Assembly: GCA_024875585.1 (NCBI GenBank)
Contig: GCA_024875585.1_4107.1
DNA length: 64,000 bases
Source of the DNA: a phage
Direction: 5' to 3' (one strand)
Part shown: piece after piece, positions 1 to 64,000 of the stretch
Position numbering within the stretch: the stretch's first letter is position 1
How the letters are laid out: the number at the start of each line of letters is the position of its first letter
The notes under the pieces: generated by a model
What the model saw: only the letters and a program-made list of their open reading frames with translations
Told to the model about the DNA's origin: nothing
The model's database searches: none
Program-made: the position numbers and the translations under genes

Positions 1-49
1 CGCGATTGAGGATGTTTAAAGTATTTTTGCAAAAAGTAATAAAAAGTAC

Positions 50-77
50 TTGCACGATTAAGAGATTAGAGTATAAT
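50..77 (+). promoter_or_regulatory. sigma70-type promoter, class I (AAAAAGTACTTGCA...TATAAT)
   Basis: -35-like TTGCAC, ~16 nt spacer, -10 TATAAT; module recurs >10x in window. Confidence 0.6.
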
Positions 78-122
78 TAATTACATCAAGACAAGACACC
101 TTAACTAACTGAGGATATAAAG

Positions 123-275
123 ATGAATACTTATGAACTGGATTGTTTTACTTTACAAGTAATGTCAGTATGCAGTAAAAAAGATTGGTCATCAAAGGAA
201 TTTAAAGCAGTTATTGCGTGTGCAAAACACGGCAAGACTATCAATGAAACGGCATCAATCATTGATAAACTTTAA
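123..275 (+). CDS. hypothetical small protein (50 aa)
   Basis: ATG with GAGG SD downstream of class I promoter; below ORF-track size cutoff. Confidence 0.5.
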   Translation: MNTYELDCFTLQVMSVCSKKDWSSKEFKAVIACAKHGKTINETASIIDKL

Positions 276-283
276 AAAATAGT

Positions 284-312
284 TTGACAATAGTTTTAAG
301 TACTGCGATAAT
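284..312 (+). promoter_or_regulatory. sigma70-type promoter, class II (TTGACA-N17-GATAAT)
   Basis: TTGACA 284-289, GATAAT 307-312; AGTACTG immediately upstream of -10. Confidence 0.6.
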
Positions 313-345
313 ACATACATCAACTACTGAATAGGAATAAAAACA

Positions 346-573
346 ATGGCTATCGTAATCACTCGCGTAACTGGTACTACTGGCACTGCTTCAACTGTTG
401 CTGTAATTACTAATAAGAAAGGTGCAGAATTACATTTTGCAATGGATAAATGGGCCGTTAATGAGTTTGGTCAGTGGGCAAGTGTAGAATACATTGAAAC
501 CTATCAAGTGCCATCGATTAGCTTAACTGATTTAGGTGTAGAACGTATCCTTTGTCTGGATGAATTAAATTAA
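346..573 (+). CDS. hypothetical protein (75 aa)
   Basis: ORF with SD AGGAATAAAAACA-ATG after class II promoter. Confidence 0.7.
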   Translation: MAIVITRVTGTTGTASTVAVITNKKGAELHFAMDKWAVNEFGQWASVEYIETYQVPSISLTDLGVERILCLDELN

Positions 574-581
574 AAAAGTAC

Positions 582-609
582 TTGCAAAGTAAATCGAATA
601 AAGTATAAT
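582..609 (+). promoter_or_regulatory. sigma70-type promoter, class I
   Basis: TTGCAA / TATAAT, 16-nt spacer. Confidence 0.6.
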
Positions 610-621
610 ACATTACATCAA

Positions 622-642
622 GGGGAGAAAATGGTTCTCCCC
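622..642 (+). promoter_or_regulatory. 5' leader hairpin (GGGGAGAA-loop-TTCTCCCC)
   Basis: perfect 8-bp inverted repeat between promoter and SD; same structure in >10 leaders with compensatory changes. Confidence 0.6.
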
Positions 643-660
643 ACTAAGAGGAAACTAAAA

Positions 661-804
661 ATGAAAACTTGTCAATGTGGTAAAAAATCTATTACTGGTT
701 TGAAACGGGGCGTTTCACTTTGCCAGTACCATTATAATTTACAAGTATGGGGTAAAGAATGGGCCGACCAGGTTGAAGCATCAAAGAAAGCAAAAAGTAA
801 GTAA
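661..804 (+). CDS. hypothetical small Cys-containing protein (47 aa)
   Basis: ATG after SD AAGAGGAAA; MKTCQCGKK...; below track cutoff. Confidence 0.55.
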   Translation: MKTCQCGKKSITGLKRGVSLCQYHYNLQVWGKEWADQVEASKKAKSK

Positions 805-823
805 AATTATTATCACAGTACTA

Positions 824-852
824 TTGACATAGATTGATAGTACTGGCATAAT
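824..852 (+). promoter_or_regulatory. sigma70-type promoter, class III (TTGACA-N17-CATAAT inside CAGTACTA/TAGTACTG palindrome)
   Basis: TTGACA 824-829, CATAAT 847-852; flanked by inverted AGTACT hexamers. Confidence 0.6.
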
Positions 853-885
853 AGATTTTATCAAGACAACTAAGAGGAAATTAAA

Positions 886-1098
886 ATGGCTATCATTATT
901 AAAAACAAAGTTAATAAGACTATCGTTAAACTGGCAGAAGTGAAAGAAGGTTATAAAGTATCTTGGGAGGGTTTTTATCGGACGTTTACTGATATTGACG
1001 ATGCAATCAATTACTACACTGATACGGTTAAAAACTTTGTTCGTGCTGATGTGGTTATGGCAGTGGCAACATATAAAGCATCAAAAGAAAGTAAGTAA
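886..1098 (+). CDS. hypothetical protein (70 aa); paralog of 3841..4020
   Basis: ORF, SD AAGAGGAAA; N-terminus MAII shared with 3841 ORF. Confidence 0.7.
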   Translation: MAIIIKNKVNKTIVKLAEVKEGYKVSWEGFYRTFTDIDDAINYYTDTVKNFVRADVVMAVATYKASKESK

Positions 1099-1118
1099 AA
1101 AATATTATCACAGTACTA

Positions 1119-1147
1119 TTGACATAGATTGATAGTACTGGCATAAT
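1119..1147 (+). promoter_or_regulatory. sigma70-type promoter, class III (second copy)
   Basis: near-identical to 806-870 module. Confidence 0.6.
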
Positions 1148-1180
1148 AGATTTTATCAAGACAACTAAGAGGAAATTAAA

Positions 1181-1525
1181 ATGGCTAACATCAATACTAT
1201 AGCAGCACAAAATATCAACCTGTCTTCTGTTGAAGTTGTACACATTGCCGCCCGGCGTTGGTTCCAGGCGTCTTATGGTAATACGTATTTCTCTTTAACG
1301 GTAGATGTTGAAATCAATGGCGAATTTATTGAAGTAGTAAACGTGCCGTTCCAATATGGCTACGGGGATCATTTTGACACTGTAGCAATGGAAGAATTAA
1401 GCAAGGTTATTAATATGGAAGGTAAAGAGTTTTTACGCGGTTCTTATCTTTCCCGTTTTTGCCGTGATAATAATATTACTGTTTATAGTTCTGTTAGTGA
1501 TGTTAAACGCAAAAAAGATCTTTAA
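1181..1525 (+). CDS. hypothetical protein (114 aa); paralog of 7222..7545
   Basis: ORF+SD; shares YGYG core and C-terminal VKRKKD with 7222 ORF. Confidence 0.7.
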   Translation: MANINTIAAQNINLSSVEVVHIAARRWFQASYGNTYFSLTVDVEINGEFIEVVNVPFQYGYGDHFDTVAMEELSKVINMEGKEFLRGSYLSRFCRDNNITVYSSVSDVKRKKDL

Positions 1526-1539
1526 TTAGCTTTACTTTA

Positions 1540-1566
1540 TGCAGATACTTTGATACAGTGTCTGCA
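1540..1566 (+). repeat. inverted repeat TGCAGATACTT...CAGTGTCTGCA
   Basis: ~10-bp stem with one wobble; no T-tract, so regulatory/processing site rather than clear terminator. Confidence 0.35.
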
Positions 1567-1605
1567 TAGGGGAAAGAAATTAAATCAACTTAAGAGGATA
1601 GTAAA

Positions 1606-1875
1606 ATGAAAAATATCAGTACTTTAATCGATGCAGGTACACATGTTCGTCGGTCTATGGTTGCAACCAGTTCTACAAAACAAGTAGCGAGCGGTTATCT
1701 TGTATTTGTGCACGATGGTAAACTCCTGGAACGTTCAATCAATTTTGATGTTAAAAACAATTGCCGTTTTATTATCTTTAAGCGTGAGCAATATAAAATT
1801 GATTTACCAGCGAAGCCCATTAGTGGGGCGTACAACGTTCAATCATTGTTTGAGCGTCAACCATACACCTATTAA
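1606..1875 (+). CDS. hypothetical protein (89 aa)
   Basis: ORF with SD AAGAGGATAG. Confidence 0.65.
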   Translation: MKNISTLIDAGTHVRRSMVATSSTKQVASGYLVFVHDGKLLERSINFDVKNNCRFIIFKREQYKIDLPAKPISGAYNVQSLFERQPYTY

Positions 1876-1926
1876 TCAAAACAACGTTAGCGGTCGATTT
1901 AGGCCGCTTATACTGGGGATTATATA

Positions 1927-2199
1927 ATGAATACTAATCAAGTACTGAATGAGATTGAAAGCATCATTAAACCGATGAAGCGTACTGATGCTATGTTAAC
2001 ACCGGAAGAATGCCGCCTTTATGAGCGTTACAGCGTCGAACAAGTCCAGGCAATGGCTATGGCTACCCCAGCCGTTAAACAGCCTGAGAACGCGTTACAG
2101 GACGTTACAGGGGATTATATCATCAATCCAGTACTAGGGAAGATGGAAGCAATCACCGAAGAACAAAAAGACTACTTAAGCCAGTACTTAAAAGGTTAA
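1927..2199 (+). CDS. hypothetical protein (90 aa)
   Basis: ORF; weak SD. Confidence 0.55.
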   Translation: MNTNQVLNEIESIIKPMKRTDAMLTPEECRLYERYSVEQVQAMAMATPAVKQPENALQDVTGDYIINPVLGKMEAITEEQKDYLSQYLKG

Positions 2200-2204
2200 T
2201 TAAT

Positions 2205-2414
2205 ATGCTTACTGTACAGGATAAGATCGACATCTTAAAGGTTAATATGTATGTGATTGATGCAGATCCTGAAAAAGTATTTGCATACGATGATTCTAAT
2301 CGTAGTCCTTTTTATTGTAGTCATGTAGTTGGATATGTGCCGTTATCGTATGTTATCGAAAGAGTGGTTGATTCAGCATACAAACATTTTTTAGAAAATA
2401 GTACTTGCAATTAG
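2205..2414 (+). CDS. hypothetical protein (69 aa)
   Basis: ORF 5 nt after previous stop; SD AAAGG. Confidence 0.55.
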   Translation: MLTVQDKIDILKVNMYVIDADPEKVFAYDDSNRSPFYCSHVVGYVPLSYVIERVVDSAYKHFLENSTCN

Positions 2415-2432
2415 TTTTTAGTACTGTATAAT
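2405..2432 (+). promoter_or_regulatory. sigma70-type promoter, class I
   Basis: TTGCAA / TATAAT; followed by leader hairpin 2446-2464. Confidence 0.6.
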
Positions 2433-2482
2433 GTTTTACATGAAGGGGGGAAATGATTCTCCCCAATAACAGGAGAAACAAA

Positions 2483-2635
2483 ATGAAACAATACAACGCT
2501 CGGTTTGATGTTACTATCGGCAACGGCAAAGGTCAATTCTCTTTCAGTACTCGTAAGAGTTATACAGAAAACTTCTTGCGTAATTGTGCACTGACCGCCG
2601 CACAAATTAAACATTATTTTCAGGCTAAAAAATGA
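2483..2635 (+). CDS. hypothetical protein (50 aa)
   Basis: start moved from track 2453 (ATG inside leader hairpin) to ATG after SD AGGAGAAACA. Confidence 0.6.
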   Translation: MKQYNARFDVTIGNGKGQFSFSTRKSYTENFLRNCALTAAQIKHYFQAKK

Positions 2636-2721
2636 AATCATTAGCTTATTATAGCTCGGCCCTGGTCGGTGCATTGATCGCGGCATTGTTAGTAGCTTAT
2701 CTATTCTTTATGGTGATTTAA
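2632..2721 (+). CDS. small hydrophobic membrane peptide (29 aa)
   Basis: ATGA stop/start overlap; MKSLAYYSSALVGALIAALLVAYLFFMVI. Confidence 0.45.
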   Translation: MKSLAYYSSALVGALIAALLVAYLFFMVI

Positions 2722-2859
2722 ATGAATCCTAACGGTATAATTTACAGTACTCCTAAAACGAAAGCAGATAAAGCGGAAGCACGTAAAGCGAAAGTAAAGG
2801 AGTACATCAAGCAAGGTATGACACGAAAGGCGGCGATTCTAAAAGCTAAAAATAAATGA
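2722..2859 (+). CDS. small basic protein (45 aa)
   Basis: ATG one nt after previous stop; Lys/Ala-rich. Confidence 0.45.
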   Translation: MNPNGIIYSTPKTKADKAEARKAKVKEYIKQGMTRKAAILKAKNK

Positions 2860-2955
2860 AAAAAAGTGGTTGACTTCGGTCAGCCATTTTGCTATTATAT
2901 ATTCATTGAGAGATAGCTCACTAGCCCACAGGGTGCGGGAGTGTATCTATTATAT
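2860..2955 (+). repeat. repeated intergenic element copy 1 (terminator hairpin + embedded TTGACT-N17-TATTAT + conserved tail)
   Basis: ~95-bp sequence repeated at 6270, 9275, 11565; hairpin GGTTGAC-TTCG-GTCAGCC then T-run. Confidence 0.65.
2867..2890 (+). terminator. rho-independent terminator
   Basis: stem GGTTGAC/GTCAGCC, TTCG loop, ATTTTG tail. Confidence 0.6.
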
Positions 2956-3002
2956 AAGTATTGAGTACTGAAAACTATTTTAAAAGTACATGTAGAAAGT
3001 AC

Positions 3003-3030
3003 TTGTAAACTATGTTTAAAGGCGTATAAT
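3003..3030 (+). promoter_or_regulatory. sigma70-type promoter, class I
   Basis: TTGTAA / TATAAT; leader hairpin GGGAAACGGTTTCCC follows. Confidence 0.55.
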
Positions 3031-3082
3031 GTTTTACATCGAGAGCGGGAAACGGTTTCCCCTAGTAATAAGGAATAAAATC

Positions 3083-3424
3083 ATGACTATTGCAATTGTA
3101 CAATCTAACTTTGAAAACGAAATCATCGCCCAAGCACTGCGTTTAAATGATGGTCGGGCCGAAATTAATTACGGTTTCAATTCAGGCGGTTGTGAAAAAT
3201 ATCAGTACTTTATAACTGCTGATGGCGGTGTCCTGGGTATTAATACAGTTATTGTAAACATTCAGAAAATTAATTTCAATGATCCAGACGATAGCCAGTT
3301 TTACATTGTAGGCGTAGACGTGAACTATGAGGATGACTCACTAACTGATGATTACACTGGCGAGAAGTTAGAAAGTGCATACGGTGAAGATGATTATCAG
3401 TCAGTACCGGAAGATTTTGAATAA
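3083..3424 (+). CDS. hypothetical acidic protein (113 aa)
   Basis: start moved from track 3029 to ATG after SD AAGGAATAAAATC. Confidence 0.65.
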   Translation: MTIAIVQSNFENEIIAQALRLNDGRAEINYGFNSGGCEKYQYFITADGGVLGINTVIVNIQKINFNDPDDSQFYIVGVDVNYEDDSLTDDYTGEKLESAYGEDDYQSVPEDFE

Positions 3425-3438
3425 TATTAAAAAATAGT

Positions 3439-3466
3439 TTGACAATAGATTATAGTACTGTATAAT
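3439..3466 (+). promoter_or_regulatory. sigma70-type promoter (TTGACA-N16-TATAAT)
   Basis: TTGACA 3439-3444, TATAAT 3461-3466. Confidence 0.6.
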
Positions 3467-3485
3467 AGTTTACATCAAGGGCGAC

Positions 3486-3528
3486 GGGAAGTTTTAAAAA
3501 CTTCCCTATAGGGAGAATAGTTCTCCCC
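3486..3528 (+). promoter_or_regulatory. tandem 5' leader hairpins (GGGAAGTTT-TAAAA-AACTTCCC and GGGAGAA-TAG-TTCTCCC)
   Basis: two perfect inverted repeats in leader; same pair at 5580-5623 and 9763-9804. Confidence 0.6.
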
Positions 3529-3548
3529 ACTAACAGAGAGAAAACAAA

Positions 3549-3761
3549 ATGGCTAATATCTGCACTGTACTGAAAAATGCAAAACAAGTTTTATTTTCTG
3601 ATCACGATCATTTAAACAAGGATATTACTGGCGTTCGGAATATCAAAGATGTAAAACGTGTTATGGGTATCTATTGCAATATGAAACGTGTCGGCACGTT
3701 CGGTAATAAATTTCTATACCAGGCGGGGGATTACAATTTTACACTGACTATCATTAACTAA
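3549..3761 (+). CDS. hypothetical protein (70 aa)
   Basis: ORF+SD after structured leader. Confidence 0.7.
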   Translation: MANICTVLKNAKQVLFSDHDHLNKDITGVRNIKDVKRVMGIYCNMKRVGTFGNKFLYQAGDYNFTLTIIN

Positions 3762-3780
3762 AAATATTATCACAGTACTA

Positions 3781-3809
3781 TTGACATAGATTGATAGTAC
3801 TGGCATAAT
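3781..3809 (+). promoter_or_regulatory. sigma70-type promoter, class III (third copy)
   Basis: TTGACA 3781-3786, CATAAT 3804-3809. Confidence 0.6.
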
Positions 3810-3840
3810 AGATTTTATTAAAACAACTGAGGAAATTAAA

Positions 3841-4020
3841 ATGGCTATCATCGCAAAAACTGAAATCATCGGCCTGGATTCTATCATCATGACGTTTGAA
3901 GATCAAAAAGGTATGTATGTAGTTTCCTATGGTGATTATGTTCGGGAGTATGAAACGGTAGACGAAGCCTTTGAAAGTTACATTCGCCAGGTGAATAAAG
4001 CATACGACGATTACCGCTAA
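3841..4020 (+). CDS. hypothetical protein (59 aa); paralog of 886..1098
   Basis: ATG after SD GAGGAAATTAAA; below track cutoff. Confidence 0.6.
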   Translation: MAIIAKTEIIGLDSIIMTFEDQKGMYVVSYGDYVREYETVDEAFESYIRQVNKAYDDYR

Positions 4021-4047
4021 AATATATTACCAGTACTATCAAAGCTA

Positions 4048-4075
4048 TTGACAACGTTTGATAGTACTGTATAAT
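4048..4075 (+). promoter_or_regulatory. sigma70-type promoter (TTGACA-N16-TATAAT)
   Basis: TTGACA 4048-4053, TATAAT 4070-4075. Confidence 0.55.
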
Positions 4076-4121
4076 AAGTTTTATCAACTGTAGTTAACTT
4101 AACAAAAGAGAGAGAAACAAA

Positions 4122-4265
4122 ATGATCGCACTGGATTCATTCATCGATGCAGTTCTGGCAAAAACTGGCGAGGATCTGACCGCAGAACAATACGCAATGA
4201 TCGAGCAATGCCAGCAAGACGGTAAATCGGTGAAAGATACTGTTAAGATTATCCGCAAGATGTAA
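4122..4265 (+). CDS. hypothetical small acidic protein (47 aa)
   Basis: ATG after SD AAGAGAGAGA; below cutoff; hairpin follows. Confidence 0.55.
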   Translation: MIALDSFIDAVLAKTGEDLTAEQYAMIEQCQQDGKSVKDTVKIIRKM

Positions 4266-4371
4266 GATTATAAGCCCATTAGTTAACGCTGGTGGGCTTT
4301 AATCATTTACCCTATACAATGCCAGTACTAAACCGTTTATCTCGTTAGAATGCATTACAGGACGTTTGACA

Positions 4372-4569
4372 ATGATTAGCATGAAATCAGTACAAAAACA
4401 AATAGAAACATTATCAAAAATTAAACGTAAACAGTACTCATTAGAATATAATATCAATGGTAACTATCATCTAATGAAAGAGAATAATTTTATCGTCATT
4501 GATGAATCATTGCAAATTATTAGTATAGTACTGAAAGCATTAATTAATGATAGAAAAAGGTTAAAATAA
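4372..4569 (+). CDS. hypothetical protein (65 aa)
   Basis: track ORF starts at TTG 4366; first ATG used; start uncertain. Confidence 0.4.
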   Translation: MISMKSVQKQIETLSKIKRKQYSLEYNINGNYHLMKENNFIVIDESLQIISIVLKALINDRKRLK

Positions 4570-4826
4570 TGGCAGTAGGATTCGCGAAAGATGGAGCCGA
4601 GCAAGATGAGATTAACGCAGTTATTCAAGCCGCCGTTAACCACGCTAGAAAGCAAATTAACGCACAAATAGAATCACTGATACATTGCCTCGACTGCGGC
4701 GATAAAATCCCTGAGAATCGCCGACAGGCTGTTAAGGGATGTAAGTACTGCATAACCTGCCAGGAAGATCATGATAGTACTTTTAAAAGAGATCCGCGTA
4801 ATTGTTGGCATAGATCTATGAGATAA
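4569..4826 (+). CDS. DksA/TraR-family C4 zinc-finger protein
   Basis: CLDCGDKIPENRRQAV-x5-CITCQ, the CxxC-x17-CxxC spacing of TraR/DksA proteins. Confidence 0.65.
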   Translation: MAVGFAKDGAEQDEINAVIQAAVNHARKQINAQIESLIHCLDCGDKIPENRRQAVKGCKYCITCQEDHDSTFKRDPRNCWHRSMR

Positions 4827-4833
4827 AAAGTAA

Positions 4834-4861
4834 TTGACAGTACTGAAAGATAGTGTATAAT
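4834..4861 (+). promoter_or_regulatory. sigma70-type promoter
   Basis: TTGACA 4834-4839, TATAAT 4856-4861. Confidence 0.55.
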
Positions 4862-4890
4862 GTTTTATATCTTAACTGAGGATAGAAATC

Positions 4891-5247
4891 ATGGGAATAC
4901 AACATATCACGCGGACCACTGACAATGGCGAGATCACTGGTTATCAAGTACAGGGCAAAGTAGCACAATTGCAGTACTGGTTTGTTAAACGTGGAATCAT
5001 TGCACCGGATCTTGATTATGACCGTGTAGCGTTTATTGATTCTCTTTATGTTGATCCTGATAGTCGGGGCAATGGTGAAGGTAACGAATTAATGAATGCC
5101 TTTATTGATGCTGCCGATGATTCAGATTGTATCATTTTAGAATGCGATACGGGAGAAGATAACGCCTTCAATCTTAAAGAATGGTACGAAGGTTTCGGAT
5201 TCGAAGTACTGATCGATAGTGAATATCCTATCATGATTTTATCATAG
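4891..5247 (+). CDS. GNAT-family N-acetyltransferase (putative)
   Basis: FIDSLYVDPDSRGNGEGNELMNAFID resembles GNAT motif A (acetyl-CoA binding loop). Confidence 0.5.
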   Translation: MGIQHITRTTDNGEITGYQVQGKVAQLQYWFVKRGIIAPDLDYDRVAFIDSLYVDPDSRGNGEGNELMNAFIDAADDSDCIILECDTGEDNAFNLKEWYEGFGFEVLIDSEYPIMILS

Positions 5248-5261
5248 TACTAAAAAAGTAA

Positions 5262-5289
5262 TTGACAGTACTATCAGATAGTGTATAAT
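5262..5289 (+). promoter_or_regulatory. sigma70-type promoter
   Basis: TTGACA / TATAAT; leader hairpin GGGGAAACATCTTCCCC 5302-5318. Confidence 0.55.
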
Positions 5290-5330
5290 GTTTTACATAG
5301 AGGGGAAACATCTTCCCCTACTAAGAGGAA

Positions 5331-5525
5331 ATGAAAATGGAAAAATTATCAAGTATTTTAGTACAAGATGATTTTGGTAATCCTGGAAGTGCTATCATTG
5401 TTCGGGGTAATAAAGCAACGTTTGTTATTGCTGGTGGACCTGTACAGCGTAGCATTAAAAACAATGCTGTTACTATTAATAATGTACGCTATCGCTTAGA
5501 TAAAGAATTGATTCATAAACTTTAA
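5331..5525 (+). CDS. hypothetical protein (64 aa)
   Basis: ORF+SD TAAGAGG. Confidence 0.65.
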   Translation: MKMEKLSSILVQDDFGNPGSAIIVRGNKATFVIAGGPVQRSIKNNAVTINNVRYRLDKELIHKL

Positions 5526-5532
5526 AAAGTAC

Positions 5533-5560
5533 TTGCAATTAGTTTTTAGTACTGTATAAT
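5533..5560 (+). promoter_or_regulatory. sigma70-type promoter, class I
   Basis: TTGCAA / TATAAT; two leader hairpins 5580-5623. Confidence 0.6.
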
Positions 5561-5640
5561 AGTTTACATGAAAGGCAACGGGAAGTTTAAAAACTTCCCT
5601 AAAGGGGGAAATGATTCTCCCCACTAAGAGGAAAGAAAAA

Positions 5641-5853
5641 ATGCAAGGTCAACTAATCGTTCGTAAATGGTCTGATACTAATGAAAAACCGTGGGATGTA
5701 CAATACATCGGACCGGATGGGGTATCACGTTATCAGCCAGGCGTAACGCATAGTACTGAGCAATATGCCGCCGCTCATCGTGAACGCCTGTTAGAATCTA
5801 TGCAACAGGGTTTAGGTGAAAAATTCATTCAAGATCATTGGCTGAAAGATTAA
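5641..5853 (+). CDS. hypothetical protein (70 aa)
   Basis: start moved from 5611 (inside hairpin) to ATG after SD AAGAGGAAAG. Confidence 0.65.
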   Translation: MQGQLIVRKWSDTNEKPWDVQYIGPDGVSRYQPGVTHSTEQYAAAHRERLLESMQQGLGEKFIQDHWLKD

Positions 5854-5860
5854 AAAGTAC

Positions 5861-5888
5861 TTGTGTAGTATAGAAAATAAAGTATAAT
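5861..5888 (+). promoter_or_regulatory. sigma70-type promoter, class I
   Basis: TTGTGT / TATAAT; leader hairpin 5902-5918. Confidence 0.55.
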
Positions 5889-5939
5889 GTTTAATACAGG
5901 AAGGGGAATAGTTCCCCTCCTAACAAAAAGGAAAGTAAC

Positions 5940-6113
5940 ATGATTCATGTAGAATTGTCAGTACTGAGAGATTTGTTTTATCGGATGGGTACTACTGGCG
6001 AATATCCGAAGGGTGATACTGCAAAACTTTTTGTATCTCTCGACTTATGGCAACGCGAACAATTAGTAATGTCGTGGCGTAAAGGTAAAGCAGATCGCGA
6101 GGTGAAAGCATGA
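5940..6113 (+). CDS. hypothetical protein (57 aa)
   Basis: ATG after SD AAAAGGAAAG; below cutoff. Confidence 0.5.
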   Translation: MIHVELSVLRDLFYRMGTTGEYPKGDTAKLFVSLDLWQREQLVMSWRKGKADREVKA

Positions 6114-6259
6114 AAGAATTTTTATTCGAAGTAGTTTTTATTGGTGTAAGTAGTCACCAATTGATTCGCTCAAGTGGTTATAATGTTTGCCAGGCATGGA
6201 ATAACATTAAACAAATGTACCCGAACGCTATCACATATCGCAACCCAAAACAAGTTTAA
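6110..6259 (+). CDS. hypothetical protein (49 aa)
   Basis: ATGA overlap with previous ORF; below cutoff. Confidence 0.4.
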   Translation: MKEFLFEVVFIGVSSHQLIRSSGYNVCQAWNNIKQMYPNAITYRNPKQV

Positions 6260-6269
6260 AAATAATTAA

Positions 6270-6362
6270 AAAAAGGATTGACTTCGGTCAGTCCTTTTTG
6301 CTATTATATATTCATTGAGAGATAGCTCACTGACCCATAGGGTGCGGAAGTGTATCTATTAT
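6270..6362 (+). repeat. repeated intergenic element copy 2
   Basis: hairpin GGATTGAC-TTCG-GTCAGTCC carries a compensatory pair change relative to copy 1. Confidence 0.65.
6274..6299 (+). terminator. rho-independent terminator
   Basis: stem + TTTTTG. Confidence 0.6.
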
Positions 6363-6412
6363 ATGCTGGTGGGTGTATTATCTAGTACTGAAAACTATTT
6401 GATAAAAAGTAC

Positions 6413-6440
6413 TTGCATTGTACTTAGAATCAAGTATAAT
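6413..6440 (+). promoter_or_regulatory. sigma70-type promoter, class I, with no ORF downstream
   Basis: TTGCAT / TATAAT; followed by ~80 nt without ORF before the next promoter. Confidence 0.5.
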
Positions 6441-6446
6441 GTTTTA

Positions 6447-6525
6447 CATCAGGACGGGGAACGAAATAAGTAAATCCCTGTTAAGTAGCCCAGGAGTAAG
6501 GCATACGAAAAACTCCCCTGATAAA
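6447..6525 (+). ncRNA. candidate small RNA or leader-only transcript
   Basis: promoter-driven ORF-free segment with GGGGA...TCCCC pairing potential. Confidence 0.25.
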
Positions 6526-6530
6526 ATAGT

Positions 6531-6559
6531 TTGACAATAATTTTAAGTACTGATAAAAT
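6531..6559 (+). promoter_or_regulatory. sigma70-type promoter, class II (second copy)
   Basis: TTGACA 6531-6536, A/T-rich -10. Confidence 0.5.
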
Positions 6560-6591
6560 AATCACATCAACTACTGATAAGGAAACATAAA

Positions 6592-6867
6592 ATGCGGGTT
6601 CTTCTGACAGCTAACGAAATCGAGCAAGTACTTACTACTAACCTGGAACAATGGAAACGTGAAGCAGATATCCAGGCGGTTCAATTGTTAAATGAGAAGT
6701 TAACGCCGGATGATTTAAGTAAGATTGTAGATCCTCAATTCTACGAAGATATTCACGACACCGCGTTAAGCGTCGAGGATGTACTAGATAAGCACTACAT
6801 TGATACTAATTTACAGGGTTACGGTCGTAAAAATTTTATTACTATTCACGACATTTACAATAATTAA
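6592..6867 (+). CDS. hypothetical protein (91 aa)
   Basis: ORF+SD TAAGGAAACA. Confidence 0.7.
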   Translation: MRVLLTANEIEQVLTTNLEQWKREADIQAVQLLNEKLTPDDLSKIVDPQFYEDIHDTALSVEDVLDKHYIDTNLQGYGRKNFITIHDIYNN

Positions 6868-6870
6868 GTA

Positions 6871-6898
6871 TTGACAAAGTATCTTAGTACTGTATAAT
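6871..6898 (+). promoter_or_regulatory. sigma70-type promoter, class IV (GTATTGACAAAGTATCTTAGTACTGTATAAT)
   Basis: TTGACA / TATAAT; leader hairpin 6913-6931. Confidence 0.6.
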
Positions 6899-6952
6899 AG
6901 TTTACATCAAGTGAGGGGAATGGTTCCCCTCCTAACAAAGAGAGAAATAAAA

Positions 6953-7135
6953 ATGGCTAAGTGCACTATCTGTAAGAAAGAAATCGTATTAGTTCCAAGT
7001 GCCCGTGAGCGTGCCGCTCGGTTCGGTGGCAAAGCGTCAGACTATACAAAAATGTTTACTACTCATGCAAATTGCCAGGTAGCAAAACGTTCACAAGAAA
7101 GCGTAGAATTAATGCGTAAACTTTCCAAAAAATAA
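6953..7135 (+). CDS. small Cys-containing protein (60 aa), possible zinc-binding
   Basis: start moved from 6911; MAKCTICKK...HANCQ. Confidence 0.6.
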   Translation: MAKCTICKKEIVLVPSARERAARFGGKASDYTKMFTTHANCQVAKRSQESVELMRKLSKK

Positions 7136-7138
7136 GTA

Positions 7139-7166
7139 TTGACAAAGTATCTTAGTACTGTATAAT
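7139..7166 (+). promoter_or_regulatory. sigma70-type promoter, class IV (second copy)
   Basis: near-identical to 6868-6900; leader hairpin 7181-7200. Confidence 0.6.
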
Positions 7167-7221
7167 AGTTTACATCAAGTGAGGGGAAACGGTTCCCCTC
7201 CTAACAAAGAGAGAAATAAAA

Positions 7222-7545
7222 ATGACTATGATCCTTGCCCAGAAAGTAGAACTGAAAATTGTAACTTCCTTTGACATTAAAGTTAATCGCTGGACTGATC
7301 GGAACGGTAATACTTACCACTCTTGCTACGTGTCTGCATTGATTGGTGATCGTTGGGAAGACTTGGGACACGAAACCTTTACATACGGTTATGGTACGCA
7401 AGGCGAATACACTGGTTTGGAGATCATTAAAGAAACCGTTATAGGTTTCAACCCGAAAGAAAAAGTTATTCACCGCATCGAAAAAGAGATTAACAAAGAA
7501 ATAACAGTTCGCTACTACGATGTAAAACGTAAGAAAGACATGTAA
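7222..7545 (+). CDS. hypothetical protein (107 aa); paralog of 1181..1525
   Basis: ORF+SD; FTYGYG and C-terminal VKRKKD shared. Confidence 0.7.
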   Translation: MTMILAQKVELKIVTSFDIKVNRWTDRNGNTYHSCYVSALIGDRWEDLGHETFTYGYGTQGEYTGLEIIKETVIGFNPKEKVIHRIEKEINKEITVRYYDVKRKKDM

Positions 7546-7567
7546 TAGAATCCATTTAAAGTACTAT

Positions 7568-7596
7568 TTGACATTACACAGATAGTACTTTATAAT
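7568..7596 (+). promoter_or_regulatory. sigma70-type promoter
   Basis: TTGACA-N17-TATAAT. Confidence 0.55.
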
Positions 7597-7640
7597 AGAC
7601 TCTAACTTGTAGTACTAACTTAACTAATAGGATGTATACC

Positions 7641-8036
7641 ATGATTACTAAATTCTACGCTACCCGTGAAGCTGCCCGTATTGTTGCACGCGAGGAAGGA
7701 GCGGCATTTAAAGACATGGGCAAAGATGCACCGAAAGGCCAACGCTGGAGCGTACAGTTCAAAGAAATCTCTGATATTGTGAATTCACCTGAACCAGTAC
7801 TGACAGCAGCAGAACAGAAGAAAGCTGATGAACTGGCGGCAATTCTTAACGCTCAAGATGAATTCGTCGAGGGTGCTGATATCCAGGTTGTAGTAAATTC
7901 GAATGCATGGACTCACGCGGATCATCTGGCTAACCTGAAGCGTCCAAGCGTACTGATTCGCAACCAGAAAGAGATCCGTCATGACCGTAAGGGTAATCGT
8001 GTAACAGTATACAGTAAACGCCGCCAGGTTATCTAA
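7641..8036 (+). CDS. hypothetical protein (131 aa), GC-richer than neighbours
   Basis: ORF; start ATG 7641 or 7632; host-like codon usage by eye. Confidence 0.6.
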   Translation: MITKFYATREAARIVAREEGAAFKDMGKDAPKGQRWSVQFKEISDIVNSPEPVLTAAEQKKADELAAILNAQDEFVEGADIQVVVNSNAWTHADHLANLKRPSVLIRNQKEIRHDRKGNRVTVYSKRRQVI

Positions 8037-8058
8037 TAACTTGCAGTTCTAACAACAC

Positions 8059-8083
8059 GGCGGGATCTGTTCCCGCCTTTTTT
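8059..8083 (+). terminator. rho-independent terminator
   Basis: GGCGGGA-TCTGT-TCCCGCC then TTTTTT. Confidence 0.75.
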
Positions 8084-8098
8084 ACAGGATAAACTAAA

Positions 8099-8353
8099 AT
8101 GATTAAGGTAAAACTATCTAAAGATAATATCTTGCGGGTACACTATAAAGCCCCTCAGAGAATCATCACAAAGGCCGTACAGCTTGCGAATGAGTTTATT
8201 AATGGTAATCTATTACCTAGGAAGTTAAGCAACGGAAAACTGCGTGTAATCGATGTAGACACTAACAACAGAATAGTAATAGAGAATACCGGAAAGATAA
8301 ACCTATATGAACACCAACAATATAATAAGAAAATAAAACTAATTAGTCGTTGA
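8099..8353 (+). CDS. hypothetical protein (84 aa)
   Basis: ORF+SD AGGATAAACTAAA. Confidence 0.65.
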   Translation: MIKVKLSKDNILRVHYKAPQRIITKAVQLANEFINGNLLPRKLSNGKLRVIDVDTNNRIVIENTGKINLYEHQQYNKKIKLISR

Positions 8354-8378
8354 CAGTACTCAAATGTTTTAGTACTAT
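8350..8378 (+). promoter_or_regulatory. sigma70-type promoter (TTGACAGTACTCAAAT...TACTAT)
   Basis: TTGACA-N17-TACTAT. Confidence 0.5.
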
Positions 8379-8407
8379 ATATCTATACCAACACGGAGAG
8401 AAACAAA

Positions 8408-8626
8408 ATGAAATTATCTAAAATCGAAAAGAAAACTATTGACGTAGCTATCCAACATGGTTACACATTTCGTAATGATTTACATTTTACCAATTTTCAA
8501 CAAGGGTATCGTACTATTAAAAAACTAATTGACAAAGGTTTATTAGTTAAAGTAGACAACGGCAACGGCGTTGAATATCAACCAACACAGGACGCATTTA
8601 ATTTTAAGAAATATAATATTATCTAA
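8408..8626 (+). CDS. hypothetical protein (72 aa)
   Basis: ORF+SD CGGAGAGAAACA. Confidence 0.65.
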   Translation: MKLSKIEKKTIDVAIQHGYTFRNDLHFTNFQQGYRTIKKLIDKGLLVKVDNGNGVEYQPTQDAFNFKKYNII

Positions 8627-8655
8627 TTGACAGTACTCAAATATTTTAGTACTAT
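8627..8655 (+). promoter_or_regulatory. sigma70-type promoter (copy of 8350 module)
   Basis: TTGACAGTACTCAAAT...TACTAT. Confidence 0.5.
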
Positions 8656-8682
8656 ATCTATACCAACACAGGAAAAAACAAA

Positions 8683-9267
8683 ATGCGTAATTATACTAAA
8701 TTCATCCGTACACTGTCAGAAATGGAAACCAACAAAGAGATCTTGACAGCTTGTCGGTTAGCTGGTCTGGAGATCATCGGTGCGGGGTCTTCCCGTATTG
8801 TATTCGCTTTAAATGATCGGTTAGTGATTAAGGTCGCGAATTGTGATGCAGGTGTAGAACAAAATGAAACAGAATGTAAAGTATGGAATTTTTTAGATTA
8901 TGACCGCCCTCAGTTGAAACAGTTCTTTGCTAAAGTACATATGCATTTAAGCGATCCTGATAATATGTTTATTGTTATGGATCGGTTGAGTACTGCAAGT
9001 AAAGGCAGTGTAAAGCACGTTAATGCGTGCAACGAATTAAAGTACAATATTAAACGTAATGCCATTGAACGCCAACACCGCTTTGCTGATGCACTACAAC
9101 ACGTAGATGATACATTATCAACACTAACGATTAGAGATATCAGAAAACAGAATATCGGCCAGGATCGAAATGGACTGATTAAAGTACTTGATTATGGTTT
9201 AACCCGCAATATCTGGAATCAGTACTATAAAAAGCGTGATGTAGCAGCAAGTAAGGTAACACGATAA
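8683..9267 (+). CDS. putative protein kinase-like protein (194 aa)
   Basis: IGAGSSRIVF...VIKVA (Gly-loop + Lys), RDIRKQNIG (catalytic-loop-like), LDYGL (DFG-like); from memory, unverified. Confidence 0.4.
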   Translation: MRNYTKFIRTLSEMETNKEILTACRLAGLEIIGAGSSRIVFALNDRLVIKVANCDAGVEQNETECKVWNFLDYDRPQLKQFFAKVHMHLSDPDNMFIVMDRLSTASKGSVKHVNACNELKYNIKRNAIERQHRFADALQHVDDTLSTLTIRDIRKQNIGQDRNGLIKVLDYGLTRNIWNQYYKKRDVAASKVTR

Positions 9268-9274
9268 AAAAGAT

Positions 9275-9372
9275 TAAAAAAGGGATTGACTCCGGTCAGT
9301 CCCTTTGCTATTATATATTCATTGAGAGATAACTCACTGACCCATAGGGTGCGGGAGTGTATCTATTATATA
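9275..9372 (+). repeat. repeated intergenic element copy 3
   Basis: hairpin GGGATTGAC-TCCG-GTCAGTCCC + conserved tail. Confidence 0.65.
9282..9307 (+). terminator. rho-independent terminator
   Basis: stem + TTTG. Confidence 0.55.
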
Positions 9373-9407
9373 AGTATTGAGTACTGAAAACTATTTTTAA
9401 AAAGTAC

Positions 9408-9435
9408 TTGCAATGTACTTAGAATCAAGTATAAT
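9408..9435 (+). promoter_or_regulatory. sigma70-type promoter, class I
   Basis: TTGCAA / TATAAT; leader hairpin 9450-9468. Confidence 0.6.
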
Positions 9436-9489
9436 GTTTTATATCGAGAGGGGGAAATGGTTCTCCCCAATACAATAAGGAATAAAATC

Positions 9490-9711
9490 ATGACTACAAT
9501 GACTTGCATTTACGCTTCCAATCTTCTGAATGATGCGGCCTTTAATGTTGATTCAGAATATCAATGTTATCGGGATGAAAATAAAAAAGTTTTTGTAGTT
9601 GATAATAATGGTTTCCATATTGAATTGCAATCCGGCTTCACTGGCGTTGATGGTAAATCAGTATGGGGCGTACAGGATGATAAAGGTACATATCATTTTA
9701 AACGTAATTAA
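9490..9711 (+). CDS. hypothetical protein (73 aa)
   Basis: start moved from 9457 to ATG after SD TAAGGAATAAAATC. Confidence 0.65.
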   Translation: MTTMTCIYASNLLNDAAFNVDSEYQCYRDENKKVFVVDNNGFHIELQSGFTGVDGKSVWGVQDDKGTYHFKRN

Positions 9712-9714
9712 GTA

Positions 9715-9742
9715 TTGACAAAGTATCTTAGTACTGTATAAT
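9715..9742 (+). promoter_or_regulatory. sigma70-type promoter, class IV
   Basis: TTGACA / TATAAT; two leader hairpins 9763-9804. Confidence 0.6.
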
Positions 9743-9826
9743 AGTTTACATCAAGGGCAACGGGAAGTTTTTAAAACTTCCCTATAGGGAGAATAGATCT
9801 CCCCGATACTAAAAGGAAACAAAAAT

Positions 9827-10099
9827 ATGTCTAGCTACTCCGCTACTATGATCATTAAAGATATGAACGGTAATCCTACTGCTGCTGGTGGATCATTTGG
9901 AAACATTAACTTAGATGGTCGGTTAACCATGCAATCAGCCATCAATGCAGCGAAAGAAGTTTTTAAGAATGAATGCACTGTAAGTAAGCTGGATTATATG
10001 GGATTCGCTATCGAGAAAACTAATCGTTTTGTGAACTACAAAAATCCACTGATGATTGATACCAACCTGAAAGCTAACGAAGTGGAATACTTATTATGA
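9827..10099 (+). CDS. hypothetical protein (90 aa)
   Basis: ORF+SD AAAAGGAAACA. Confidence 0.7.
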   Translation: MSSYSATMIIKDMNGNPTAAGGSFGNINLDGRLTMQSAINAAKEVFKNECTVSKLDYMGFAIEKTNRFVNYKNPLMIDTNLKANEVEYLL

Positions 10100-10287
10100 C
10101 AGTTGAAGAAGTTAAAAAAGTACTGGCAGTTCTACGCTATCATAATCATTGCAAGGTGAAGAATGATCCTGATTATCTTGATTCATCCCTTGAGGAAGAC
10201 ACATTAAACGCAATAAGCTATATGCAAACATTATTAAAACGTATGACCGAAAAGAATAGACCGGACTATATCGGAAATAAAATTTAA
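10096..10287 (+). CDS. hypothetical protein (63 aa)
   Basis: ATGA overlap with upstream gene. Confidence 0.55.
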   Translation: MTVEEVKKVLAVLRYHNHCKVKNDPDYLDSSLEEDTLNAISYMQTLLKRMTEKNRPDYIGNKI

Positions 10288-10294
10288 AAAGTAC

Positions 10295-10322
10295 TTGCAT
10301 TGTAGTTAGATTAACGTATAAT
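10295..10322 (+). promoter_or_regulatory. sigma70-type promoter, class I
   Basis: TTGCAT / TATAAT; leader hairpin 10337-10353. Confidence 0.6.
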
Positions 10323-10373
10323 GTTTTATATCGAGAGGGGAAATGGTTTCCCCTCAAGTCCAGGAGATACACA

Positions 10374-10637
10374 ATGAACACTATCGAAATCACTATCAAT
10401 GCTCACGTATACGACAACGTAGTACTGCAAACTACTATGACCGCTAATGATACCAGAACTTTGCGGAATACTGTTATAAGTGCCGTATGTGCTGCAATTG
10501 GTGATGTATCCCTGGAAAATGCAGAACATATCAACAACGGTTTCACTATGTGCAAACGTGATAACGCAAAACATATCATCGTAGAAGGTTACGGCGGTGT
10601 AGAATATAATCTTTATATGAAAAAAGTACTTGCATAG
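10374..10637 (+). CDS. hypothetical protein (87 aa)
   Basis: ORF+SD CAGGAGATACACA. Confidence 0.7.
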   Translation: MNTIEITINAHVYDNVVLQTTMTANDTRTLRNTVISAVCAAIGDVSLENAEHINNGFTMCKRDNAKHIIVEGYGGVEYNLYMKKVLA

Positions 10638-10657
10638 TAACTAAAACAAAGTATAAT
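10629..10657 (+). promoter_or_regulatory. sigma70-type promoter, class I (overlaps 3' end of previous CDS)
   Basis: TTGCAT / TATAAT; leader hairpin GGGGGAG-ATATC-CTCCCCC. Confidence 0.55.
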
Positions 10658-10704
10658 GTTTTGCATAGGGGGAGATATCCTCCCCCACTAAAAGGAGTAC
10701 TAAA

Positions 10705-10929
10705 ATGGCTAACTTTGATGAACTGATGCGGGAAGTAGCTACCCTGGCAGAAGAGAAGAAATCATTTGATTCTATCTATAACACCTCTTACCGTGATTCA
10801 GTACTGGCATGTAACCAGGATCAAAAAGATGAACTAATCGCCACCTATCATGAAGCGTGGAAGTATTACCGCCAATGGGAGAAAGAAGAAAGTGAGTCTA
10901 CCATTGACGGCCTCAATAATCTAATCTAA
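10705..10929 (+). CDS. hypothetical acidic protein (74 aa)
   Basis: ORF+SD AAAAGGAGTAC. Confidence 0.7.
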   Translation: MANFDELMREVATLAEEKKSFDSIYNTSYRDSVLACNQDQKDELIATYHEAWKYYRQWEKEESESTIDGLNNLI

Positions 10930-10947
10930 AGTTTTATTTCAGTACTA

Positions 10948-10976
10948 TTGACATAGATTGATAGTACTGATATGAT
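10948..10976 (+). promoter_or_regulatory. sigma70-type promoter, class III variant
   Basis: TTGACATAGATTGATAGTACTGA-TATGAT. Confidence 0.55.
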
Positions 10977-11004
10977 AACTTTACTAACTACAAGGGGAAA
11001 CATC

Positions 11005-11262
11005 ATGGAACAATTCACACAATATCGGGTAAATCCTCAAGCTATGGCATACGTAGAAGACCATAAAACGTTACCAGTACAAACACCAATTAAAGGCCAT
11101 ATCTATCGTGCAATGTCATGGAATCCGGCCCAGGATGGCTATAAAACCGTAGCCGTGGGTATGTACTGCGGTAATGGTGAATGGTTTGATCCTAACAATC
11201 CGATTGCACTTGATAGTACTGAAAAAATGAAATGGGCCGACTACATCGAAGATATTTCATAA
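11005..11262 (+). CDS. hypothetical protein (85 aa)
   Basis: start moved from 10972 to ATG after SD CAAGGGGAAACATC. Confidence 0.6.
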   Translation: MEQFTQYRVNPQAMAYVEDHKTLPVQTPIKGHIYRAMSWNPAQDGYKTVAVGMYCGNGEWFDPNNPIALDSTEKMKWADYIEDIS

Positions 11263-11268
11263 AAATTA

Positions 11269-11297
11269 TTTGACAGTACTAACCAGTAATGTATAAT
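11269..11297 (+). promoter_or_regulatory. sigma70-type promoter
   Basis: TTGACA-N17-TATAAT; leader hairpin with covarying GCGGGGG/CTCCCGC. Confidence 0.6.
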
Positions 11298-11352
11298 GTT
11301 TTACATAGAGCGGGGGAATAGTTCTCCCGCCAATAGTTTGGAGTAAAACATT

Positions 11353-11553
11353 ATGTCTATCGCTATCGCCCTGGTCGAAGTACTGAAAGAAGCTAAAGCC
11401 AACCTTATCGATGTACAGATTAAGGAATTGCAAAATGGCTTAATCGGCTGTACTTGTACCGCTGGTGGCCCGTCAGACTATCGGGAATTCGAATCACTTG
11501 AATCGATGGTCCGTTATCTTACAATCATCGTAGAAGATTGGAGAATCATCTAA
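11353..11553 (+). CDS. hypothetical protein (66 aa)
   Basis: ORF+SD TTTGGAGTAAAACATT. Confidence 0.65.
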   Translation: MSIAIALVEVLKEAKANLIDVQIKELQNGLIGCTCTAGGPSDYREFESLESMVRYLTIIVEDWRII

Positions 11554-11564
11554 CAAAAAAAAAG

Positions 11565-11660
11565 AATAAAAAGGGATTGACTCCGGTCAGTCCCTTTGCT
11601 ATTATATACGCATAGACAAAAACTAGCCCACAGGGTGCATAGGTGTATCTAAAATATATA
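11565..11660 (+). repeat. repeated intergenic element copy 4 (diverged tail)
   Basis: same hairpin as copy 3; downstream half partly diverged. Confidence 0.55.
11573..11598 (+). terminator. rho-independent terminator
   Basis: GGGATTGAC-TCCG-GTCAGTCCC + TTTG. Confidence 0.55.
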
Positions 11661-11716
11661 GTTAATAACGGTGAGTAACCATCTGCTGGTGGAGTGAAAA
11701 CTATTAATAAAAAGTA

Positions 11717-11746
11717 TTGACAAAGTATATCAGTACTGCAATAATG
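11717..11746 (+). promoter_or_regulatory. sigma70-type promoter
   Basis: TTGACA, AGTACTG, A/T-rich -10. Confidence 0.45.
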
Positions 11747-11799
11747 TATCTCGTAGGGCGGCAATGGTGCGACGGCCCACAAAGTTAGGAGATACACAA

Positions 11800-12132
11800 A
11801 TGAGTACTTCAATCGCTATCGTTAAAGCTTTCATCCGTACCAACGTTTCATCTGTATTCATTGACGGATTGGATCGGGAAGTAGAATACTCAATCATTAT
11901 CGCACAAACGGCAAACGGTGCTCGGTACATCCTTAATGATAGTGAAGCAAATCACTACTACTTCACTAAAGCCACTGGCTTTAAACGCATCGATGCTGAT
12001 GTAGTATACGCTAAGATGAATAAGCTGGTAGATAAGATTAACACTAAAGGTACTATCGATTTACAGTACTGGACCGAAACCGATCCAGAATATGGATCTC
12101 ACCGCTACCTGAATCCAGGTATTAAAATGTAA
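11800..12132 (+). CDS. hypothetical protein (110 aa)
   Basis: start moved from 11764 to ATG after SD TTAGGAGATACACAA. Confidence 0.65.
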   Translation: MSTSIAIVKAFIRTNVSSVFIDGLDREVEYSIIIAQTANGARYILNDSEANHYYFTKATGFKRIDADVVYAKMNKLVDKINTKGTIDLQYWTETDPEYGSHRYLNPGIKM

Positions 12133-12138
12133 AAAGTA

Positions 12139-12167
12139 CTTGTGTAGCACTTAGATTTAAGTATAAT
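12139..12167 (+). promoter_or_regulatory. sigma70-type promoter, class I
   Basis: TTGTGT / TATAAT; leader hairpin 12182-12200. Confidence 0.6.
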
Positions 12168-12221
12168 GTTTTTCATAGAGAGGGGGAAATGGTTCTCCCT
12201 CATAAATTAAGGAGTTTTATC

Positions 12222-12623
12222 ATGACCTTCTCAATCACTTCCTTCGCTGACGTTTTAGTACTGGCTCGGACTTTTGGCAAAGCTGGCCTTGAGCACGCTG
12301 TAAGTAATGGTTATATGCACCCGGAATATTGCCGCATTATCGGTAGCTGCAAACGTTGGGCCGTGTCCCGTAATATTGAGATTGAAAACTTCAATGATGG
12401 TAACAACGAATATACAGTTGATGCAGTATTCGAATCCGTTGATCTCGGCGGTATCTATAACACTAACCTGAATGATGTGCGTATCGTTCGCACGGGGTTC
12501 GGTGCTTATGATGTATCTATCCGTGAAGCGATGGACAAGGGATACATTAGCAAGGATCAGTTAGCTTACATTATGCAGCAGACTAAAGAGCGTAATGAAG
12601 CACGCACTATCTTAGGTCTGTAA
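12222..12623 (+). CDS. hypothetical protein (133 aa)
   Basis: start moved from 12189 to ATG after SD TAAGGAGTTTTATC. Confidence 0.65.
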   Translation: MTFSITSFADVLVLARTFGKAGLEHAVSNGYMHPEYCRIIGSCKRWAVSRNIEIENFNDGNNEYTVDAVFESVDLGGIYNTNLNDVRIVRTGFGAYDVSIREAMDKGYISKDQLAYIMQQTKERNEARTILGL

Positions 12624-12648
12624 GCATTACACATCACTAAACATCATA

Positions 12649-12666
12649 GGCCGCTCTCTAGCGGCC
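12649..12666 (+). repeat. palindrome GGCCGCT-CTCT-AGCGGCC
   Basis: perfect 7-bp inverted repeat, GC-rich, no T-tract. Confidence 0.35.
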
Positions 12667-12691
12667 TTAACTATATCAGGAGTACATACAC

Positions 12692-12901
12692 ATGATCTAT
12701 ACAGTATACAGCGTTCTAGGCACTATTGCAGGTGTACACGATAACGTCGATGATACTATGAGTACAGTACTGCAACAGGTTCCACTAAAGCCTAAGACAG
12801 TTAAGAAGATGACCGCACGACTAACCAGGGCGACGGCTGGCGTGGAAGTATGGCAGGACTACGGGGATACACAGGTAATCGTAAGCGTAACGAGGGATTA
12901 A
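12692..12901 (+). CDS. hypothetical protein (69 aa)
   Basis: ORF+SD CAGGAGTACATACAC. Confidence 0.6.
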   Translation: MIYTVYSVLGTIAGVHDNVDDTMSTVLQQVPLKPKTVKKMTARLTRATAGVEVWQDYGDTQVIVSVTRD

Positions 12902-12929
12902 TACGTAAAATGATTTAGTACTGATTCAG

Positions 12930-12995
12930 AAAAAAGTCAAGGCGTTTTTAAAATTATGCGTTAAAAAAATGCATAGGTAATCCCTTGACTTTTTT
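12930..12995 (+). repeat. large inverted repeat AAAAAAGTCAAGG...CCTTGACTTTTTT
   Basis: 13-nt arms ~40 nt apart enclosing smaller palindromes; sits between early module and Family A array. Confidence 0.5.
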
Positions 12996-13150
12996 GAAAT
13001 AAAAGGGATTGGACTATGGCAAAATGCGTAGGGGGGCTAAAGTGCGGGTAACTTAGCGGCTTCGATAAAGGGGTATTACGAATAAAATGTTATTGACTTT
13101 TTATATAAATCGTATAAAATATGATTGATAATAATTTTAAGGGAGTCCCT

Positions 13151-13348
13151 GTGCGTATTTTAACTCAAGCAGAACACCACGAAAGACTTATCAATAACAT
13201 GGCTATGATAATGTATAAGTCCCATGACCGTGGTATTGCCTATAAGCGTGAATTAGTACTGGAACTATTCATTGGAACTAACTTTCAGGAAAGGTATGTC
13301 AACGATTGGATTTGGTATTTAATTGAAGATATAACGAGTAAACTATGA
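13151..13348 (+). CDS. Family A small paralog (LGTNYQE-motif protein)
   Basis: motif FIGTNFQERYV; start set to GTG after SD AAGGGAG (track 13121) by alignment to paralogs. Confidence 0.55.
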   Translation: MRILTQAEHHERLINNMAMIMYKSHDRGIAYKRELVLELFIGTNFQERYVNDWIWYLIEDITSKL

Positions 13349-13539
13349 TCATTTTAAATAAAGAAGAATATCAAGAACTGTTACGTAAAAACTTTGTAAA
13401 GATTTATAATACAGACACACACGTAGAACGAATGGAGTTATACCTTTTGATTACATTGGGAACTAACTATCAGGAAAGATGGGTGATTCAATATATGGAT
13501 ACATTGAAAAATAAAATATTGTCCACGAGGAAACAATGA
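13345..13539 (+). CDS. Family A small paralog
   Basis: LGTNYQERWV; ATGA overlap. Confidence 0.65.
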   Translation: MIILNKEEYQELLRKNFVKIYNTDTHVERMELYLLITLGTNYQERWVIQYMDTLKNKILSTRKQ

Positions 13540-13745
13540 AAACTATAACACGAACCCAATCATACGGACTTATCTTGAAATACATGGACTTAATGGTGGA
13601 TATCAGCAAAGACCTGCCTAAAACTGCAATTGAAGTTGCAAGAGCAGAGATCCGCATGTTGGCTGTACTGAACACAAACCATCAGGAAGAGTATGTTGAC
13701 GATTGGATTCGATTTTTAATAGAAGATATTAAGAGTAAACTATGA
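13536..13745 (+). CDS. Family A small paralog
   Basis: LNTNHQEEYV; ATGA overlap. Confidence 0.65.
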   Translation: MKTITRTQSYGLILKYMDLMVDISKDLPKTAIEVARAEIRMLAVLNTNHQEEYVDDWIRFLIEDIKSKL

Positions 13746-13954
13746 TTATATTAACACCTGAAGAATATAAGAAACGTTTTAATTCTGTCCAGACTGAAAT
13801 ATTACTTATATACCTTTCAAATGCAGATCTTAACTTATCAAGGGTAATGGAGAAGGATTTACTTATGGGTGCATTTTTGGATACAGACTTTCAGGAGTAT
13901 TATGTAGGGGAATACTTTATTGCACTTCAGAACCACATTAAGAGTAAACTATGA
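13742..13954 (+). CDS. Family A small paralog
   Basis: FLDTDFQEYYV; ATGA overlap. Confidence 0.65.
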   Translation: MIILTPEEYKKRFNSVQTEILLIYLSNADLNLSRVMEKDLLMGAFLDTDFQEYYVGEYFIALQNHIKSKL

Positions 13955-14166
13955 TTATTCTAGAAAAATCATATCAATATACTGAACGCATCGCTGCCAG
14001 ACAACTTGAAATCCTCATAATATACGAAGAGACTTCTGATTTAAACTTAGCCGAGGTATTGGAAAATGAAATACTTTTGGGTGCATTCTTGGGAACAGAC
14101 TATCAGGAGTATTATGAGGAAAAGTATTTGTCATCTCTTGAGAAATACGTCAGGAGCAAACTATGA
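13951..14166 (+). CDS. Family A small paralog
   Basis: FLGTDYQEYYE; ATGA overlap. Confidence 0.65.
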   Translation: MIILEKSYQYTERIAARQLEILIIYEETSDLNLAEVLENEILLGAFLGTDYQEYYEEKYLSSLEKYVRSKL

Positions 14167-14390
14167 AACATTTAAGTAATATAGAGAAGAATAAAATTAT
14201 CATTGCTGTAATAAACAAATATTTTACACTTCCACAAAAAGAATGTTTATCTATAAGGGAACACAGGATAAACACCACCGAGATTCGCATGTTGGCTGTA
14301 CTGGGGACTAACTTCCAAGAAGGCTATGTTCATGAGCACATCGTTGCACTCACTAATTACATAATGGACAAATGTAATGAACATCATTAA
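14163..14390 (+). CDS. Family A small paralog
   Basis: LGTNFQEGYV; ATGA overlap. Confidence 0.65.
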   Translation: MKHLSNIEKNKIIIAVINKYFTLPQKECLSIREHRINTTEIRMLAVLGTNFQEGYVHEHIVALTNYIMDKCNEHH

Positions 14391-14601
14391 TAACTTTGAA
14401 TACGAGGCCCGTGCTAAGAGTGCCAGAAAAAAAGAGAACACCATTTACTTCACTATGATGTACTTACAATGGACTGAAATTGAAGAAAAGGTTGCTGAAG
14501 TATGGATGTTGGAATTCATGGGGACGCAGTATCAGAATAGGTTTGCGGGTGAGTATATCAATGTTCTTATGAAACAAATAGAAAGGAAGGAAAAGAACTA
14601 A
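14377..14601 (+). CDS. Family A small paralog
   Basis: MGTQYQNRFA. Confidence 0.6.
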   Translation: MNIINNFEYEARAKSARKKENTIYFTMMYLQWTEIEEKVAEVWMLEFMGTQYQNRFAGEYINVLMKQIERKEKN

Positions 14602-14690
14602 TGGAGGGATGCTGTACTTTATTGGAACTTTTATATATTCATGAACACATAGTTGCCCTCACAAATCTAATAAAGGATAAATGTAAATGA
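14601..14690 (+). pseudogene. internally deleted Family A remnant (29-codon mini-ORF)
   Basis: MEGCCTLLELLYIHEHIVALTNLIKDKCK matches N-terminal bit plus C-terminal helix of the 14163 member; keeps stop/start overlaps on both sides. Confidence 0.5.
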
Positions 14691-14944
14691 AACACTTGAC
14701 TGATGATGAACATGAAACTATAATTCGTAAACTAACCCCCATCACAAGGATAGTCTACGGTGATCCCAGCCTCACATGGAACCAAATGCGAGCTAAAGTT
14801 AATGAGCTATGGTTGCTGTACTTTATGGGGACTCAATATCAAGATAAGTTTTGCACAGAATATATCGAACAATTAACGAATGTTATACAGGATAAACTAA
14901 ATGAACGAATTGTGGAAAAATATGAAAACTTTATCAAGCATTGA
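14687..14944 (+). CDS. Family A small paralog
   Basis: MGTQYQDKFC. Confidence 0.6.
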   Translation: MKHLTDDEHETIIRKLTPITRIVYGDPSLTWNQMRAKVNELWLLYFMGTQYQDKFCTEYIEQLTNVIQDKLNERIVEKYENFIKH

Positions 14945-15173
14945 GTATCAGACTGCCCTCTTCTCTCTTCTAAACACCCTCCGCACGAACAATAAACTTT
15001 ATAATTCCCGTGAAGCTGATATTGTCAACGCTGATGTATATCTTAATAAATTTATAGGGACTAACTATCAAGAACTGTTTGTTTTACGATATATCTCTGC
15101 ACTAAGAAACGAAATATCAGATAAAACCCGCCAAGCCAGAAGAGAATGGAAGAGACAATGCAACAAAGACTAA
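14901..15173 (+). CDS. Family A small paralog
   Basis: FIGTNYQELFV; start uncertain (overlaps previous ORF). Confidence 0.55.
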   Translation: MNELWKNMKTLSSIEYQTALFSLLNTLRTNNKLYNSREADIVNADVYLNKFIGTNYQELFVLRYISALRNEISDKTRQARREWKRQCNKD

Positions 15174-15409
15174 ATCACAAAATGTATTGTAAACTATTAC
15201 AGAATCTAGGACAAAAACACTATGATACAGTATCTGAAATATTACCCTATGATATCATGCGTTTAATTCATAGTGAGGCAGAGATGCTTGTACTGATGAC
15301 CGGTACTGATAAAACAGCAATCACCAGATCGATAGAGCAATATATTGATGCACACTGTCAATGTATTAGAACTGAGATATGGAGGCGAGTAAATGAAAGT
15401 ACTGAATGA
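15146..15409 (+). CDS. Family A small paralog (divergent)
   Basis: degenerate motif MTGTDKTAIT; start uncertain. Confidence 0.5.
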   Translation: MEETMQQRLNHKMYCKLLQNLGQKHYDTVSEILPYDIMRLIHSEAEMLVLMTGTDKTAITRSIEQYIDAHCQCIRTEIWRRVNESTE

Positions 15410-15608
15410 GTATCAGTATCATTGGAGGTTACAAACTATAAGAGGGAAAGTTGTTAGTATTTCTTTAGATAAGTCTATTGCACAAGAGGACAAATGTGTT
15501 ATAATAGCTGAAATGAAGTTGGGTGTATTTGTAGGAACAAACTATCAAAACATCTACACTGACGTATTATTAAGTGCCTTACGCAACAAGGTGTTATCCA
15601 GAGAATGA
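15393..15608 (+). CDS. Family A small paralog
   Basis: FVGTNYQNIYT. Confidence 0.6.
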   Translation: MKVLNEYQYHWRLQTIRGKVVSISLDKSIAQEDKCVIIAEMKLGVFVGTNYQNIYTDVLLSALRNKVLSRE

Positions 15609-15823
15609 GAAAATTAATAGGTTACGAATATGTTAAGCTTCTGAAAACCTGTAGTATTAGCAGGGTAAAGATTCAATCTGATAAGAGTATTCCTGTTGAA
15701 CTAAAGTACGCAATGATGGCTGAACTTTATGTAGGTGCACTATTGGGGACAAACTATCAACAAATGTATGTAGACCTATGGGTTGACGCACTACTGAAAG
15801 AGGTCCAAAGTAAATGCAAATGA
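15605..15823 (+). CDS. Family A small paralog
   Basis: LLGTNYQQMYV; ATGA overlap. Confidence 0.65.
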   Translation: MRKLIGYEYVKLLKTCSISRVKIQSDKSIPVELKYAMMAELYVGALLGTNYQQMYVDLWVDALLKEVQSKCK

Positions 15824-16035
15824 TTCATTTATCTTACTATGAATATCAAAAACGTTTAAATGCATCAAGGGATATAAGGATTAAAATCTACAATAACAAA
15901 AGATTGAAATCTGAAGCCAAAAAAATCAAAATGATAGAAGCTGAATTATGCAACTTCCTTGGGACGAACTATCAGGATGATAAGGTAACAAACTATCTTA
16001 GAGAACTAATGATTAGTATCAAGAGTAAATGTTAG
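15814..16035 (+). CDS. Family A small paralog
   Basis: FLGTNYQDDKV. Confidence 0.6.
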   Translation: MQMIHLSYYEYQKRLNASRDIRIKIYNNKRLKSEAKKIKMIEAELCNFLGTNYQDDKVTNYLRELMISIKSKC

Positions 16036-16039
16036 GCAG

Positions 16040-16297
16040 ATGTACATGAAAATGATTAAATTATCTCAAGCAAAATATAAAGAACGCCTGGTGAAAATTG
16101 CACCTAGACTTAATGAAATCCATCACGGAGAAGTCATTAAACACGGAAATAAGATGATTATGAAACTTGAGTTAAAGGTGGGTGCATTCATAGGAACAAA
16201 CTATCAGGAGTATTATGTAGATGAATACATAATCGCACTTAAGAGATACATTGGAAGAAAACTATATCTACAAACTAAAGAATTGTATTGCAAATAA
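16040..16297 (+). CDS. Family A small paralog
   Basis: FIGTNYQEYYV. Confidence 0.6.
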   Translation: MYMKMIKLSQAKYKERLVKIAPRLNEIHHGEVIKHGNKMIMKLELKVGAFIGTNYQEYYVDEYIIALKRYIGRKLYLQTKELYCK

Positions 16298-16578
16298 ATG
16301 CAAGGATAATGAATATGAAAATGATCAATTTAAGTAAAGATGAATATACCGAGCGTATGACAAAAATTACGCACAAACGTAATACAATCTATCACAACCC
16401 AGAAATTCAACACAGTAAGAAAATGATTATGATGCGTGAGTTAAAGATGGGTGTATTCTTAGGAACAAACTATCAAGATACAGAAGTAAATCGCTTAATC
16501 GCGGAGTTACTACTGGAAATCAGAGGTAAGCTGTACTTTCATCAAATGACCCAACCACTGAGGTGTACTAAGAAATGA
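16288..16578 (+). CDS. Family A small paralog
   Basis: FLGTNYQDTEV; start among several nearby ATGs. Confidence 0.55.
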   Translation: MQINARIMNMKMINLSKDEYTERMTKITHKRNTIYHNPEIQHSKKMIMMRELKMGVFLGTNYQDTEVNRLIAELLLEIRGKLYFHQMTQPLRCTKK

Positions 16579-16790
16579 TCAACATCACATTGCAAGAAAG
16601 ATTCATCCGAATCAACTATGCAATTACCAAATTAGATGCTACTATAGGATTCCAAAGTCTACCGTTCCAAACAAGAATGATATTAGAGTGCGAAGCTAAA
16701 TTGGGTGTACTGTTAGGAACGCAACACCAACAACGATATGTGGAAATCTGGATTGATCTTTTAACCCAAAATGTACATGAGAAAATGTAA
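16575..16790 (+). CDS. Family A small paralog
   Basis: LLGTQHQQRYV; ATGA overlap. Confidence 0.65.
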   Translation: MINITLQERFIRINYAITKLDATIGFQSLPFQTRMILECEAKLGVLLGTQHQQRYVEIWIDLLTQNVHEKM

Positions 16791-17027
16791 ATGAAAAATG
16801 AAATGATATACTTAACGAATGAAGAGTTTCAAGAGAAGATGTTAAAAATCTATGATAATACTCTTGAGTACGTTCCAAATCAATCAATATATGAAGTGTC
16901 TGCGAATGTATTATTTCAGAAGCTACCATACGTTCTTGGAACGGATAAACAAGAATTTATGGTCAAAAATATGATTGAACATCTTATGATGAGTATTAAG
17001 GAAAAAGTGAATGCAAAAGAAAAATGA
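16791..17027 (+). CDS. Family A small paralog
   Basis: VLGTDKQEFMV. Confidence 0.6.
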   Translation: MKNEMIYLTNEEFQEKMLKIYDNTLEYVPNQSIYEVSANVLFQKLPYVLGTDKQEFMVKNMIEHLMMSIKEKVNAKEK

Positions 17028-17274
17028 AATGATATACTTAACACCTGCTGAGTTAACAGAAAGACTAGTTAAATCCAGAAGATATACAAATCAACTTCCT
17101 CACAACCCAAATCAAACCCCAGCGGAAAGGAGTGCAGAAGTTTTATTCCAATCACTACCATACCTTCTTGGAACTAATAGACAAGAGTATCATATCGAAC
17201 GTATAATTAAATATCTTAAAATTACTATTAAGGAAAAAGTAAATGCTCAAGAATTTAAAAATCCTAACAGTTAA
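17011..17274 (+). CDS. Family A small paralog
   Basis: LLGTNRQEYHI; near-duplicate N-terminus of the 16791 member. Confidence 0.6.
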   Translation: MQKKNEMIYLTPAELTERLVKSRRYTNQLPHNPNQTPAERSAEVLFQSLPYLLGTNRQEYHIERIIKYLKITIKEKVNAQEFKNPNS

Positions 17275-17485
17275 TGAATATCATAAGATTGTAATGAAAA
17301 CTAATAGTGCAATTTCTAAAAAATCAAACCCAAAGTACATACTGGAACACACATTTGAAGAACGTCAATTAGCTTTAGTTGAAGCAAAACTTCTTGCACT
17401 ATTAGGAACAAACTATCAGGAAGAATACATCAGAAAACTAATATACCTTTTAACTAAACACATCAGGAAAAGAAAAAAAGCATGA
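17243..17485 (+). CDS. Family A small paralog
   Basis: LLGTNYQEEYI. Confidence 0.6.
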   Translation: MLKNLKILTVNEYHKIVMKTNSAISKKSNPKYILEHTFEERQLALVEAKLLALLGTNYQEEYIRKLIYLLTKHIRKRKKA

Positions 17486-17712
17486 AGCACTTGACAGATG
17501 ATGAACATGGGCTTATAGTAATGGATGTAATCAACATCGAATACAAAAAGTTGATACGCTATCGTTGTTATGAAGATAAGCAACTAGTTCTAGCAGAACA
17601 GAAGTTGTTTCGACTCTTAAACACAAACTTCCAAGCACAATACGAAGAATCGTATATGTACCTTTTGGCGAGGAAAGCAAAAAGAGATTATGAAAATTTT
17701 AAGCAAAGGTGA
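17482..17712 (+). CDS. Family A small paralog
   Basis: LLNTNFQAQYE; N-terminus MKHLTDDEH shared with 14687 member. Confidence 0.6.
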   Translation: MKHLTDDEHGLIVMDVINIEYKKLIRYRCYEDKQLVLAEQKLFRLLNTNFQAQYEESYMYLLARKAKRDYENFKQR

Positions 17713-17911
17713 TTCAGTAATATTACTTATAGAGAGTTCAAATAAATTCTTAAACATAACACTGTCTGATATAGATGAAGATGATAAAGAAGTACTGAGA
17801 GCAGATTTAAGAGTACTGTTACATCTCGGAACAAACCTACAAGAAGAATATGTAGAGTACTACATTGATGAACTTAAAGAATCAGTACTGAGAAGATGCA
17901 AATGCGAATGA
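17690..17911 (+). CDS. Family A small paralog
   Basis: HLGTNLQEEYV. Confidence 0.6.
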   Translation: MKILSKGDSVILLIESSNKFLNITLSDIDEDDKEVLRADLRVLLHLGTNLQEEYVEYYIDELKESVLRRCKCE

Positions 17912-18123
17912 TTACCGACGAAGAATACCTAACAATTATAAATGGATTGTTTTTGAAGTTGTTTGTTATTAACACATCAGATATACCAGATATGGATAAA
18001 ATTATTAAGAGAAATGAAATCTATGTTCTAGCTACCCTGGGAACTAACTATCAAGAATGCAATATTAATGATTATATTAATACACTTAAAGGAGCGATTG
18101 AACTAAAATGCCAAAACCACTAG
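17896..18123 (+). CDS. Family A small paralog
   Basis: TLGTNYQECNI. Confidence 0.6.
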   Translation: MQMRMITDEEYLTIINGLFLKLFVINTSDIPDMDKIIKRNEIYVLATLGTNYQECNINDYINTLKGAIELKCQNH

Positions 18124-18323
18124 GAACAGCAGAATACATTGAACTCATGGGATTACACTTCTCATCCTTTCAGAAACTTATGCGAGAATCAAAGAATGAT
18201 TTAGAATATACCATCAGAGGTTCAGATTTAAGAATGCTTCTCACCCTAGACACAGATTCCCAAGAGAGATTTGTCAATGAGCATATTAGAGCACTTTTAA
18301 TGGAAATTAAAAGTAAACTATGA
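18108..18323 (+). CDS. Family A small paralog
   Basis: TLDTDSQERFV. Confidence 0.6.
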   Translation: MPKPLGTAEYIELMGLHFSSFQKLMRESKNDLEYTIRGSDLRMLLTLDTDSQERFVNEHIRALLMEIKSKL

Positions 18324-18535
18324 AGGTAATATCAAACCAAGAGTACTTGGCACTATTCAGGAAGAATAATCACAAATATATGGCACTTGATTCAAGAACT
18401 GATATAGGGGAACTTGAAAAAAATCTTTTGCGTTCAGAGATGATAGTACTGACACTCTTAGGAACACAACATCAAGAGAGAACTGTTGATTCATATATTG
18501 AGATTCTTAAGAAGCTTATACAGGAAAAACTATGA
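18320..18535 (+). CDS. Family A small paralog
   Basis: LLGTQHQERTV; ATGA overlap. Confidence 0.65.
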   Translation: MKVISNQEYLALFRKNNHKYMALDSRTDIGELEKNLLRSEMIVLTLLGTQHQERTVDSYIEILKKLIQEKL

Positions 18536-18762
18536 GAATCATAACACAAACAGACATATTTAAGTTAGCAAGGGAACATACATCTGAAATTGATGCTATA
18601 GTATCAAAAAGTTACAATGACCCTTATACACAAGATGTGCACTACAATGAATTATGGGTGTATATACTTTTAGGTACAAATTATCAAGAGCAAGCAGTAC
18701 AGAAGTATTTGGCAGCTTTAAGTACTGCTACTGCTAATAGTATAGGTATTAAAAAATGCTAG
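18532..18762 (+). CDS. Family A small paralog
   Basis: LLGTNYQEQAV; ATGA overlap. Confidence 0.65.
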   Translation: MRIITQTDIFKLAREHTSEIDAIVSKSYNDPYTQDVHYNELWVYILLGTNYQEQAVQKYLAALSTATANSIGIKKC

Positions 18763-18992
18763 TACTGACAGAACTAGAAATGTATCATAGATTTAATAAG
18801 TACTATCATTTACTTAAGCCTATACAGAGGATTAAATGTCCATTTGAAGAGAAACAGGTATTAATTTATGAGCATAAGTTATTTGTATCATTAGGTACGA
18901 ATGAACAAGAGTATTATTTGAAGTTGTACTTAATTACTTTAATTGAATTGATTAATCACAAAACACAGAAAGCTAAGAAATCTAAAAAATGA
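18756..18992 (+). CDS. Family A small paralog
   Basis: SLGTNEQEYYL. Confidence 0.6.
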   Translation: MLVLTELEMYHRFNKYYHLLKPIQRIKCPFEEKQVLIYEHKLFVSLGTNEQEYYLKLYLITLIELINHKTQKAKKSKK

Positions 18993-19327
18993 AAACTAAT
19001 ATTCAACTCAAGGTATACATATCTTATGAATCTATATACATCAAATGCAGTCTATGTAAAGATGTAATGGATTATAAAGGTAAGCCATTCACAATTACTT
19101 ACAGTCTAACAGGAGGCTTTTATATATCTTTTGTTGATTACGAAAATAAAATATACAAGCACATTGATATTAAAGATTTAAGTACCTTGTCAGATGAGGA
19201 ATACTTTCAAGAATCATTAGTATGGGATTTAGAGTTTCCTATGACATTAGTACACAAAATGATAGTACTAATGAAAGAAACTAAACCTGAGCCGAGTGGT
19301 TATGAAGAATTCATTATTGAGTATTAA
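18989..19327 (+). CDS. Family B paralog (E-E-x-F-Q-x-S-L-V-x-D motif protein)
   Basis: motif EEYFQESLVWD; first Family B member, embedded in Family A array. Confidence 0.6.
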   Translation: MKTNIQLKVYISYESIYIKCSLCKDVMDYKGKPFTITYSLTGGFYISFVDYENKIYKHIDIKDLSTLSDEEYFQESLVWDLEFPMTLVHKMIVLMKETKPEPSGYEEFIIEY

Positions 19328-19339
19328 GAGTACTGATAT

Positions 19340-19555
19340 ATGAAAAGATTATCATACAAAGATTACAGTAAACTTATCAGTACTTTACAACCAGAAATTA
19401 GAAGAATTAATTATCTTCCTATACCCAACGAAGAACGTGTAGTACTGAAAAATGAGTTAATATTAAAACGCACAGTAGGTACTAACTATCAAGATAATAG
19501 TGTTTGCGATTTAATTAGAGGGTTAATGATCACAATAAAGGCCAAGTGCTATTGA
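19340..19555 (+). CDS. Family A small paralog
   Basis: TVGTNYQDNSV. Confidence 0.6.
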   Translation: MKRLSYKDYSKLISTLQPEIRRINYLPIPNEERVVLKNELILKRTVGTNYQDNSVCDLIRGLMITIKAKCY

Positions 19556-19561
19556 CAGTAC

Positions 19562-19590
19562 TTGACGGAGCTTTTCATTACTGATATAGT
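19562..19590 (+). promoter_or_regulatory. sigma70-type promoter (TTGACG-N17-TATAGT)
   Basis: TTGACG 19562-19567, TATAGT 19585-19590, TG at -15/-14. Confidence 0.5.
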
Positions 19591-19619
19591 ACACTAACGT
19601 TAATCATAGGGTAGAAATT

Positions 19620-19865
19620 ATGTTAAAATTTTTAAATTTCCTTATCGTCTTGTGTATTGTTCTTGGGATTGCACCGTTTGTACTGGTGTATATGGATTCA
19701 GATGAAATGCAAAAGATGAATTGCACAAAGACGGGACAGAGTAGAGAAGAGACGATTCTTATGCCTGTTACTGTTATTGTTAATAATATGCCCATTACAA
19801 ACATGGTCCCTACCCTAACGACAACGTACCAGTACTCTTGTACAGACGGGGAGAGGTGGAGATGA
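19620..19865 (+). CDS. small membrane protein (81 aa)
   Basis: N-terminal hydrophobic helix FLNFLIVLCIVLGIAPFVLVY. Confidence 0.5.
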   Translation: MLKFLNFLIVLCIVLGIAPFVLVYMDSDEMQKMNCTKTGQSREETILMPVTVIVNNMPITNMVPTLTTTYQYSCTDGERWR

Positions 19866-20182
19866 AATTTAATATAGCAAAAACATCGAATGTATGTATA
19901 TTTGGTTATGCAGAAGAGTTAGGTGATATTGACATTCTTTTGTACAAAAAGGATGGTGTTATGCATTTCAAGTACCAGGATGAAGAGGCAGACAATTATC
20001 TTTTGCCTAATTTAGTACAAATGCAGGAAGAGGAATTATTCCAGTACAGCTTAGTATATGACATTGATATTTGCACGATGCCAGTACTAATTAATATTCA
20101 AAAAGTGATGCTCGATGTGTTTGATAGGCTAATACAAGGCACACAAGGAAGAACCATATATGTCAATGTACAAGACAATTAA
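19862..20182 (+). CDS. Family B paralog
   Basis: EELFQYSLVYD; start moved to ATG after SD GAGGTGGAG (track 19838). Confidence 0.6.
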   Translation: MKFNIAKTSNVCIFGYAEELGDIDILLYKKDGVMHFKYQDEEADNYLLPNLVQMQEEELFQYSLVYDIDICTMPVLINIQKVMLDVFDRLIQGTQGRTIYVNVQDN

Positions 20183-20375
20183 TCAAGAATGGAAGAATCA
20201 AAAGTACAGAGAATTCAATAGGAATTTTACAAAAGACGAATTGAATATAAAAACAACAGAATTTGATATGTTTATTTTTCTCGGAACACGTTCTCAGGAG
20301 CAATTTGTTCATTATTATATAAATTCGTTGCGAGCGGAGATAGTATGCAAAACAAAGGGTATTATAAAAAGGTAA
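20160..20375 (+). CDS. Family A small paralog
   Basis: FLGTRSQEQFV. Confidence 0.55.
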   Translation: MSMYKTINQEWKNQKYREFNRNFTKDELNIKTTEFDMFIFLGTRSQEQFVHYYINSLRAEIVCKTKGIIKR

Positions 20376-20611
20376 ACCAACATTTGTACGCTACAAAGTA
20401 CAGGGATTTTTGTTTAAAGGGTGGTGATGAAGATTTTTCTTTGCGATTATCAGAATTTAATCTGTTATTTTATCTTGGTACATCGGAACAAGAAGAAATG
20501 GCACAGAAATTTCTCAATCACCTTGTACAAAAAATTAATATGCAAATTTTGATGCTTAAGTTACAGGATGAGATAAATGAATATGAACCCAACAATAGTA
20601 CAGGATCTTAA
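20345..20611 (+). CDS. Family A small paralog
   Basis: YLGTSEQEEMA. Confidence 0.55.
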   Translation: MQNKGYYKKVNQHLYATKYRDFCLKGGDEDFSLRLSEFNLLFYLGTSEQEEMAQKFLNHLVQKINMQILMLKLQDEINEYEPNNSTGS

Positions 20612-20972
20612 ACAAGTAATATTCCTTTTGAATACAAGAAGTGAATTGTATACAGAGTTTAAAGAGATTAATGCATTTTATCAGAATTTTGTAATTCAAG
20701 AGTTCAGTGATTTAATTACAGATGCATTATTTGAATTATCGGAAAAATACAAAGGAACAGAGTTCAGTGTTAAAAATGTATTACGTTCTTTATCAACGCG
20801 TATAATAAAATTAGATCATTTCAAATTTGAAAATAAAGATTTATTCAGTCACAATCCAAGTACAGCTTTATATTTTATTCCTGATTCAGACAAAAATCAT
20901 CCTATTCATTACGGATGGATTTTGTCGTACATAGTACAAGGAAAGGAGTATCCTATTAAATGGAACGATTAG
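20577..20972 (+). CDS. hypothetical protein (131 aa)
   Basis: ORF; no family motif recognised. Confidence 0.5.
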   Translation: MNMNPTIVQDLKQVIFLLNTRSELYTEFKEINAFYQNFVIQEFSDLITDALFELSEKYKGTEFSVKNVLRSLSTRIIKLDHFKFENKDLFSHNPSTALYFIPDSDKNHPIHYGWILSYIVQGKEYPIKWND

Positions 20973-21120
20973 GGCGATTAGATTATTACACAATTAATAC
21001 AAATTATTTGTTGCGTAATATAAAATCCGATTACAAAATATGGATAAAGAACAGAGATAGCATGTGTTATGAATTTTATTTAGATTATGCTATCAAACGA
21101 TTTTTAAGAGAAGAACATTA

Positions 21121-21324
21121 GTGCAAAATAGTAATACGATAACATTAAATGCATTACAGGATTCATTATTAGATAGTATTAAGATGTATTACAATATACA
21201 TTTGAGGGGTGGCATTGATGATTATAATTATTATTTGAGTTTAATTGTAATTGAGCACCTTTCAGTACAGGACAGGATTTTACATCCTACAAATCCTAGG
21301 TATCCATCGATAGGTAAATTATGA
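21121..21324 (+). CDS. hypothetical protein (67 aa)
   Basis: track ORF with non-ATG start; weak. Confidence 0.35.
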   Translation: MQNSNTITLNALQDSLLDSIKMYYNIHLRGGIDDYNYYLSLIVIEHLSVQDRILHPTNPRYPSIGKL

Positions 21325-21878
21325 ATGAGATAGAGTTATTAGCACACAAGATAAGTACAATAATGCTTATCCTCAATAACAACCATCCTATATCGCAGAT
21401 AGATGGAATCCTGAGTCAGAGGACAGGTGGTAGTTTATATTTGTCCCTAAACGCAAATATCGCAAGGAAATACATTGACATTGGTGATGTTGATGCTGAA
21501 ATCGAATGTGATACAACTGGAATTGTTGATGTAGGTGCATTAATCAGTTCAAATCCTGTATCAGTATCCCCGTTGACCAAAGGTGTTAGTACAGGATTCG
21601 AAGGATATTTGTGGTATAATGCTAATGATAATTATTTTATATATCAGCATTCTAATACAAATTATGATGAAGATAAATTTGAGTTCATTGACCCTTATGA
21701 TGAAGCTGGAGTATTTCAACAATCATTAATCACAAAACCACATCAAATGATGTATCTAATGTTATTCAGTACAATGAATTTGAATCCATTAATTAATGGT
21801 TTAAAGTTTTATATTCAATTGAATTTGGTTCATGTAGTTTATGATTTATTAATGCAAGGATATAGTTATGAAGTATAA
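21321..21878 (+). CDS. Family B paralog
   Basis: AGVFQQSLITK; ATGA overlap. Confidence 0.6.
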   Translation: MNEIELLAHKISTIMLILNNNHPISQIDGILSQRTGGSLYLSLNANIARKYIDIGDVDAEIECDTTGIVDVGALISSNPVSVSPLTKGVSTGFEGYLWYNANDNYFIYQHSNTNYDEDKFEFIDPYDEAGVFQQSLITKPHQMMYLMLFSTMNLNPLINGLKFYIQLNLVHVVYDLLMQGYSYEV

Positions 21879-22170
21879 AATGATGTATACTCCAGATATG
21901 ATTTATGTTGAATTAGAAGACGATGACGACGGCTGGAATTTGATTTATTCAATTAGTTCAGGTTGGTACATGGCACATTTAAATGATAACAAAGTTACAG
22001 ATTATTTTGTAGATTTCAACACCTTATCCGATGAAGAATTGTTTCAACAACAATTAGTGATTGATACAGGTGGTTATGATGTGTTATTATTAAAAAAGAT
22101 ACAGAAAGCTGTTATTGATTTTAAGCCCAATATGTTGCAAAGGAAATATTATGACATCGAAGTACAATAA
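21868..22170 (+). CDS. Family B paralog
   Basis: EELFQQQLVID. Confidence 0.6.
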   Translation: MKYKMMYTPDMIYVELEDDDDGWNLIYSISSGWYMAHLNDNKVTDYFVDFNTLSDEELFQQQLVIDTGGYDVLLLKKIQKAVIDFKPNMLQRKYYDIEVQ

Positions 22171-22504
22171 TGTATTTGATATTAAGAAATTAAAAGAATG
22201 GGTTTATAGTATTGAAATTGAAGCAATTCCTTATCATAGATACAAACAATATGATTTATGTAATATAGATATTCGTGAGTTGTACGCATATTATCAGAGT
22301 GCATTAGAGATGCATAAGATATTTTTGAGTTCAAATTACATGACACGTTGTAATGATGCTTTTAAAGAATTTAATAATTATAATTTAGTACAAAAATATG
22401 TCGTATCAAAGTACATGTACAATCAAGGAATTAAAGGTTGTATTGAATTCAATTCGGTCTTTGCTTTAGTTGAGATAATTTTATGCAGTACATGTCTGAT
22501 TTAG
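22151..22504 (+). CDS. hypothetical protein (117 aa)
   Basis: start moved to ATG after SD AAAGGA (track 22115); no clear family motif. Confidence 0.45.
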   Translation: MTSKYNNVFDIKKLKEWVYSIEIEAIPYHRYKQYDLCNIDIRELYAYYQSALEMHKIFLSSNYMTRCNDAFKEFNNYNLVQKYVVSKYMYNQGIKGCIEFNSVFALVEIILCSTCLI

Positions 22505-22980
22505 AGTTTAGTTTAGATGCTGCTTTTAAATTTGTACACAAGATAGAAACAATATATCGTACATTATGTGCAATACGATTAGTAACATCTGAACTTGATG
22601 TTGGTAAAAGGTATCAGGTATGGAATAACACATTTCTAGACAAAGAGCGTTGTTCAACTGGGTTTAATATTTTATCATTTAATCCAAGTAATTGTTACCC
22701 AGAGAAGCATGAGCGTTATCCGAATGATGACATGTGGTTTGAGTACAAAGAAGATGGTGATATGTCGTTCATTGAAGTTCCTGATGATTTTAATGCACAA
22801 GATTTAACAGAAGAATGGTGGTTCCAGCAGAATTTAGTCCACGATGATATTGATTTATTTTTTTATGTAGTATTTAAAATGCTTTATCACAACAAGATAG
22901 TACAAGATAGTGTATTTTTTTCATGTCTATATATTGATGATTTGTACAATGAAATTCAAATCAACATGCCTGTATCGTAA
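22483..22980 (+). CDS. Family B paralog
   Basis: EWWFQQNLVHD. Confidence 0.6.
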   Translation: MQYMSDLEFSLDAAFKFVHKIETIYRTLCAIRLVTSELDVGKRYQVWNNTFLDKERCSTGFNILSFNPSNCYPEKHERYPNDDMWFEYKEDGDMSFIEVPDDFNAQDLTEEWWFQQNLVHDDIDLFFYVVFKMLYHNKIVQDSVFFSCLYIDDLYNEIQINMPVS

Positions 22981-23005
22981 GATATGGGCTTTTTTTGTTT
23001 TGGTA

Positions 23006-23034
23006 TTGACATAGAAGTACAAAACTGTTATCAT
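23006..23034 (+). promoter_or_regulatory. sigma70-type promoter (TTGACA-N17-TATCAT)
   Basis: internal promoter in Family B array; strong SD AAAGGAGG follows. Confidence 0.55.
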
Positions 23035-23060
23035 GGGTAATCATTTTAAAGGAGGAATTT

Positions 23061-23594
23061 ATGGCGAGTTTTATGGTTCCAAGTACATACGAAGATGCAT
23101 CAAGTGCAGTGCATAAGGTTCATCATATTTTTAATTTAATTATTAATGCATCAAAAAATAAAATGTATGCACCTCTAGTGAAATTTAATAAAAATGAGGA
23201 AATTTTTGTTAGTACAGAACAAACGATTTTTCCATATTTCAATAAAGATAGATTATGGTTCATGCATTCAGTTGCATTACAAAGATATAATATAACAAGA
23301 TCCAACGAAAATCATAATCCAGGATATTTGCATATATCGTTATACCATCCCGATATTGGAGAGGATGTATATTTTCAGTACAGCACAGTACACTGCCATG
23401 AAGATATCTTTGCTGCTATGCTTATTGCTAAACTGAACACCGTTGATTTGGAGTACCACAAATACAATAATAAATCATTTAAGATCATAATCCCTGCATT
23501 CATAGCTCTTTATGATTATGTGGTGCATAACAAAAAAGATGATACATATGCTTTCAATGAAGAGTATTTGGATTTTTTTAAGGAGAACATATGA
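23061..23594 (+). CDS. Family B paralog
   Basis: DVYFQYSTVHC; SD AAAGGAGG. Confidence 0.65.
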   Translation: MASFMVPSTYEDASSAVHKVHHIFNLIINASKNKMYAPLVKFNKNEEIFVSTEQTIFPYFNKDRLWFMHSVALQRYNITRSNENHNPGYLHISLYHPDIGEDVYFQYSTVHCHEDIFAAMLIAKLNTVDLEYHKYNNKSFKIIIPAFIALYDYVVHNKKDDTYAFNEEYLDFFKENI

Positions 23595-24136
23595 GCAGTA
23601 CAACAGTACAGAAAGCAATGACATTCAATGAAATTGGTGCATTTAAAGATAAGATTATTGATAGTATTGAATATTTGATTTGTTGTAACATCAATAAGAT
23701 AGATGTATATAACAAGGTAAATGGTTCATATCACACAATGTACATGACAAACAACAATGGAACTATTCCATTTATTTCGGATAGTACAATATGGTACGCA
23801 TGTGATACAACAAAATACACAGCAGGTTCGTATGTGTTAGGGACACATAAGGAATTAATTATTCCTGAGCATTGTATACAAGAAGAAGAATATTTTCAAA
23901 TGCAGTTAGTACACGCACCATTAGAGATGGTTGCTTTATATATGATACCTTATATCTCTAAATGTGTTCATGAGAATAAAGCTCCATGGAATCATGAATT
24001 TGGTTCGTTGAAGTTATTGTATAATGTTTTAGCACAATATTATGATTACAGACACGAGGGTACAATCAGCGATGTATGGGATTTTGAATCACTAAGGGTG
24101 AAAACATACACAGGTGAATTATATGTCCAGAATTAA
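23591..24136 (+). CDS. Family B paralog
   Basis: EEYFQMQLVHA; ATGA overlap. Confidence 0.65.
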   Translation: MSSTTVQKAMTFNEIGAFKDKIIDSIEYLICCNINKIDVYNKVNGSYHTMYMTNNNGTIPFISDSTIWYACDTTKYTAGSYVLGTHKELIIPEHCIQEEEYFQMQLVHAPLEMVALYMIPYISKCVHENKAPWNHEFGSLKLLYNVLAQYYDYRHEGTISDVWDFESLRVKTYTGELYVQN

Positions 24137-24737
24137 AATGTGTGATTTGATGCAGTACAGTAAAATTGCAATTCCAGTACTTAATAAAGTTCTTGATGCA
24201 TTCATTGCAAAATACCCTGAGAATTCAGAATTACGTATTCCGTTTCGTGTACCAGACATAGATGATACATTCTATGTAAATGTCAGTACACGTGGTATTA
24301 CATTGCAGCAGAAATACAGGGATACAGAATACTATGGAATAAAGTTGGATTCGGGGCAGGGTTCTAAATCATCCTATGATTTTTTTGTTCCTAATAATAT
24401 AGAGTCATGGGAAACAAACATTTCAAAGAAAGATGAAAATGATGTTCCTATTAGTGGTGAATTAAGCAATAAAGTTTTTTATTATTACGAAACTGATAAA
24501 TTCCCTGAAGAGTTATATTACAATTCAGAAATGAGTGAAGATGTAGATGCATTCATGTTTCAATTATCTTTAGTACAGGATATAATTAATGTTCAAGAGT
24601 TAAGAGCAGAAATCAATTTAGCTAAAGAGTTGTCGGACATGTTGCCACCGTTTAGTATGATTTTTTGTGAAGGAGGTTATTTTACAAAAGAAGTGTTTGA
24701 ACATTTCGTAGATGTTGTAAAAGGGTTGGATATATAG
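24123..24737 (+). CDS. Family B paralog
   Basis: DAFMFQLSLVQD; start moved to first ATG (track 24114 GTG). Confidence 0.6.
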   Translation: MSRIKMCDLMQYSKIAIPVLNKVLDAFIAKYPENSELRIPFRVPDIDDTFYVNVSTRGITLQQKYRDTEYYGIKLDSGQGSKSSYDFFVPNNIESWETNISKKDENDVPISGELSNKVFYYYETDKFPEELYYNSEMSEDVDAFMFQLSLVQDIINVQELRAEINLAKELSDMLPPFSMIFCEGGYFTKEVFEHFVDVVKGLDI

Positions 24738-24738
24738 T

Positions 24739-24969
24739 ATGCTTACTGATGATATTAAACAAAAATACCGTAAGTTTGATTGGTTCACCGACAGTTTCCA
24801 GCTTGAATTACTGTATTTGAATATAAGTGAGACATTATGTGCAGAAACACAAGATGAATTTGATGACAGAGTTCTTAACATAGTAATGCTTTCTTGCTTT
24901 AAACACTTTGGTTATTTTTCGAACAGGATTAAGGTACAAAATGCATCAACACAAGCATCATTCATATGA
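24739..24969 (+). CDS. hypothetical protein (76 aa)
   Basis: ORF immediately after previous stop. Confidence 0.45.
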   Translation: MLTDDIKQKYRKFDWFTDSFQLELLYLNISETLCAETQDEFDDRVLNIVMLSCFKHFGYFSNRIKVQNASTQASFI

Positions 24970-25456
24970 TTTTGCAATTAACATTATGAAGTTCATTCGA
25001 GCGTTGGAGGATGGGAAGCTTAGTCATAAGTACAGGAAAGAGGGTAACAATTGGTTCAGAAATGATTCCGAGTTCAGGAGTCATAACATCGTGTATAGCA
25101 ATCAGTACAGTGCTAATTACCTACAAGATGTAGTGATGTGTTTTGAATATGTATTGCAGTTCAGGGGTACAATCCAGAATGAATTAATGGATCACATGTA
25201 CATCCGATACCTTCCAATGCATAAAGATGAAAATGCATTATTAGGTTCAATATACCAACGAGTAAGGGAAATTGAGTGCAGGGATATATTAGATACAGAA
25301 GAATCGTATTTCCAGCAATCTCTTATTACTGCACCTGATTCATTACAGGCACATAATTTGTTTAATACATTACGTCAGAACATCAGTACAGACATATTTT
25401 TGTCATTATTGGATTATGATACATTTGTCAAAGATTTAGAGGAAATAGGTTTATGA
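24908..25456 (+). CDS. Family B paralog
   Basis: ESYFQQSLITA. Confidence 0.6.
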   Translation: MVIFRTGLRYKMHQHKHHSYDFAINIMKFIRALEDGKLSHKYRKEGNNWFRNDSEFRSHNIVYSNQYSANYLQDVVMCFEYVLQFRGTIQNELMDHMYIRYLPMHKDENALLGSIYQRVREIECRDILDTEESYFQQSLITAPDSLQAHNLFNTLRQNISTDIFLSLLDYDTFVKDLEEIGL

Positions 25457-25809
25457 GTATATTTTCGGTTTATATAGTAAACGTCCACAACGATGGTAGT
25501 TTAATTGAATTTGATCTAGTTGATAACGATGATAATGCATATGGTATTAAAGTGCAGGGAGATGAAGTGCAGTTCACTACAAGAACAAATTTTGAAAATC
25601 CAGTCCAAGTTCCTAATTTCATAGAAGATGAAGCTGCACGATTCCAATACGAAACGATATACGAGAATGTACATATGCATACTGTTATGCAACAAAGTTT
25701 AGTTCAATTAGTTCCTTTGTTTAAACAAAATATATATGTACATGAATTGTCGATTAATGACGTTCGCAGTTCCGTTTTGTTCGGTTCCAGGGATACCGAT
25801 GATATGTAA
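25453..25809 (+). CDS. Family B paralog (degenerate motif)
   Basis: HTVMQQSLVQL; ATGA overlap. Confidence 0.55.
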   Translation: MSIFSVYIVNVHNDGSLIEFDLVDNDDNAYGIKVQGDEVQFTTRTNFENPVQVPNFIEDEAARFQYETIYENVHMHTVMQQSLVQLVPLFKQNIYVHELSINDVRSSVLFGSRDTDDM

Positions 25810-25818
25810 GGAAGTGTT

Positions 25819-26367
25819 ATGAGTTTATTAGATACATTAGAAAAAGACCGAAGTGCAATTAAACGATTAAAAAAGCAAATTCAAAAGATTGTATACAACG
25901 TTGATAAGTTTGAGGTTCCTGGGAGAGTAGGTGATATTTCCCATACTGAGATCAAATCCCTTAAGTCAGATTTGTTGGTTAAAAATAAAAATGAGTTGAT
26001 TTTAGTTTTGAGTTCAGATATGATGGGGGTAAGATATGGTTTTAATTCAGTATCAGTGCATCCTAAGAGTGAAGGGATATATCTATCACAGGGTTTCAAT
26101 AGCAACGAGCAGAAGTGTTTTTACGATGCTGTACATGAACCTTTGAAGTTTACGAGAAGTGAAGCTCAAGCGTTATTAGAGCTATCAGACGAGAGTTTGT
26201 TTCAGTACAGTACAATGTACGACAATGACAAGCTTCGTTGTATGTACGCAGTGAAGCATTATGCACATGAGTTCTCTGGATTTGAATACCTTTTAGTTAG
26301 AACCAATACAATGTATCTTGATATGTTAGAAGAATACATCGATAAAGTTGTTAATGAGTATCACTAA
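25819..26367 (+). CDS. Family B paralog
   Basis: ESLFQYSTMYD. Confidence 0.6.
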   Translation: MSLLDTLEKDRSAIKRLKKQIQKIVYNVDKFEVPGRVGDISHTEIKSLKSDLLVKNKNELILVLSSDMMGVRYGFNSVSVHPKSEGIYLSQGFNSNEQKCFYDAVHEPLKFTRSEAQALLELSDESLFQYSTMYDNDKLRCMYAVKHYAHEFSGFEYLLVRTNTMYLDMLEEYIDKVVNEYH

Positions 26368-26528
26368 TGAAAGAGTTATTTGAAGATCAGTTCAATACCT
26401 ATGTGGATAATATTCTTTATTCCAATCGTGCCAGTCAACGAGGAAATCGTGCTTACAATATTGATTACCTATTAGTGGTACTGAGTTCACAGTACACACA
26501 CGCTGTACAGAGGATGTATTATGAATAG
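26367..26528 (+). CDS. hypothetical small protein (53 aa)
   Basis: TAATG-coupled ORF below cutoff. Confidence 0.35.
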   Translation: MKELFEDQFNTYVDNILYSNRASQRGNRAYNIDYLLVVLSSQYTHAVQRMYYE

Positions 26529-26724
26529 TTATCACGATATTGCAAAGGAGAAGTTGGAGTGTAGTTTAGATTACGGTTTAAATAATTTTCTTACATGCAC
26601 AATGTACAGGGATGAAGATTATGAACAATCCGTAATTTCGTTGCATAGATATTTCGAAATAATTTACGCAAGATATCTTAGAAGGTTAAACGGGATAGGG
26701 GATTGGAATTATGATTACGTTTGA
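26521..26724 (+). CDS. hypothetical protein (67 aa)
   Basis: ORF. Confidence 0.45.
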   Translation: MNSYHDIAKEKLECSLDYGLNNFLTCTMYRDEDYEQSVISLHRYFEIIYARYLRRLNGIGDWNYDYV

Positions 26725-26965
26725 AGAACCAGAAACAATGAGTCCATATACGATGAAAGGTTTTGAATTCATGATGGATTCGATTTTGAAGAATTCGTGT
26801 TTAGTACACAATCCTGGATGTGCTACAGTGAGGGAATATCAGGACAATGCATTGCATCGTGTAATGAATATGTACAGGAATACGAGCCGTAAGCTTTGTG
26901 CGATTAAAAGGATTAAAGAAATCAAGGCTTCTAAGATGAATAAAATCAATCCGTGTGATTTTTGA
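26711..26965 (+). CDS. hypothetical protein (84 aa)
   Basis: ORF. Confidence 0.45.
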   Translation: MITFEEPETMSPYTMKGFEFMMDSILKNSCLVHNPGCATVREYQDNALHRVMNMYRNTSRKLCAIKRIKEIKASKMNKINPCDF

Positions 26966-27001
26966 AATCTTCGTATTCATATATCATAAGGTTTAATAAA
27001 A

Positions 27002-27730
27002 ATGAAATATAAAGAATTTTGTATAAAAACATGGATGTACACTGGTGAATTGCTTACGTGCTGTAATTTGTACAAGCGTGATGTAAACTTCACAAAGGAC
27101 AAAGTTATCAAGTATGAAAATTCTCAATTTTATTTGATGGATTTTAGTACTGGGTTTCATGGTAAATCAACCGAGATGCTGGATTATACATTAATGGATG
27201 AGGCGGCACTATTTCAAGAATCATTAGTATTTGATAAGAAGTACATCTGTACATTAGAAGAGATGATTGAAATTCAGAATAAAATTAAATGTGTTCACAG
27301 GGAATGTATTGATAAATGGTGTAAAACGGGTGAAACTGATTTTAGTAATCATTTTAATCTAGGAGAAAGAGTGATGGAATTTGATTTTTTAATATCAGTG
27401 CATACATTCAAGAATACACATCAGTACTTTTGTAATTTAAACAAAGGTGATTTAATGCACAGTGCGAATGAGTATATTCATTTTATGGATGGTAAATTCA
27501 CATTCATTGATTACAGTTCATTACAATATCCACATCAAGATATGCCGGACTATACAATAATGAATGAGGCTGAACTATTTCAAGCTTCATTAGTATTTGA
27601 CAAGAAGTACATCTGTACATTTGAAGAAGTAATTACTATACAAAATGAAATGAAGGAGTATGCATCTTTGAATAAACCCAATGAAGGTATTAATCAAGAA
27701 TACAAATTCAATATAGAGATTCCAAAATGA
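27002..27730 (+). CDS. Family B paralog with internal tandem duplication (two motif modules)
   Basis: MDEAALFQESLVFDKKYICTLEE and MNEAELFQASLVFDKKYICTFEE in one ORF. Confidence 0.6.
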   Translation: MKYKEFCIKTWMYTGELLTCCNLYKRDVNFTKDKVIKYENSQFYLMDFSTGFHGKSTEMLDYTLMDEAALFQESLVFDKKYICTLEEMIEIQNKIKCVHRECIDKWCKTGETDFSNHFNLGERVMEFDFLISVHTFKNTHQYFCNLNKGDLMHSANEYIHFMDGKFTFIDYSSLQYPHQDMPDYTIMNEAELFQASLVFDKKYICTFEEVITIQNEMKEYASLNKPNEGINQEYKFNIEIPK

Positions 27731-28086
27731 CATATGATTACTCTATGTACTATTATAAGTTACCTAAAGGATGGGACTTGTGCTGTAATCTTATTAAGGG
27801 AGACTCGGAACATGAGTTGAATTTATATATGCACTACAAAGATTCTTGTTTTAAATTTATTCATGTATCACATGATGACTATGACTATGAATCTGAGAGT
27901 CTTATAGATTATACAGTACTGGACGATGGCGAACTATTTCAGGAAGCATTAGTGTTTGATAAGAATAAGTACTCCTGTACATTTGAAGAAATGGTTTCTT
28001 TGCAAACTGAAATGAAGAGATTTGAAAAAGAAAACGTATTTAATCCATCCCCATCAAGAACGAATAATTATTATTTCAATATATGA
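27727..28086 (+). CDS. Family B paralog
   Basis: GELFQEALVFDKN; ATGA overlap. Confidence 0.6.
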   Translation: MTYDYSMYYYKLPKGWDLCCNLIKGDSEHELNLYMHYKDSCFKFIHVSHDDYDYESESLIDYTVLDDGELFQEALVFDKNKYSCTFEEMVSLQTEMKRFEKENVFNPSPSRTNNYYFNI

Positions 28087-28095
28087 GATTATAAA

Positions 28096-28578
28096 ATGAC
28101 ATTACAGAGTTCATTGGAAAAAGCAAAGAAGATCCATGAGTACATGAATATGGCAAAAGAAGGTTCAGTTTACGGTGTTTTCAAAGACACAAGTACTCAA
28201 TATTTTGTGCCGGATAACCTCCTTTATAATGACTACTCAGATACAGAAACGTGCGTACTGGATACCGACCCTAAAGATTATGAATGTTTCATTGATATGC
28301 ATTATGAGTACATGGTCTATATTAATGATGCAGATATTACCATCTACAGTACTGACTGCAATTCCGATGATATTATAATTCCTAGTGAAGTTCTGAATGG
28401 CCCGTGGGATAGTGAAGAGTATTACTTCCAACAAAGTACTGTATACAATGAAGAAGTACTTGATGTTATTATAATTATGTGGTACTTTAAAAATATTGGT
28501 TCTGATAACTTCTATTTCGATTACAGATACGTAAAGAAAGCTATAGATAACGATATTAATAAACCACACGGGGGTTGA
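28096..28578 (+). CDS. Family B paralog, subfamily B1
   Basis: EYYFQQSTVYNEE...IIMWYFKNI; N-terminus MTLQSSLEKAKKIHEY. Confidence 0.65.
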   Translation: MTLQSSLEKAKKIHEYMNMAKEGSVYGVFKDTSTQYFVPDNLLYNDYSDTETCVLDTDPKDYECFIDMHYEYMVYINDADITIYSTDCNSDDIIIPSEVLNGPWDSEEYYFQQSTVYNEEVLDVIIIMWYFKNIGSDNFYFDYRYVKKAIDNDINKPHGG

Positions 28579-28579
28579 A

Positions 28580-29050
28580 ATGAGTTTAGAAAGAGCATTA
28601 GAGATTGCGAAGTTAATTGATTTATGCAGCAAAGAAATTGTATCAAATTGTCTCAATGGATATCTATTCAAGGAAGGTAAATCATATTGTCGAATGAGAT
28701 ACGATGACAGTAGTGAGTATATTCACATGTATGAAGAAGACCTTGATGATTCCGAAATAACACTGAATGGGTGTGATGTTAATCTGGAAGATAATTACAT
28801 TTACTTCAGTCGTGGTGCTGATATTTTAATACAAGAAACATCAATTCAACATGTGAATCCAGATGTATATCTTCCATATTCAGTACTGGATAATGACTGG
28901 GGAAGTGAAGAGGTTTACTTTCAGCATAATACTATCTACGATGAAGATGTGCTTGACAAGCTTGTCATTCTGTGGTACTTTAAGAACACTGATACTCCCA
29001 ACTTCTATATGGATTTGGATCTACTACGAGTTATAAAAGAGGATATATGA
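28580..29050 (+). CDS. Family B paralog, subfamily B1
   Basis: EVYFQHNTIYDED...ILWYFKNT. Confidence 0.65.
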   Translation: MSLERALEIAKLIDLCSKEIVSNCLNGYLFKEGKSYCRMRYDDSSEYIHMYEEDLDDSEITLNGCDVNLEDNYIYFSRGADILIQETSIQHVNPDVYLPYSVLDNDWGSEEVYFQHNTIYDEDVLDKLVILWYFKNTDTPNFYMDLDLLRVIKEDI

Positions 29051-29490
29051 GTTTAGCAAGTGCACTTAAACTGGCACACAAAATACATCACTTCCACGAT
29101 AACATAAAAAGTGGGTTCTATGGTGATAAAGTAAGTGCATTGGGTAATGAGTATTATCTATCAGGTATAAAGACATACTCTGATGATATTTTACTTATGG
29201 GACATGATAAAGACAATACTATACAGTACTCTTCATGTAGTCAATATACTAGTTTTATGGTATATATTCCAGGTACTAAGATTACGTTTGACACATCAAA
29301 TTCACCTGTTGACTTCGGGGTACTTGATGGCCCGTGGGGTACTGAAGAGTATTACTTCCAACAGAGTCTTATTTTCAACCAAGAAATTCTTGATTCCTTG
29401 GTTGTTTTGTGGTACTTTAAGGAATTGAATTTTGAACCATTCTTTCTTGACTGGGGAGCATGTGAGTATTTAAGTACAGGGGATTTGTAA
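29047..29490 (+). CDS. Family B paralog, subfamily B1
   Basis: EYYFQQSLIFNQE...VLWYFKEL. Confidence 0.65.
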   Translation: MSLASALKLAHKIHHFHDNIKSGFYGDKVSALGNEYYLSGIKTYSDDILLMGHDKDNTIQYSSCSQYTSFMVYIPGTKITFDTSNSPVDFGVLDGPWGTEEYYFQQSLIFNQEILDSLVVLWYFKELNFEPFFLDWGACEYLSTGDL

Positions 29491-29978
29491 TGTCGTTACA
29501 AAGTGCATTAAAAGAAGCAAAGAAAATCCATGAGTACATGATTATGGTACAAGAAGGTTCAGTCCCAGGTGTGTATAAAACATCTGATACTGAATTTTTT
29601 GTAAAAGACCGTGACGATTATGATGAGTCAGAGATATGTGCAGAAACGTTAGTACTGCACACTGATACTGGTGATAGTGATAACTGTGAATATCATATGT
29701 ACAATCAGTACATTAGTTATTGCCGTAATGAAGATATTACCATCTACAACACAGATATTGATGCTGATGACACTATCATTCCGTATTCAGTACTGGAAGG
29801 TCCGTGGGATAGTGAAGGGTATTACTTTCAGAATAGTACTATCTACAATGAAGAAGAACTGGATGTTATTGTGATTATGTGGTACTTTAAAAGTATTGAC
29901 TCCAGTAGTTTCTATTTTGATTATGAATATGTAGAGAATACAGTAGGAGAAGGTAATGTCATTACAAAGTGCTCTTGA
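29490..29978 (+). CDS. Family B paralog, subfamily B1
   Basis: GYYFQNSTIYNEE...IMWYFKSI. Confidence 0.65.
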   Translation: MSLQSALKEAKKIHEYMIMVQEGSVPGVYKTSDTEFFVKDRDDYDESEICAETLVLHTDTGDSDNCEYHMYNQYISYCRNEDITIYNTDIDADDTIIPYSVLEGPWDSEGYYFQNSTIYNEEELDVIVIMWYFKSIDSSSFYFDYEYVENTVGEGNVITKCS

Positions 29979-30402
29979 AAAAGCAAAAGAAATACATGGA
30001 TACTTTGAAGATATAAAGGCAGGAAAGTTCAAAGAAGTATACAAAGCCGAGAACGGTAACTACTACAAAGATGAAATATATAATAATTCCGTTGGTGTAA
30101 GGGTTATTCTTGAGTTGAATTCCAATAGTCCTGTGTCGTTTTCTGAATACAATAGAGATGCAGAATTCATTAGTTATGTTGAAAATGGTAGCATTCGTTT
30201 TATTAATAGACAAAAACCATTAATTTTGAATTATGAAGTTCTGGATGGTCAGTGGGATAATGAAGAGTATTACTTCCAAAACAGTACTGTATACGACGAT
30301 GAAGTACTTGAAGCATTAGTTATTATGTGGTACTTCAAGAGTATTAACTGTCCTCGATTTTATTTGGATTTCGAAGAACTTGGTAAAGATCCAGAGGTAT
30401 AG
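29956..30402 (+). CDS. Family B paralog, subfamily B1
   Basis: EYYFQNSTVYDDE...IMWYFKSI. Confidence 0.65.
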   Translation: MSLQSALEKAKEIHGYFEDIKAGKFKEVYKAENGNYYKDEIYNNSVGVRVILELNSNSPVSFSEYNRDAEFISYVENGSIRFINRQKPLILNYEVLDGQWDNEEYYFQNSTVYDDEVLEALVIMWYFKSINCPRFYLDFEELGKDPEV

Positions 30403-30403
30403 A

Positions 30404-30718
30404 ATGAAAAACTTATTCAGTGTTCAGTACGTTCCAGGTGAAATTAGTTTATTGTATCTCTTTGACCATGATAATTCATTATTACTAGTAGTAAAGAAAT
30501 GTCAAGCTAGTTCGTTTGTTGAATACATTCACGATAATGAATATATACCTGATTTTTTAGAGTGCGATTATTACGATGATCATGAATCATTTATTTTTCA
30601 GGAATCGCTAGTATGGGACAAATCGATTAACTTCTTTACGTTAATTGAATTACAAAAGCAAGTGAAGTATCATTGGGATTATTTAATTACACAGGATTAC
30701 ATTGAGATAGAAATATAA
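30404..30718 (+). CDS. Family B paralog
   Basis: SFIFQESLVWD; start moved to ATG after SD GAGGT (track 30380). Confidence 0.55.
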   Translation: MKNLFSVQYVPGEISLLYLFDHDNSLLLVVKKCQASSFVEYIHDNEYIPDFLECDYYDDHESFIFQESLVWDKSINFFTLIELQKQVKYHWDYLITQDYIEIEI

Positions 30719-30960
30719 TGACTAAAAATGAATTTGATTCACTTTGTACTGTTTATAATTCATTAACAGAAATACCTAACTTTATTAGTTATATTTCAGC
30801 TTTAAATCACATTATGCATAGTTTTGAACAATCGTTTGAAGAGAAATATGCTGGAAGAAAAGTTCTATGTCATATGCCAATGTACTTAGGAGATGGTGAG
30901 CCTTACACTACAAGTACTACATGTGAAATAAAAAATATAATATATTATTGGGTACTATAG
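30718..30960 (+). CDS. hypothetical protein (80 aa)
   Basis: ATGA-type overlap; no family motif. Confidence 0.45.
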   Translation: MTKNEFDSLCTVYNSLTEIPNFISYISALNHIMHSFEQSFEEKYAGRKVLCHMPMYLGDGEPYTTSTTCEIKNIIYYWVL

Positions 30961-31021
30961 AATTCACAGTATCCAATGGCGGTAGTTATATGTACTTTAG
31001 AGATGGAGTGGTTGAATTATT

Positions 31022-31471
31022 ATGAGTTACGAAAGTGCAATCAAGAAAGCAAATGATATTCTACGCGTCGTTCAATTCTTCAAAGAAAATCCTGAATACG
31101 TAGATGATAAAAACCAAGAGCACGATGAGAGATTGAGACGAAAAATTATCTCTTTATTTGACACTAATAAAGATAATTGGAGTCTAATTGAGTTAGCATA
31201 CGATTATATTTCATTGAACCGAAATGATGATGTAGTTAAGATAGAAAGGCATGAGTCAGAAGAATCTTTTAGAATTTCAGATATTTTATCCCTGAGTACT
31301 GAAGAAGGGTACTTCCAGGGTAGCACTCTTTATAATGAAGAAACACTTGACAATCTATGCACATTCAGTGTAATATATCAGAAATCTGTACTAGATATAT
31401 TTTATCTTGACACTGCTGAACTGCATACCCTAACCAATTTTGTTACTACCGAAGAGGCTACATTCGAGTGA
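31022..31471 (+). CDS. Family B paralog (B1-like)
   Basis: EGYFQGSTLYNEE; N-terminus MSYESAIKKAND. Confidence 0.6.
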   Translation: MSYESAIKKANDILRVVQFFKENPEYVDDKNQEHDERLRRKIISLFDTNKDNWSLIELAYDYISLNRNDDVVKIERHESEESFRISDILSLSTEEGYFQGSTLYNEETLDNLCTFSVIYQKSVLDIFYLDTAELHTLTNFVTTEEATFE

Positions 31472-32004
31472 TGAAAGTTAACATTAATGACTTTGATGCA
31501 TTACAAGATTTATCAAAAAAGATTCGCACCATCGTACCAGTACTTAAAAAATGCAGTACTGGTTTAATCGATCCTAGTTCTGTTGTCAATGAGAAGTACA
31601 ATTTTCATCGTGTATTACAGGGGACAGGTGCATTTCAGAAGTGTGAGGTACGTGAGAAACATGTAATTGATACATCGTTGTTTTCTATTGGTGCACCTGT
31701 GTCAAACAATACTATTTTCCTGGATGCCGCTGGAAATATTCAACAATTAACATTTAAGAAAAGGAAAAAGAATAATAACATTGGTGTGTACGAGATGAAG
31801 TGGGGACAGCCAGAGTTGATGCGTGACATTCACATTCCTAAGTACAATTTCAATGCATTTGAAGAACAGTGTTTTCAACTTTCTTGTACTGACCCTGACT
31901 ATGCTATCATTCAATTCTATATGGAATTGCAGATTGCATTTAATAGTAATTTGTATATTAACTTATTGGCAATGAACATAGATGAAGTATTCAAAAACAT
32001 TTAA
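31471..32004 (+). CDS. Family B paralog (divergent)
   Basis: EEQCFQLSCTD; start at ATG overlapping previous stop. Confidence 0.5.
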   Translation: MKVNINDFDALQDLSKKIRTIVPVLKKCSTGLIDPSSVVNEKYNFHRVLQGTGAFQKCEVREKHVIDTSLFSIGAPVSNNTIFLDAAGNIQQLTFKKRKKNNNIGVYEMKWGQPELMRDIHIPKYNFNAFEEQCFQLSCTDPDYAIIQFYMELQIAFNSNLYINLLAMNIDEVFKNI

Positions 32005-32200
32005 TCGAATTGAATACATGAGAACTGTGAGAGCGGTGTGGAATATATGGTACACTACTAAACCAAAAATGGATTACCATGATTTTAAGCTCTTGTTCTT
32101 TGTTGGCTCTAACAAACAGGATGTTGCAATGAAGGGTTATATTCAGCACTTACAGGAACTAATCCAGAAGAGAATATATGAAAATAATAGACCAAAATGA
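31982..32200 (+). CDS. Family A small paralog (displaced into Family B array)
   Basis: FVGSNKQDVAM. Confidence 0.5.
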   Translation: MKYSKTFNRIEYMRTVRAVWNIWYTTKPKMDYHDFKLLFFVGSNKQDVAMKGYIQHLQELIQKRIYENNRPK

Positions 32201-32369
32201 CATTGCTAAACTATTCAATATATATTCTACTAGAATGATGCAAACAGATTCATATAGTACTAAATTCAAAGAGTTGAAAGTACTGATGTACTTGGGAACA
32301 CAATATCAGGAACAAGTTATTTTAGAATATATTAATTCATTAAAGAAGGATATCCGTGATGTACGATGA
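32178..32369 (+). CDS. Family A small paralog (displaced into Family B array)
   Basis: YLGTQYQEQVI. Confidence 0.55.
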   Translation: MKIIDQNDIAKLFNIYSTRMMQTDSYSTKFKELKVLMYLGTQYQEQVILEYINSLKKDIRDVR

Positions 32370-32919
32370 TTTAGATCTTGCGTTTGAACGCATGAAAATT
32401 TTAATGCAATGCAATGAAATGCATGAGACAATCCGTCGCACCAAAGGGATTGAATATACAAGTAAACTATTCTCATACGAAAGTCGTCGAGGGATGGATC
32501 ATTTTTACTGCACTGATTGTTCAAAGTTTTCAGTACTGAAATATTATCATCCTACTGTTTCCAATAATAGTTTAATATCCACATATGACGGTGATCTGTT
32601 TAGTGTAATGTATGACACATTACATCCATCAATTTCAATATATAAAGATTGCGATAGTAGTCTATCGTATATAATTGAAGATTACTTATCTCCTAATACT
32701 GAAGAGAATATATTTCAAAACAGTGTATTGCATGATGAATTAAGTATAAAATGCATCTATATGTTCAATAAGTTAAAAGAATACGTTGATAATAATTACT
32801 TAATTGATGAGTTAGCTGTGTTTTCGGTTTCAGTTTTCAATACAAATGATGTTGATATGAAATACTATAACGAAATTTGTAAAGTACATAACATGTATAA
32901 GGAACTCTTATGCTACTAA
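32359..32919 (+). CDS. Family B paralog
   Basis: ENIFQNSVLHD; start at ATG (track GTG 32356). Confidence 0.55.
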   Translation: MYDDLDLAFERMKILMQCNEMHETIRRTKGIEYTSKLFSYESRRGMDHFYCTDCSKFSVLKYYHPTVSNNSLISTYDGDLFSVMYDTLHPSISIYKDCDSSLSYIIEDYLSPNTEENIFQNSVLHDELSIKCIYMFNKLKEYVDNNYLIDELAVFSVSVFNTNDVDMKYYNEICKVHNMYKELLCY

Positions 32920-33512
32920 ATGCCAATAAATGTTGTAGTGCAAATGTGCATTTGTTTTTTAAGAAATTGGCAAATGATATTATATATATGCAGGAAATGA
33001 TTTACCACAAACGAACAGATTTAGAAAAAGCATTAGGACAGTTCTCATTTATGCTTGATGGTGATATATTTCTACATGGTGATACATTGCGAACAGTACT
33101 GGACGGAAATTCAAATAGAAGTTTCATTTGTACAAATAATAAATTTTCTTCCCCGATGTGCCGTACTTTTTATAATCCTGATTCGGACTTATATCAAGTG
33201 TCGTATTCTAAAGGTGCAATTGAATCATCATATTGTGATAGTTCAGCTTTAGGTAAAAGTCGTCCATATATGCAATCATTTGAAATTGAACTCATCAGTA
33301 CTGATGAAGATGCAATGTTCACAAATGATATAACGATGGATCGTGAATCGGCAATGATATATATTACAAATTCTATGCATACATTCTTTCAACGATTAGA
33401 ATTTGATAATGTATATATATCAAATGTAAATATTTTCAATGATCTGTGTCAGTACTTGAAAAGTGTTTGTGATTTTGATGAAAGCTATTGTAAGCTTTAT
33501 ACTGAGGTATAA
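32910..33512 (+). CDS. hypothetical protein (200 aa), possibly divergent Family B
   Basis: ORF+SD; motif not clear. Confidence 0.5.
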   Translation: MLLNANKCCSANVHLFFKKLANDIIYMQEMIYHKRTDLEKALGQFSFMLDGDIFLHGDTLRTVLDGNSNRSFICTNNKFSSPMCRTFYNPDSDLYQVSYSKGAIESSYCDSSALGKSRPYMQSFEIELISTDEDAMFTNDITMDRESAMIYITNSMHTFFQRLEFDNVYISNVNIFNDLCQYLKSVCDFDESYCKLYTEV

Positions 33513-33517
33513 AACAA

Positions 33518-33880
33518 ATGAACACATTAAGTATTACATACTATACAACTAAAAAATTAGTTACTTGTTTAATATCATTGAAGTCAAAAAATGATGATAT
33601 GTTTGATATGGCTGCATATGAATTAGAATTATCAGAAGATGGTTTCAAGATCTATGAAGTATATAGCTATGTTCGTGAAGATGTAATTGACACTACACTA
33701 ATGCAAGAGGATGAGTTATTCCAAGAAAGTTTAGTATGGGATAATAAGTACGATTGTAACTTTGATTTCTTATGTTTAATCCAAAAAGAAATGAAAAGAA
33801 TCTTTGATAATTATCCAATCAAACGTTTCAGTACTGCACCTGAGCAATATAAAAGGATTATATTCACCTATGAAGATTGA
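33518..33880 (+). CDS. Family B paralog
   Basis: DELFQESLVWD. Confidence 0.6.
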   Translation: MNTLSITYYTTKKLVTCLISLKSKNDDMFDMAAYELELSEDGFKIYEVYSYVREDVIDTTLMQEDELFQESLVWDNKYDCNFDFLCLIQKEMKRIFDNYPIKRFSTAPEQYKRIIFTYED

Positions 33881-34247
33881 ATTTGAAGTTATTACATATA
33901 GTATAGGTGATGGTATCCGTTGCTACGTACAAGCAAGGCATATTGTTCCTGATGATAAACTGTCACCCAAAAGTTTCCTTATTACACAAGAACTCTTAGA
34001 TATTAACAGAGAGAACAAGTATACATATTATCTCACTAAGGGTTATTGTGGTTCGCGTGGATTTAATATTGTAGCTGTTTCTAGAGATGAAATTGATGAT
34101 TTAACTGAGTACGGTGAAGAAGAGATGTTCCAGTACAGTACTGTTTTTAATGAACTGGATGTGTTTCTGTTACGAAAAATACAACACATTATGCAAGAAT
34201 GTTTGCATCATAAGAGAGGTATTGTATGCGACGTGAATCTGAATTAG
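33870..34247 (+). CDS. Family B paralog
   Basis: EEMFQYSTVFN; start moved to ATGA-overlapping ATG (track 33804). Confidence 0.55.
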   Translation: MKIEFEVITYSIGDGIRCYVQARHIVPDDKLSPKSFLITQELLDINRENKYTYYLTKGYCGSRGFNIVAVSRDEIDDLTEYGEEEMFQYSTVFNELDVFLLRKIQHIMQECLHHKRGIVCDVNLN

Positions 34248-34567
34248 TTAAAGTAATGTACGCTACTCATATTAAACTACTACTTGTGAAATTTGATTAT
34301 AATATAAAACATAATGATTTCTATACGTTGATTCGTGATGAAAATTCATTCTCATTGCGATGCAACAATATACAGTGGACGATAAGTGATTTTACTTCAC
34401 TTGACGAGGGTGAATTATTTCAAGAATCATTAGTTTTTAATAGTAATATAAAAGTTGATATAGAAGCAATTAAACAGTATCAAATATTATTAAACAAAAT
34501 TATTGATTGTTATCCATGTGAAATAGGTGGTCATATGCAGTTCAAATCAAAAATGTACGAGTTATGA
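34226..34567 (+). CDS. Family B paralog
   Basis: GELFQESLVFN. Confidence 0.6.
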   Translation: MRRESELVKVMYATHIKLLLVKFDYNIKHNDFYTLIRDENSFSLRCNNIQWTISDFTSLDEGELFQESLVFNSNIKVDIEAIKQYQILLNKIIDCYPCEIGGHMQFKSKMYEL

Positions 34568-34574
34568 GGTCTTT

Positions 34575-35111
34575 ATGTTAGATAAAAAAATGAACACTGG
34601 AACTCTATACAATCATCTTAAGTTGGATACTTTCGAATCAGCTATCAGTACTGCACAAGATATTATCGATATTATTAAGTACATTAAAGAAAATAAGTTA
34701 AAATGTGTGAAAACACCCGAACGTACAATGTATAAAGATGACTGTATTCACGTATCTGTTGTTAATCCAAAAGATAAGGATGGTAATAGAGATTTCTATA
34801 ATAACAGTGAGCAGTTCGAATGTGAATATGATCCAGAATTCAGAGGTGGTTTCATGTGTTACAGTATGAAGGATACCTCACACATTGAGATACGTTCATC
34901 TAAAGGTGGCATACGTACATTAGAGTTCATTGATATAGTTTTAAATCAGGAATACTACTTTCAACTATCATTATTGTTTCCTGCATACGATTTAGGAGTT
35001 CTATTCATGTATAAGTACTTTCATGAGCACTGGAATGAAGACTTCTATCTGGACTTAGAAGATTACCAATTAGTTTGGGAAGAAATGGTAGAACTTCGCA
35101 ACCACTCTTGA
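34575..35111 (+). CDS. Family B paralog
   Basis: QEYYFQLSLLF; start moved to ATG after SD (track 34527). Confidence 0.55.
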   Translation: MLDKKMNTGTLYNHLKLDTFESAISTAQDIIDIIKYIKENKLKCVKTPERTMYKDDCIHVSVVNPKDKDGNRDFYNNSEQFECEYDPEFRGGFMCYSMKDTSHIEIRSSKGGIRTLEFIDIVLNQEYYFQLSLLFPAYDLGVLFMYKYFHEHWNEDFYLDLEDYQLVWEEMVELRNHS

Positions 35112-35137
35112 CACCCACCGATTTTTTGTGATATAAT
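35108..35137 (+). promoter_or_regulatory. promoter with TGTGATATAAT extended -10
   Basis: TTGACA 35108-35113, ~18-nt spacer, TATAAT; leader hairpin CCCTTTA...TAAAGGG 35138-35160. Confidence 0.5.
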
Positions 35138-35170
35138 CCCTTTATATTAATTTTAAAGGGTTATAACACA

Positions 35171-35647
35171 ATGTCCAACGAACTCACATTCACCAATGCA
35201 CAAAAAATAGCAAAAGACATTATCAGGGTTTATAAATTCCTTGCGAATGTTACTGAAGATTTTTTAATTGATAAAAATAAAGTTATTAAGCGAAATGGAT
35301 ACCTTTCCTTTATGGATGGGTTGCTCTATAGTTCAGATGAGTCAGCTTGTAGTATTAGAGTACTTGATACTGTACCAAGTGGTGATTTTATTTCATACCA
35401 TTTTCCAAGTTCAGATAAGTTCAAATACTACAATAGTATTCTCATAGCAGAAGACTTTGATACGATTGTAATTAACACTGAAGAAGAGTTCTTCCAGTAC
35501 AGTACTGTGTACCCAGAGAGGATTGTTTTCAGTTCAGTGATTTACACTACCCTTAAAAATGAACTAAATTCCGATAGTGATCATTTCTACTTGGACCTGA
35601 ATAATATCGATTGTATTATTGAGTACATGGAGAAAAATGGTTTATGA
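35171..35647 (+). CDS. Family B paralog
   Basis: EEFFQYSTVYP. Confidence 0.6.
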   Translation: MSNELTFTNAQKIAKDIIRVYKFLANVTEDFLIDKNKVIKRNGYLSFMDGLLYSSDESACSIRVLDTVPSGDFISYHFPSSDKFKYYNSILIAEDFDTIVINTEEEFFQYSTVYPERIVFSSVIYTTLKNELNSDSDHFYLDLNNIDCIIEYMEKNGL

Positions 35648-36147
35648 TTACTACAGAATATGATTACAATAGTGTCCTTGAATTTGCAGAAAATATATAT
35701 CGTATTGCAAAGGAGTTCAGAAGTCCTGAGCCGTTTGGTGGTATGTTCGAATACGATGAGTTTAGTTCATCAAAAGGAAGACTTGCATTTACTAATGGTA
35801 GAGGTAATCAAATCTACACAGAGTACTTTGATGACAATGACTTTCATCACAAAGCCGAATACATTTCATATTGCCCTGGGTCTGATTTGAAGATTCATAT
35901 TGAAAGAGATATAGAAAATGTATTTGTTCCATATACTGATTTAGTCTTCATGTCAGAGGAAATGTACTTTCAGGAATCATTGATTCATGATACAAAAGTA
36001 CTTAATACTATATTATTATATGGTACACTACTTAATCATTACAAATACAATCAAAGATTCTTTTTAGATTTAGTAGTATACCATCAATGTGTGGATTATT
36101 TGAATGCAAAATCAGACAACAATTCAGTACATGACCGATGGTTCTGA
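35644..36147 (+). CDS. Family B paralog
   Basis: EEMYFQESLIHD; ATGA overlap. Confidence 0.6.
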   Translation: MITTEYDYNSVLEFAENIYRIAKEFRSPEPFGGMFEYDEFSSSKGRLAFTNGRGNQIYTEYFDDNDFHHKAEYISYCPGSDLKIHIERDIENVFVPYTDLVFMSEEMYFQESLIHDTKVLNTILLYGTLLNHYKYNQRFFLDLVVYHQCVDYLNAKSDNNSVHDRWF

Positions 36148-36466
36148 ATACTTTGTTTCAAGATATGTAATAAATCACAACCATTATGTAACCTATATTC
36201 CAGAGTACAATCAATTTTATATCCAGATTTATCAACATAATGGAAAGAGAAATGATATATATTCAGAAATAAAAATCCCTGATTATAGTTCTTTATCAGA
36301 AGAGGAATTGTTTCAGGAGAGCACTATCAGTACTGAAGATGTGTACGAAATAATGGAGTACCAGAAGGTACTTAAACATTTTCATGAAACAAATGATATA
36401 CAAATAGATATTGTTAAACCGTGGTGTTACAATACATATGAGGTAAATTATGTTAGAAATGATTAA
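36104..36466 (+). CDS. Family B paralog
   Basis: EELFQESTIST; start uncertain. Confidence 0.55.
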   Translation: MQNQTTIQYMTDGSEYFVSRYVINHNHYVTYIPEYNQFYIQIYQHNGKRNDIYSEIKIPDYSSLSEEELFQESTISTEDVYEIMEYQKVLKHFHETNDIQIDIVKPWCYNTYEVNYVRND

Positions 36467-36863
36467 AATTATGCAACGCTGTCTTATTGACAAATACGGG
36501 ATATATGGATATCGTTTAAGTGCTCCTATTGACAAAAATAAAACAACCTATGTAAGCTATAATGCTGTACAAGGGTTTGATATATTCATTAGTACTAATT
36601 ATCAAATCAAACAAGCTAAAGATGTGTCTATAATGACCCCTGATGAGTTATTTCAGTACAGCTTAGTTCTTCCTACATGTATCGATTTACAACGTCTAGG
36701 AGCGATACAGAAGGTTTTACGCGAACATAAAGTACAACCCAATAAAGTCACGCACATTCCAGAAACAATCTTCAAAACTATAGAAGTAGAAACCCCTGAT
36801 TATATGTTAAGTGATGATGAATTCTACGAGAAGCACTTCCCTGGTAAAGTTTGGAGAGACTAA
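36450..36863 (+). CDS. Family B paralog
   Basis: DELFQYSLVLP. Confidence 0.6.
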   Translation: MLEMIKIMQRCLIDKYGIYGYRLSAPIDKNKTTYVSYNAVQGFDIFISTNYQIKQAKDVSIMTPDELFQYSLVLPTCIDLQRLGAIQKVLREHKVQPNKVTHIPETIFKTIEVETPDYMLSDDEFYEKHFPGKVWRD

Positions 36864-37345
36864 TGAACCGAAAGTACAGAGAAACTATGAAGTTCGCTAA
36901 GGAGTGTTTAGAGACATTTGATTTCATTTTCGATAACAAAGACTCACTTGGTCATTACTTCGTAATTACAAAAAAAGAAGATGAGAGATACAAGTGTCAA
37001 AGATTAGGATACAGTATTGAGTTATCCTTAATGAGTGATGGTATGATAAACTCCATATATGAATCTGGTAAGACAGATTACATTTCATTTAGATCATGGA
37101 GTGATAATATAATGTTCTTGAGTCCTAATGGAAGTAAATATCCATTCATTAATGATTTATCAGAAGAAAGTTACTTTCAAAACAGTTTAATTTATACAGA
37201 AAAAGAACTCAAAATGTTATTCATAATGTCGTACTTTAAAAAGTACTGTAAATTTAAATCATTATCTTTTGAGATTTCTGCGATGAAAGTATTCATTAAA
37301 AATGTAAAAGAATTAAAGAGGGCTTTTAATGTACATAGAAAATGA
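36863..37345 (+). CDS. Family B paralog
   Basis: ESYFQNSLIYT; start at TAATG overlap (track 36851 TTG). Confidence 0.55.
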   Translation: MNRKYRETMKFAKECLETFDFIFDNKDSLGHYFVITKKEDERYKCQRLGYSIELSLMSDGMINSIYESGKTDYISFRSWSDNIMFLSPNGSKYPFINDLSEESYFQNSLIYTEKELKMLFIMSYFKKYCKFKSLSFEISAMKVFIKNVKELKRAFNVHRK

Positions 37346-37871
37346 GAATGTAAAATGCATCACTGACATTTGTATAAAATTAATGAAAATTTTCATTAAC
37401 CCAAAATACAAGACTCGTTCTTTACGTCATAATATTGATGAGCATTGTACCATTAATATCCTAGGTAGTATTCTTGATGTAAAATATGATGGTAAACTGT
37501 TATTCGGTATAAGAGAAGAGAAAATGGATGATGCATTCTTTTCTTGTAAAGATAAATTTGAACCTTCTGATTATAAAGTAATTATTCGTGATGATAGCAT
37601 CTATATTAGTAGTGATTATTCAAATTACTTCGATAAAATATACACTGAAAACGTTGATTACCATTATGAAATGCTAGATTTACCAGTAACAGACATTGAT
37701 ATGGAGAGAATCAAATTTTCATTATCAGATAATGAGTACTTAGGTATACAAACATATTATTCACTACAAGGAAAGATTCCACCTGCTATGTATATAAGGA
37801 TTGAGATTGGTAATGTATTCAATGATAAGGTTATATCAATTGCTGATAAAATATTGAGGGTTGAATTATGA
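37329..37871 (+). CDS. hypothetical protein (180 aa), possibly divergent Family B
   Basis: ORF+SD AAAGAGGG; motif not clear. Confidence 0.5.
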   Translation: MYIENENVKCITDICIKLMKIFINPKYKTRSLRHNIDEHCTINILGSILDVKYDGKLLFGIREEKMDDAFFSCKDKFEPSDYKVIIRDDSIYISSDYSNYFDKIYTENVDYHYEMLDLPVTDIDMERIKFSLSDNEYLGIQTYYSLQGKIPPAMYIRIEIGNVFNDKVISIADKILRVEL

Positions 37872-38431
37872 ATGGCCATGATTACCAATTCCATAGACTA
37901 GAATTTAGACACTGTGTTGCATATGCAAAAACATTAATGTGCATCATTGACACTCTTTCATCCGAACAATTTTGTAAGGATAATGATTTATTGCTGAAAA
38001 AAGGTCGTATAACATCATCCGATATCGGTATTGAACTATTTGTTGAAATCAGTGTTGATACCGGAGACAGTACAAGGGCTGGTTGTATAGGTCATATTGG
38101 TACACATTGTTTCACATGGAATCCAAATACAAGTCAAGTTAGAATTGATTATAGAAATTCACGTTGGGTTGATCTTAGTACTGAATCAGATTTAGAATCA
38201 GTTATGTTCCAGCTAAGTTTAATTCACGATCCTAATGAACTTCTTTATATTATTACTTTCAGTTATCTGTTACAAAACTACGATAGTCCATCAGGGTTTT
38301 TCATAGAATCAGATATAGATGAAATTATGGAAGAGATTCCTAGTTTAAAGAATATTCTGGAAGAAAAAGATTTCTATAAGGACTTCAGAGATTTATACGA
38401 CATGCACTTGGAGTTATTTAAGAATGGATAA
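37868..38431 (+). CDS. Family B paralog
   Basis: SVMFQLSLIHD; ATGA overlap. Confidence 0.6.
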   Translation: MNGHDYQFHRLEFRHCVAYAKTLMCIIDTLSSEQFCKDNDLLLKKGRITSSDIGIELFVEISVDTGDSTRAGCIGHIGTHCFTWNPNTSQVRIDYRNSRWVDLSTESDLESVMFQLSLIHDPNELLYIITFSYLLQNYDSPSGFFIESDIDEIMEEIPSLKNILEEKDFYKDFRDLYDMHLELFKNG

Positions 38432-38942
38432 AGATGATATTCTAATTAGACTAGTTCAGAGTTTGATAAAGTTCGCAAATAATGATATCAATACATACAA
38501 AGTAGGTGATATTGAATTCAAATCATTTGGTATGTACGGTGATGACGAAACATATTATGCTTCAATGAAATTTCAAGAATTTCACGAGATGTTAATATCG
38601 TTATCATACGAAGATGTTGACCCAAGATGGAGTTCCAGTATTTCACTATCGAGAATGGTAATTCGTAGTAAGCATCGTTACATTTCGTCAAAGAATACTC
38701 CTAACTTGATTAATATTGTGTTGAATGAAAATACAAACCCCCTATCTAAACATGATATCGTACCTTTAACCGATGAAGCAATTTTTCAATTGCGTACTAT
38801 TTGTGATGAAGATGTGATATCATGTATGAAAATTTATGAGAAAGTTGGGGGTGATATTCCCATGAACTATTACCTAACTATAGATGAAACGTATCTCCAA
38901 GATGATGTTCTGGCGTACATTGACAGTGTTTTACCAAAATAA
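38424..38942 (+). CDS. Family B paralog
   Basis: EAIFQLRTICD. Confidence 0.55.
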   Translation: MDKDDILIRLVQSLIKFANNDINTYKVGDIEFKSFGMYGDDETYYASMKFQEFHEMLISLSYEDVDPRWSSSISLSRMVIRSKHRYISSKNTPNLINIVLNENTNPLSKHDIVPLTDEAIFQLRTICDEDVISCMKIYEKVGGDIPMNYYLTIDETYLQDDVLAYIDSVLPK

Positions 38943-38964
38943 AGACCCGTTATGGGTCTTTTTG
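38943..38964 (+). terminator. rho-independent terminator
   Basis: AGACCCG-TTA-TGGGTCT then TTTTTG. Confidence 0.7.
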
Positions 38965-38974
38965 TGTTTATGGC

Positions 38975-39003
38975 TTTACAAGAGCATTCAGGTGTGTTAT
39001 ACT
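38975..39003 (+). promoter_or_regulatory. sigma70-type promoter (TTTACA-N17-TATACT)
   Basis: follows terminator; SD GGAGG downstream. Confidence 0.45.
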
Positions 39004-39030
39004 TGATTTCAAATAGAGTTGGAGGAATAT

Positions 39031-39594
39031 ATGAGTACTGAATTAATTAAAGAAGTTACCTTACTTCTGAAGCATTGTTTTAAGTTCATTCCTGATACTG
39101 GTTCACGCCAGTACATTAAAGTTAATGAGAAATATAACATCAATATCCTTGTATCTGAAACTGCGAGCAGCTATGCTAACATTGAGTTGGATTCTGAAGA
39201 AAAATATACAGTATTACAAATCATAGCAGATGTACAACGTAAACAAGATTATCGTTCTTCATTTGACAACGATTATCTGTGTGTTTGCTCAAACTTCAGT
39301 GAGAATAAAATTGTGTATAAGAATTTATACACACATGAAGTGATTGATACATATAATTATAAAATTTCATCTGATGAATACAATGTTCTAATGTTCAACG
39401 CAAACCTTTTGTATGATGCCAGTACTGTACGCTGTTTAGAGTTAGCATATAAAATTCCAAAGATCATGGAAAGAAAAGATTTGATTCACTTTAAAACTAT
39501 TTTAAAATACAGTACAAAAGAATTAGAAGATTTAGTACAGGCTCTTAAGAATTTCATTAATGAACATGTACCTGTTAAATTAGAGGACTTATAA
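39031..39594 (+). CDS. Family B paralog (degenerate motif)
   Basis: YNVLMFNANLLYD; start at ATG after SD GGAGG (track TTG 39019). Confidence 0.55.
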   Translation: MSTELIKEVTLLLKHCFKFIPDTGSRQYIKVNEKYNINILVSETASSYANIELDSEEKYTVLQIIADVQRKQDYRSSFDNDYLCVCSNFSENKIVYKNLYTHEVIDTYNYKISSDEYNVLMFNANLLYDASTVRCLELAYKIPKIMERKDLIHFKTILKYSTKELEDLVQALKNFINEHVPVKLEDL

Positions 39595-40178
39595 TGCAAG
39601 TTGAACACATTCAAATTATGAAATTGATGCATGACATTGCGGAACTATCTGATAAGTACGATATTACTGTTCATGAGCCTATTGGAAATTATCGACTTAA
39701 AATTGAAAACAAATCACCACATCGTTTTGGTTCTGTAACTCTTGAATATTATAAAGTTTACGGTTATGAAACGGCAAAAAAAGGTTTCTGGGATACTATG
39801 GCAATGTATATCCGTACATCAAGACGTAGAGAACAAATCGGTTCAATCACGCCACATATGATATTTGTCAATGCTGTACACAGTGATATTAATCGAATTG
39901 TTGAATCTAATTTTGGTGACGTTGAGAACGATACATATTTAGAAATTCCACCAGAACTAGATCAATGTGAAGACATTCGTGAAGCATACATTTTCCAGAG
40001 ATCATTACTTGACAACTTCAATGAGTTTGAGTACTTGATGCTTTGCTATGAAACTGCAAAAGCTATTAAGACTGGGGAATTGGTAATGTATAATAATTTC
40101 ATTAACTGCAAATCCGATACACTTAAAGAGTTACACACTGCCATAAAAAACATCAAGGATACATATGAACGCTTATAG
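39594..40178 (+). CDS. Family B paralog
   Basis: EAYIFQRSLLD. Confidence 0.55.
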   Translation: MQVEHIQIMKLMHDIAELSDKYDITVHEPIGNYRLKIENKSPHRFGSVTLEYYKVYGYETAKKGFWDTMAMYIRTSRRREQIGSITPHMIFVNAVHSDINRIVESNFGDVENDTYLEIPPELDQCEDIREAYIFQRSLLDNFNEFEYLMLCYETAKAIKTGELVMYNNFINCKSDTLKELHTAIKNIKDTYERL

Positions 40179-40743
40179 TTACATGACAGAACGTCATCAG
40201 ATATTATATGATATCAGTACTAAAATGTTATCAATTGTTAGTAGTGCGAAAGAAATTGAAAAACAATACCTCATCCGTGATGTAGCAATTTCATCTAAAT
40301 GTTGGTCCAATGAATATTACGATCATGGTATTCTTACTATTTCTGGGGCTAGAAATATTTGTATTGTAAAAAATAAGAAAAAATGCAATGAAGAGTGTGA
40401 GATTAGTTCTGATATCCAAATAAAGGATGATGGAAGCTTTTCTCATCATCCATTCCATATTAGTACTATTGGTGTTTTATATAATATTAAAGTACTATTC
40501 GGTGATGAAGAGTATGTGTTAAAAGCTATCAATCCAGAATCAAGTACAGTTGAAGAAGAACTGTTCCAGATGAGCACGGTTATACCTGAAGAGGTTCTTA
40601 GTACTGTTATTTTTTGTAGTTTAATTTATCATGAATACAAAAAGAACCAGTTCGATTTCCACATGTTAGGAACGTACATCTTCAATAATTTGAGCGTAGA
40701 TCGTTTAAAAGCATTAAATTCAGCGATGGATAAGGTTCTATAA
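40165..40743 (+). CDS. Family B paralog
   Basis: EELFQMSTVIP. Confidence 0.6.
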   Translation: MNAYSYMTERHQILYDISTKMLSIVSSAKEIEKQYLIRDVAISSKCWSNEYYDHGILTISGARNICIVKNKKKCNEECEISSDIQIKDDGSFSHHPFHISTIGVLYNIKVLFGDEEYVLKAINPESSTVEEELFQMSTVIPEEVLSTVIFCSLIYHEYKKNQFDFHMLGTYIFNNLSVDRLKALNSAMDKVL

Positions 40744-41171
40744 TGACAAGAGATGATTGTTTGTACATATGGGATGTAGTTGAAAATACACTTTCAAATC
40801 CAGAAAATTATAAAACACAAAAAAGACAGCGACACAAAACATGGATAGATTTGTTCGTTGAGGACATACATGCAGTGACTATTTGGGATTCACCGAGGGC
40901 ATCAGCATCTACTCTATTGGACAATGAATGCATTGATTGCATTAATTCCACTTTTCATCTACACGGTTCTACAATTTTTGGTACATTTCTGGATATTGAA
41001 AATAAAGATGATATTGATTCACTTGCGTTACAATATCAAGTACTGTATAATACTAAATTAATTTACGATTTAGTACTAGCTTCTTATGTGTATAAATTAA
41101 TGATGAAATATAATCACATTTCAGTATCAGTTTATACCAAGGATATTCTTTCATTAAGAGACAAAACATGA
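40743..41171 (+). CDS. hypothetical protein (142 aa), possibly divergent Family B
   Basis: degenerate DSLALQYQVLYN. Confidence 0.45.
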   Translation: MTRDDCLYIWDVVENTLSNPENYKTQKRQRHKTWIDLFVEDIHAVTIWDSPRASASTLLDNECIDCINSTFHLHGSTIFGTFLDIENKDDIDSLALQYQVLYNTKLIYDLVLASYVYKLMMKYNHISVSVYTKDILSLRDKT

Positions 41172-41677
41172 GTTTATTAAATGCACGAGAATTAGTTGAG
41201 ATGTATGAGATCTTATCTTCATATAAAAATTCCCCAAAAGATGTAATTCTCAACAAAAAGTTCCATGTCAATGTTGATCATATGAAAAATATAGATATGA
41301 TTTCTTTAGTGGAAAGTAGTAAATCGGGTCTTGAGCGTGATATCATGCGTTTGATTTATATTACCAAACCATCATATACCAATGATAGTTCAATTAGTAA
41401 TGAGACGTTTTTGTACACTCCTTATACTGATTGTACTTTAGTTTCAGTGTCTAATCAGAAACAAGATAATTTCCAATTCATCTATACCAGTACTGACAAC
41501 ATTGAAGAAGTTGAATTCCAAAACAATACATTAAGTCCATGTGGTAGTGTTATAACTTTTATGTCGTATCTATGGTCATCTAAAACAAGTGCAATTGTAT
41601 ATAGTTCTAATTACACACAAGATAGTATTGTTGAATCATATAAAGCTCTGAAGGAATACTATGAAAATAACAAATGA
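41168..41677 (+). CDS. Family B paralog
   Basis: EVEFQNNTLSP; ATGA overlap. Confidence 0.55.
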   Translation: MSLLNARELVEMYEILSSYKNSPKDVILNKKFHVNVDHMKNIDMISLVESSKSGLERDIMRLIYITKPSYTNDSSISNETFLYTPYTDCTLVSVSNQKQDNFQFIYTSTDNIEEVEFQNNTLSPCGSVITFMSYLWSSKTSAIVYSSNYTQDSIVESYKALKEYYENNK

Positions 41678-42242
41678 TTTTTTTAAATGTTTAGTACACC
41701 CTATGCTTAGTGTTATGAAAAAATTACAGAATCTACCGGAAGACAACGATTACAAGTTTAATCGTTTTGATTCAGATGTGTTTTGTATTGAAATGGAAAT
41801 TAATAATAATCGTAATTTGCATTTAAAATTCAAAGAATCGTCAAGTCCGTATTACAACTTTGATATGAATTTTAAAATAGATACTGACATTGAAGAAAAC
41901 GTAATATCAAATCATACTAGCAAAAATGGTTTTAAGCATAGAACTACTATGTACAATAATAAAAATAGTATTATATCTAAATGGTTTCACCAATTCACCA
42001 AAATTGGTGAAATTGAATATAGTGATTTTGGTGAAGAGCAATACTTTCAGTTGAGTACAATTCATGAACTTCCACCATATGATTATGTTAAAACATGGTT
42101 TGATATTCATAATATAATTGATGATGCAATCAAACTTCCATTTGGGGTATCAATATCATATACTGCTCCTAAAACATTTGTTTTTACGGAAGATATGATT
42201 ATGAAAAAGATATGGGCAATTATCCCACTTATGATGGATTAA
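41661..42242 (+). CDS. Family B paralog
   Basis: EQYFQLSTIHE; start uncertain. Confidence 0.55.
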   Translation: MKITNDFFKCLVHPMLSVMKKLQNLPEDNDYKFNRFDSDVFCIEMEINNNRNLHLKFKESSSPYYNFDMNFKIDTDIEENVISNHTSKNGFKHRTTMYNNKNSIISKWFHQFTKIGEIEYSDFGEEQYFQLSTIHELPPYDYVKTWFDIHNIIDDAIKLPFGVSISYTAPKTFVFTEDMIMKKIWAIIPLMMD

Positions 42243-42248
42243 ATTTAT

Positions 42249-42274
42249 ACCAGGGGTTGACTCTGGTATTTTTG
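42249..42274 (+). terminator. weak terminator hairpin overlapping TTGACT promoter-like box
   Basis: ACCAG-loop-CTGGT then ATTTTTG. Confidence 0.35.
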
Positions 42275-42303
42275 TATGATACATTATCCTAAAGGAGAAT
42301 TTT

Positions 42304-42855
42304 ATGAACTACAATCATGATCTTTTTACATTATGTGCATCAAAATGTGTTGATGGTTGGGCAGATAAAATCAATACCATAATTCATCGATATCTCGTCT
42401 TTAGTTCCCGTGCACGAAGTGAGGGGGCTATGGATTTCAAATATACACTATCTATTGATGGTGTAACTATCCATGCAGACGAAGAACGTCTGAGCATTAA
42501 TTTGTATGATTCCTGTGTATTTGCTATTCACCAAAAGATGGGGAAAGGATGGGGTTGTAATAACATTAACTCCAAAGCTATCTTTTGGGTTGGTCACCAT
42601 CAGACAGTACTTGATCCTTCAATTAAATCTAATCTTTTATCCGATAATATGGTTTATGATTTATTGTACTCCGAAGAACAACATTTTCAATTAAGTACAT
42701 TGCATGATCTGGCACAGTACGAGGATTGTTACAAAACATTAGAACTATGCCATTCCCTTGAACTCAAAGATAAATTGATACAAGTTTACCCTTCATTCTT
42801 TCATGAAGAAGTACAATGCACACTAGAACATATTTTATATGGGTACGACAAATGA
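42304..42855 (+). CDS. Family B paralog
   Basis: EQHFQLSTLHD; SD AAAGGAGA. Confidence 0.65.
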   Translation: MNYNHDLFTLCASKCVDGWADKINTIIHRYLVFSSRARSEGAMDFKYTLSIDGVTIHADEERLSINLYDSCVFAIHQKMGKGWGCNNINSKAIFWVGHHQTVLDPSIKSNLLSDNMVYDLLYSEEQHFQLSTLHDLAQYEDCYKTLELCHSLELKDKLIQVYPSFFHEEVQCTLEHILYGYDK

Positions 42856-43454
42856 GAAAAAGTTATCAAGAAACTATTGACCTAATTAGAGAAGTTATTA
42901 AAGTGGCTCCTGGTGCGATAGCATTCAAGAAGTCCCTATATAAAAAGTATGGCTCCATGTCAAATATGTGTTGTCAAAAGAAACGTAGTAAATTCACTAC
43001 GCAGTACTGGCATGATTCTATTATCCTTAGTAATGAACATCAGCGTATTTTAACACTAGAATCTGAACCTAATGAGTACGAGGAAGGAAACATTTGTGTA
43101 CCTGATTATGATGAAATTAACTTCAACTGCGGTGATTTTGAAACAACATTATTACTTCACGAGGGTTATCCAGAAGGTGATGTATTAGCTGAGTACAATC
43201 CAAAAACTAAAATTCTCAAAAGAGGAATCCAGTTCACTATTAATAACAAAGATGATGTTGAAGCAGCACTAATGCAACTGAGTACAAGTGAACCTATTAC
43301 TATTAGTGTAGAAGAGTTATGGGGAATTATTTCAGTCCTCAATGAATGCTACAAAGTAAAATCATTGCGTAATCACACCCTTATATTGCATACTAATATG
43401 GCAAATATAAAATGTAAGCACATTCAAGAAATGGCGGTTCCAGATGGACTTTAA
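42852..43454 (+). CDS. Family B paralog (degenerate motif)
   Basis: AALMQLSTSEP; start at ATGA-overlapping ATG (track 42816). Confidence 0.5.
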   Translation: MRKSYQETIDLIREVIKVAPGAIAFKKSLYKKYGSMSNMCCQKKRSKFTTQYWHDSIILSNEHQRILTLESEPNEYEEGNICVPDYDEINFNCGDFETTLLLHEGYPEGDVLAEYNPKTKILKRGIQFTINNKDDVEAALMQLSTSEPITISVEELWGIISVLNECYKVKSLRNHTLILHTNMANIKCKHIQEMAVPDGL

Positions 43455-44037
43455 AGAAATTGAAAGTAAATTAAAGTACTTCAAAGATATCAAACTTCTT
43501 TGGGAAAAGTATAAAATTGATTACAAATTCAGTGATGATGAGACAATAAAATCCATTGATATTAATATCAAAATCAAGTTCAAGAATAATAATTATGGTG
43601 AAGTAAGCTTAAATCATACTGGTGTATCACTCAGGGACTATGATGGTTCAACACTCGCATATTTCGACTTCATTCCAGAACCAGGTGAAACACTACTTAG
43701 TGAGATAAATTCCTATGATATGGAAATATTCGGCGGGAATCCGTTACTGTTCCGACTGTCTGAAGAGTGGAGTGAAGAATACTACACTTACAAAGATGGT
43801 GTAGTACTTGACATTAATGGAGAAGTTGTGAATGACTTGGAAGAACGTTTGTTCCAAGAATTGTGTGTTTCAAATACTTCATATGCATACAATCATATCC
43901 TTGACATGTTTGATTTATATAGTAAAATAGATGCTGAAATGAATGCACATGGTATTCATTACCTTACAATTAACGACTATGCACAACTCGAAACCGCTGT
44001 GACAGCATTGTCTAAAGTACTGAAAATAGGAACGTAA
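43444..44037 (+). CDS. Family B paralog
   Basis: ERLFQELCVSN. Confidence 0.55.
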   Translation: MDFKEIESKLKYFKDIKLLWEKYKIDYKFSDDETIKSIDINIKIKFKNNNYGEVSLNHTGVSLRDYDGSTLAYFDFIPEPGETLLSEINSYDMEIFGGNPLLFRLSEEWSEEYYTYKDGVVLDINGEVVNDLEERLFQELCVSNTSYAYNHILDMFDLYSKIDAEMNAHGIHYLTINDYAQLETAVTALSKVLKIGT

Positions 44038-44038
44038 T

Positions 44039-44452
44039 ATGAAACTGTACCATGCGAGTACTGTAAAAATTGATAACTTTTATATCCCGTATGGTGGCCT
44101 TCATATGGGAGGCAAACATAGTGCTTTGGAAGCTGCATTACGCAAGCTAAGAAGCCCACTGAACGTTGTTGATGCTGATACAGTATACTTGCATACCTTA
44201 GAAGTGGACATTGATAACGTGCTTCTGTGTGAAGATTTAGGTAGTGATGATGAGTGGCGTTCACTTATTGAGAATTGCACTGCTCAAGGTTATGATGCTG
44301 TTCAGTACAAAAATGATTACGAGCCAGACAATGTTCCTAGCTTTATGATTTGGGATGCATCTAAAGTTCGCATCATTGAAGTTGATGCTATGCATATGGA
44401 TGATGCTGAAATGATTATCGAAGATTTTCTTGATGAATATGAAGGTGTATAA
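44039..44452 (+). CDS. hypothetical acidic protein (137 aa)
   Basis: ORF; no family motif. Confidence 0.55.
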   Translation: MKLYHASTVKIDNFYIPYGGLHMGGKHSALEAALRKLRSPLNVVDADTVYLHTLEVDIDNVLLCEDLGSDDEWRSLIENCTAQGYDAVQYKNDYEPDNVPSFMIWDASKVRIIEVDAMHMDDAEMIIEDFLDEYEGV

Positions 44453-44988
44453 TGTCTGACCCGATGGTAGCACTGGCACGTACTAAATTACTATTAAAGA
44501 TTGGTGAGATATTCACAGATCTTCTGTGCAATAAAATTGATATTACCGAGCTAGATATTAAGCAACCGTGGGAAGTGAGTATGTTCTCGGCGTTTCACCG
44601 ATTGTCATATAAAGGTGAAAGTGTTCTTGATTTTAACCCCAAAGCTAAATTCATAGATTATGCCGCGTTGTACAGAGCATTGCACCGAAATAGTTATTCA
44701 GGTTGTATAACAAATAACTTTGAACGAATTCAAGTTCAAACTGCATCACATGAGTTCAATGATTTACTCTATCCAGAATTTAATCTAACTGAAGAATTAC
44801 TTTTTCAGTACTCGTTAATTCTCACAAATCTAGAATCACTCGAGTACTACACAAAGTTAGTAGATATTTTTATGAATACACGACTTTCAAAAGATATTGT
44901 GATATTCTGGTATACAGAGCATGTTACGGAGGAATTGCTTACTGAATTTCTTCTAAATATGACAGCTATAAAGGAGAAGTTATGTTAG
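44452..44988 (+). CDS. Family B paralog
   Basis: ELLFQYSLILT; ATGA-type overlap. Confidence 0.6.
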   Translation: MSDPMVALARTKLLLKIGEIFTDLLCNKIDITELDIKQPWEVSMFSAFHRLSYKGESVLDFNPKAKFIDYAALYRALHRNSYSGCITNNFERIQVQTASHEFNDLLYPEFNLTEELLFQYSLILTNLESLEYYTKLVDIFMNTRLSKDIVIFWYTEHVTEELLTEFLLNMTAIKEKLC

Positions 44989-45455
44989 ATATTTTAGGAA
45001 ACATCGATACTGCAAATTATTTTATCCAAGACGCACTGTTTAATACACTACAAAAAGGTTTAGAAGTTCGTCACAATGTATACCAAGGTGATGGTTATTT
45101 CGTTGATATTGTTGAGGCACGAAAGAATACGTTTAATCTTAACATTACGACGCTTGGAAGACAGAACATTGCACGAATTTTAGTAAGTAAAGATGAAATA
45201 GTACTGAGATACAGTGCTAAGTTTATGTTGACGTACAAGAAAAAAACTGACATGTTCAGTACTAATTTATTTGATGAGCCATTTGACCTTGAAGATATTG
45301 AAGCTACCTTCTTTACTCAAAGTACTATGGTAAAATACACTGATGTTCAATTTTCATCAGACGTTATGTCTGAAACATTACAAATGATCAAGGTATTATT
45401 TTATGCATTTGAGCAATTCAGAGAAGAAAGAAATAAGGTTAACAACCACAGATGA
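44982..45455 (+). CDS. Family B paralog
   Basis: EATFFTQSTMVK. Confidence 0.55.
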   Translation: MLDILGNIDTANYFIQDALFNTLQKGLEVRHNVYQGDGYFVDIVEARKNTFNLNITTLGRQNIARILVSKDEIVLRYSAKFMLTYKKKTDMFSTNLFDEPFDLEDIEATFFTQSTMVKYTDVQFSSDVMSETLQMIKVLFYAFEQFREERNKVNNHR

Positions 45456-45816
45456 ACTAATAGAGGCGATCACTAAGGATTCAAAATACCATAAAGGTAT
45501 TCGTCTATACTTTATAGATAATGGTTCGATGGAAGGTACATACATTTATGGTTCACAATCATTGTCTTATGATGCAATGCCAGATAAACATGTTAAAATC
45601 TTTCTAGGTTCAAGTAATAAAACTTTCTTGACAATTAATGATAACAGTGTTATTATGAATTCCCTGGGTCATGACAAAGTAGAAATTGACCTAAACACAT
45701 TAGAAGAAATGGATTTTTTTCAATACGAGTGTTTAGGCGTTGACTTACATGGTATCAGTAGTGATATGATAAAATCATTAATTAAATATTTCGAAGGTGT
45801 TTATAAATGTATCTAA
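45403..45816 (+). CDS. Family B paralog
   Basis: EMDFFQYECLG; overlaps previous ORF by ~50 nt, start uncertain. Confidence 0.5.
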   Translation: MHLSNSEKKEIRLTTTDELIEAITKDSKYHKGIRLYFIDNGSMEGTYIYGSQSLSYDAMPDKHVKIFLGSSNKTFLTINDNSVIMNSLGHDKVEIDLNTLEEMDFFQYECLGVDLHGISSDMIKSLIKYFEGVYKCI

Positions 45817-46313
45817 CTAAATCGATGAAAAATTCATTAGATAATATAAAGAGTGTAATTAGTGGTGAGTATATTGCTAGTGTAACACAAACTGCTGACC
45901 AGATACAAAGTAGTTCTAGTGATTGTACTGTGATTCTCGGTTTACACAGTCTACGTTTATCAATAGTAAATAATATTGACAACACTGCTATTGTAATCAC
46001 ACCATGTCATATTCAAAATGAGAATGGTGTATATCTTCATCACATGGGAACAGTATTTTACATTTTCAATACAAACAATACACTCGAAACAATTATCAAA
46101 GAATATAATACACTTAACATTGATCCGGGTGAATTATTTCAGATGAGTACGTTGTATTCATGTGATTTTACAGATACCTCACATATTTTACCATTTTTCT
46201 TGGAAATTCTAAAGAAAATGGAAAAATTAAATCGTGAATACAATAAAAAAATGGTTCCAGAAGCTATATTAAATATTACTGATGCTATGAAAAAATATAA
46301 AGCAGTGCCTTAA
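45807..46313 (+). CDS. Family B paralog
   Basis: GELFQMSTLYS. Confidence 0.6.
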   Translation: MYLTKSMKNSLDNIKSVISGEYIASVTQTADQIQSSSSDCTVILGLHSLRLSIVNNIDNTAIVITPCHIQNENGVYLHHMGTVFYIFNTNNTLETIIKEYNTLNIDPGELFQMSTLYSCDFTDTSHILPFFLEILKKMEKLNREYNKKMVPEAILNITDAMKKYKAVP

Positions 46314-46357
46314 TAAAAAAACGCACATGGAGTGCATATGAAGATCAAGGATAGATC

Positions 46358-46831
46358 ATGGAGATTAAAACTGTTGAAAATGGGAAAATTGATGACATTT
46401 TAGACTTGGACGCATTCAAAGTTCATGATATAATGTTTAATGTGAAGGACATTATTCAATGTCTGTTTTTATGCAGCAAGACTATGCATGATTTTTTTCA
46501 CAACCCGAATACTAATGTTTTTATACTTACAATCAGTACTGAAAACTCGTTCATCATGGGTATGCCCATGAGTACAAATGAACAGTATATTGATTGTGTT
46601 ATTCGCAATAATGATTGTATTACCCCACAATCTGAAGTTCGCAAAAAGAAAAACACTTACACAATCAAAGATGATAAAATCATGATGTGTTGCAGTAAAG
46701 GATTTATATTGGACAATTTCATCGTCAAAGATAGTTATCATGACTTTAAAATTTCCGAAAATCAATCCAATGTAGTTCTTTATGCTAGTGATATCGAAAG
46801 TTTAACAGTCAAAGATCCTAGTTTGGAGTAA
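46358..46831 (+). CDS. hypothetical protein (157 aa)
   Basis: ORF; no family motif. Confidence 0.55.
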   Translation: MEIKTVENGKIDDILDLDAFKVHDIMFNVKDIIQCLFLCSKTMHDFFHNPNTNVFILTISTENSFIMGMPMSTNEQYIDCVIRNNDCITPQSEVRKKKNTYTIKDDKIMMCCSKGFILDNFIVKDSYHDFKISENQSNVVLYASDIESLTVKDPSLE

Positions 46832-46833
46832 GT

Positions 46834-46965
46834 ATGGCTAAGAAAGTAAACAATTTCGTACAGAAACACATGAATGAGTTTAACAAGCCTCAGACACATG
46901 TGGATCGTAAAAAAGAAATGAAAAATGGTAAAGTAAAACACAAGTCGAGATTTATTCTCGACTAA
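46834..46965 (+). CDS. small basic protein (43 aa)
   Basis: ATG after SD GGAG; MAKKVNNFVQKHM...; terminator hairpin overlaps 3' end. Confidence 0.45.
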   Translation: MAKKVNNFVQKHMNEFNKPQTHVDRKKEMKNGKVKHKSRFILD

Positions 46966-46971
46966 TTTTTT
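46944..46971 (+). terminator. rho-independent terminator
   Basis: GTCGAGA-TTTAT-TCTCGAC then TAATTTTTTG. Confidence 0.5.
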
Positions 46972-46994
46972 GTCTAAATTTTTGAGGATTGTAT

Positions 46995-47843
46995 ATGTTG
47001 GACATTTCAGATTTTCTTAATTTTAAAAAGTATTCAGTACTTGAACATATCAACGAATTTCTGAATTCCCCAACACCATTTGGTATCAGTACATCAGATT
47101 CATACGATGGATATAGAATCTTCCCATGCAATGACTTTCAAATTTCTGTCAAAAAAGGTTTTACAAAAGAAGTTGCAATTCGTGATGTAGTAATGTATAG
47201 CGATTCTTCTATTTCTTACTGTCATGATGTGAACAATTTTGAATCTCTTTCAACACCTAATTGTTCATACTACAAATCCCATGACACGATGATGTATAAA
47301 GAACAACATATCAATGGTGTTTCGTTCTACAAAACTAGCAGTGATAAATCATATACATCTAGAGATGATTTTGGAAAATACACATGTACTATGCACACGG
47401 ATAATGAAAAAACAAATTACACTCATTCATTCGAGTCCAAATTCCAAGAGAGTGAAGTTTCAAATATCACTATACAAGAACAGGTTTCAGAAGGCATTGT
47501 ATATCGTAGTACTGCATTCTTTCGCATGAAAGATGTTGCCACAGGCAGACCAATGATGTACAATATTGACATATACATGAAAGGTGATATATCAGAAGTA
47601 GTGATTAGTACTGGTTATCGTGAAAAATATACAGTTACAATGGAATCACCAGATGCATCGTTAGTTCACCTCTTTAACAATTTATATACATTCCAATTCG
47701 AACTTAGTTTAGACTACAATGAATATCAAATATTCGATATATTAAAAAGTAATATTATTAATAAGTTAGAATATTACTACAAGTTAGGTGGTAAGATGTG
47801 CATAGTTAATACTATGTTACATAACATAAAAGAAACATTATAA
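46995..47843 (+). CDS. hypothetical protein (282 aa), possibly divergent Family B
   Basis: start at ATG after SD GAGGA (track TTG 46989); C-terminal YTFQFELSLDY. Confidence 0.55.
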   Translation: MLDISDFLNFKKYSVLEHINEFLNSPTPFGISTSDSYDGYRIFPCNDFQISVKKGFTKEVAIRDVVMYSDSSISYCHDVNNFESLSTPNCSYYKSHDTMMYKEQHINGVSFYKTSSDKSYTSRDDFGKYTCTMHTDNEKTNYTHSFESKFQESEVSNITIQEQVSEGIVYRSTAFFRMKDVATGRPMMYNIDIYMKGDISEVVISTGYREKYTVTMESPDASLVHLFNNLYTFQFELSLDYNEYQIFDILKSNIINKLEYYYKLGGKMCIVNTMLHNIKETL

Positions 47844-47859
47844 ATCTGGAGGATTTGGT

Positions 47860-48153
47860 ATGGATACTAAATTCAAAATTATTTTTAAAACTAAGCCGTA
47901 TATTCCACATACAGCAGAACGTTTTATACCACATGATGCAGAGGAAATTATTCATCAAGATGGTACAAAGTTATATCTAGTGCCATGTTCATATGAACGT
48001 GCAGTAGAAATGTTACTCATGAATTCTAAATTATGTACAAACAAGTACATTAGTTACTTATATAATGAACATATTTTAGATTTTAATGATGAAAATATGT
48101 TTATTCTGGCAATTGAAGATTTTAATAATTGGTACAACATTATTAAAATCTGA
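47860..48153 (+). CDS. hypothetical protein (97 aa)
   Basis: ORF+SD GGAGGA. Confidence 0.65.
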   Translation: MDTKFKIIFKTKPYIPHTAERFIPHDAEEIIHQDGTKLYLVPCSYERAVEMLLMNSKLCTNKYISYLYNEHILDFNDENMFILAIEDFNNWYNIIKI

Positions 48154-48160
48154 TAAAATA

Positions 48161-48190
48161 TTGTGAACATATTAAATCTTTATGATATAA
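48161..48190 (+). promoter_or_regulatory. promoter with TGATATAAT -10 inside inverted repeat GTGAACAT...ATGTTCAC
   Basis: TTGTGA, ~18 nt, TATAAT; 8-bp inverted repeat flanks the -10; T-run follows. Confidence 0.45.
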
Positions 48191-48223
48191 TGTTCACATC
48201 TTTTTTTGATAATGGAGATATAG

Positions 48224-48610
48224 ATGAATACAAGTTCAATCCTAAAAGCAATTGGTGGTGTTTTACTTATTGAAGTGAAAGGTGAACCAAAACTGTGCTG
48301 TTTGGAAGATATGAAGAATACAAAACACTTCAGTACTGGTCAGATTTTTAATGCCATTCGTGTTCTAAATGATAAATCAATCGCTGATTATGGTAAAGTT
48401 TGGCCTGTATATCAAAACGCAGATGGTGATATCAGTTCTGACTGGAAAACCATTGAAGCAGTCCGACAAAGTTGTGATAGCGACTGGGACTTCATTGTAG
48501 AAGTATGTGACCAACTTCAAGAAGATGTACCAGAAATTGTGGAACGAAAGGAAGTTCTGGCAAATCTAGAAAAGTTCCGTCATGGAACACTACCATATGA
48601 TACAATCTAA
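48224..48610 (+). CDS. hypothetical protein (128 aa)
   Basis: ORF+SD AATGGAGATA. Confidence 0.65.
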   Translation: MNTSSILKAIGGVLLIEVKGEPKLCCLEDMKNTKHFSTGQIFNAIRVLNDKSIADYGKVWPVYQNADGDISSDWKTIEAVRQSCDSDWDFIVEVCDQLQEDVPEIVERKEVLANLEKFRHGTLPYDTI

Positions 48611-48660
48611 TCTACTTATTAAAAAATAGCTAGTTAACATTATATAAAAAGGAATTTAAA

Positions 48661-48966
48661 ATGGAAGATAATGGAATGAAATTTGATATGTTTGAGGGTG
48701 TACCTGAGTTTGATTTTAACAAACTAGAAAATGGTGAAGAGTCAGAACTCGTTAGTGTTACACTTAAAGCAGATTCTAAAAAGAAATATTCATCAACGGT
48801 ACGTTCACGTTCACAAGAAGAATATGAATCTTTCATTGAAAGTATTCATTATGAAACATTATATCATAAAGATGGAACTCCATATGAAGTACGTGTAACA
48901 GTACTGAAGCCTGAAGTGAATCCAATGGAAAATCTACGTCCTGTTTACTGCTGGGCAAGTCACTAA
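48661..48966 (+). CDS. hypothetical protein (101 aa)
   Basis: ORF+SD AAAAGGAAT. Confidence 0.65.
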   Translation: MEDNGMKFDMFEGVPEFDFNKLENGEESELVSVTLKADSKKKYSSTVRSRSQEEYESFIESIHYETLYHKDGTPYEVRVTVLKPEVNPMENLRPVYCWASH

Positions 48967-48975
48967 TAAACCAAT

Positions 48976-49004
48976 GGACGGGATTTCATATCTCGTCCTT
49001 TTTT
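48976..49004 (+). terminator. rho-independent terminator
   Basis: GGACGGGA-loop-TCTCGTCC then TTTTTTAT. Confidence 0.65.
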
Positions 49005-49017
49005 ATATGGAGATTTT

Positions 49018-49872
49018 ATGAAACTTTATCTAATAGTTGACTATAATAAAGAATATGCTGGAAATTTTTCTGAAGATTCAGAAGGACATTGTACCTCTAC
49101 TAATGTTAATGTGCGTTCCAGTAATACACATGAGCATGAATCAATTACTAATCTAAAAAATTTCATCACATATCGAGCCTTTGAAACCAATTTTTGTCGT
49201 TCGAGATATTCTAAGTTTGAGTACCCATTAATTGATGTTCCTGATGAATTGATGTTCCAGCTAATGTTAACTGGAGTTCAAGATTATGATTATATTGCTT
49301 ATAATCACATAACAAAGAAGATTTACATTGGAACATCAGTACACGATACTTCCATGTATGCATCATGCCCAGATGATCGAATGAAGCATAGAAATTCATA
49401 CTATAGTGGATCAGTTGGTTCAAATAATTCATCAAATAAAAATTCATTCTTTGAGTACGTGTATGATTACCATCACGAGAAAAAAGAACGTGAAGATTAC
49501 TGTATAGAGATTGATAGTACTAATGGATATGAAGACGTAAAAGAAGCTCTTATGCCATACATTATAGAAAAATACTACAAAGATTTTCAGTACTGTAGTA
49601 ATTTTCTAATCAGAAATTCTATTCAAATCGGTCGTCAATCCACTGCATACGCTATGTACTACAGTGATTCTCCAGTTGTAGCAGGAAATGAAAGGGGTGA
49701 TATCCTACCAATTCCACGTGAAGATATGACATTCATTTTTACATCTTTTATTGAGGATGATGAATTGTACGTTAAAAATAAGCATCGTTTCATGCCAAGT
49801 AAAATTGAGATTATTAGAAGCATCAGTGTTGATATATTAACCAATTTTACTGAAAAAACTGAATATAACTGA
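49018..49872 (+). CDS. Family B-related protein (284 aa)
   Basis: DELMFQLMLTG motif near N-terminal third; SD ATGGAG. Confidence 0.6.
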   Translation: MKLYLIVDYNKEYAGNFSEDSEGHCTSTNVNVRSSNTHEHESITNLKNFITYRAFETNFCRSRYSKFEYPLIDVPDELMFQLMLTGVQDYDYIAYNHITKKIYIGTSVHDTSMYASCPDDRMKHRNSYYSGSVGSNNSSNKNSFFEYVYDYHHEKKEREDYCIEIDSTNGYEDVKEALMPYIIEKYYKDFQYCSNFLIRNSIQIGRQSTAYAMYYSDSPVVAGNERGDILPIPREDMTFIFTSFIEDDELYVKNKHRFMPSKIEIIRSISVDILTNFTEKTEYN

Positions 49873-49902
49873 GACAAAATAGAAGTTAATGATATAATGT
49901 GA

Positions 49903-49931
49903 GGTGACAGTATATACTGTCACCTTTTTTT
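49903..49931 (+). terminator. rho-independent terminator
   Basis: GGTGACAGTATATACTGTCACC then TTTTTTT; preceded by TGATATAAT box. Confidence 0.7.
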
Positions 49932-50500
49932 AATCCTGAAAGGTTCCTATAAGGAAATGATTAAAAGCCTAATCCACTCGAAAATGTAGAGGGTAGATGA
50001 GTAGTCCTTTCAGTACGAACAGCAGATGAAACCCGTTAGATGATGGCATAGTTTGAACCACTCACGGCAATGCGGCTGTATAAAGAACTCCAATAGGATA
50101 AAGAGAGTTCCTAGATAGACATATAAGGATCGCACCTTACCAATTATCTAAGGGAGATTTCATAAGAAATATGCGGTCGGAATTATACAATATAGTTGCG
50201 TCCAAATTTTGTGAAATCAAATACAAGTACTGGTCATATGGTATTTGTATTATGTGTCGGGATGTTTAAGACCGACGACCGTTGCTACAAGAACCGCGAT
50301 AGAGAGAAACAGAGCAACCCGCTTTCGTCTCGTAAGAGAATTCGTGATATGAACTATGTGAAGGCCACCAGCGTCAAACTTTTTTGTTCTTTCCCCTGCG
50401 GGGGGGGATGAAATATGCTCAAGCAAACCTCGTCAATATTAATTAAAAGACTTTATAATACTTGTAGAATTGTACATGCACCGCATGGAGAATTCTACTG
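49932..50500 (+). ncRNA. candidate structured non-coding RNA / ORF-free GC-richer region
   Basis: ~570 bp with no RBS-preceded ORF, visibly higher GC than flanks, several local hairpins; identity unknown. Confidence 0.3.
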
Positions 50501-51097
50501 ATGTTGATTACATCAACATCACGTATATTCATTGATGTTTCCATAGGAATAATGATGGCATTTATTAAAAAAGAAAAAACTATTACTTATAAAACTTTGA
50601 ATTTTGATGATTGTATTAATCAATCACAGGACGAAAATATTTTTACTGGATATGTGGTTATTAAAGAAAAAGGATGCATTTCTTATATAAAGGAATTGCA
50701 AAATGGCATTGAAGTCACTTCAGTTAAATTACTTCCTACACAAAAACCAACAATATCAAAAGCCCAGTACGGTAATTATTTCGAGGAAAGATACAGTAAT
50801 AATTTAATAAGTGTTAAAGCTCATATTGTAAAAGGAGAACTAGAAGGAGAATATAGAAAATTCAACCCACAAGGAAAATGTGTTTGGGTTAAATACTACA
50901 ATTCAGGTGTTGATATAACATCTGAAATTATAGAGTTCTTAGGGTTGTCATGTACACCTGAAACTCTTCATGACTACAAATTTAATACTGAAGAAGAGTT
51001 TAATCTGATGATGCGTTATGGATCACATTTTAAATTTTTATATGAATATAACGTTGACAGTAGTATTTTTGATAAAATAGTACATAACTGTCTATAA
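50501..51097 (+). CDS. hypothetical protein (198 aa), possible MORN/YwqK-like repeats
   Basis: ORF+SD GGAGAA; GEYRKFNPQGKCVWVKYYNSG repeat-like segment. Confidence 0.55.
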   Translation: MLITSTSRIFIDVSIGIMMAFIKKEKTITYKTLNFDDCINQSQDENIFTGYVVIKEKGCISYIKELQNGIEVTSVKLLPTQKPTISKAQYGNYFEERYSNNLISVKAHIVKGELEGEYRKFNPQGKCVWVKYYNSGVDITSEIIEFLGLSCTPETLHDYKFNTEEEFNLMMRYGSHFKFLYEYNVDSSIFDKIVHNCL

Positions 51098-51113
51098 CAA
51101 AAGGATTTATATA

Positions 51114-51635
51114 ATGTCGAAGAAGGATACTTCGAATAAGCACTCAGTTCATTTCAGTACTGGAAAAGATAACTGGACAACCCCAAAAGATTTTTTTGAA
51201 GATTTAGATGAGTTATGGGGATTTACACTTGATGCTGCTTGTGTAGATGAGACTGCATTGTGTGATAATTTTTTCACTCCAGAAGATGATTCACTGTCAC
51301 AGGATTGGGGAAATAATATAGTTTGGTTGAATCCACCATATAGTGACTTAAAAACATGGTTATCTAAAGCTGTAGATGCATATAATAACGGAGCAACTGT
51401 AGTTATTCTTGTACCCTCAAGAACCGATACAATTGCTTTTCAGGATTATGCTGCTAAAATATGTGATTGTATTTGTTTTATTAAGGGAAGATTGCGATTT
51501 GGTATACCAGAAGAACCCGATAAGAAAACTGATTCAGCACCATTTCCTTCGTGTCTGATAGTTCTGGATAAGTACTTAACCACTGCTAAAATCAATTGTC
51601 TTAAATCTCTCGGATTGGTGATGAAGAATTTATGA
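51114..51635 (+). CDS. dam: DNA N6-adenine methyltransferase (phage Dam family)
   Basis: WTTPKDFF...FTLDAAC...VWLNPPYS: catalytic NPPY motif and upstream blocks typical of the small phage Dam family. Confidence 0.8.
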   Translation: MSKKDTSNKHSVHFSTGKDNWTTPKDFFEDLDELWGFTLDAACVDETALCDNFFTPEDDSLSQDWGNNIVWLNPPYSDLKTWLSKAVDAYNNGATVVILVPSRTDTIAFQDYAAKICDCICFIKGRLRFGIPEEPDKKTDSAPFPSCLIVLDKYLTTAKINCLKSLGLVMKNL

Positions 51636-52165
51636 AAGAAACATGTATATTATCATTTATGAGATGTAACCCAGTCCACAATGGACATGGTTTAGTTTTT
51701 GAAAAGGCCAAAACATTACAAGAACAGTACAATGCTGATTTAAAAATTTATCTAAGCACTAGTACTGACAATATAAAAAACCCACTACCACCTGAACTAA
51801 AAATGTATTATACAGAGGGATTCTATCCTTCAGTGCAAGAGAACATCTACACAGAGGACAATCTATTTGATATAATGAGAGAACTGGATGGAAAGTACTT
51901 AGATGTTCTCTTCATATGTGGTTCTGACCGTATTGATTCTTTTCAGAAAACCCTTGACACTTACAATGGGAAGTTGTATAATTTTTGTAATATAAAAGTA
52001 ATTCAAGCAGGTATTGACCGCCAATCAAGTCGATATAGCTCAACACAAATGCGTAAGTTTGCCAAAAATGAAGATTTTGATAGTTTTCGTGAGTTTTTGC
52101 CTGGAAATGACGAGAACTTAAAAATTCAATTATTTGAAGATGTTATAAAATACATGAGGAAATAA
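51632..52165 (+). CDS. nucleotidyltransferase, NMN/NaMN adenylyltransferase-like
   Basis: N-terminal HNGH (HxGH) and C-terminal SSTQMR (SxTxxR) motifs of cytidylyltransferase-fold enzymes; ATGA overlap with dam. Confidence 0.55.
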   Translation: MKETCILSFMRCNPVHNGHGLVFEKAKTLQEQYNADLKIYLSTSTDNIKNPLPPELKMYYTEGFYPSVQENIYTEDNLFDIMRELDGKYLDVLFICGSDRIDSFQKTLDTYNGKLYNFCNIKVIQAGIDRQSSRYSSTQMRKFAKNEDFDSFREFLPGNDENLKIQLFEDVIKYMRK

Positions 52166-52167
52166 TT

Positions 52168-52461
52168 ATGTCAGTACTGTTCAAAACTAATCCAGTACTT
52201 TGGGAACAAAATGAACAATCAGGATTTCGTTCCATCCATGTTGAATACAAAGGTAATACAGTAGTTGCAATTATTGCTAACAAAACTCTAGGAAAATGGA
52301 CCGCACAGGTTGTTCCTATGGGCTATTCTTATACATCTGATGAGGTTCAATTTTTAGCTGAACTTTATCGTCAAGTTCCTTTTATTATTAATGTGTTAGA
52401 AGGCAATGATACATTATCACATGAAGATGTGATTGATTTTCTTGGAAACTTACATGTGTGA
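52168..52461 (+). CDS. hypothetical protein (97 aa)
   Basis: ORF 3 nt after previous stop. Confidence 0.6.
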   Translation: MSVLFKTNPVLWEQNEQSGFRSIHVEYKGNTVVAIIANKTLGKWTAQVVPMGYSYTSDEVQFLAELYRQVPFIINVLEGNDTLSHEDVIDFLGNLHV

Positions 52462-52741
52462 TGAAATAAATCTTACAGGATATTTTTTACAAGAATCTAT
52501 GATCAAATTTAGTGAACATTTCCCAGTACTGGATGGTATCGAAATGTGGCATGTCAAACCACTGTTTCACACTTTCAGTAAAGAGCACAAAATGTTATTG
52601 ACTGAAGCGAGTAAATCAAATAACATATGTGAAATCAAAATTGGTGTAAATGTCTATAAAGGGATGGTTATCTTTTTTGACAATAACAGCAACTACTTTT
52701 ATATTGTTAAGGAGCAATACGTTGACAAATACAAATACTAA
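52454..52741 (+). CDS. hypothetical protein (95 aa)
   Basis: first ATG of track ORF 52433. Confidence 0.45.
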   Translation: MCDEINLTGYFLQESMIKFSEHFPVLDGIEMWHVKPLFHTFSKEHKMLLTEASKSNNICEIKIGVNVYKGMVIFFDNNSNYFYIVKEQYVDKYKY

Positions 52742-53330
52742 TACATACTTCCGTTATCTTCGTTTAGGTCTTTCCCTTCGACCAATCCGTGGAAAGTGTG
52801 ATTCACTCGCAGACCTTGACTATGCATATGCATTACATCATGAGGGTGTACAGTATGTATTGGGTGATTATGGTGAATTTGAAGAAACAAATGACAGTAC
52901 TGGAATTAATGCTGGTGTAGAAAATCTCAACAACATTGCAAACAGTTCGCGTCATGATATTGTGTTACAGATTCAAAACTTTATTGAGCAACACACTGGT
53001 AAACGTGTTTGGTGTTATGTCGGAACTGATGCACAAATGTCTATTTCATTCGGTAATGATGACGGATATGTCGCACAGCTAATTATGGATTTTGAATCTG
53101 AAGAGAAGTTTTTAGAATTTAAAGATAAAATCATCAAATCACTCGTTGATATGGGTATCCCAGAAGATAAAATGCCAGAAGTTCAAAACATTGATGAATT
53201 TGTTTTGATTCCATCTGATGAGAAATACGATGCTATGTTTTCTGCTCTTAATATTCCAGGAGTCATTGTGGAGTACTTTGATGATGGTGATGATAGCATC
53301 TATATCGATTTAGATGACGATGATGAATAA
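52722..53330 (+). CDS. acidic protein with poly-Asp C-terminus (~202 aa)
   Basis: candidate TTG start 7 nt after AAGGAG (track 52650); ends DLDDDDE. Confidence 0.45.
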   Translation: MTNTNTNTYFRYLRLGLSLRPIRGKCDSLADLDYAYALHHEGVQYVLGDYGEFEETNDSTGINAGVENLNNIANSSRHDIVLQIQNFIEQHTGKRVWCYVGTDAQMSISFGNDDGYVAQLIMDFESEEKFLEFKDKIIKSLVDMGIPEDKMPEVQNIDEFVLIPSDEKYDAMFSALNIPGVIVEYFDDGDDSIYIDLDDDDE

Positions 53331-53335
53331 TATAT

Positions 53336-53362
53336 AGCCCGACATAAGTTCGGGCTATTTTT
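53336..53362 (+). terminator. rho-independent terminator
   Basis: AGCCCGA-CATAAGT-TCGGGCT then ATTTTTG. Confidence 0.75.
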
Positions 53363-53374
53363 GTAAGGGGAAAT

Positions 53375-53650
53375 ATGAATTATAAATTTCTACAATATAC
53401 ATACACAATATTATTTGATTTACATCACAATGGACGATATATCAACACAATACGAGAAAACACATTTACTCATATGTTATGGATTGATTACTTAGAAACG
53501 ATTCGTGCATATTTTGTTAATACTGAGATAATCATTCGTGGTAAAAAACAGAAGATTCAACATGTTAATAGTTATGGTGGTAAATTAACTCTAACATTTA
53601 CCGATAATAATACTAATGAAATATGTTGTATCGAGTTGGTGAACATATGA
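53375..53650 (+). CDS. Family C small protein
   Basis: N-terminal FLQYTYTILFDL, C-terminal GGKLTLTFTD; SD AAGGGGAAAT. Confidence 0.6.
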   Translation: MNYKFLQYTYTILFDLHHNGRYINTIRENTFTHMLWIDYLETIRAYFVNTEIIIRGKKQKIQHVNSYGGKLTLTFTDNNTNEICCIELVNI

Positions 53651-53913
53651 ATTATAAAGATTTCCAATTAACATATAAGATTATTCGCAATCTAGCACAC
53701 AGCAATAATAGCCCTAGTCTAGAAGACACATGCACAGAAATGATCCATACGATTCGTGCAAAGATTGAAGAAAATTTCAGTACTGTTATTATTAATGATG
53801 ACCATGCAGAATTTTCTGATATAATCATTAGACGTGATGGTAAAGTTGAGGTTCAGTACTACACTGATTTTGGATTTACAAGTGTACCGTTGGAGATATT
53901 CCCTTGGGATTAA
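53647..53913 (+). CDS. Family C small protein
   Basis: MNYKDFQLTYKII; start at ATGA overlap (track 53623). Confidence 0.55.
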   Translation: MNYKDFQLTYKIIRNLAHSNNSPSLEDTCTEMIHTIRAKIEENFSTVIINDDHAEFSDIIIRRDGKVEVQYYTDFGFTSVPLEIFPWD

Positions 53914-54215
53914 ATTTAAATGATATACAATTCACTTATAAGGTACTATATGATTTGTATGATGCATACCTTGTTAGTAACAAAATAGGTTCACATAACC
54001 CAACCAAAGAACAATCATTTATTGATTTATATATTGAGTACTTAGATTCTATTGAAAACTATCTCAAAAAGAATTACAGTACTTTTATCGATGGAAATGA
54101 TACATTCGATTTCTATGGTGTGCAATCATATGATGGTATAATCCATGTTCAATTTCAGGAAAGAACCGATAGGGAATTTATCGAAATTAAAGTTGTGAAG
54201 TTGGTGAATTTATAA
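53904..54215 (+). CDS. Family C small protein
   Basis: LNDIQFTYKVLYDLY; non-ATG (TTG) start, uncertain. Confidence 0.45.
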   Translation: MGLNLNDIQFTYKVLYDLYDAYLVSNKIGSHNPTKEQSFIDLYIEYLDSIENYLKKNYSTFIDGNDTFDFYGVQSYDGIIHVQFQERTDREFIEIKVVKLVNL

Positions 54216-54225
54216 GAGGTTACAT

Positions 54226-54537
54226 ATGTTATTAAATGATATACAATTTACATACAAATTTTTGTATATCCAATTCGCAACGGTTGATGCTGGTGAATAT
54301 ATCTACAGTGAAGTTTATCGTTCGATATGGATAAAGTTTTTAGATGAATTACATGAATATTACCATGATTTGCGTATAGTTCGTAATAATAAAATATACA
54401 AATTCCGCGATATTGTTAGTCATAGCGGTAAGCTACGATTGGAATTAAGTACTGATAGTGATGTTGATTGGATTGGTGTAAATTTACTGGAGTTGGAGAA
54501 TGAAAAGCAACTTAAAGGAAATACAAGTATTTTATAA
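54226..54537 (+). CDS. Family C small protein
   Basis: MLLNDIQFTYKFLY. Confidence 0.6.
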   Translation: MLLNDIQFTYKFLYIQFATVDAGEYIYSEVYRSIWIKFLDELHEYYHDLRIVRNNKIYKFRDIVSHSGKLRLELSTDSDVDWIGVNLLELENEKQLKGNTSIL

Positions 54538-54784
54538 ATTCTTATACTTGTCATATGTTAAAGATGAGTACTATGAAAGTGTGTATTATTTTTTATGGCA
54601 ACATTACCGTACTATAGTAAGAGATTTATATCTAGGAAAATCTATCATATACAATGGTGAAAAATGTACATGTACGGATGTAGTTAGTTTTAATGGTTCT
54701 TTAACACTGTGTTTCAGATGCGATAATAATAGTGGGTCATTTTCATTAAACGTATATCAGTTAGAAGGAATAAATTTTGAATAA
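54500..54784 (+). CDS. Family C small protein
   Basis: LKEIQVFYKFLY; SD GGAGA. Confidence 0.55.
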   Translation: MKSNLKEIQVFYKFLYLSYVKDEYYESVYYFLWQHYRTIVRDLYLGKSIIYNGEKCTCTDVVSFNGSLTLCFRCDNNSGSFSLNVYQLEGINFE

Positions 54785-54977
54785 GTGTCCATATTGTAAC
54801 AGTACTCAATTAGCTCGTTTCCGTTTAGATTCAGACTGGGCAACTGGTGCTGGGGATTTCTTCCCTATTAATGATGATGCGGAATACACCGAAGAACAAC
54901 ACAAAGATTTTGATAAATCATGGCGACCGGACATTGAGTGCATTTATTGCCTTAATTGTGAGCGTGTCCATGACTAA
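54777..54977 (+). CDS. small zinc-ribbon protein (66 aa)
   Basis: CPYC-x44-CIYCLNC; TTG start, uncertain. Confidence 0.4.
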   Translation: MNKCPYCNSTQLARFRLDSDWATGAGDFFPINDDAEYTEEQHKDFDKSWRPDIECIYCLNCERVHD

Positions 54978-55233
54978 AGCTGAACTAATAGTTCATACAT
55001 ATAAAATGATATCAAGTACTGAGTTATCATATAGTGAAGATAATCCGGTACTGGATTATTTTGTGGAATTATTGAAAGACCATTATATTGGTAAATCACT
55101 GAATCTTAATAATATTAATTTCACTGTAAAGGATGTAGCACCAGGTAAAAACGTACTAATAGTATGTGTTACTTCATCTGATAACCCAGTATACCCAATA
55201 TCAATAACTTTTGAGATATTAGGGGATGTATGA
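54970..55233 (+). CDS. Family C-like small protein (87 aa)
   Basis: start moved to ATG 54970 (track 54847); MTKAELIVHTYKMI. Confidence 0.5.
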   Translation: MTKAELIVHTYKMISSTELSYSEDNPVLDYFVELLKDHYIGKSLNLNNINFTVKDVAPGKNVLIVCVTSSDNPVYPISITFEILGDV

Positions 55234-55520
55234 ATATCATTTTAATACAAAAAACATATACTCTACTAATGAAAGAATATGCTAATACTTATGATGAAAG
55301 GTGTAGTGCAATTCATAATATGTATGAATTTATTACTCAAGAGTACAGGGATTATATATATGCTGCGTTAGTGGGTAGATATTTCAGTACTAGAAAATAC
55401 CCAAAACTTCAAATAGTTGATGTTTCTTTTTATTTCAATGGTCATATTACTATTCATAGTTTAGACCAAGATTCAACAACGTACTTAAACTTTTCATTTG
55501 ATGAGGTAACATTTTTATGA
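55230..55520 (+). CDS. Family C small protein
   Basis: LIQKTYTLLMKEY; ATGA overlap. Confidence 0.55.
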   Translation: MNIILIQKTYTLLMKEYANTYDERCSAIHNMYEFITQEYRDYIYAALVGRYFSTRKYPKLQIVDVSFYFNGHITIHSLDQDSTTYLNFSFDEVTFL

Positions 55521-55699
55521 GAACAGTATTTTTTATCTGGAGTCTTTTTTCATTGGCAGTACTGACAGTTTCAGGTGCTTATTCATTTTTAACAATGAAC
55601 ACATGGTATGTTAATTTACTATTCCCAATTGTTGGTGTTGGTTTAGGATTTAGTTTACATAGTGTATGTAAGGATTACAATGACAAATACAACAAATGA
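55517..55699 (+). CDS. small membrane protein (60 aa, two predicted TM helices)
   Basis: FFIWSLFSLAVLTVSG and LLFPIVGVGLGFSL hydrophobic runs. Confidence 0.5.
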   Translation: MRTVFFIWSLFSLAVLTVSGAYSFLTMNTWYVNLLFPIVGVGLGFSLHSVCKDYNDKYNK

Positions 55700-55964
55700 A
55701 GTTCTTATTGCTGAAACAATGAAGATGATTTACTTTATTACTACGGCACAGGATTTGTCTTATCCAGTGAAATCGTTACTTAGGTCAATGTATCTTGATA
55801 TTGTAAAAGAATATTATAAATCTAAACACAGAAGCATTATTAGTGTTTATCGTGATTATGAAAGGATTCGTATTTTATTCTGGAACAAGAATCGAGTACG
55901 TTCTGAATGTGATCTAGTAGATTTTAAATTAGAGAATCTTTATTGCTATAAACAGGAACAATAG
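55680..55964 (+). CDS. hypothetical protein (94 aa)
   Basis: start moved to ATG after SD AAGGA (track 55662). Confidence 0.5.
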   Translation: MTNTTNEVLIAETMKMIYFITTAQDLSYPVKSLLRSMYLDIVKEYYKSKHRSIISVYRDYERIRILFWNKNRVRSECDLVDFKLENLYCYKQEQ

Positions 55965-55973
55965 TTTAATTCA

Positions 55974-55982
55974 TGATATAAT
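55974..55982 (+). promoter_or_regulatory. TGATATAAT extended -10 box
   Basis: same 9-mer as at 35129, 48183, 49892, 63747; no clear -35. Confidence 0.35.
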
Positions 55983-56022
55983 AAAGGGTAAGGAACAATA
56001 ATTAACACAAGGAGTGTGTGAA

Positions 56023-56751
56023 ATGCTTGACCGTATCCGTTTCGCTACAGAGATGGCGAATGAATTAAACATGGCAAATTTCCAAATGTTAACATCAGTA
56101 ATGGCTGAACATGCATGTGCTTATTCTGTAAGTGGTGTGCAGTGTGGTCAGGAGAATATGTTAGCAGATGTTTATAGTGAAGTACAAAGTAAGCAATATA
56201 GTGTAAAGACTTACAAGGACAAGTTTGTAAGTCTTTACATGAATGAAGATATTAAAGAAGATCGTAAATTCACTGATTTTATTATTGAACGTCGAGTATC
56301 GGGTGTATCTAATCCTAATGCATCAAGTGATGAAGTCTTTGCGGAAGTACTTCAAGATATATATGAAAATGAATTGAAAAGTAAGAATCATTACAATGTA
56401 CGTGAAACTAGCACAGTGCTCTTGGGATATGATGAAGACGAACAATATTATTATTTCCGTATGACTGAAGTTCCATTTGAATATAAATCACCAAACACCA
56501 CATCAGTTAAAGAATTTACTGAAAAAAGTAAAAATTACATGAAACATGAAGGTAATCGCTGTAGTGTGAATGGTTATGATGAAAATGGTGTTCATGTTTA
56601 CGAGTGGATTCATCCTAACTGTCAGACATACACCCGTTGCTTGAAAAAACGTTATAATTTAGAAGAGCATGACTCATTCTATTTTAAGGTAAAGAAACAA
56701 GATTACCGTCGCCCTGATGATTCTGAATTAATGGGGATGGTCTATTTCTAA
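56023..56751 (+). CDS. hypothetical protein (242 aa)
   Basis: ATG 8 nt after SD AAGGAG (track GTG 56014). Confidence 0.65.
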   Translation: MLDRIRFATEMANELNMANFQMLTSVMAEHACAYSVSGVQCGQENMLADVYSEVQSKQYSVKTYKDKFVSLYMNEDIKEDRKFTDFIIERRVSGVSNPNASSDEVFAEVLQDIYENELKSKNHYNVRETSTVLLGYDEDEQYYYFRMTEVPFEYKSPNTTSVKEFTEKSKNYMKHEGNRCSVNGYDENGVHVYEWIHPNCQTYTRCLKKRYNLEEHDSFYFKVKKQDYRRPDDSELMGMVYF

Positions 56752-56761
56752 AGGAATCGTC

Positions 56762-57046
56762 ATGGATTTATACTCACATGCTTGGACATTCGAACAGTAT
56801 ATTTCATTATATAATGAAATTTACAATACTGATATGTCATACTGCAATTATTTTCGCAATATGATCGATGAATATTCAAAGGAATTTAATAGTTTATACC
56901 TTTATGTTAATAAAGAAGTTACACATAAGACTATGAATAAAACAGGTACAATTGATGAAATTTCATTTGATTCCTATGGTGTGTATTTCTATATTACATT
57001 TTCTGATGATACTTTAGGTATACACACTTATAGTGAGTTAAAATAA
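56762..57046 (+). CDS. Family C-like small protein
   Basis: C-terminal DSYGVYFYITFSDD. Confidence 0.55.
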   Translation: MDLYSHAWTFEQYISLYNEIYNTDMSYCNYFRNMIDEYSKEFNSLYLYVNKEVTHKTMNKTGTIDEISFDSYGVYFYITFSDDTLGIHTYSELK

Positions 57047-57053
57047 AAATATA

Positions 57054-57077
57054 GGCCAGCGTTTGCTGGTCTTTTTT
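57054..57077 (+). terminator. rho-independent terminator
   Basis: GGCCAGC-GTTT-GCTGGTC then TTTTTT. Confidence 0.7.
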
Positions 57078-57090
57078 CGCAGGTACAAAG

Positions 57091-57393
57091 ATGATCAGTA
57101 TAGATTTAATTGATAGTACTATAAAAATGTTGGCTGATTTAGTGAGACAATCCAATGAAACTTTATACCAATCAATGTATAAAATGTTTGACCGATACAT
57201 CAAGGATTGTAACATATCATTATATGGACTTGCTGTTGATATAGACGATTACTATGGTATTAATACTTCATATGAAACAGGAATTTTAATTGGTATTAAT
57301 ATAAAGATGGGATATTATCCTTATTACTGTATAGGATTACCAGATAATACGTTGGTAGAATATCCAGCCAGTACTATTAAATTAAGAGGATAA
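57091..57393 (+). CDS. hypothetical protein (100 aa)
   Basis: ORF after terminator. Confidence 0.55.
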   Translation: MISIDLIDSTIKMLADLVRQSNETLYQSMYKMFDRYIKDCNISLYGLAVDIDDYYGINTSYETGILIGINIKMGYYPYYCIGLPDNTLVEYPASTIKLRG

Positions 57394-57400
57394 AACTAAA

Positions 57401-57979
57401 ATGAATGTATTAGAATTAAGTACGAAGCTGATTAGTATGCGTAACGAGTGGTACGATTGGTTTTATAATGGTACTGATATGGATTTTTCAAAATATCCAT
57501 TTATGGAATCAGGATGTGATTCAAGATACCGCTGGTTGAGCAAAAGTGGTTCTGGTTTATTCATTCGTGTTGATGATAGTGGTCGAGGAATTATAAAAGA
57601 TTTCATTCAAGTTGAAGAACTCGTCTATGATAATTGGGGTGATAACGATCCATACCTTGGAAATATGATTTATGTAAGTGAAAATGATTGCATATTCGTT
57701 ATCCAGCGTCATGGTGATTCTATGTTTTATGTAGCGGACAACAATACACCTGACGGTGCAGCAGCCGATGGACTTATGCCTAAGATTGATATATTGGAAT
57801 TTGGATTACCTGAGCATTTTCAGATTAGTACTTTATACGATATCCCACCACTTGAGTTCTTTGAAGAATTTAAATTATACTACAATGAACTTCAAAAATT
57901 GAGTTCTGAACATCGAATTGAAATAACAGTCAAGTACATAGATGGGACAAAATTAACCGATACGGGGATAGAATTTTGA
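57401..57979 (+). CDS. Family B paralog (distal copy)
   Basis: PEHFQISTLYDIPP. Confidence 0.55.
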   Translation: MNVLELSTKLISMRNEWYDWFYNGTDMDFSKYPFMESGCDSRYRWLSKSGSGLFIRVDDSGRGIIKDFIQVEELVYDNWGDNDPYLGNMIYVSENDCIFVIQRHGDSMFYVADNNTPDGAAADGLMPKIDILEFGLPEHFQISTLYDIPPLEFFEEFKLYYNELQKLSSEHRIEITVKYIDGTKLTDTGIEF

Positions 57980-58665
57980 TTAAAGATTTAGATAGAATTT
58001 TATATGTACTAAGGGGTGTAATTACATTACATCCACACATCAATCGAATTGAAAGTACATTTCAGTTGGAGTCAAGAGAAACTCAATATTCACATATATC
58101 AAATGTAGTTGGCTCACTTAGTACTGAAGACTCGCCTTACGATATTTGTGTATGTGAAGTACAACCAAGTTCGGATCTTGGATTTGCTATTTTTGATAAA
58201 AATCAAAATCTCATTAGTATGTTTCAGTGCAATAATCCTTTTTGGAAAACATGCCTGTATCCAGAGTGGGCTATGCTTGATCCAACCAAGAGCACCATTA
58301 AAGTTTATGACTCTAAAAATGATGAAGTCGTTATTGATTTGGATGAGTCAATGTCCGAGGAAGAACACTTTCAGCTAATGATGATGCGTGCTATGCCTGA
58401 ATACAATGCAATGATTAACACTGTGCAATACATTAAGGATACCATGCCATCATTGCGTACACATGAGTTTTGTCATCCGGTATTGTATGAACATTTAGAT
58501 TTAGATTTCAGTACTATTAAATTTAAAGATAGTGTCATTGAGTATATCCAAGAGGTTACTAAATTCGATTTCATTAGTACAATGAATAATAACCCTGAAA
58601 CAAATTTCAGACGACAATACAATGAATCTTTGTCTAATGGACGTGATACAAGTTGGTGGAAATAA
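57976..58665 (+). CDS. Family B paralog (distal copy)
   Basis: EEHFQLMMMRA; ATGA overlap. Confidence 0.55.
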   Translation: MIKDLDRILYVLRGVITLHPHINRIESTFQLESRETQYSHISNVVGSLSTEDSPYDICVCEVQPSSDLGFAIFDKNQNLISMFQCNNPFWKTCLYPEWAMLDPTKSTIKVYDSKNDEVVIDLDESMSEEEHFQLMMMRAMPEYNAMINTVQYIKDTMPSLRTHEFCHPVLYEHLDLDFSTIKFKDSVIEYIQEVTKFDFISTMNNNPETNFRRQYNESLSNGRDTSWWK

Positions 58666-58666
58666 T

Positions 58667-58930
58667 ATGAATATTCAAGATAGATTACAATTACTATACA
58701 CTATTGAACAGGCTGCTTTTGAACTTGTTAATAAAATCTCCGAAGAACTTCCCAAAGGAACTATAGTTCGTGTACGTGAGAGGGATTATGAATCTGGAGA
58801 AATTGAAGAACTAGTACTGACCGTGAATAAAGTAACATACTATGAATCTGAGTTGGCTATCCAATGTAGATCGGAAGATGGTAAAATATACTATTATGAC
58901 ACTGGTGTAGATATAGAGGTAATAAAATGA
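58667..58930 (+). CDS. hypothetical small protein (87 aa)
   Basis: start moved to ATG after SD GGTGGA (track 58622). Confidence 0.55.
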   Translation: MNIQDRLQLLYTIEQAAFELVNKISEELPKGTIVRVRERDYESGEIEELVLTVNKVTYYESELAIQCRSEDGKIYYYDTGVDIEVIK

Positions 58931-60069
58931 CCCTTTTGCAAATATATGAAGATTTAATGCACTTGTGCAATACAAACGATGCGTTCTTTTATGTGGATCA
59001 TAAAAGTCCTGCTGGTGGAACGTATCGTGTATTCAGTTATCGTCTAGCATCATATACTGATTTCATGCAACCCAATGCATTAGAAACCCGTGGATCTATG
59101 TGGGAAATTGATGAAGAAGGTAATATGATTCGTTGTGCTGCTCGTACTATGAAAAAGTTCTTTAATGCTTACGAGAATCCTGCTACAATGTTCCCTGCTA
59201 ACACCACATGCGATGACATTGCAGTAGTGATGCCTAAATTGGATGGTTCAGTGATCAGTACTTACCGTGACAATGATGGTGAGATTCGTTGTAAATCACA
59301 TACTGCATTGTATTCTGACCATGCGATTAACAGTACTCGACTTATTAACGAGAACCAGAATCTATATCAGTACATCGATGAAGCTGAACGTTTAGGTTAC
59401 ACAGTTAATATGGAGTATACAAGCCCAGAGTACCGAATTGTATTACCGTATCAGGTAGAACAATTGTTTGTGCTGAACGTTCGTCATCGTGTAAGTGGTG
59501 AGTTGCTATGTGGTAAAGCATTACGTGATAAGTTTCCATGTCTTTCACAGTACAGCACTAATATGACAGGAAAAGATATTCATCACACTTTTCCTGTGCG
59601 AAATTCATTCCGTGAAAGCGTTGATGAAGTTCATAAAATGCTTGACATTGAGGGTTTTGTTTGCATTTTAAAAGATGGGACAATGTGTAAAATAAAGACT
59701 GACTGGTACAGTTCATTACATCTTACAAAAGATAGTATTATTATTGATTCTCATTTATATGAAGCTGTATTAAATGGTTCAAGTGATGATTTAAAACAAT
59801 TGTTCAGTTCTGACGAATATGCTATGCAAAAGATATTAAGAATGGAACAGTTGGTTTTTTCGTGCTATAATGCATTACAAGATGAAGTAGAAAGCTTCGT
59901 CAATGAACACAAGCACTTAGAGCGAAAGGAATTCGCATTGAAGGTTCAGACGTGCTTATCTAGTGAACTGAATCGTCAGGGCTTGGCATTTGCAATGTAT
60001 AATAATAAGAAAGTTGATTACAAAGATACACTTATCAAATACATGAAAATTATACTAAAAGATTTTTAG
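58927..60069 (+). CDS. rnlA: RNA ligase 1 (T4 Rnl1-like, ATP-dependent)
   Basis: FFY.D..S..G.TYR.FSY..ASY N-terminal block, nucleotidyl-lysine motif PKLDGS, and overall colinearity with T4 Rnl1 from memory. Confidence 0.85.
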   Translation: MTLLQIYEDLMHLCNTNDAFFYVDHKSPAGGTYRVFSYRLASYTDFMQPNALETRGSMWEIDEEGNMIRCAARTMKKFFNAYENPATMFPANTTCDDIAVVMPKLDGSVISTYRDNDGEIRCKSHTALYSDHAINSTRLINENQNLYQYIDEAERLGYTVNMEYTSPEYRIVLPYQVEQLFVLNVRHRVSGELLCGKALRDKFPCLSQYSTNMTGKDIHHTFPVRNSFRESVDEVHKMLDIEGFVCILKDGTMCKIKTDWYSSLHLTKDSIIIDSHLYEAVLNGSSDDLKQLFSSDEYAMQKILRMEQLVFSCYNALQDEVESFVNEHKHLERKEFALKVQTCLSSELNRQGLAFAMYNNKKVDYKDTLIKYMKIILKDF

Positions 60070-60099
60070 TACTAACTAGCCTAAGCACAAGGAGAAGTG

Positions 60100-60354
60100 A
60101 TGGCTAAACCTAAGTATAAAAATGACGGTTCCCTTTCTCCAACTGAGTTCAGGAAAATACAACAAGAAATCGATGAATTACAGCACAAACGCTCAATGAA
60201 AGGTGTGAAGATAAGTAAGAAGAGAATCGAGAATACTTTCGGATGTAGTAGTACTGAATATAAGAAGAAAAGGAAACCGAAGGGTGTTAAGCCGAGAATA
60301 CATGATGTAACTCGCTATACATCAAAACGTGAAAATAAATTTGATCCACTATAA
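60100..60354 (+). CDS. small basic protein (84 aa)
   Basis: ATG after SD AAGGAGAAG; Lys/Arg-rich. Confidence 0.55.
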   Translation: MAKPKYKNDGSLSPTEFRKIQQEIDELQHKRSMKGVKISKKRIENTFGCSSTEYKKKRKPKGVKPRIHDVTRYTSKRENKFDPL

Positions 60355-60363
60355 GGAGTTCAT

Positions 60364-60594
60364 ATGAAAGTTGAAGTTCAGCATAGTATTGTTCAAGATA
60401 TGTCTGTAGTTAAATTTCTTTCATTAAAAGATTACTTTAGATGTATCAAGTTCCTAGAAGAATCTCATTTAAAATGGACTCCATTAAAGTACAGTTCATC
60501 CAAAGACACTGCTAGTATTCGTTGTGATGAAGCTGTACTCGTAAAAATCTCTAAAAGATTTGGGATAGGTAAAGTGAATGAGCACAGTAAATGA
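60364..60594 (+). CDS. hypothetical protein (76 aa)
   Basis: ORF+SD AAGGAG. Confidence 0.6.
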   Translation: MKVEVQHSIVQDMSVVKFLSLKDYFRCIKFLEESHLKWTPLKYSSSKDTASIRCDEAVLVKISKRFGIGKVNEHSK

Positions 60595-60832
60595 ACTAAA
60601 ATACTACAACAAAATTGCGGATACGTTTATTACTCATTTATATGAAGAATTCAGTAGTATCCGCAAGGAATATACAGGTAAATGTATTTTATATAGTTCT
60701 TATCTTAGTGGAAGAATTGAACGTGCTTACATTACTAAAGTGAAGTTTTCTGATGATTATCAATTACTATTTGAATTGGATGATTGTTTAGTCATTGAAG
60801 CTGATTTAATAGTAGATGTGCTGAACAATTGA
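60578..60832 (+). CDS. hypothetical protein (84 aa)
   Basis: ORF overlapping upstream gene by 17 nt. Confidence 0.5.
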   Translation: MSTVNELKYYNKIADTFITHLYEEFSSIRKEYTGKCILYSSYLSGRIERAYITKVKFSDDYQLLFELDDCLVIEADLIVDVLNN

Positions 60833-60838
60833 GGACAT

Positions 60839-61153
60839 ATGAATAAAGAACTTGCATATAAGGGTATCGAAAAGCTAAAGTTCGTTGAAAAGGAACTAAT
60901 AGAATCAGTTGAAACAATGGTTGAAGATTACGTTTTTGATTTTAAGAAAACATTAATTGGATGTAAAGTCAAATGCTGGGATCATACCATTAGAGAATGG
61001 TTCAGTGCTATAATTCTTGATGTTAAAGTATCTCGAACTGGTATTGGTAACTTAGTAAATGGTGAATGCTTTGTATACACTGAATACAATAACGGTACAA
61101 GACACCTTTCAAAAGGATGGCACAATCTCGAAGATGTAGAATTCATTGAGTAA
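60839..61153 (+). CDS. hypothetical protein (104 aa)
   Basis: ORF+SD GAGGACAT. Confidence 0.6.
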   Translation: MNKELAYKGIEKLKFVEKELIESVETMVEDYVFDFKKTLIGCKVKCWDHTIREWFSAIILDVKVSRTGIGNLVNGECFVYTEYNNGTRHLSKGWHNLEDVEFIE

Positions 61154-61165
61154 CAAGGAGTAATA

Positions 61166-62098
61166 ATGCCAACTATCACCTTAACAATTGGGTTGCCTGG
61201 GTGTGGTAAAACTACATGGGCAGTGCAAGAGATTAAAAACGCCAAATCTAAGACTATCAACATCAACCGTGATGATATTCGTGAATCTATGGCGGGGTCA
61301 CATGATGCTTACAAATTCAACGATGCTAATGAGCAGTACGTAACTACTTTACAGTTCAGTGCAGCAAATTTAGCAGCAGAGAATGGTTGGAACATCATCA
61401 TATCCGATACGAACCTTAAACAACATTTCCGTGATCTCTGGAAAGTATGGGCTAAAGATAATGATTATGATTACAAAGAAAAGAACTTCTATGATGATTT
61501 TGTACCTAATGAAGACCGTGGTGCAGATGTTCATGAATTCTTTAAGATTAAAGAGTTCGTAAAACTTTGTAAGAAATATAACCGCCAGCGTGAGCGTTCA
61601 GTACAAGATAATATCATTGACACTATGGCAGATACTTACTATTATAGTAAAGCAATGCACATTGGTTACTATGGTAATTCAAGAGAAGCCGCTGTTATCG
61701 TTGATATTGACGGAACTCTTGCTCATAAATGGGGTCGTAATCCTTACGATGAAAGTACTGTACTACAAGATACACCAGATGAAGAAGTTATTTTGTCTAT
61801 TATCGCTGAAGCAGTTTTCCATAAACGTAAGATTATTGTAATGAGTGGGCGTACTGAAGGGTGTCGTGCAGACACAGAACAGTGGCTTAAGAATTGGGGT
61901 GTTCCTTACGATGCATTGTTTATGCGAGGCATCGATGATAAACGACCCGATGATGTGGTAAAATATGAGTTGTATATGAATAACGTCGTGCATCATTACG
62001 ATGTTAAAAAAGTATACGATGACAGATCACAAGTCGTATTCATGTGGCGTAAACTACTTGGATTAAAAGTGATGCAAGTTGCAGAAGGAAATTTCTGA
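61166..62098 (+). CDS. pseT: polynucleotide 5'-kinase / 3'-phosphatase (T4 Pnk-like)
   Basis: P-loop GLPGCGKTT, NINRDD, and HAD-phosphatase motif DIDGTLA; colinear with T4 Pnk from memory. Confidence 0.85.
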   Translation: MPTITLTIGLPGCGKTTWAVQEIKNAKSKTININRDDIRESMAGSHDAYKFNDANEQYVTTLQFSAANLAAENGWNIIISDTNLKQHFRDLWKVWAKDNDYDYKEKNFYDDFVPNEDRGADVHEFFKIKEFVKLCKKYNRQRERSVQDNIIDTMADTYYYSKAMHIGYYGNSREAAVIVDIDGTLAHKWGRNPYDESTVLQDTPDEEVILSIIAEAVFHKRKIIVMSGRTEGCRADTEQWLKNWGVPYDALFMRGIDDKRPDDVVKYELYMNNVVHHYDVKKVYDDRSQVVFMWRKLLGLKVMQVAEGNF

Positions 62099-62105
62099 CA
62101 CAAAA

Positions 62106-62129
62106 GGGATCAATGTATGATCCCTTTTT
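62106..62129 (+). terminator. rho-independent terminator
   Basis: GGGATCA-ATGTA-TGATCCC then TTTTTC. Confidence 0.75.
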
Positions 62130-62147
62130 CTTTTAAGGTATATTATA

Positions 62148-62324
62148 ATGAATGTAAAAACACAGATGTTATTACAAAAAGAATACTTAGAAAATATAGA
62201 AATGTTCTATAGATTGTCTTTATACGAAAATAAACATAAAAAATATAACTTTTCTAAACAACTAACCACAAGTACTAATGATTATCTATTTTCATCAATG
62301 TTTTATGTGAGAGGTTTATTATAA
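62148..62324 (+). CDS. hypothetical small protein (58 aa)
   Basis: ORF below cutoff; TAATG overlap with next gene. Confidence 0.4.
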   Translation: MNVKTQMLLQKEYLENIEMFYRLSLYENKHKKYNFSKQLTTSTNDYLFSSMFYVRGLL

Positions 62325-62581
62325 TGGATAAATTTCACACAGATATAACACAGATAGGTAATCTTATCAATAGTCTAATTACTGATTTAGAAGAAAAGTA
62401 CTTAGGTCGAAATGTATACGTTGAAATGTATGAAACATATGGTGTTATTGATATGATTTATTACAGTGCATTGAAGTGTGAAATACGTTTAACAGTATGT
62501 TTGTTTGAAAAAGATACATTCAACAGAAGTACTGCAATTCGTCAGGTTGGTGTAGATGACATTGAATTATATGAGGAATAA
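62324..62581 (+). CDS. hypothetical small protein (85 aa)
   Basis: ORF; resembles neighbours (KYLGRNVYVEMY). Confidence 0.55.
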   Translation: MDKFHTDITQIGNLINSLITDLEEKYLGRNVYVEMYETYGVIDMIYYSALKCEIRLTVCLFEKDTFNRSTAIRQVGVDDIELYEE

Positions 62582-62835
62582 TGATGTTTGAACAGGACGT
62601 AGAGCTATTCAAAAGACATATTGAATATTTGACTGTTTTAGAGAATGATTTAACCACAAAATACAAAGGAATTAGAGTCCAGTGTTGGTATGATGACTGG
62701 GATTATAAAAGGGAACTTACTATTGACCGAATTTATTTCAGTGATGGTGTACTGAATGTACATGGTGTAAATGATTTTGGTCATTCATATACATATTCTA
62801 ATAATGCTAAATTTAAAAGGATCTGCAATGAATGA
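62581..62835 (+). CDS. hypothetical small protein (84 aa)
   Basis: ORF; KYKGIRVQCWY resembles neighbours. Confidence 0.55.
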   Translation: MMFEQDVELFKRHIEYLTVLENDLTTKYKGIRVQCWYDDWDYKRELTIDRIYFSDGVLNVHGVNDFGHSYTYSNNAKFKRICNE

Positions 62836-63130
62836 ATATTATCATAATTTATTCGATTACATAAAACTAATAGATGATCTTTCTTTTGAATTTCTCAGTA
62901 CTGAAAAAGTTGATGAACCTCTCTATTATGATTGTATTAGTTCACTGTGTTTAGATGAAAAAGAGATATTAGCAAATAACTTACCATCCACGGTCTGTGT
63001 AATCAATGGTTCCAAGGCTGTGGTGTCTGAGGTTAATTTTCATAAATCACTTAATACAATTGTTTACAAGTTCGATAACACTTGGTTTAATCACGTAACT
63101 AGTAATATTAAATCTGTGAGATTTTTATGA
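62828..63130 (+). CDS. hypothetical protein (100 aa)
   Basis: start moved to first ATG (track 62771). Confidence 0.5.
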   Translation: MNEYYHNLFDYIKLIDDLSFEFLSTEKVDEPLYYDCISSLCLDEKEILANNLPSTVCVINGSKAVVSEVNFHKSLNTIVYKFDNTWFNHVTSNIKSVRFL

Positions 63131-63423
63131 ATATAAAAAAATTATTTGAACAAGTAAATTTATTGTACTTGTGTTCAGACGGCTCAGATAAGGAATATAG
63201 TGAAGTTTATTTAGAACTATTTAGAACTGAAATACATCTAATTCGAAGATACCTAATTGATAACAAAACTGAAGTAAAAGTTAGATACCATAATGGTACT
63301 TTAAAGAATGGTATAATTATTGGATTGATAGTTACAAGAATGTCCAGTAATATTAAAGTTGCAGTAAGATTAATGACTGATGATGGTGTCTACACAATAG
63401 AAGCTAATGAGATTATATATTAA
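63127..63423 (+). CDS. hypothetical protein (98 aa)
   Basis: ATGA overlap. Confidence 0.55.
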   Translation: MNIKKLFEQVNLLYLCSDGSDKEYSEVYLELFRTEIHLIRRYLIDNKTEVKVRYHNGTLKNGIIIGLIVTRMSSNIKVAVRLMTDDGVYTIEANEIIY

Positions 63424-63729
63424 ATGGATATACAAACATTCAATAAACTAAAGTACTATGATAATGGTTTTGTATTAATAATTAACGAACTTGATAGTAT
63501 ACCATACGAATATCATAATCAAGTAATGAATATAGTAAAAAATATATGTGAAGAACTAAAAAGTATATTTAAAAATGAATATGTTTATGATTTAGGTAAT
63601 AATAGAACAAAACTATACATAAAGAAATTCTGGGGAACACATTGTGGTTTGATGGTCGATTTGGGTTTAAGTTTAGACAATAATTTCGAATCATGTTCAT
63701 TATATTTGGACGAAATGAGAATCTCATGA
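63424..63729 (+). CDS. hypothetical protein (101 aa)
   Basis: ORF directly after previous stop. Confidence 0.55.
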   Translation: MDIQTFNKLKYYDNGFVLIINELDSIPYEYHNQVMNIVKNICEELKSIFKNEYVYDLGNNRTKLYIKKFWGTHCGLMVDLGLSLDNNFESCSLYLDEMRIS

Positions 63730-63746
63730 GACATAAGGACATTCGG

Positions 63747-63766
63747 TGATATAATTTGATTATATC
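63747..63766 (+). promoter_or_regulatory. TGATATAAT -10 box within palindrome GATATAAT-TTG-ATTATATC
   Basis: extended -10 consensus embedded in perfect 8-bp inverted repeat; SD AAGGAG follows. Confidence 0.4.
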
Positions 63767-63786
63767 ATTAATAAGGAGAGGTTGAA

Positions 63787-64000
63787 GTGAATGGGTCGTT
63801 TTTAGAAATACTAGAAAAGACAACTGGGATGCTTTCAAGTTCACTAATGCACATTTTCAGTACTAGTAATTTTTACGATTCGCGTGTGTTAGATGTAATT
63901 TGTAATAGCTATGTTGAATGTGTGTCTAATACAATATGTCCATTTAACGCTTATTCAAATGATGGTGTTGAAAAGTTTATTATATCCAAGATTCAATGTG
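63787..64000 (+). CDS. hypothetical protein (5' partial, runs off window)
   Basis: GTG 8 nt after SD AAGGAGAG; open frame to window end; adjacent ATG frame stops after 4 codons. Confidence 0.4.
   Translation, partial: MNGSFLEILEKTTGMLSSSLMHIFSTSNFYDSRVLDVICNSYVECVSNTICPFNAYSNDGVEKFIISKIQC

Follow-up and report, generated by a model that had tools for sequence, protein, structure and literature searches.

Covariation strongly supports a gene for a large, intricately folded non-coding RNA in Asteriusvirus-like jumbo phage DNA

The interval between the gp415-like and gp416-like genes

The stretch of DNA analysed here, called the window below, comprises 64,000 nucleotides (GenBank assembly GCA_024875585.1, contig GCA_024875585.1_4107.1) and is jumbo phage DNA of the 121Q/PBECO4 type (Asteriusvirus). 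The region under study and its flanks are about 95% identical, by blastn, to the Asteriusvirus jumbo phages 121Q, PBECO4, phAPEC6 and G17. In the equivalent interval of G17, a gp415-like gene with an annotated terminator at its end is followed by a gp416-like gene. The window has this intrinsic terminator of the upstream gp415-like gene as well (49901-49931, + strand), with an 11-bp stem at 49901-49926 and then a T run, so that the strong terminator reported by the first-pass annotation at the left edge of the gap is indeed present. Both flanking proteins fall in PHROGs without assigned function. A Dam-type N6-adenine DNA methyltransferase is encoded two genes downstream of the RNA described below (51114-51635; Pfam PF05869, E = 7e-32).

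The gap between the terminator and the next gene (49932-50500) had been described as GC-richer than its surroundings, and this was confirmed: its GC content is 0.399 versus 0.331 for the window, which corresponds to the 96.5th percentile of 569-nt windows. When 200-nt windows are used, values of 0.375-0.425 are found between 49900 and 50499, and of 0.275-0.355 on either side. The GC maximum of the window lies elsewhere, in coding stretches near 12 kb that reach 0.45.

Only short ORFs are present in the gap. One of them, a 71-aa ORF with a TTG start (50196-50411, + strand), was judged to be no gene: it has no match in Pfam or PHROG, the stretch aligned to it is free of stops in only 2 of the 57 homologues described below, and the length of this stretch modulo 3 is distributed among them as 23/20/14, with all residues represented. 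A protein-coding gene was thus rejected (no conserved frame, lengths that are not multiples of 3, no family match), in line with the earlier view that the gap holds no real ORF. Small hypothetical proteins are annotated on the element in some, indeed many, GenBank records, and our reading would amount to a correction of these annotations, as they are placed on what appears to be an RNA gene.

A promoter-like site, whose function is predicted, is located at 49871-49898 on the + strand. It consists of a -35-like GAGACA (49871-49876), a 16-nt spacer and a TG-extended -10, TGATATAAT (49890-49898), and gives 10 of 12 consensus matches with the TG present. From this site we infer a transcription start at about 49904-49906. 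The terminator at 49901-49931 lies between the -10 and the first helix of the element in the window paralogue alone and is absent from the other paralogues; because of this position, a transcript from the 49871-49898 promoter would carry most of the terminator. The site belongs to a recurrent promoter class, G(G/A)(G/A)ACA-N13-15-TGnTATAAT, members of which are located in the window at 49871, 55955, 59844 and 63728 (all +). The + strand of 121Q has 26 sites of this class, which is found before the genes for SSB, primase, topoisomerase, DNA polymerase and the late sigma factor and before all four copies of the RNA.

Homologues in jumbo phages and bacterial islands

When the stretch was compared by blastn with 50,697 phage records, 62 of them matched (62-71 phage records across the searches), and every record among the matches listed was a jumbo phage of 320-386 kb. 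Identity to distant genera is about 70% over about 480 nt, and the hosts of these distant phages are Erwinia, Yersinia, Salmonella, Klebsiella, Serratia, Pectobacterium, Cronobacter and Xanthomonas. BLAST finds the element at four places in each Asteriusvirus record and at five in the other Rak2-like genera; within the 64-kb window, neither blastn nor the covariance model detected a second copy. In the whole genome of 121Q (NC_025447.1), four copies were mapped, all on the + strand and all in annotation gaps: at 90.3 kb, after the sigma-factor gene gp167; at 192.8 kb, which is the orthologue of the window copy; at 247.5 kb; and at 326.6 kb, between minus-strand genes. Another 2 kb of 121Q without an annotated gene (135194-137161), situated between arrays of ORFs of about 60 aa, is unrelated to the RNA by blastn.

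To collect the family, we searched IMG/VR, JGI/ENA metagenomes and GTDB genomes for patterns of conserved blocks and confirmed the matches with an nhmmer profile. This gave 132 nhmmer matches. Among these, 97 span the full length of the element and 57 are non-redundant (<96% identity), two sequences being on average 66% identical. Eight pattern hits in Bacteroidales, Actinomycetota and metagenome contigs were discarded as chance matches, six of them lying inside Tex-like coding sequence. Nearly every copy is preceded by a sigma-70-like extended -10 promoter: TGnTAnAAT with an upstream G(G/A)(G/A)AC box is present in 42 of 56 homologues, and the island subfamily carries a TGCTATACT variant.

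Clustering at 80% identity yields groups in which GAP32, BF and/or fHe-Yen9-04 are represented by a single copy each. As these paralogue groups are common to the three phages, the duplications are older than the genera concerned. The core nucleotides are the same in all paralogues, which vary only in their peripheral helices and in modules that can be swapped; the group-specific positions fall in helices and modules and include no unpaired guide-like segment, which led us to reject a guide-like variable single strand.

The genes downstream of the copies differ as well, encoding ADP-ribosylglycohydrolase-like, methyltransferase, HNH-like and other proteins, the last without assigned function. 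Moreover, at least nine copies, including the one at 326.6 kb of 121Q, have a bidirectional terminator and a convergent gene directly 3' of them. This arrangement indicates a free-standing RNA gene and not an obligate leader, and obligate cis-regulation of the downstream gene is unlikely to be the function of the family. A riboswitch or T-box-type leader was rejected for the same reason and because several paralogue groups have no terminator hairpin.

Copies are also found in bacteria, where they occur singly on small islands of Enterobacterales that bear an integrase. Eight GTDB assemblies carry one copy each, namely Serratia fonticola (complete chromosome), Serratia sp., Enterobacter chinensis, Silvania, Buttiauxella, two Enterobacteriaceae and a 2.8-kb contig binned as Clostridium. 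The usual order in these islands is an integrase (of the large serine or the tyrosine type), the RNA, a convergent cI/LexA-like repressor and a Ner-like gene, and the integrases that adjoin the RNA are thus of two unrelated types. In S. fonticola (NZ_CP183218.1) the RNA neighbours a serine recombinase and two ParB/RepB-like genes, beside rof and tilS. Two tandem rof (Rho-modulator) genes adjoin this RNA-bearing island (locus L122, 4775-5490).

Among 5426 complete E. coli genomes, two contain relatives of the element, in non-coding island DNA. In strain LR-29-1 (NZ_AP027515.1; locus L148, 15950-26300) the RNA is located in a 10.7-kb island directly after ffs, together with a tyrosine integrase disrupted by IS3, a DUF4326-mSLOG / DUF488 / DuOB trio, a resolvase and a DUF2188 gene; a phage-type promoter lies upstream of the RNA and a further 700 nt of non-coding DNA follow it. 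No relative of the island proteins was found in 121Q by tblastn, the phage and island contexts have no protein in common, and plasmids gave no match to the element.

These distributions bear on the origin of the gap. It had been proposed that a GC-richer island in AT-rich phage DNA may be recently acquired foreign DNA. A recent or host-derived origin is not supported, as the element is conserved across Rak2-like genera, which have its paralogue groups in common. A fragment of a host gene was rejected too: the BLASTN match to a host protein-coding gene that the first-pass annotation had envisaged was not seen, the only matching E. coli genomes being the two with non-coding island copies.

Covariation, strand and fold of the RNA

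The 57 non-redundant homologues were aligned and folded with RNAalifold, and all column pairs were screened for covariation. The screen added three pseudoknots and replaced one RNAalifold helix (columns 541-543/554-556), the place of which was taken by pseudoknot C; a 2-bp closing helix proposed by RNAalifold (50016-17/50431-32) was dropped, being invariant and hence unproven. In its final form the model comprises 105 pairs, arranged in 22 helices and with three pseudoknots, and was compared with a control in which the 3' partner was slid by 1-3 columns. The suggestion that the gap encodes a structured RNA was strongly borne out: standard pairs occupy 93.5% of 5848 cells, as against 38-42% in the slid control. 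Changes on both sides are seen in 78 of the 105 pairs (38-45 after sliding), compensatory cells number 1059 (125-207 after sliding), and the covariation score is 0.489 (0.066-0.101 after sliding). None of 500 shuffles reached any of five measures, and the three pseudoknots are 99.5-100% paired.

Thermodynamic stability of the element is unremarkable (MFE z = -1.75, with 5 of 100 shuffles folding equally well). As folding energy by itself is weak evidence, the case is built on covariation. Nor does the RNAalifold energy separate the strands (-134.8 vs -136.1), and the strand was therefore set by G-U counts and the promoter. There are 401 G-U cells versus 104 A-C cells, which indicates that the RNA corresponds to the + strand, and the promoter-like site and the U runs are on the same strand. 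Taken as a comparison of homologous sequences, these data strongly support the view that the gap is a + strand gene for a large, intricately folded non-coding RNA.

The 5' domain (49936-50016), predicted like the other domains from covariation, is made up of helix 1, a capping hairpin, hairpin 3 and pseudoknot A. Helix 1 (49936-49943 with 50006-50013) is the long-range pairing CCTGAAAGG/CCTTTCAG that had been noticed as a possibility in the window alone, and up to six pair types per position are found in it across homologues. Two local hairpins noticed at the same time, TTCCT-ATA-AGGAA (49944-49956), which is the capping hairpin, and GTCGG...CCGAC (50256-50276), likewise proved to be conserved with compensatory changes. 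Hairpin 3 (49969-49996) has a conserved loop, CGAAAAUGUAG. Double-sided changes in helices 1-3 affect 6, 5 and 7 pairs, respectively. Pseudoknot A (50001-50003 with 50014-50016) is 100% paired, its middle pair being UA in 31, AU in 15 and CG in 11 sequences; it closes the 3' strand of helix 1 and turns that strand into the loop of a small hairpin.

The following region (50019-50079) contains helix 5 (50019-50023/50075-50079) and helix 6 (50033-50040/50062-50067), which surround the invariant blocks GAAACCCGUUAG and CACGGCAAUGCGGC and, in other paralogues, an optional insertion helix. Hairpin 7 (50085-50090/50105-50110), in which 6 of 6 pairs change on both sides, and the small helices 8-11 occupy 50085-50153, together with the conserved blocks GAUAGACAUAUAAGG and CUAAGGGAG. 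Helix 12 (50156-50159/50215-50218, spanning 50156-50218) encloses an optional peripheral module, UACAAUAUAG..GCGUCC (50160-50214). Paralogue groups differ in where they carry a module of about 30 nt (UACAAUAUAG..UCCGUCC): it may be inside helix 12, helix 20 or both of them. Swapping of this kind is typical of RNAs that have a defined tertiary fold.

Hairpin 13 (50220-50251) is 12-13 bp long, and its loop (50233-50239) takes part in pseudoknot B with 50347-50353. All seven pairs of this pseudoknot covary, and it is 99.5% paired, the variants including AUUGUA/UACAAU, GUCGAAU/AUUCGAC and UUCAUGU/ACAUGAA. In hairpin 14 (GUCGG...CCGAC, 50256-50276), 4 of 4 modelled pairs change on both sides. The 3' core (50277-50375) comprises pseudoknot C, helices 17 and 18 and hairpin 20. 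Pseudoknot C is formed by GUUGC (50281-50285) with GCAAC (50314-50318), the latter within the loop of helix 18; helix 17 is 50295-50299/50342-50346, helix 18 is 50302-50306/50322-50326 around the block GAUAGAGAGAAACAGAGCAACCCGCUUUCG, and hairpin 20 is 50329-50338. A candidate helix at 50277-50279/50373-50375 is invariant and its pairing is hence unproven. The blocks between helices are invariant or nearly so in all 57 sequences, and the covariance model of the 3' domain scores 144 bits on the window copy.

Behind the core, most copies have a terminator-like stem-loop with U7, then a conserved 8-10-bp CCCC..GGGG hairpin rich in U-G pairs, and then CAAAUCUCGUCAG; in these copies the terminator-like hairpin lies inside the conserved element, and conserved structure continues beyond it. 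Whole paralogue groups have no such internal terminator, and in the window copy the stem-loop is likewise absent and only the U run at 50378-50383 is left. The conserved tail of the window copy (50389-50436) consists of the hairpin UUC..CCCCU-GCG-GGGGG..GAU (50389-50412) and the motif CAAACCUCGUCAA (50424-50436). With 54 U-G cells, the tail hairpin appears to be constrained as + strand RNA. A separate observation concerns helix 18, whose 5' strand (50302-50305) shows a further correlation with the lower part of the 5' strand of the tail hairpin (50387-50390); the latter in turn resembles the 3' strand of helix 18 (CUUUC/CUUCA, CUUCC/CUUCC; alignment A1, columns 564-567 vs 718-721). This correlation could reflect an alternative pairing or merely common ancestry.

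Further downstream, a structured 3' extension (50464-50557, z = -4.06) forms three predicted hairpins on the + strand, at 50464-50498, 50499-50521 and 50529-50557. Most phage copies are followed by a conserved module of about 100 nt to which this extension is homologous, and inspection by eye showed compensatory variants (CAUUC/GAAUG, CAAUC/GAUUG, CAUAC/GUAUG, CUAAC/GUUAG). The last hairpin contains the SD AGGAA (50545-50549) and the AUG (50555) of the gp416-like ORF. Since this hairpin sequesters both, the gp416-like gene truly starts at 50555, and the start at 50501 in the ORF list is wrong. In the window, where the RNA runs into the gene and the last hairpin covers these signals, a cis effect on the gp416-like gene is possible.

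Possible roles and comparison with known RNAs

Searches against known RNAs gave no assignment. Rfam 15 had no match for 49700-50700 at E up to 10, for the whole window at the gathering score, or for six homologue loci at E up to 1, and on the E. coli island it detected ffs only. The first-pass annotation would have counted an absent Rfam match against a structured RNA; the match is absent, yet this only shows that the family is missing from Rfam. The ROOL, GOLLD, OLE and HEARO covariance models did not match either, and ARAGORN detected no tRNA or tmRNA in the 64-kb window; on the basis of ARAGORN and Rfam, tRNA, tmRNA and RNase P RNA were rejected. The same applies to group I and group II introns, as the element lies between a terminator and the next gene and has neither an Rfam match nor flanking exons. 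The idea of an intron remnant was abandoned on these grounds, the element being intergenic and having its own promoter-like site. In the searchable literature, including the Asteriusvirus genome papers of fEgEco12 and Sharanji, we found no description of such an RNA. A 2023 catalogue of viral structured RNAs lists motifs of 29-151 nt only, and fragments of the RNA might be among them. As neither Rfam 15 nor the searchable literature contains it, the RNA looks like a previously undescribed class of large phage RNA.

What might such an RNA do? We consider it probable, at roughly 0.6, that it acts in trans as a folded particle, a catalytic version included. This reading draws on the core common to all paralogues, on the stand-alone copies and on the lack of a co-occurring mobile-element protein. 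In the scenario that we propose, transcription would run rightward from about 49905 through a conserved core (about 49936-50436), giving about 530 nt if it ended with the core at about 50436 and about 650 nt with the structured extension to 50557. Such a particle may function by itself, by assembling with further copies, or together with a conserved component of the host, in the way proposed for ROOL and GOLLD. Its mode would be neither antisense pairing nor coding, and it would not be an obligate leader of the gene that follows. Having several copies per genome would then provide dosage or variant subunits.

It needs to be stressed that a cis-acting element accounts equally well for ancient copies that are dispersed and each preceded by a promoter of the replication-gene class. 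On one hand, such an element could be a replication-origin RNA, with a promoter and a structured pre-primer (as in ColE1 RNA II or, similarly, T4 oriF/oriG) that primes phage DNA synthesis, and islands would then carry a copy for amplification by an infecting jumbo phage. The four to five dispersed places per genome, the location of the four mapped 121Q copies on one strand, and the occurrence of the promoter class before SSB, primase, topoisomerase and DNA polymerase genes would all suit an origin, as would the conserved C4/G6 hairpin and U run near the 3' end, a length near that of RNA II (about 555 nt), and the RNase H, UvsW-like helicase and T4-type replisome encoded by 121Q; a cis element could also be borrowed by unrelated islands without common proteins. 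Nevertheless, three covarying pseudoknots and many invariant unpaired bases exceed the known needs of an R-loop primer, no plasmid carries the element, and the cumulative GC skew of 121Q has no inflection at the copies (a weak argument, as skew there follows transcription), so that we regard an origin as rather unlikely. On the other hand, the element could be a transcription leader whose nascent RNA modifies RNA polymerase or senses a signal and thereby causes terminator read-through, in the manner of HK022 put, lambda nut or a giant riboswitch, governing the following operon or interfering with convergent genes. Each copy lies directly behind a promoter-like site, most have a stem-loop and U7 after the core, terminators stand between many genes in these phages, and the 3' hairpin of the window copy takes in the SD and AUG of the gene that follows. 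The leader must, however, be reconciled with at least nine copies that have no co-directional gene downstream, with an internal terminator absent from whole paralogue groups and the window copy, with mutually unrelated downstream genes and with a size and architecture unlike those of put, known antitermination RNAs being 40-120 nt long. We therefore think that it, too, is improbable.

A ribozyme of a new class, self-processing or trans-acting, would overlap with the trans-acting particle. Most large structured bacterial RNAs with known function are ribozymes, and the size, pseudoknots, invariant unpaired blocks and swappable peripheral modules resemble those of large ribozymes; still, models of group I, group II, RNase P and small ribozymes gave no match, and no candidate substrate or cleavage site was found, which makes this idea quite doubtful. 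As to the possibility that there is no RNA gene at all, and that the gap is a degraded protein gene, recent foreign DNA or a DNA-level repeat (a protein-binding or recombination site), GC above that of the flanks and the small hypothetical proteins of some GenBank records might be quoted in its favour. It is contradicted by the lack of a conserved frame, by compensatory changes that keep Watson-Crick and G-U pairs on one strand only, by conservation across genera with common paralogue groups, and by absence from host genomes bar two island copies, and we find it extremely improbable.

A further reading concerns the islands. It is conceivable, though we would not expect it, that the RNA is both a new phage RNA machine and the currency of a helper-parasite or defence relationship. 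If this were true, an island copy with a phage-type promoter would be switched on, amplified or interfering during jumbo-phage infection; it could be, for example, a phage-dependent origin, or a decoy subunit that poisons the particle of the four to five paralogous phage RNAs. Routes to the function may be offered by the paralogous places (about 4-5 per genome, in groups common to several genera), by the promoter class that replication genes have as well and by the presence on unrelated integrative islands. Furthermore, the carriers are culturable jumbo phages of E. coli, Salmonella, Yersinia, Erwinia and Xanthomonas (121Q, PBECO4 and phAPEC6 among them), and hence the RNA can be deleted, expressed and purified.

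Few RNAs of bacteria and phages are both large and intricately folded, and those with known jobs are mostly ribozymes or core machines. With group I introns, RNase P RNA and tmRNA the present RNA shares large size, pseudoknots, GNRA-capped hairpins and swappable peripheral elements; it differs from them in having no Rfam or ARAGORN match, no flanking exons and its own promoter-like site. ColE1 RNA II is likewise a promoter-driven transcript of about 0.5 kb with a required structure, and T4 oriF/oriG represent several origins per genome with a promoter class common to replication genes, whereas the window RNA is far more elaborate and has neither an antisense regulator, nor a mapped initiation site, nor a skew signal. 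HK022 put and lambda nut are similarly placed, just downstream of a promoter and upstream of terminators, but the window RNA is 5-10 times larger, its internal terminator is optional and many copies have no downstream operon.

Among jumbo phages, a parallel is provided by PA5oct, which is distantly related to the Rak2 group and in which RNA-seq revealed four transcripts of the + strand, 236-619 nt long and free of ORFs, named ncRNA001-004 (Lood et al. 2020, PMC7318152). One of these putative lncRNAs lies between minus-strand genes, like the 326-kb copy of 121Q. Homology was rejected, as none of the four loci gave a significant match with nhmmer or the 3'-domain covariance model with filters off. 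At its end, PA5oct ncRNA004 (MK797984.1, 246116-246734) has a hairpin, UUCCUUCCC-AAAC-GGGGAGGAA, which looks like the tail hairpin of the window, but no statistical similarity was detected.

Finally, ROOL and GOLLD are large, pseudoknotted RNAs borne by phages or prophages, without a known protein partner and of unknown function, which form RNA-only cages (PMC12286853). ROOL (RF03087) and GOLLD (RF01998) resemble the present RNA in their phage- or prophage-like carriers, length of several hundred nucleotides, many helices, multiple pseudoknots and lack of an associated protein. However, the window RNA matches neither model by sequence or structure. Moreover, ROOL and GOLLD hosts are mainly Firmicutes or environmental samples and many of their loci lie near tRNAs, whereas the present family is found in Gammaproteobacteria, no tRNA is present in the 64-kb window, and the tRNAs of 121Q (72-78 kb) are away from the four copies. 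The presence of about 4-5 diverged paralogous places per genome is also unlike ROOL and GOLLD. They are the closest known analogues, although the resemblance is one of kind only, as membership in either family failed; the RNA would thus add a further class beside these cage-forming RNAs.

Follow-up and report, generated by a model that had tools for sequence, protein, structure and literature searches.

The two overlapping genes at positions 51,114 to 52,165 of the window (the whole 64,000-nucleotide stretch of phage DNA analysed here) appear to encode two independent enzymes, a Dam-family DNA N6-adenine methyltransferase (ORF1) and a HIGH-motif nucleotidyltransferase (NTase; ORF2), which would be co-transcribed within a terminator-bounded unit of roughly six genes. 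The family to which ORF2 belongs is a distinct one, and ORF2 reaches no curated cut-off for NMN adenylyltransferases (NMNATs), phosphopantetheine adenylyltransferases (PPATs) or other enzymes. Among the explanations weighed below we favour, tentatively and with appreciable doubt, that ORF2 is a stand-alone NMN/NaMN adenylyltransferase-like enzyme working independently of Dam.

Judged by sequence identity, the window is from an Asteriusvirus jumbo phage of E. coli, a myovirus of the 121Q/PBECO4/UE-S1 type, and would represent a stretch of its early/accessory region. Escherichia phage UE-S1 shares 98.3% identity with the segment from 50.5 to 53.4 kb, and PBECO4, 121Q, phAPEC6, Sharanji and about 30 further Asteriusvirus jumbo myoviruses share 92-94%. 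The Dam–NTase pair itself is 92-98% conserved among 33 Asteriusvirus genomes, and this conservation, together with the 3631 homologous clusters of ORF2 described below, argues against either ORF being a reading frame by chance. Both genes had been annotated before, in more than 30 genomes from a known phage genus, and the locus is largely ordinary: in GenBank, ORF1 is labelled 'DNA N-6-adenine-methyltransferase' (UE-S1, phAPEC6, Sharanji) and ORF2 'putative cytitidyltransferase' (UE-S1). For the locus as such little changes, given that both genes are annotated in dozens of Asteriusvirus genomes. Its features are the following.

49901..49926, + strand: terminator-like hairpin and T-run closing the upstream unit (11-bp stem, 5 GC pairs, T tail)
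50430..50459, + strand: promoter-like site TCGTCA-18-TATAAT shortly before block gene 1 (weak evidence; consensus scan only, 10/12 match)
50501..51097, + strand: block gene 1, uncharacterised 198-aa protein, phrog_16210 (9.6e-92)
51114..51635, + strand: ORF1, Dam-family (PF05869) DNA N6-adenine methyltransferase, 173 aa (Pfam, PHROG, NPPY)
51632..51635, + strand: ATGA start/stop overlap of the Dam and nucleotidyltransferase genes (ORF2 ATG 51632-51634, ORF1 TGA 51633-51635)
51632..52165, + strand: ORF2, stand-alone HIGH-motif nucleotidyltransferase, PHROG 3041/395, 177 aa (motifs, PHROG)
52168..52461, + strand: block gene 4, uncharacterised 97-aa protein, phrog_14956 (1.4e-46)
52433..53330, + strand: two small uncharacterised genes of the same unit, phrog_38105 (52433-52741) and phrog_15575 (52650-53330) (PHROG)
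53334..53358, no strand assigned: bidirectional terminator-like hairpin closing the unit (9-bp stem, 5 GC pairs, T-runs on both strands)

The upstream hairpin is followed by a non-coding gap of ~570 nt, in which no ORF with homology was found (49930-50500), and an Rfam scan gave no match there or anywhere else in the window. About six genes on the same strand are bracketed by the hairpins at 49901-49926 and 53334-53358; the phrog_15575 gene among them probably has its real start at an internal position. Four of these genes (phrog_16210, Dam, NTase and phrog_14956) recur in the same order, at 32-65% protein identity, in three further phages, namely Klebsiella phage K64-1 (Alcyoneusvirus), Xanthomonas phage XbC2 (Mimasvirus) and Erwinia phage pEa_SNUABM_44 (Eneladusvirus). 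In each of them the phrog_16210 orthologue lies immediately 5' of Dam and the phrog_14956 orthologue directly 3' of the NTase gene, and the metagenomic Rak2-like contig L015 shares the gene order.

An earlier note on this DNA had described an ATGA overlap of the two ORFs, which is indeed present at 51632-51635, and had seen in the pairing a compact counter-defence module. Dam and an NMNAT would then form a dedicated, translationally coupled unit that completes a phage NAD+ pathway together with a Nampt/NadV- or Prs-type enzyme from another place in the genome. Such a unit would fit the conservation of the ATGA overlap in Alcyoneusvirus and an adjacency of Dam and NTase that holds down to 33-44% identity in four genera and one metagenomic relative. 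The flanking uncharacterised genes are, however, as syntenic as the pair itself, and the overlap, although kept in PBECO4 and K64-1, is lost in the other relatives, where it gives way to a 1-nt gap in L015 and to gaps of 18-24 nt in XbC2 and pEa_SNUABM_44. Overlaps of 4 nt are also common, occurring at 6 of the 56 gene junctions (~11%) in the homologous 27-kb stretch of PBECO4, and with so many junctions alike and the overlap lost in relatives, we regard it as ordinary genome compaction and not as the signature of a special pair. Beyond the Rak2-like clade the NTase gene occurs without Dam, in Pseudomonas phage 30-2 (Wroclawvirus), in cyanophage S-SCSM1 and in a 232-kb T4-like metagenomic contig, which argues that ORF2 works independently of Dam. 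The four-gene synteny, the commonness of the overlap and the occurrence of the NTase without Dam thus leave the proposed module unsupported, and the adjacency seems best explained as inherited, clade-wide synteny in a compact accessory operon. A joint role of the two enzymes in DNA hypermodification was also considered and set aside, as the block holds no other modification genes and the NTase is found elsewhere without Dam.

With respect to ORF1, its description as a small phage-type Dam enzyme with an NPPY motif stands. It scores 110.9 bits against Pfam PF05869 'Dam' (cut-off 28.1, E 7e-32), with residues 16-156 (141 of 173) aligned to profile positions 7-149 of 169, and it matches phrog_111 'DNA methyltransferase' at 3.4e-57; the catalytic NPPY (motif IV, (D/N)PPY) is located at aa 73-76, nt 51330-51341. 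ORF1 therefore resembles the PF05869 phage Dam methyltransferases both in its profile match and in its NPPY motif, but with 91.6 bits it falls below the equivalog cut-off of TIGR01712 (phage_N6A_met, 97.05 bits, NCBIfam), and because of this near miss we assign it at family level only. As an orphan Dam-type methyltransferase it would methylate the phage DNA and so blunt restriction, an anti-restriction role that we infer from the family. GATC occurs at half its expected frequency in the genome, that is, it is twofold under-represented.

ORF2 carries the two motifs that had been read from it, HxGH and SxTxxR, in the form of HNGH (aa 16-19, nt 51677-51688, within GR..P.HNGH) and SSTQMR (aa 136-141, nt 52037-52054), and further motifs are KNPL (51776-51787), GSDR (51920-51931) and YNG (51962-51970). 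It thus has the characters of the HIGH-motif nucleotidyltransferase superfamily, namely (T/H)xGH after strand 1, SxTxxR near the C-terminus and a Rossmann-like fold. The match to phrog_3041 'cytidyltransferase' extends over the full length (5.2e-56, aa 2-176) and phrog_395 is matched at 3.9e-24, while the gathering threshold of Pfam CTP_transf_like (PF01467) is missed by ORF2 with 15.6 vs 21 bits; of 39 ORF2-family members, 29 do reach PF01467 at E<=0.01, the best of them with 4e-9. Word-indexed homologue searches gave only close Rak2-like relatives, and the family came to light only when 1.84 billion representatives were searched exhaustively with HMMER, which gave 3631 clusters (50% identity) homologous to ORF2 at E<=1e-3. 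By tblastn, the gene is present in 559 phage records, 456 of which are cyanophages, and ORF2 is 30-37% identical to the cyanophage genes over nearly the full length. The cyanophage 'cytitidyltransferase' (PHROG 3041/395; S-SZBM1_140, S-SCSM1 ORF91) is accordingly a direct homologue with the same motif set. The family consensus reads FGRxNPx(T/H)xGH ... KNPL ... GSDR ... YNG ... SxTxxR, where the first position of (T/H)xGH is Thr in 116 of 170 family sequences and His in 32, including ORF2.

Comparison with curated enzyme families places ORF2 outside all of them. TIGR00482 (NadD, NCBIfam) gives 17.4 bits against a cut-off of 112.45, the NadM (TIGR01527/PRK01153) and NadR (TIGR01526) models give zero matches, and the CoaD model (TIGR01510) gives nothing at E<=1. 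Sub-threshold NCBIfam votes among the 39 members went to NadD (27), PRK01153 NMNAT (16), NadR-NMNAT (15), CoaD (10) and FAD synthetase (9), and this lead of the NadD and NMNAT models over CoaD speaks, together with the NadM-type motif alignment, for an NMNAT-like enzyme. When PDB sequences were searched, single-sequence phmmer of ORF2 found no match and an 11-sequence profile returned noise only. The family profile matched H. pylori PPAT best (1.5e-5, positions 2-149), followed by MJ0951 (1.6e-5), NadM-type NMNATs (3e-3 to 1e-2, N-terminal third only) and one NadD over its full length (1e-2). In the PPAT alignment the family KNPL falls on PPAT KNPM, and GSDR on GLR. As to the closest known family, the evidence is thus divided.

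That the best full-length match of the profile in the PDB is a PPAT suggests an alternative, in which ORF2 would be a CoaD-like phosphopantetheine adenylyltransferase that speeds up CoA synthesis during infection at its rate-limiting step. It agrees with a first structure model of ORF2, for which the top 6 Foldseek matches were PPATs, with TxGH as the commonest family variant, with the name PPAT given to an orthologue in one GenBank record (phage Turkey5) and with the acyl carrier protein encoded by related Mimasvirus phages. We nevertheless judge it quite improbable. The CoaD model is matched by only 10 of the 39 members, all far below its cut-off, and PPATs are outranked by NadM-type NMNATs with a better, second structure model, obtained from a more diverse 18-sequence alignment (pLDDT 94.5, pTM 0.88); the folds closest to it are all small-molecule adenylyltransferases, with NMNATs first. 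In PPATs the N-terminal motif is G(S/T)FDP, whereas the ORF2 family has the NadM-like GR.NP (GR..P). Nor does the genome offer a CoA context, the PBECO4 annotation containing neither an acyl carrier protein nor another CoA gene.

The likeness to NMNATs has its own limits. NadM-type NMNATs (MJ0541/1f9a; NadM-Nudix 2qjt; phage NatV/NARP2) are only 14-16% identical to ORF2, and hhalign against phage NadM-Nudix aligns the N-terminal 54 columns only (GR..GH, KNP(F/L); 62% probability). NadM-Nudix is a bifunctional protein, whereas ORF2 has no Nudix domain, and a true NadM-Nudix coexists with an ORF2 homologue in sister phages. Against an NMNAT also speaks the Thr that, as in PPAT, replaces the first His of HxGH in those 116 of 170 sequences. 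The term 'NMNAT-like' in the earlier note is supported as a resemblance only, and no NMNAT model cut-off is reached. Taking profiles, votes and structure models together, we read ORF2 as a probable adenylyltransferase-type HIGH enzyme of a distinct family, whose fold and N-terminal motifs bring it nearest to NadM-type NMNATs, with PPATs a close second.

Pathways by which phages reconstitute NAD+ are established (bioRxiv 10.1101/2024.02.11.579819; PMC13464706). If ORF2, with a fold that resembles NMNATs in the second model, is an NMNAT, its reaction would be the one that ends NARP2 and NARP3. NARP1, NARP2 and NARP3 are, however, two-gene systems whose partner was found here neither by tblastn with Nampt and NadM-Nudix nor in the PBECO4 annotation, and they use different proteins, their NMNAT components not being family-level homologues of ORF2. 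It had been noted before that no Nampt/Prs-type partner lies in the window, and tblastn with phage Nampt and NadM-Nudix indeed finds nothing there; that a salvage partner would be found elsewhere in the genome was not borne out. The searches used the Nampt, NadM-Nudix and Sir2 cluster proteins of Mimasvirus phage CBB as queries and covered, besides the window, the complete 348,113-bp genome of the relative PBECO4, which is ~94% identical to the window across the Dam–NTase block. In PBECO4 and the window, neither Nampt nor NadM-Nudix had a match better than E=5 (Nampt none better than E=8), while Sir2, the positive control, was found in PBECO4 at 2e-64, and Nampt, Prs, PnuC and NMNAT are all missing from the PBECO4 RefSeq annotation. 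The lack of an NAD salvage partner, one of the outcomes that the note had named as counting against its proposal, is hence what both tblastn and annotation of PBECO4 show.

The distribution of the pathway among relatives points the same way. Phage CBB has a cluster of NadM-Nudix NMNAT (CBB_113), Nampt (CBB_115) and Sir2 (PMC5259590), and Nampt and NadM-Nudix were also found in XbC2, pEa_SNUABM_44, K64-1/RaK2, GAP32 and others; in phages keeping both (XbC2, pEa_SNUABM_44, K64-1) this pair is located ~22-25 kb from the Dam–NTase block. Asteriusvirus is absent among the top Nampt and NadM-Nudix matches in phages, a list reaching 38-39% identity. Since sister genera carry a separate and complete Nampt and NadM-Nudix cluster beside the same block, the small NTase is not the NMNAT of a NARP2-type pathway. 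The idea of a partner elsewhere is thereby largely refuted, and to the dedicated Dam–NMNAT module as a whole we give very little credence. The known pathways were each considered as a home for ORF2 and rejected, NARP1 with less certainty: for NARP2 (Nampt + NMNAT/Nudix) the partner has no tblastn match and ORF2 has no Nudix domain; for NARP1 (Adps + Namat) neither component is annotated in PBECO4 and there is no Nampt-like tblastn match; and NARP3 is a bifunctional kinase + NMNAT (NadR-like) next to a PnuC transporter (PMC13464706), whereas the 177 aa of ORF2 form one domain with no kinase part, the genes beside it are Dam and those of small uncharacterised proteins, and no PnuC is annotated in PBECO4.

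What we propose instead is that ORF2 would be a catalytic core standing on its own, from a large phage-specific family of nucleotidyltransferases with the HIGH motif and a class-I-synthetase-like Rossmann fold. From the chemistry expected of the fold, pyrophosphate would be released as the phosphate of an acceptor attacks an NTP, most likely ATP, at its alpha-phosphate. The likeliest acceptor would be NMN or NaMN, and the enzyme may act as a lone NAD(+)-pathway booster on host-made mononucleotides and not as one member of a salvage pair encoded by the phage; a role in evading defence is to be taken in the same conditional sense. In the host, NaMN is provided by PncA/PncB and NMN by the turnover of NAD-dependent ligase. 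In favour of an NAD-related function, the phage carries genes for NAD consumption or ADP-ribose handling, the PBECO4 RefSeq annotation listing Sir2, three Nudix hydrolases, a macro-domain protein and a WGR protein. More speculatively, PHROG 3041/395 enzymes could constitute a fourth, single-gene phage NAD+ route that speeds host Preiss-Handler or NMN-recycling flux without a phage partner, which we think unlikely. If true, Rak2-like jumbo phages would have the enzyme in free form, T4-like cyanophages and pelagiphages would inject it with the virion, and Asteriusvirus, which lacks the Nampt/NadM-Nudix pair seen in sister genera, would depend on the ORF2 enzyme alone.

Two observations sit uneasily with NMN or NaMN as the acceptor. 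An NMNAT role would be redundant in sister phages, because a bona fide NadM-Nudix NMNAT is already there, and the packaging of cyanophage homologues into virions would be odd for a housekeeping NAD enzyme (PMC9146016, PMC9602691). Homologues of ORF2 were detected in the purified-virion proteomes of cyanophages S-SZBM1 (PMC9146016) and S-SCSM1 (PMC9602691), and two further cyanophages with a virion-detected homologue are cited in the latter paper; the names 'cytidylyltransferase' or 'NMNAT' used for the protein in these studies are by annotation only (PMC9146016; PMC9602691). While the Rak2-like ORF2 consists of nothing but the catalytic core (177 aa) and is encoded among accessory genes, beside Dam, the cyanophage and pelagiphage versions have C-terminal extensions of 200-1000 aa, have structural genes as their surroundings and occur in virions. 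In T4-like marine phages the same core forms the N-terminus of longer virion-associated proteins. Long forms account for 91 of the best 150 of the 3631 representatives, being multidomain proteins of 400-1224 aa, and are present in Pelagibacter phage HTVC008M, Sinorhizobium phiM12-like and Methylophilales phages. In the 67 long representatives that were scanned, the nucleotidyltransferase domain is usually N-terminal, and the fusion partners include DUF5824 (15/67) and a Zeta_toxin/AAA_33 P-loop kinase (6/67); as these partners are a minority and uncharacterised, the fusions do not settle the function of ORF2.

Such features could indicate that the acceptor is neither NMN/NaMN nor phosphopantetheine and that PHROG 3041/395 represents a functionally new branch of HIGH nucleotidyltransferases. 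The enzyme would then nucleotidylate another phosphorylated metabolite or a macromolecular end in early infection, being delivered with the virion in T4-like marine phages and sometimes fused to a kinase or DUF5824. We regard this as a genuine possibility, if a doubtful one. It would account for a family distinct from every curated one, for the prevalence of multidomain forms among the best representatives, with their DUF5824 and kinase fusions, and for the presence of homologues in cyanophage virions. It also fits the family-specific invariant residues N50, R100, N112 and Y111, which differ from the textbook NMNAT set. The conserved Y111-N112-G113 and F104 are no more than candidates for contacts with a pyridine ring. 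On the other hand, the nearest folds in the second model all belong to small-molecule adenylyltransferases, headed by NMNATs, the kinase fusions are a minority that would equally fit a NadR-like logic, and there is no positive pointer to any specific alternative acceptor. An NMN/NaMN adenylyltransferase-like enzyme keeps our tentative preference.

Apart from the locus, it is the family that may be of wider interest, as ORF2 proves to be a member of a very large group of phage nucleotidyltransferases (>3600 clusters at 50% identity, 456 cyanophage records) that is repeatedly found in virions. We found no published functional data on the ORF2 gene or its family, including in the papers on UE-S1, Sharanji, phAPEC6 and PA5oct. 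The substrate of the family, once fixed, would correct inconsistent annotations across hundreds of phage genomes, and the name 'cytidyltransferase' is probably a misnomer for ORF2. Across the family, the labels in use range over 'cytitidyltransferase', 'NMNAT', 'PPAT', 'glycerol-3-phosphate cytidylyltransferase' and 'ribonucleotide reductase A'.

The GCGC tetranucleotide does not occur once in the 64-kb window (1-64000), as against 28 +/- 6 copies in shuffled sequences and about 30 under an order-2 Markov model. It is likewise missing from the complete 348-kb genome of the Asteriusvirus relative PBECO4 (loci L001, L002 and L009-L014), where about 154 copies are expected, and from 40 kb of the Mimasvirus phage CBB (L008; about 20 expected). 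These zero counts suggest extreme clade-wide selection against an HhaI/HinP1I-type site in Rak2-like phages. At the Wroclawvirus locus (L006) the site is not avoided, with 12 copies observed vs 6 expected. No description of this avoidance turned up in a search of the literature. Further biases are shared by the whole window and the PBECO4 genome: CCGG is depleted too (observed/expected ratio 0.56-0.59), GTAC is over-represented (1.4-1.6), and GATC stands at half of expectation (0.50-0.52). The GATC depletion stands despite the Dam-family methylase that the same phage encodes.

With respect to NAD+ metabolism, the PhoH ... Nudix-Sir2 neighbourhood is kept in Asteriusvirus (PBECO4 63711-67140; L009 13711-17140). 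In the compared Mimasvirus region (CBB 54982-63846; L008 1-8847) genes for Nampt and NadM-Nudix lie next to Sir2, whereas Asteriusvirus has neither. The NARP2-type NAD+ salvage pair looks to be missing in a lineage-specific way, having been either lost in Asteriusvirus or gained in the sister genera.

Homologues of ORF2, the small HIGH-motif nucleotidyltransferase next to the methylase, form the N-terminal domain of 400-1200-aa proteins in T4-like marine phages (L007 2689-3918 in Synechococcus phage S-SCSM1; proteins P0030-P0137). The genes for these long homologues sit amid structural genes, and the proteins have been detected in virions (PMC9602691); some also carry DUF5824 and Zeta-toxin/AAA_33 kinase domains together with long Arg/Lys-rich helical regions. 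In the original GenBank record of phage 121Q the orthologue (KM507819.1 194503-195033) bears the label 'ribonucleotide reductase A'. The RefSeq version of the gene reads cytidyltransferase, so the older label is evidently wrong.

Two promoter-like sites lie in and after ORF2:

51954-51982, + strand, perfect sigma-70 consensus (TTGACA-17 nt-TATAAT, 12/12), within the ORF2 coding sequence and pointing downstream
52677-52705, further sigma-70-like site (11/12 match)

The ORF2-internal site could be a promoter for the small genes downstream, or a chance occurrence in AT-rich DNA. Upstream, about 570 nt (49930-50500) separate a terminator from the first gene of the conserved block to which ORF2 belongs. 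This gap contains no homology-supported ORF and gave no Rfam match, and it is conserved in PBECO4 at about 600 nt (L001 11379-11986).

About 7-10 kb downstream of ORF2 lies a putative anticodon-nuclease repair pair, its names transferred from the annotation of the homologous PBECO4 genes:

58927-60069, same strand as the block, putative T4 Rnl1-type RNA ligase
61166-62098, same strand as the block, putative polynucleotide kinase

Pfam RNA_lig_T4_1 was found at the equivalent position of a metagenomic Rak2-like contig (L015).

The window also holds two families of paralogous small ORFs:

13121-19555, + strand, tandem array of 23 paralogous ORFs of ~70-95 aa each
28096-30402, 35644-36147 and 36851-37345, second family, 7 members of ~150-165 aa

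Follow-up and report, generated by a model that had tools for sequence, protein, structure and literature searches.

Do two genes of a jumbo coliphage encode the enzymes with which phage T4 repairs broken tRNA, and are the four small ORFs lying between them part of the same system? The question arose from a sequence-only reading of a 64,000-nt stretch of phage DNA (hereafter, the window), in which an RNA ligase 1 (Rnl1) and a polynucleotide kinase/phosphatase (Pnk), separated by four small ORFs, were described as a T4-type RNA repair pair. The window belongs to an Asteriusvirus (121Q-like) jumbo coliphage whose host is E. coli; at the nucleotide level, the locus shares 97.6% identity with UE-S1 and about 92% with 121Q.

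We read this locus, with a probability of about 0.8, as a T4-type heal-and-seal RNA repair cassette that forms the 3' end of a run of same-strand genes bounded by terminators. The enzyme pair and its RNA-repair/anti-Prr interpretation are already known and are not new: RNA repair was put forward in print for RaK2 in 2013 (PMC3622015), an anti-Prr role was proposed for phAPEC6 in 2020 (PMC7247149), and the RNA-repair/anti-Prr reading was given for jumbo phages generally in 2021 (PMC7824862). What is new is modest: two of the small ORFs, s1 and s2, are conserved together with the enzymes across the group, and the four small ORFs are not equivalent to one another.

Organization of the Locus

The six ORFs were all found on the + strand at the positions first described (Table 1), with two large ORFs flanking four small ones, s1 (85/84 aa), s2 (76 aa), s3 (84 aa) and s4 (104 aa), within positions 60097-61153. 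The motifs quoted for both enzymes were also found in place.

Table 1. Positions in the window of the cassette genes, their motifs and domains, and neighboring features.
Feature	Position	Strand	Size	Description or basis
ORF, non-repair	56014-56751		245 aa	Also conserved nearby in most lineages
Terminator-like hairpin	57053-57072	+		8-bp stem, 5 G-C pairs, TTTTTT tail; terminator annotated at the equivalent UE-S1 site
Predicted RNA ligase 1 (T4 RnlA/gp63 family)	58927-60069	+	380 aa	Family and structure matches; catalytic residues
KLDGS motif of Rnl1	59236-59250	+		Residues 104-108
Rnl1-specific C-terminal domain	59728-60063	+		Residues 268-379
s1	60100-60354	+	84 aa	Basic protein, pI 10.2, 24 Lys/Arg; directly downstream of Rnl1
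s2	60364-60594	+	76 aa	Compact beta-beta-alpha-beta-beta-alpha domain; between s1 and Pnk
s3	60578-60832	+	84 aa	Acidic protein, pI 4.7; overlaps the s2 stop by 17 nt
s4	60839-61153	+	104 aa	Acidic protein, pI 5.4; only in Asteriusvirus
Predicted polynucleotide 5'-kinase/3'-phosphatase (T4 PseT family)	61166-62098	+	310 aa	Family, structure, catalytic residues
GLPGCGKTT, N-terminal P-loop kinase motif of Pnk	61190-61216	+		Residues 9-17; contains GCGKTT
DIDGTLA, C-terminal HAD phosphatase motif of Pnk	61703-61723	+		Residues 180-186
Intrinsic terminator	62102-62128	+		11-bp stem then T-run, 4 nt past the Pnk stop codon

The transcription unit has its 3' end at the hairpin that follows Pnk, a site at which both UE-S1 and Salmonella phage Munch also have an annotated terminator. 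The hairpin upstream of the cassette is likely the other boundary of the unit. Rnl1 and Pnk lie 1.1 kb apart on the same strand, with no strong terminator in between. Since each gene has a Shine-Dalgarno (SD) site, the frames overlap or abut, and hairpins are present on both sides, the sequence makes co-transcription of the cassette plausible. The surroundings consist of a string of small non-structural ORFs and not of a structural module, and neither structured RNAs nor tRNAs were detected in the 64,000 nt of the window.

Family Assignment and Catalytic Residues of the Two Enzymes

The putative ligase scored 297.7 bits against the NCBIfam equivalog TIGR02308 (cutoff 242.25) and 55.3 against PF09511 (cutoff 28.3), and matched phrog_562, also for Rnl1, at 7e-108. 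Its C-terminal part aligned with PF20819 (T4_Rnl1_C, the all-helical domain specific to Rnl1; E = 6.1e-17) over profile positions 1-113 of 122. Profile searches with this ORF returned only Rnl1-specific families, with no competing match to the Rnl2 or DNA ligase families; placement in another ligase family, named beforehand as a refuting result, did not occur. The resemblance to T4 goes far beyond chance, with E = 5.7e-58 for the T4 Rnl1 structure (2c5u) and, for the second enzyme, E = 7.8e-38 for the T4 Pnk structure (1ltq) across both domains.

Of the 12 T4 Rnl1 positions that we checked, 11 are kept both in the window and in the six further jumbo lineages of the alignment. K104 of the KLDGS motif aligns with K99 of the T4 KEDGS motif and is, judging from this alignment, the nucleotidyl-lysine of the enzyme; D106 and G107 of the motif are conserved as well. 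Motifs III, IV, and V (E159, E227/G228, and K240/K242 in T4) are matched by E163, E242/G243, and K255/K257, and the N-terminal ATP contacts R54, K75, and F77 by R55, K77, and F79, ATP-contact roles having been described for R54 and K75 (PMC6379707). The equivalent of T4 K119 is H125. Five of the seven aligned jumbo lineages have His at this position, whereas XaC1 has Lys and EJP2 Asn; two residues upstream of H125, all seven share an invariant Lys. K119, which is not a family-defining motif, is reportedly essential in T4 alanine scanning; a literature search for Lys119 gave no match. Taken together, family and residue matches indicate that the ORF encodes a predicted RNA ligase 1 of the T4 RnlA family.

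The second enzyme matched PF25109 (HAD_PNKP) at 3.5e-44 over profile positions 2-143 of 143, and its kinase half matched AAA_33 at 3.9e-13. The kinase residues K15, T16, D36, and R39 (K15, S16, D35, and R38 in T4) are kept, as are D180, D182, T184, R191, R229, D262, and D286 in the phosphatase domain, which include the equivalents of T4 R176, R213, D254, and D278. In both pairwise and MAFFT alignments, the column of the T4 lid residue R126 holds Q141 or a Tyr. R142, which is invariant in all seven jumbo Pnk sequences, falls one position off T4 R126 in an ungapped HMMER alignment, and a 15-residue insertion relative to T4 precedes the kinase lid beside it; R142 is probably the lid Arg of this Pnk. 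By family, structure, and residue matches, the ORF is predicted to encode a T4-type bifunctional polynucleotide kinase/phosphatase. The observation first made from the sequence is confirmed for both enzymes, with the quoted motifs in place and nearly all catalytic residues kept; His occupies the K119-equivalent position, and T4 R126 does not align cleanly.

Conservation of the Cassette among Jumbo Phages

Rnl1 and Pnk were linked in all 17 related loci, which represent at least five genera plus metagenomic lineages (about 14 lineages). The gene order was the same in each of them: Rnl1, s1, an optional middle gene, s2 where present, zero to three further ORFs, and Pnk, with turnover of the surrounding small ORFs. 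When the 8-13 kb loci of eight cultured phages were compared, the only universal genes were Rnl1, s1, s2, and Pnk. Direct orthologs of the two enzymes are RaK2 gp464/gp470, 121Q gp438/gp443, phAPEC6 gp376/gp372, and GAP32_080/084. At the protein level, Rnl1 is 96% identical to its phAPEC6 counterpart and 59% to that of Erwinia Eneladusvirus, and Pnk 93% and 56%, respectively. Both enzymes are annotated in over 30 GenBank relatives, and the clade carrying the cassette infects at least eight host genera. Comparison with close relatives showed that both genes are under purifying selection, with dN/dS values of 0.05-0.08 for Rnl1 and 0.08-0.14 for Pnk. In some relatives, a homolog of the anti-defence protein Gad2 adjoins the cassette.

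The T4 gp63/Rnl1 protein is bifunctional, acting as a ligase and, non-catalytically, promoting tail-fibre attachment, and database product names reflect both functions. A homolog retained mainly for fibre attachment, with RNA repair secondary or absent, would fit the His found at the K119-equivalent position and the elaborate fibres of these jumbo phages (PMC7824862). The nucleotidyl-transfer motif residues are, however, invariant throughout the clade, which a non-catalytic role would not need; moreover, the gene is always linked to the end-healing Pnk and lies among small non-structural ORFs and not in the structural module. We consider this explanation improbable. The main text on phAPEC6 virion proteomics does not mention gp372-376.

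Small ORFs between the Two Enzymes

All four small ORFs are real genes, since each has a ribosome-binding site and dN/dS values against close relatives range from 0.02 to 0.19. They had been called unannotated, which proved inexact: in relatives they carry the annotation of hypothetical proteins, and PHROG families exist for three of them. They had also been put forward collectively as candidates for accessory functions. This grouping did not hold, as s1 and s2 are conserved members of the cassette, whereas s3 and s4 are lineage-specific inserts.

The start of s1 was placed at ATG 60100, and not at GTG 60097, because of the SD spacing (AAGGAG, 7 nt, ATG) and the annotation in relatives. Its predicted structure consists of one long helix (residues 14-45) and short helices (AF2 model, pLDDT 80.7, pTM 0.47). 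This gene directly follows Rnl1 in 17 of 17 loci from about 14 lineages, even where Rnl1 is as little as 38% identical, and each of its 65 homologs is a short protein. It belongs to phrog_15306, a PHROG without assigned function, and gave no other family match and no structure match. The s2 protein has ten invariant residues (H7, S8, Q11, D12, Y43, S44, S45, S51, R53, and E56) and was found in 14 of the 17 loci, being absent from a single lineage (L013/L014/L016). Six further remote relatives of s2 suggested by an exhaustive HMM search were rejected as spurious, multi-stretch matches to long repetitive proteins.

The dN/dS values of s1 (0.02-0.03) and of the two genes together (0.02-0.08) indicate a constraint as strong as that acting on Rnl1 and Pnk. 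Both are clade-specific: no homologs were found outside the RaK2-like jumbo phage clade, and tblastn searches with s1 and s2 recovered no T4-like phage. No fold or family match pointed to RNA or to either enzyme, and neither protein resembled Hen1 or another known RNA repair subunit.

By contrast with s1 and s2, s3 is restricted to 121Q-type Asteriusviruses; relatives of the phAPEC6/PBECO4 type lack it, as do other genera, and it gave no match in PHROG, Pfam, NCBIfam, PADLOC, or PDB. The 32 records of s4 (phrog_31355, a PHROG without assigned function) come from Escherichia phages throughout, and dN/dS against close relatives is 0.19 for s3 and 0.18 for s4. In the PBECO4-type subclade, a single divergent s4 allele (37% identical; phAPEC6 gp373) occupies the same slot between flanking DNA that is ~92% identical, and RaK2 carries three other ORFs there. 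In most other genera, the slot between s2 and Pnk is empty, but a middle gene, lacking in the window, is present between s1 and s2. The s3 and s4 genes are cargo of particular lineages, carried at a hot spot of gene replacement. Although some neighboring ORFs of 85-100 aa seemed similar on inspection, a phmmer search of the window at a threshold as loose as E ≤ 10 gave no paralog of s1-s4, and the large paralog families of the window exclude them.

It is an even question whether s1 and s2 have anything to do with RNA repair. They may instead be small early proteins that serve, for instance, in host takeover or in nucleic acid binding and are kept in place only by block inheritance and joint transcription. 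Such an origin would agree with the lack of any homology or fold link to RNA repair components, with the loss of s2 in one lineage, with the conservation of the non-repair 245-aa ORF nearby in most lineages, and with T4, where the genes in the same position have functions unrelated to repair. On the other hand, s1 and s2 are among only four universal genes while neighboring small ORFs are freely replaced, the adjacency of s1 to Rnl1 persists at 38% Rnl1 identity, and their dN/dS values are as low as those of the enzymes.

From this linkage, s1 and s2 might tentatively be regarded as clade-specific accessory or regulatory partners, for instance in binding the RNA substrate or bridging the enzymes, although they are just as likely, or more so, to be hitch-hikers in a compact operon. 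A broader and somewhat more doubtful proposal is that the RNA repair machine of RaK2-like phages has three to five components encoded as a cassette, with s1 and s2 as previously unrecognised subunits or regulators, and that small acidic anti-defence proteins, s3 and s4 among them, are exchanged in the slot between s2 and Pnk. Under this proposal, s1 and s2 might recruit nicked tRNA, bridge ligase and kinase, or inhibit a host nuclease against which repair would otherwise fail. The strict linkage of s1 to Rnl1 and the near-strict presence of s2 constitute the one potentially useful lead; should the two proteins prove to act with the enzymes, no phage-encoded accessory factors of the Rnl1/Pnk pathway would have been described before them.

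Proposed Function in RNA Repair

The sequences show that the genes are present, belong to these families, keep their catalytic residues and their order, and are under purifying selection. By homology to T4, we infer that the two enzymes are active, have tRNA as their substrate, and serve in counter-defence; any role of s1 and s2 is likewise hypothetical. A host anticodon nuclease would nick tRNA and leave 2',3'-cyclic phosphate and 5'-OH ends. Of the two domains of Pnk, the phosphatase (D180/D182 of DIDGT) would strip off the 3' phosphate and the P-loop kinase (K15, D36, and R39) would phosphorylate the 5' end. Rnl1, adenylylated on K104, would transfer AMP to the 5' phosphate and reseal the anticodon loop. 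Its C-terminal domain would direct the ligase to tRNA, as in T4, where this domain confers specificity for the tRNA anticodon loop and tRNA repair is the physiological role of the enzyme (PMC6379707). Repair would restore translation and so defeat an abortive-infection defence.

The pair could also act on RNA or DNA ends for the benefit of the phage itself, in the processing of phage tRNA or mRNA or in general damage repair, and not against a host anticodon nuclease. The genomes of relatives include genes for tRNAs, a CCA-adding enzyme, and Pth2 (PMC3622015), and Prr is present in only some E. coli strains (PMC7247149), yet the cassette is universal in a clade with at least eight host genera. 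This alternative nevertheless seems unlikely to us. No physiological role other than repair of nuclease-cut tRNA is established for the T4 pair (PMC6379707, PMC12445682), and the Gad2 homolog beside some cassettes also argues for anti-defence. In addition, many tRNA-targeting defences with a wide distribution are now known, and they can account for the retention of the cassette in every lineage. Retention of the cassette throughout the clade fits the view that tRNA-cleaving defences (PrrC, RloC, PARIS, retrons, HEPN nucleases, and OLD) are a major pressure on phages.

Comparison with Known Systems

RnlA and PseT of T4, whose tRNA repair pathway counters the anticodon nuclease PrrC, belong to the same two enzyme families as the pair in the window and have the same domain architectures. 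The window's Rnl1 is 36-37% and its Pnk 34-42% identical to the T4 enzyme, with the catalytic residues kept; the differences include the His at the K119-equivalent position of Rnl1 and the pre-lid insertion in Pnk. In both phages, the ligase gene comes first and the kinase gene last, in the same direction, with four genes in between. These are alc, pseT.3 and pseT.2 (spanins), and pseT.1 in T4, and s1-s4 are unrelated to them: synteny of the intervening genes was rejected, as BLASTP gave E > 1 for s1-s4 against all four, and the s1 and s2 profiles, compared with the four T4 genes by hhalign, gave probabilities below 1%, so that the likeness is positional only. RaK2-like jumbo phages have the same cassette as the window, apart from the variable slot and the middle gene.

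The bacterial Pnkp1-Rnl-Hen1 and Pnkp/Hen1 complexes share the heal-and-seal logic, with kinase/phosphatase and ligase encoded together, and the Pnk of the window matched Capnocytophaga Pnkp1 (PDB 4xrp) over its full length (E = 1.4e-30). Unlike these complexes, the locus in the window has no Hen1 methyltransferase, and its ligase is of the Rnl1 type. These bacterial systems provide a precedent for extra subunits in an RNA repair complex (PMC4411300).

Identity and Catalytic Residues of the Predicted RNA-Repair Enzymes

The DNA at 58600-62400 was 97.6% identical to that of Escherichia phage UE-S1 and ~92% identical to that of 121Q, slurp01, phAPEC6, PBECO4, and others, all of them Asteriusvirus jumbo phages of ~350 kb. 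These records already label the two enzymes 'RnlA family RNA ligase' and 'polynucleotide 5'-kinase and 3'-phosphatase'. In the 2013 description of the RaK2 genome, their orthologs are termed 'two RNA repair proteins' (PMC3622015), and a 2021 survey described Rnl1 and a kinase-HAD phosphatase as standard RNA repair equipment of jumbo phages (PMC7824862). The enzyme pair is thus already known, and its RNA-repair interpretation, which our data support, is in print for closely related phages. What the analysis adds, as a modest lead, is the conserved Rnl1-s1-(mid)-s2-Pnk cassette, in which mid is a 'middle' gene found between s1 and s2 in other genera, together with a variable slot holding s3 and s4.

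The six ORFs described in the sequence-only reading were all found on the + strand, each preceded by a Shine-Dalgarno sequence at the right spacing, and the catalytic motifs that it had pointed out were also seen (KLDGS at ligase residues 104-108, GLPGCGKTT and DIDGTLA at kinase residues 9-17 and 180-186, respectively). For s1, the ATG at 60100 agrees with the position of the Shine-Dalgarno sequence and is the start annotated in relatives.

Rnl1 matched the Pfam families RNA_lig_T4_1 (1.1e-14) and T4_Rnl1_C, the Rnl1-specific C-terminal domain (6.1e-17), PHROG 562 (7e-108), the T4 Rnl1 crystal structures 2c5u, 5tt6, and 9do4 (~6e-58), and the NCBIfam equivalog model of the T4 RnlA family (297.7 bits, cutoff 242). 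No competing Rnl2 or DNA-ligase family, the alternatives considered in the sequence-only reading, emerged from these profile searches, and the RNA ligase 1 assignment therefore stands. Pnk matched HAD_PNKP (3.5e-44) and a P-loop kinase domain in Pfam, PHROG 505 (2.4e-94), and the T4 Pnk structure 1ltq over both domains (7.8e-38).

To locate the catalytic residues, each enzyme was aligned pairwise with its T4 counterpart and, in a family alignment, with orthologs from seven jumbo phages. Residues R55, K77, F79, K104, D106, G107, E163, E242, G243, K255, and K257 of Rnl1 were conserved, as were K15, T16, D36, R39, D180, D182, R191, R229, D262, and D286 of Pnk. At the column of T4 Rnl1 K119, a position that we take to be essential, the window has a His, as do five of the seven jumbo lineages, which suggests a clade-wide substitution rather than a lesion. 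The lid arginine of T4 Pnk, R126, adjoins a 15-residue insertion and was aligned to Q141 or Y, and a clade-invariant Arg (R142 in the window) lies one position off the R126 column.

By homology to T4, we consider it probable (about 0.8) that, when a tRNA anticodon loop is cut by a host nuclease, the 2',3'-cyclic-phosphate and 5'-OH ends would be healed by Pnk and the loop resealed by Rnl1, adenylylated on K104 and using its C-domain as a guide.

Transcription Context

Two terminator-like hairpins with a T-run bound the region, and no T-run accompanies the remaining terminator-like sites inside it. The cassette therefore probably forms the distal end of a single transcription unit, which also takes in four functionally uncharacterised ORFs further upstream (57091-58930). 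Terminators are annotated at the corresponding places in UE-S1 and Munch. A promoter scan returned 50 sites, no better than the 52.5 expected from shuffled sequence, and no promoter is therefore proposed.

Features of the cassette, its surroundings, and the comparison loci (L-numbers), with dN/dS values within Asteriusvirus. Positions refer to the window unless a locus is named.
Feature	Position	Strand	Length	dN/dS	Occurrence or remark
Rnl1	58927-60069	+	380 aa	0.05-0.08	
s1	60100-60354 (alternative start 60097)	+	84 aa (85 aa from 60097)	0.02-0.03	Immediately 3' of Rnl1 in 17/17 loci, with Rnl1 identity as low as 38%
s2	60364-60594	+	76 aa	0.05-0.08	14/17 loci; absent from the L013/L014/L016 lineage
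s3	60578-60832	+	84 aa	~0.19	
s4	60839-61153	+	104 aa	~0.18	
Pnk	61166-62098	+	310 aa	0.08-0.14	
Terminator-like hairpin + T-run	57053-57072				
Terminator-like hairpin + T-run	62102-62128				4 nt past Pnk stop codon
'Middle' gene	L005 7386-7616; L007 3764-3988; L008 3764-3991; L009 3770-3994; L010 3762-3983		~75 aa		Between s1 and s2 in 10/17 loci, most genera; absent from window and RaK2
Gad2 homolog	L005 3576-4631 (Erwinia phage pEa_SNUABM_49); L007 16-879 (GAP32); L015 1-1058				
Conserved upstream ORF	56014-56751		245 aa		
30-member paralog family	13121-20611 (plus 31982-32369)	+	~65-95 aa		Almost head-to-tail
24-member paralog family	18989-40743		~100-240 aa		Tandem across ~20 kb
Five-member paralog group	53375-55233				
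Three-member paralog family	41661-42855; 57401-57979				Third copy at 57401-57979
Paralog pair	30718-30960; 62324-62581				

Conservation of s1 and s2

Eight loci of 8-13 kb from cultured phages (the window, phAPEC6, EJP2, an Erwinia Eneladusvirus, GAP32, Munch, XaC1, and RaK2) were compared, and Rnl1, s1, s2, and Pnk were the only genes common to all eight, in a constant order. Profile searches were then applied to 17 loci (~14 lineages), made up of these eight, UE-S1, 121Q, and seven metagenomic contigs picked for the most divergent s1 homologs. Identity between genera was 59% for s1, 66% for s2, 59% for Rnl1, and 56% for Pnk; s1 and s2 are conserved between genera as well as the enzymes are. 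The 'middle' gene, also recognised by profile in L011, L013, and L015, has disappeared from RaK2 and from the lineage of the window. One divergent metagenomic lineage (L013/L014/L016) carries a minimal cassette of Rnl1, s1, a 74-78 aa gene, and Pnk without s2; downstream of it lie genes for a calcineurin-like metallophosphatase and an ATP-dependent DNA ligase.

The Variable Slot between s2 and Pnk

The four small ORFs are of two different kinds, s1 and s2 on the one hand and s3 and s4 on the other. We found s3 only in 121Q-type Asteriusviruses and s4 only in Asteriusvirus, where phages of the PBECO4-type subclade fill the slot with an allele of 37% identity, even though the flanking DNA is ~92% identical. 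When the window was aligned to the phAPEC6 locus (L002), 60581-61166 versus 4964-5276 was the sole stretch of the 8.4-kb region without a nucleotide match; in place of s3 and s4 (585 nt), phAPEC6 has a single 312-nt gene, 37% identical to s4. Most genera have nothing in this slot, and three unrelated ORFs occupy it in both RaK2 and L017; it is a hot spot for insertion and replacement (cassette exchange).

Over 57091-62835, identity between the window and UE-S1 (L001) was 100% from s1 through 62835 (Pnk, 99.6%) but no more than 86-96% in Rnl1 and the genes preceding it, a pattern indicative of recent recombination with a breakpoint close to the Rnl1 3' end.

Genomic Neighbourhood

Most lineages, including the metagenomic L013 and L014, conserve a 245-aa ORF without a family match (at least ~48% identity) a few genes 5' of the cassette; beyond the cassette itself, it is the sole gene nearby with a wide distribution. 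Eneladusvirus, GAP32, and one metagenomic relative carry a homolog of Gad2 (anti-Gabija), separated from the 5' side of the Rnl1 cassette by a distance of two to three genes. The homolog shares 37% identity with SPbeta-type Gad2 (E=5e-46), a Pfam Gad2 match was obtained in L015, and none is present in the window.

Paralog families within the window were delineated by phmmer all-vs-all (E<=1e-3). The 30-member family, functionally uncharacterised, makes up a very large tandem multigene array, and the third copy of the three-member family falls within the terminator-bounded unit of Rnl1. Nearly all ORFs of at least 60 aa in the window (1-64000) are on the + strand, GC skew is positive throughout, and neither tRNA genes nor any Rfam family at gathering threshold were detected there.

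Nature of s1 and s2 and Comparison with T4

The s1 protein is basic (pI 10.2, 24 Lys/Arg) and is predicted to form one long helix with short helices (pLDDT 80.7, pTM 0.47). It gave no meaningful match in Pfam, NCBIfam, PADLOC, PDB, or fold searches. Its homologs, short proteins throughout, form 65 clusters, and all nine clusters whose genomic context was examined sit in an Rnl1-Pnk cassette. Unusually strict linkage and constraint are the one basis for proposing that s1 and s2 may work with the repair enzymes, which we regard as possible but rather doubtful; it is at least as likely that both genes hitch-hike in a compact operon.

Neither s1 nor s2 was found in T4-like phages, though more than 1,500 of these encode Rnl1. 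In T4, rnlA and pseT are likewise separated by exactly four genes, namely alc, pseT.3, pseT.2, and pseT.1, but these are unrelated to s1-s4 of the window.
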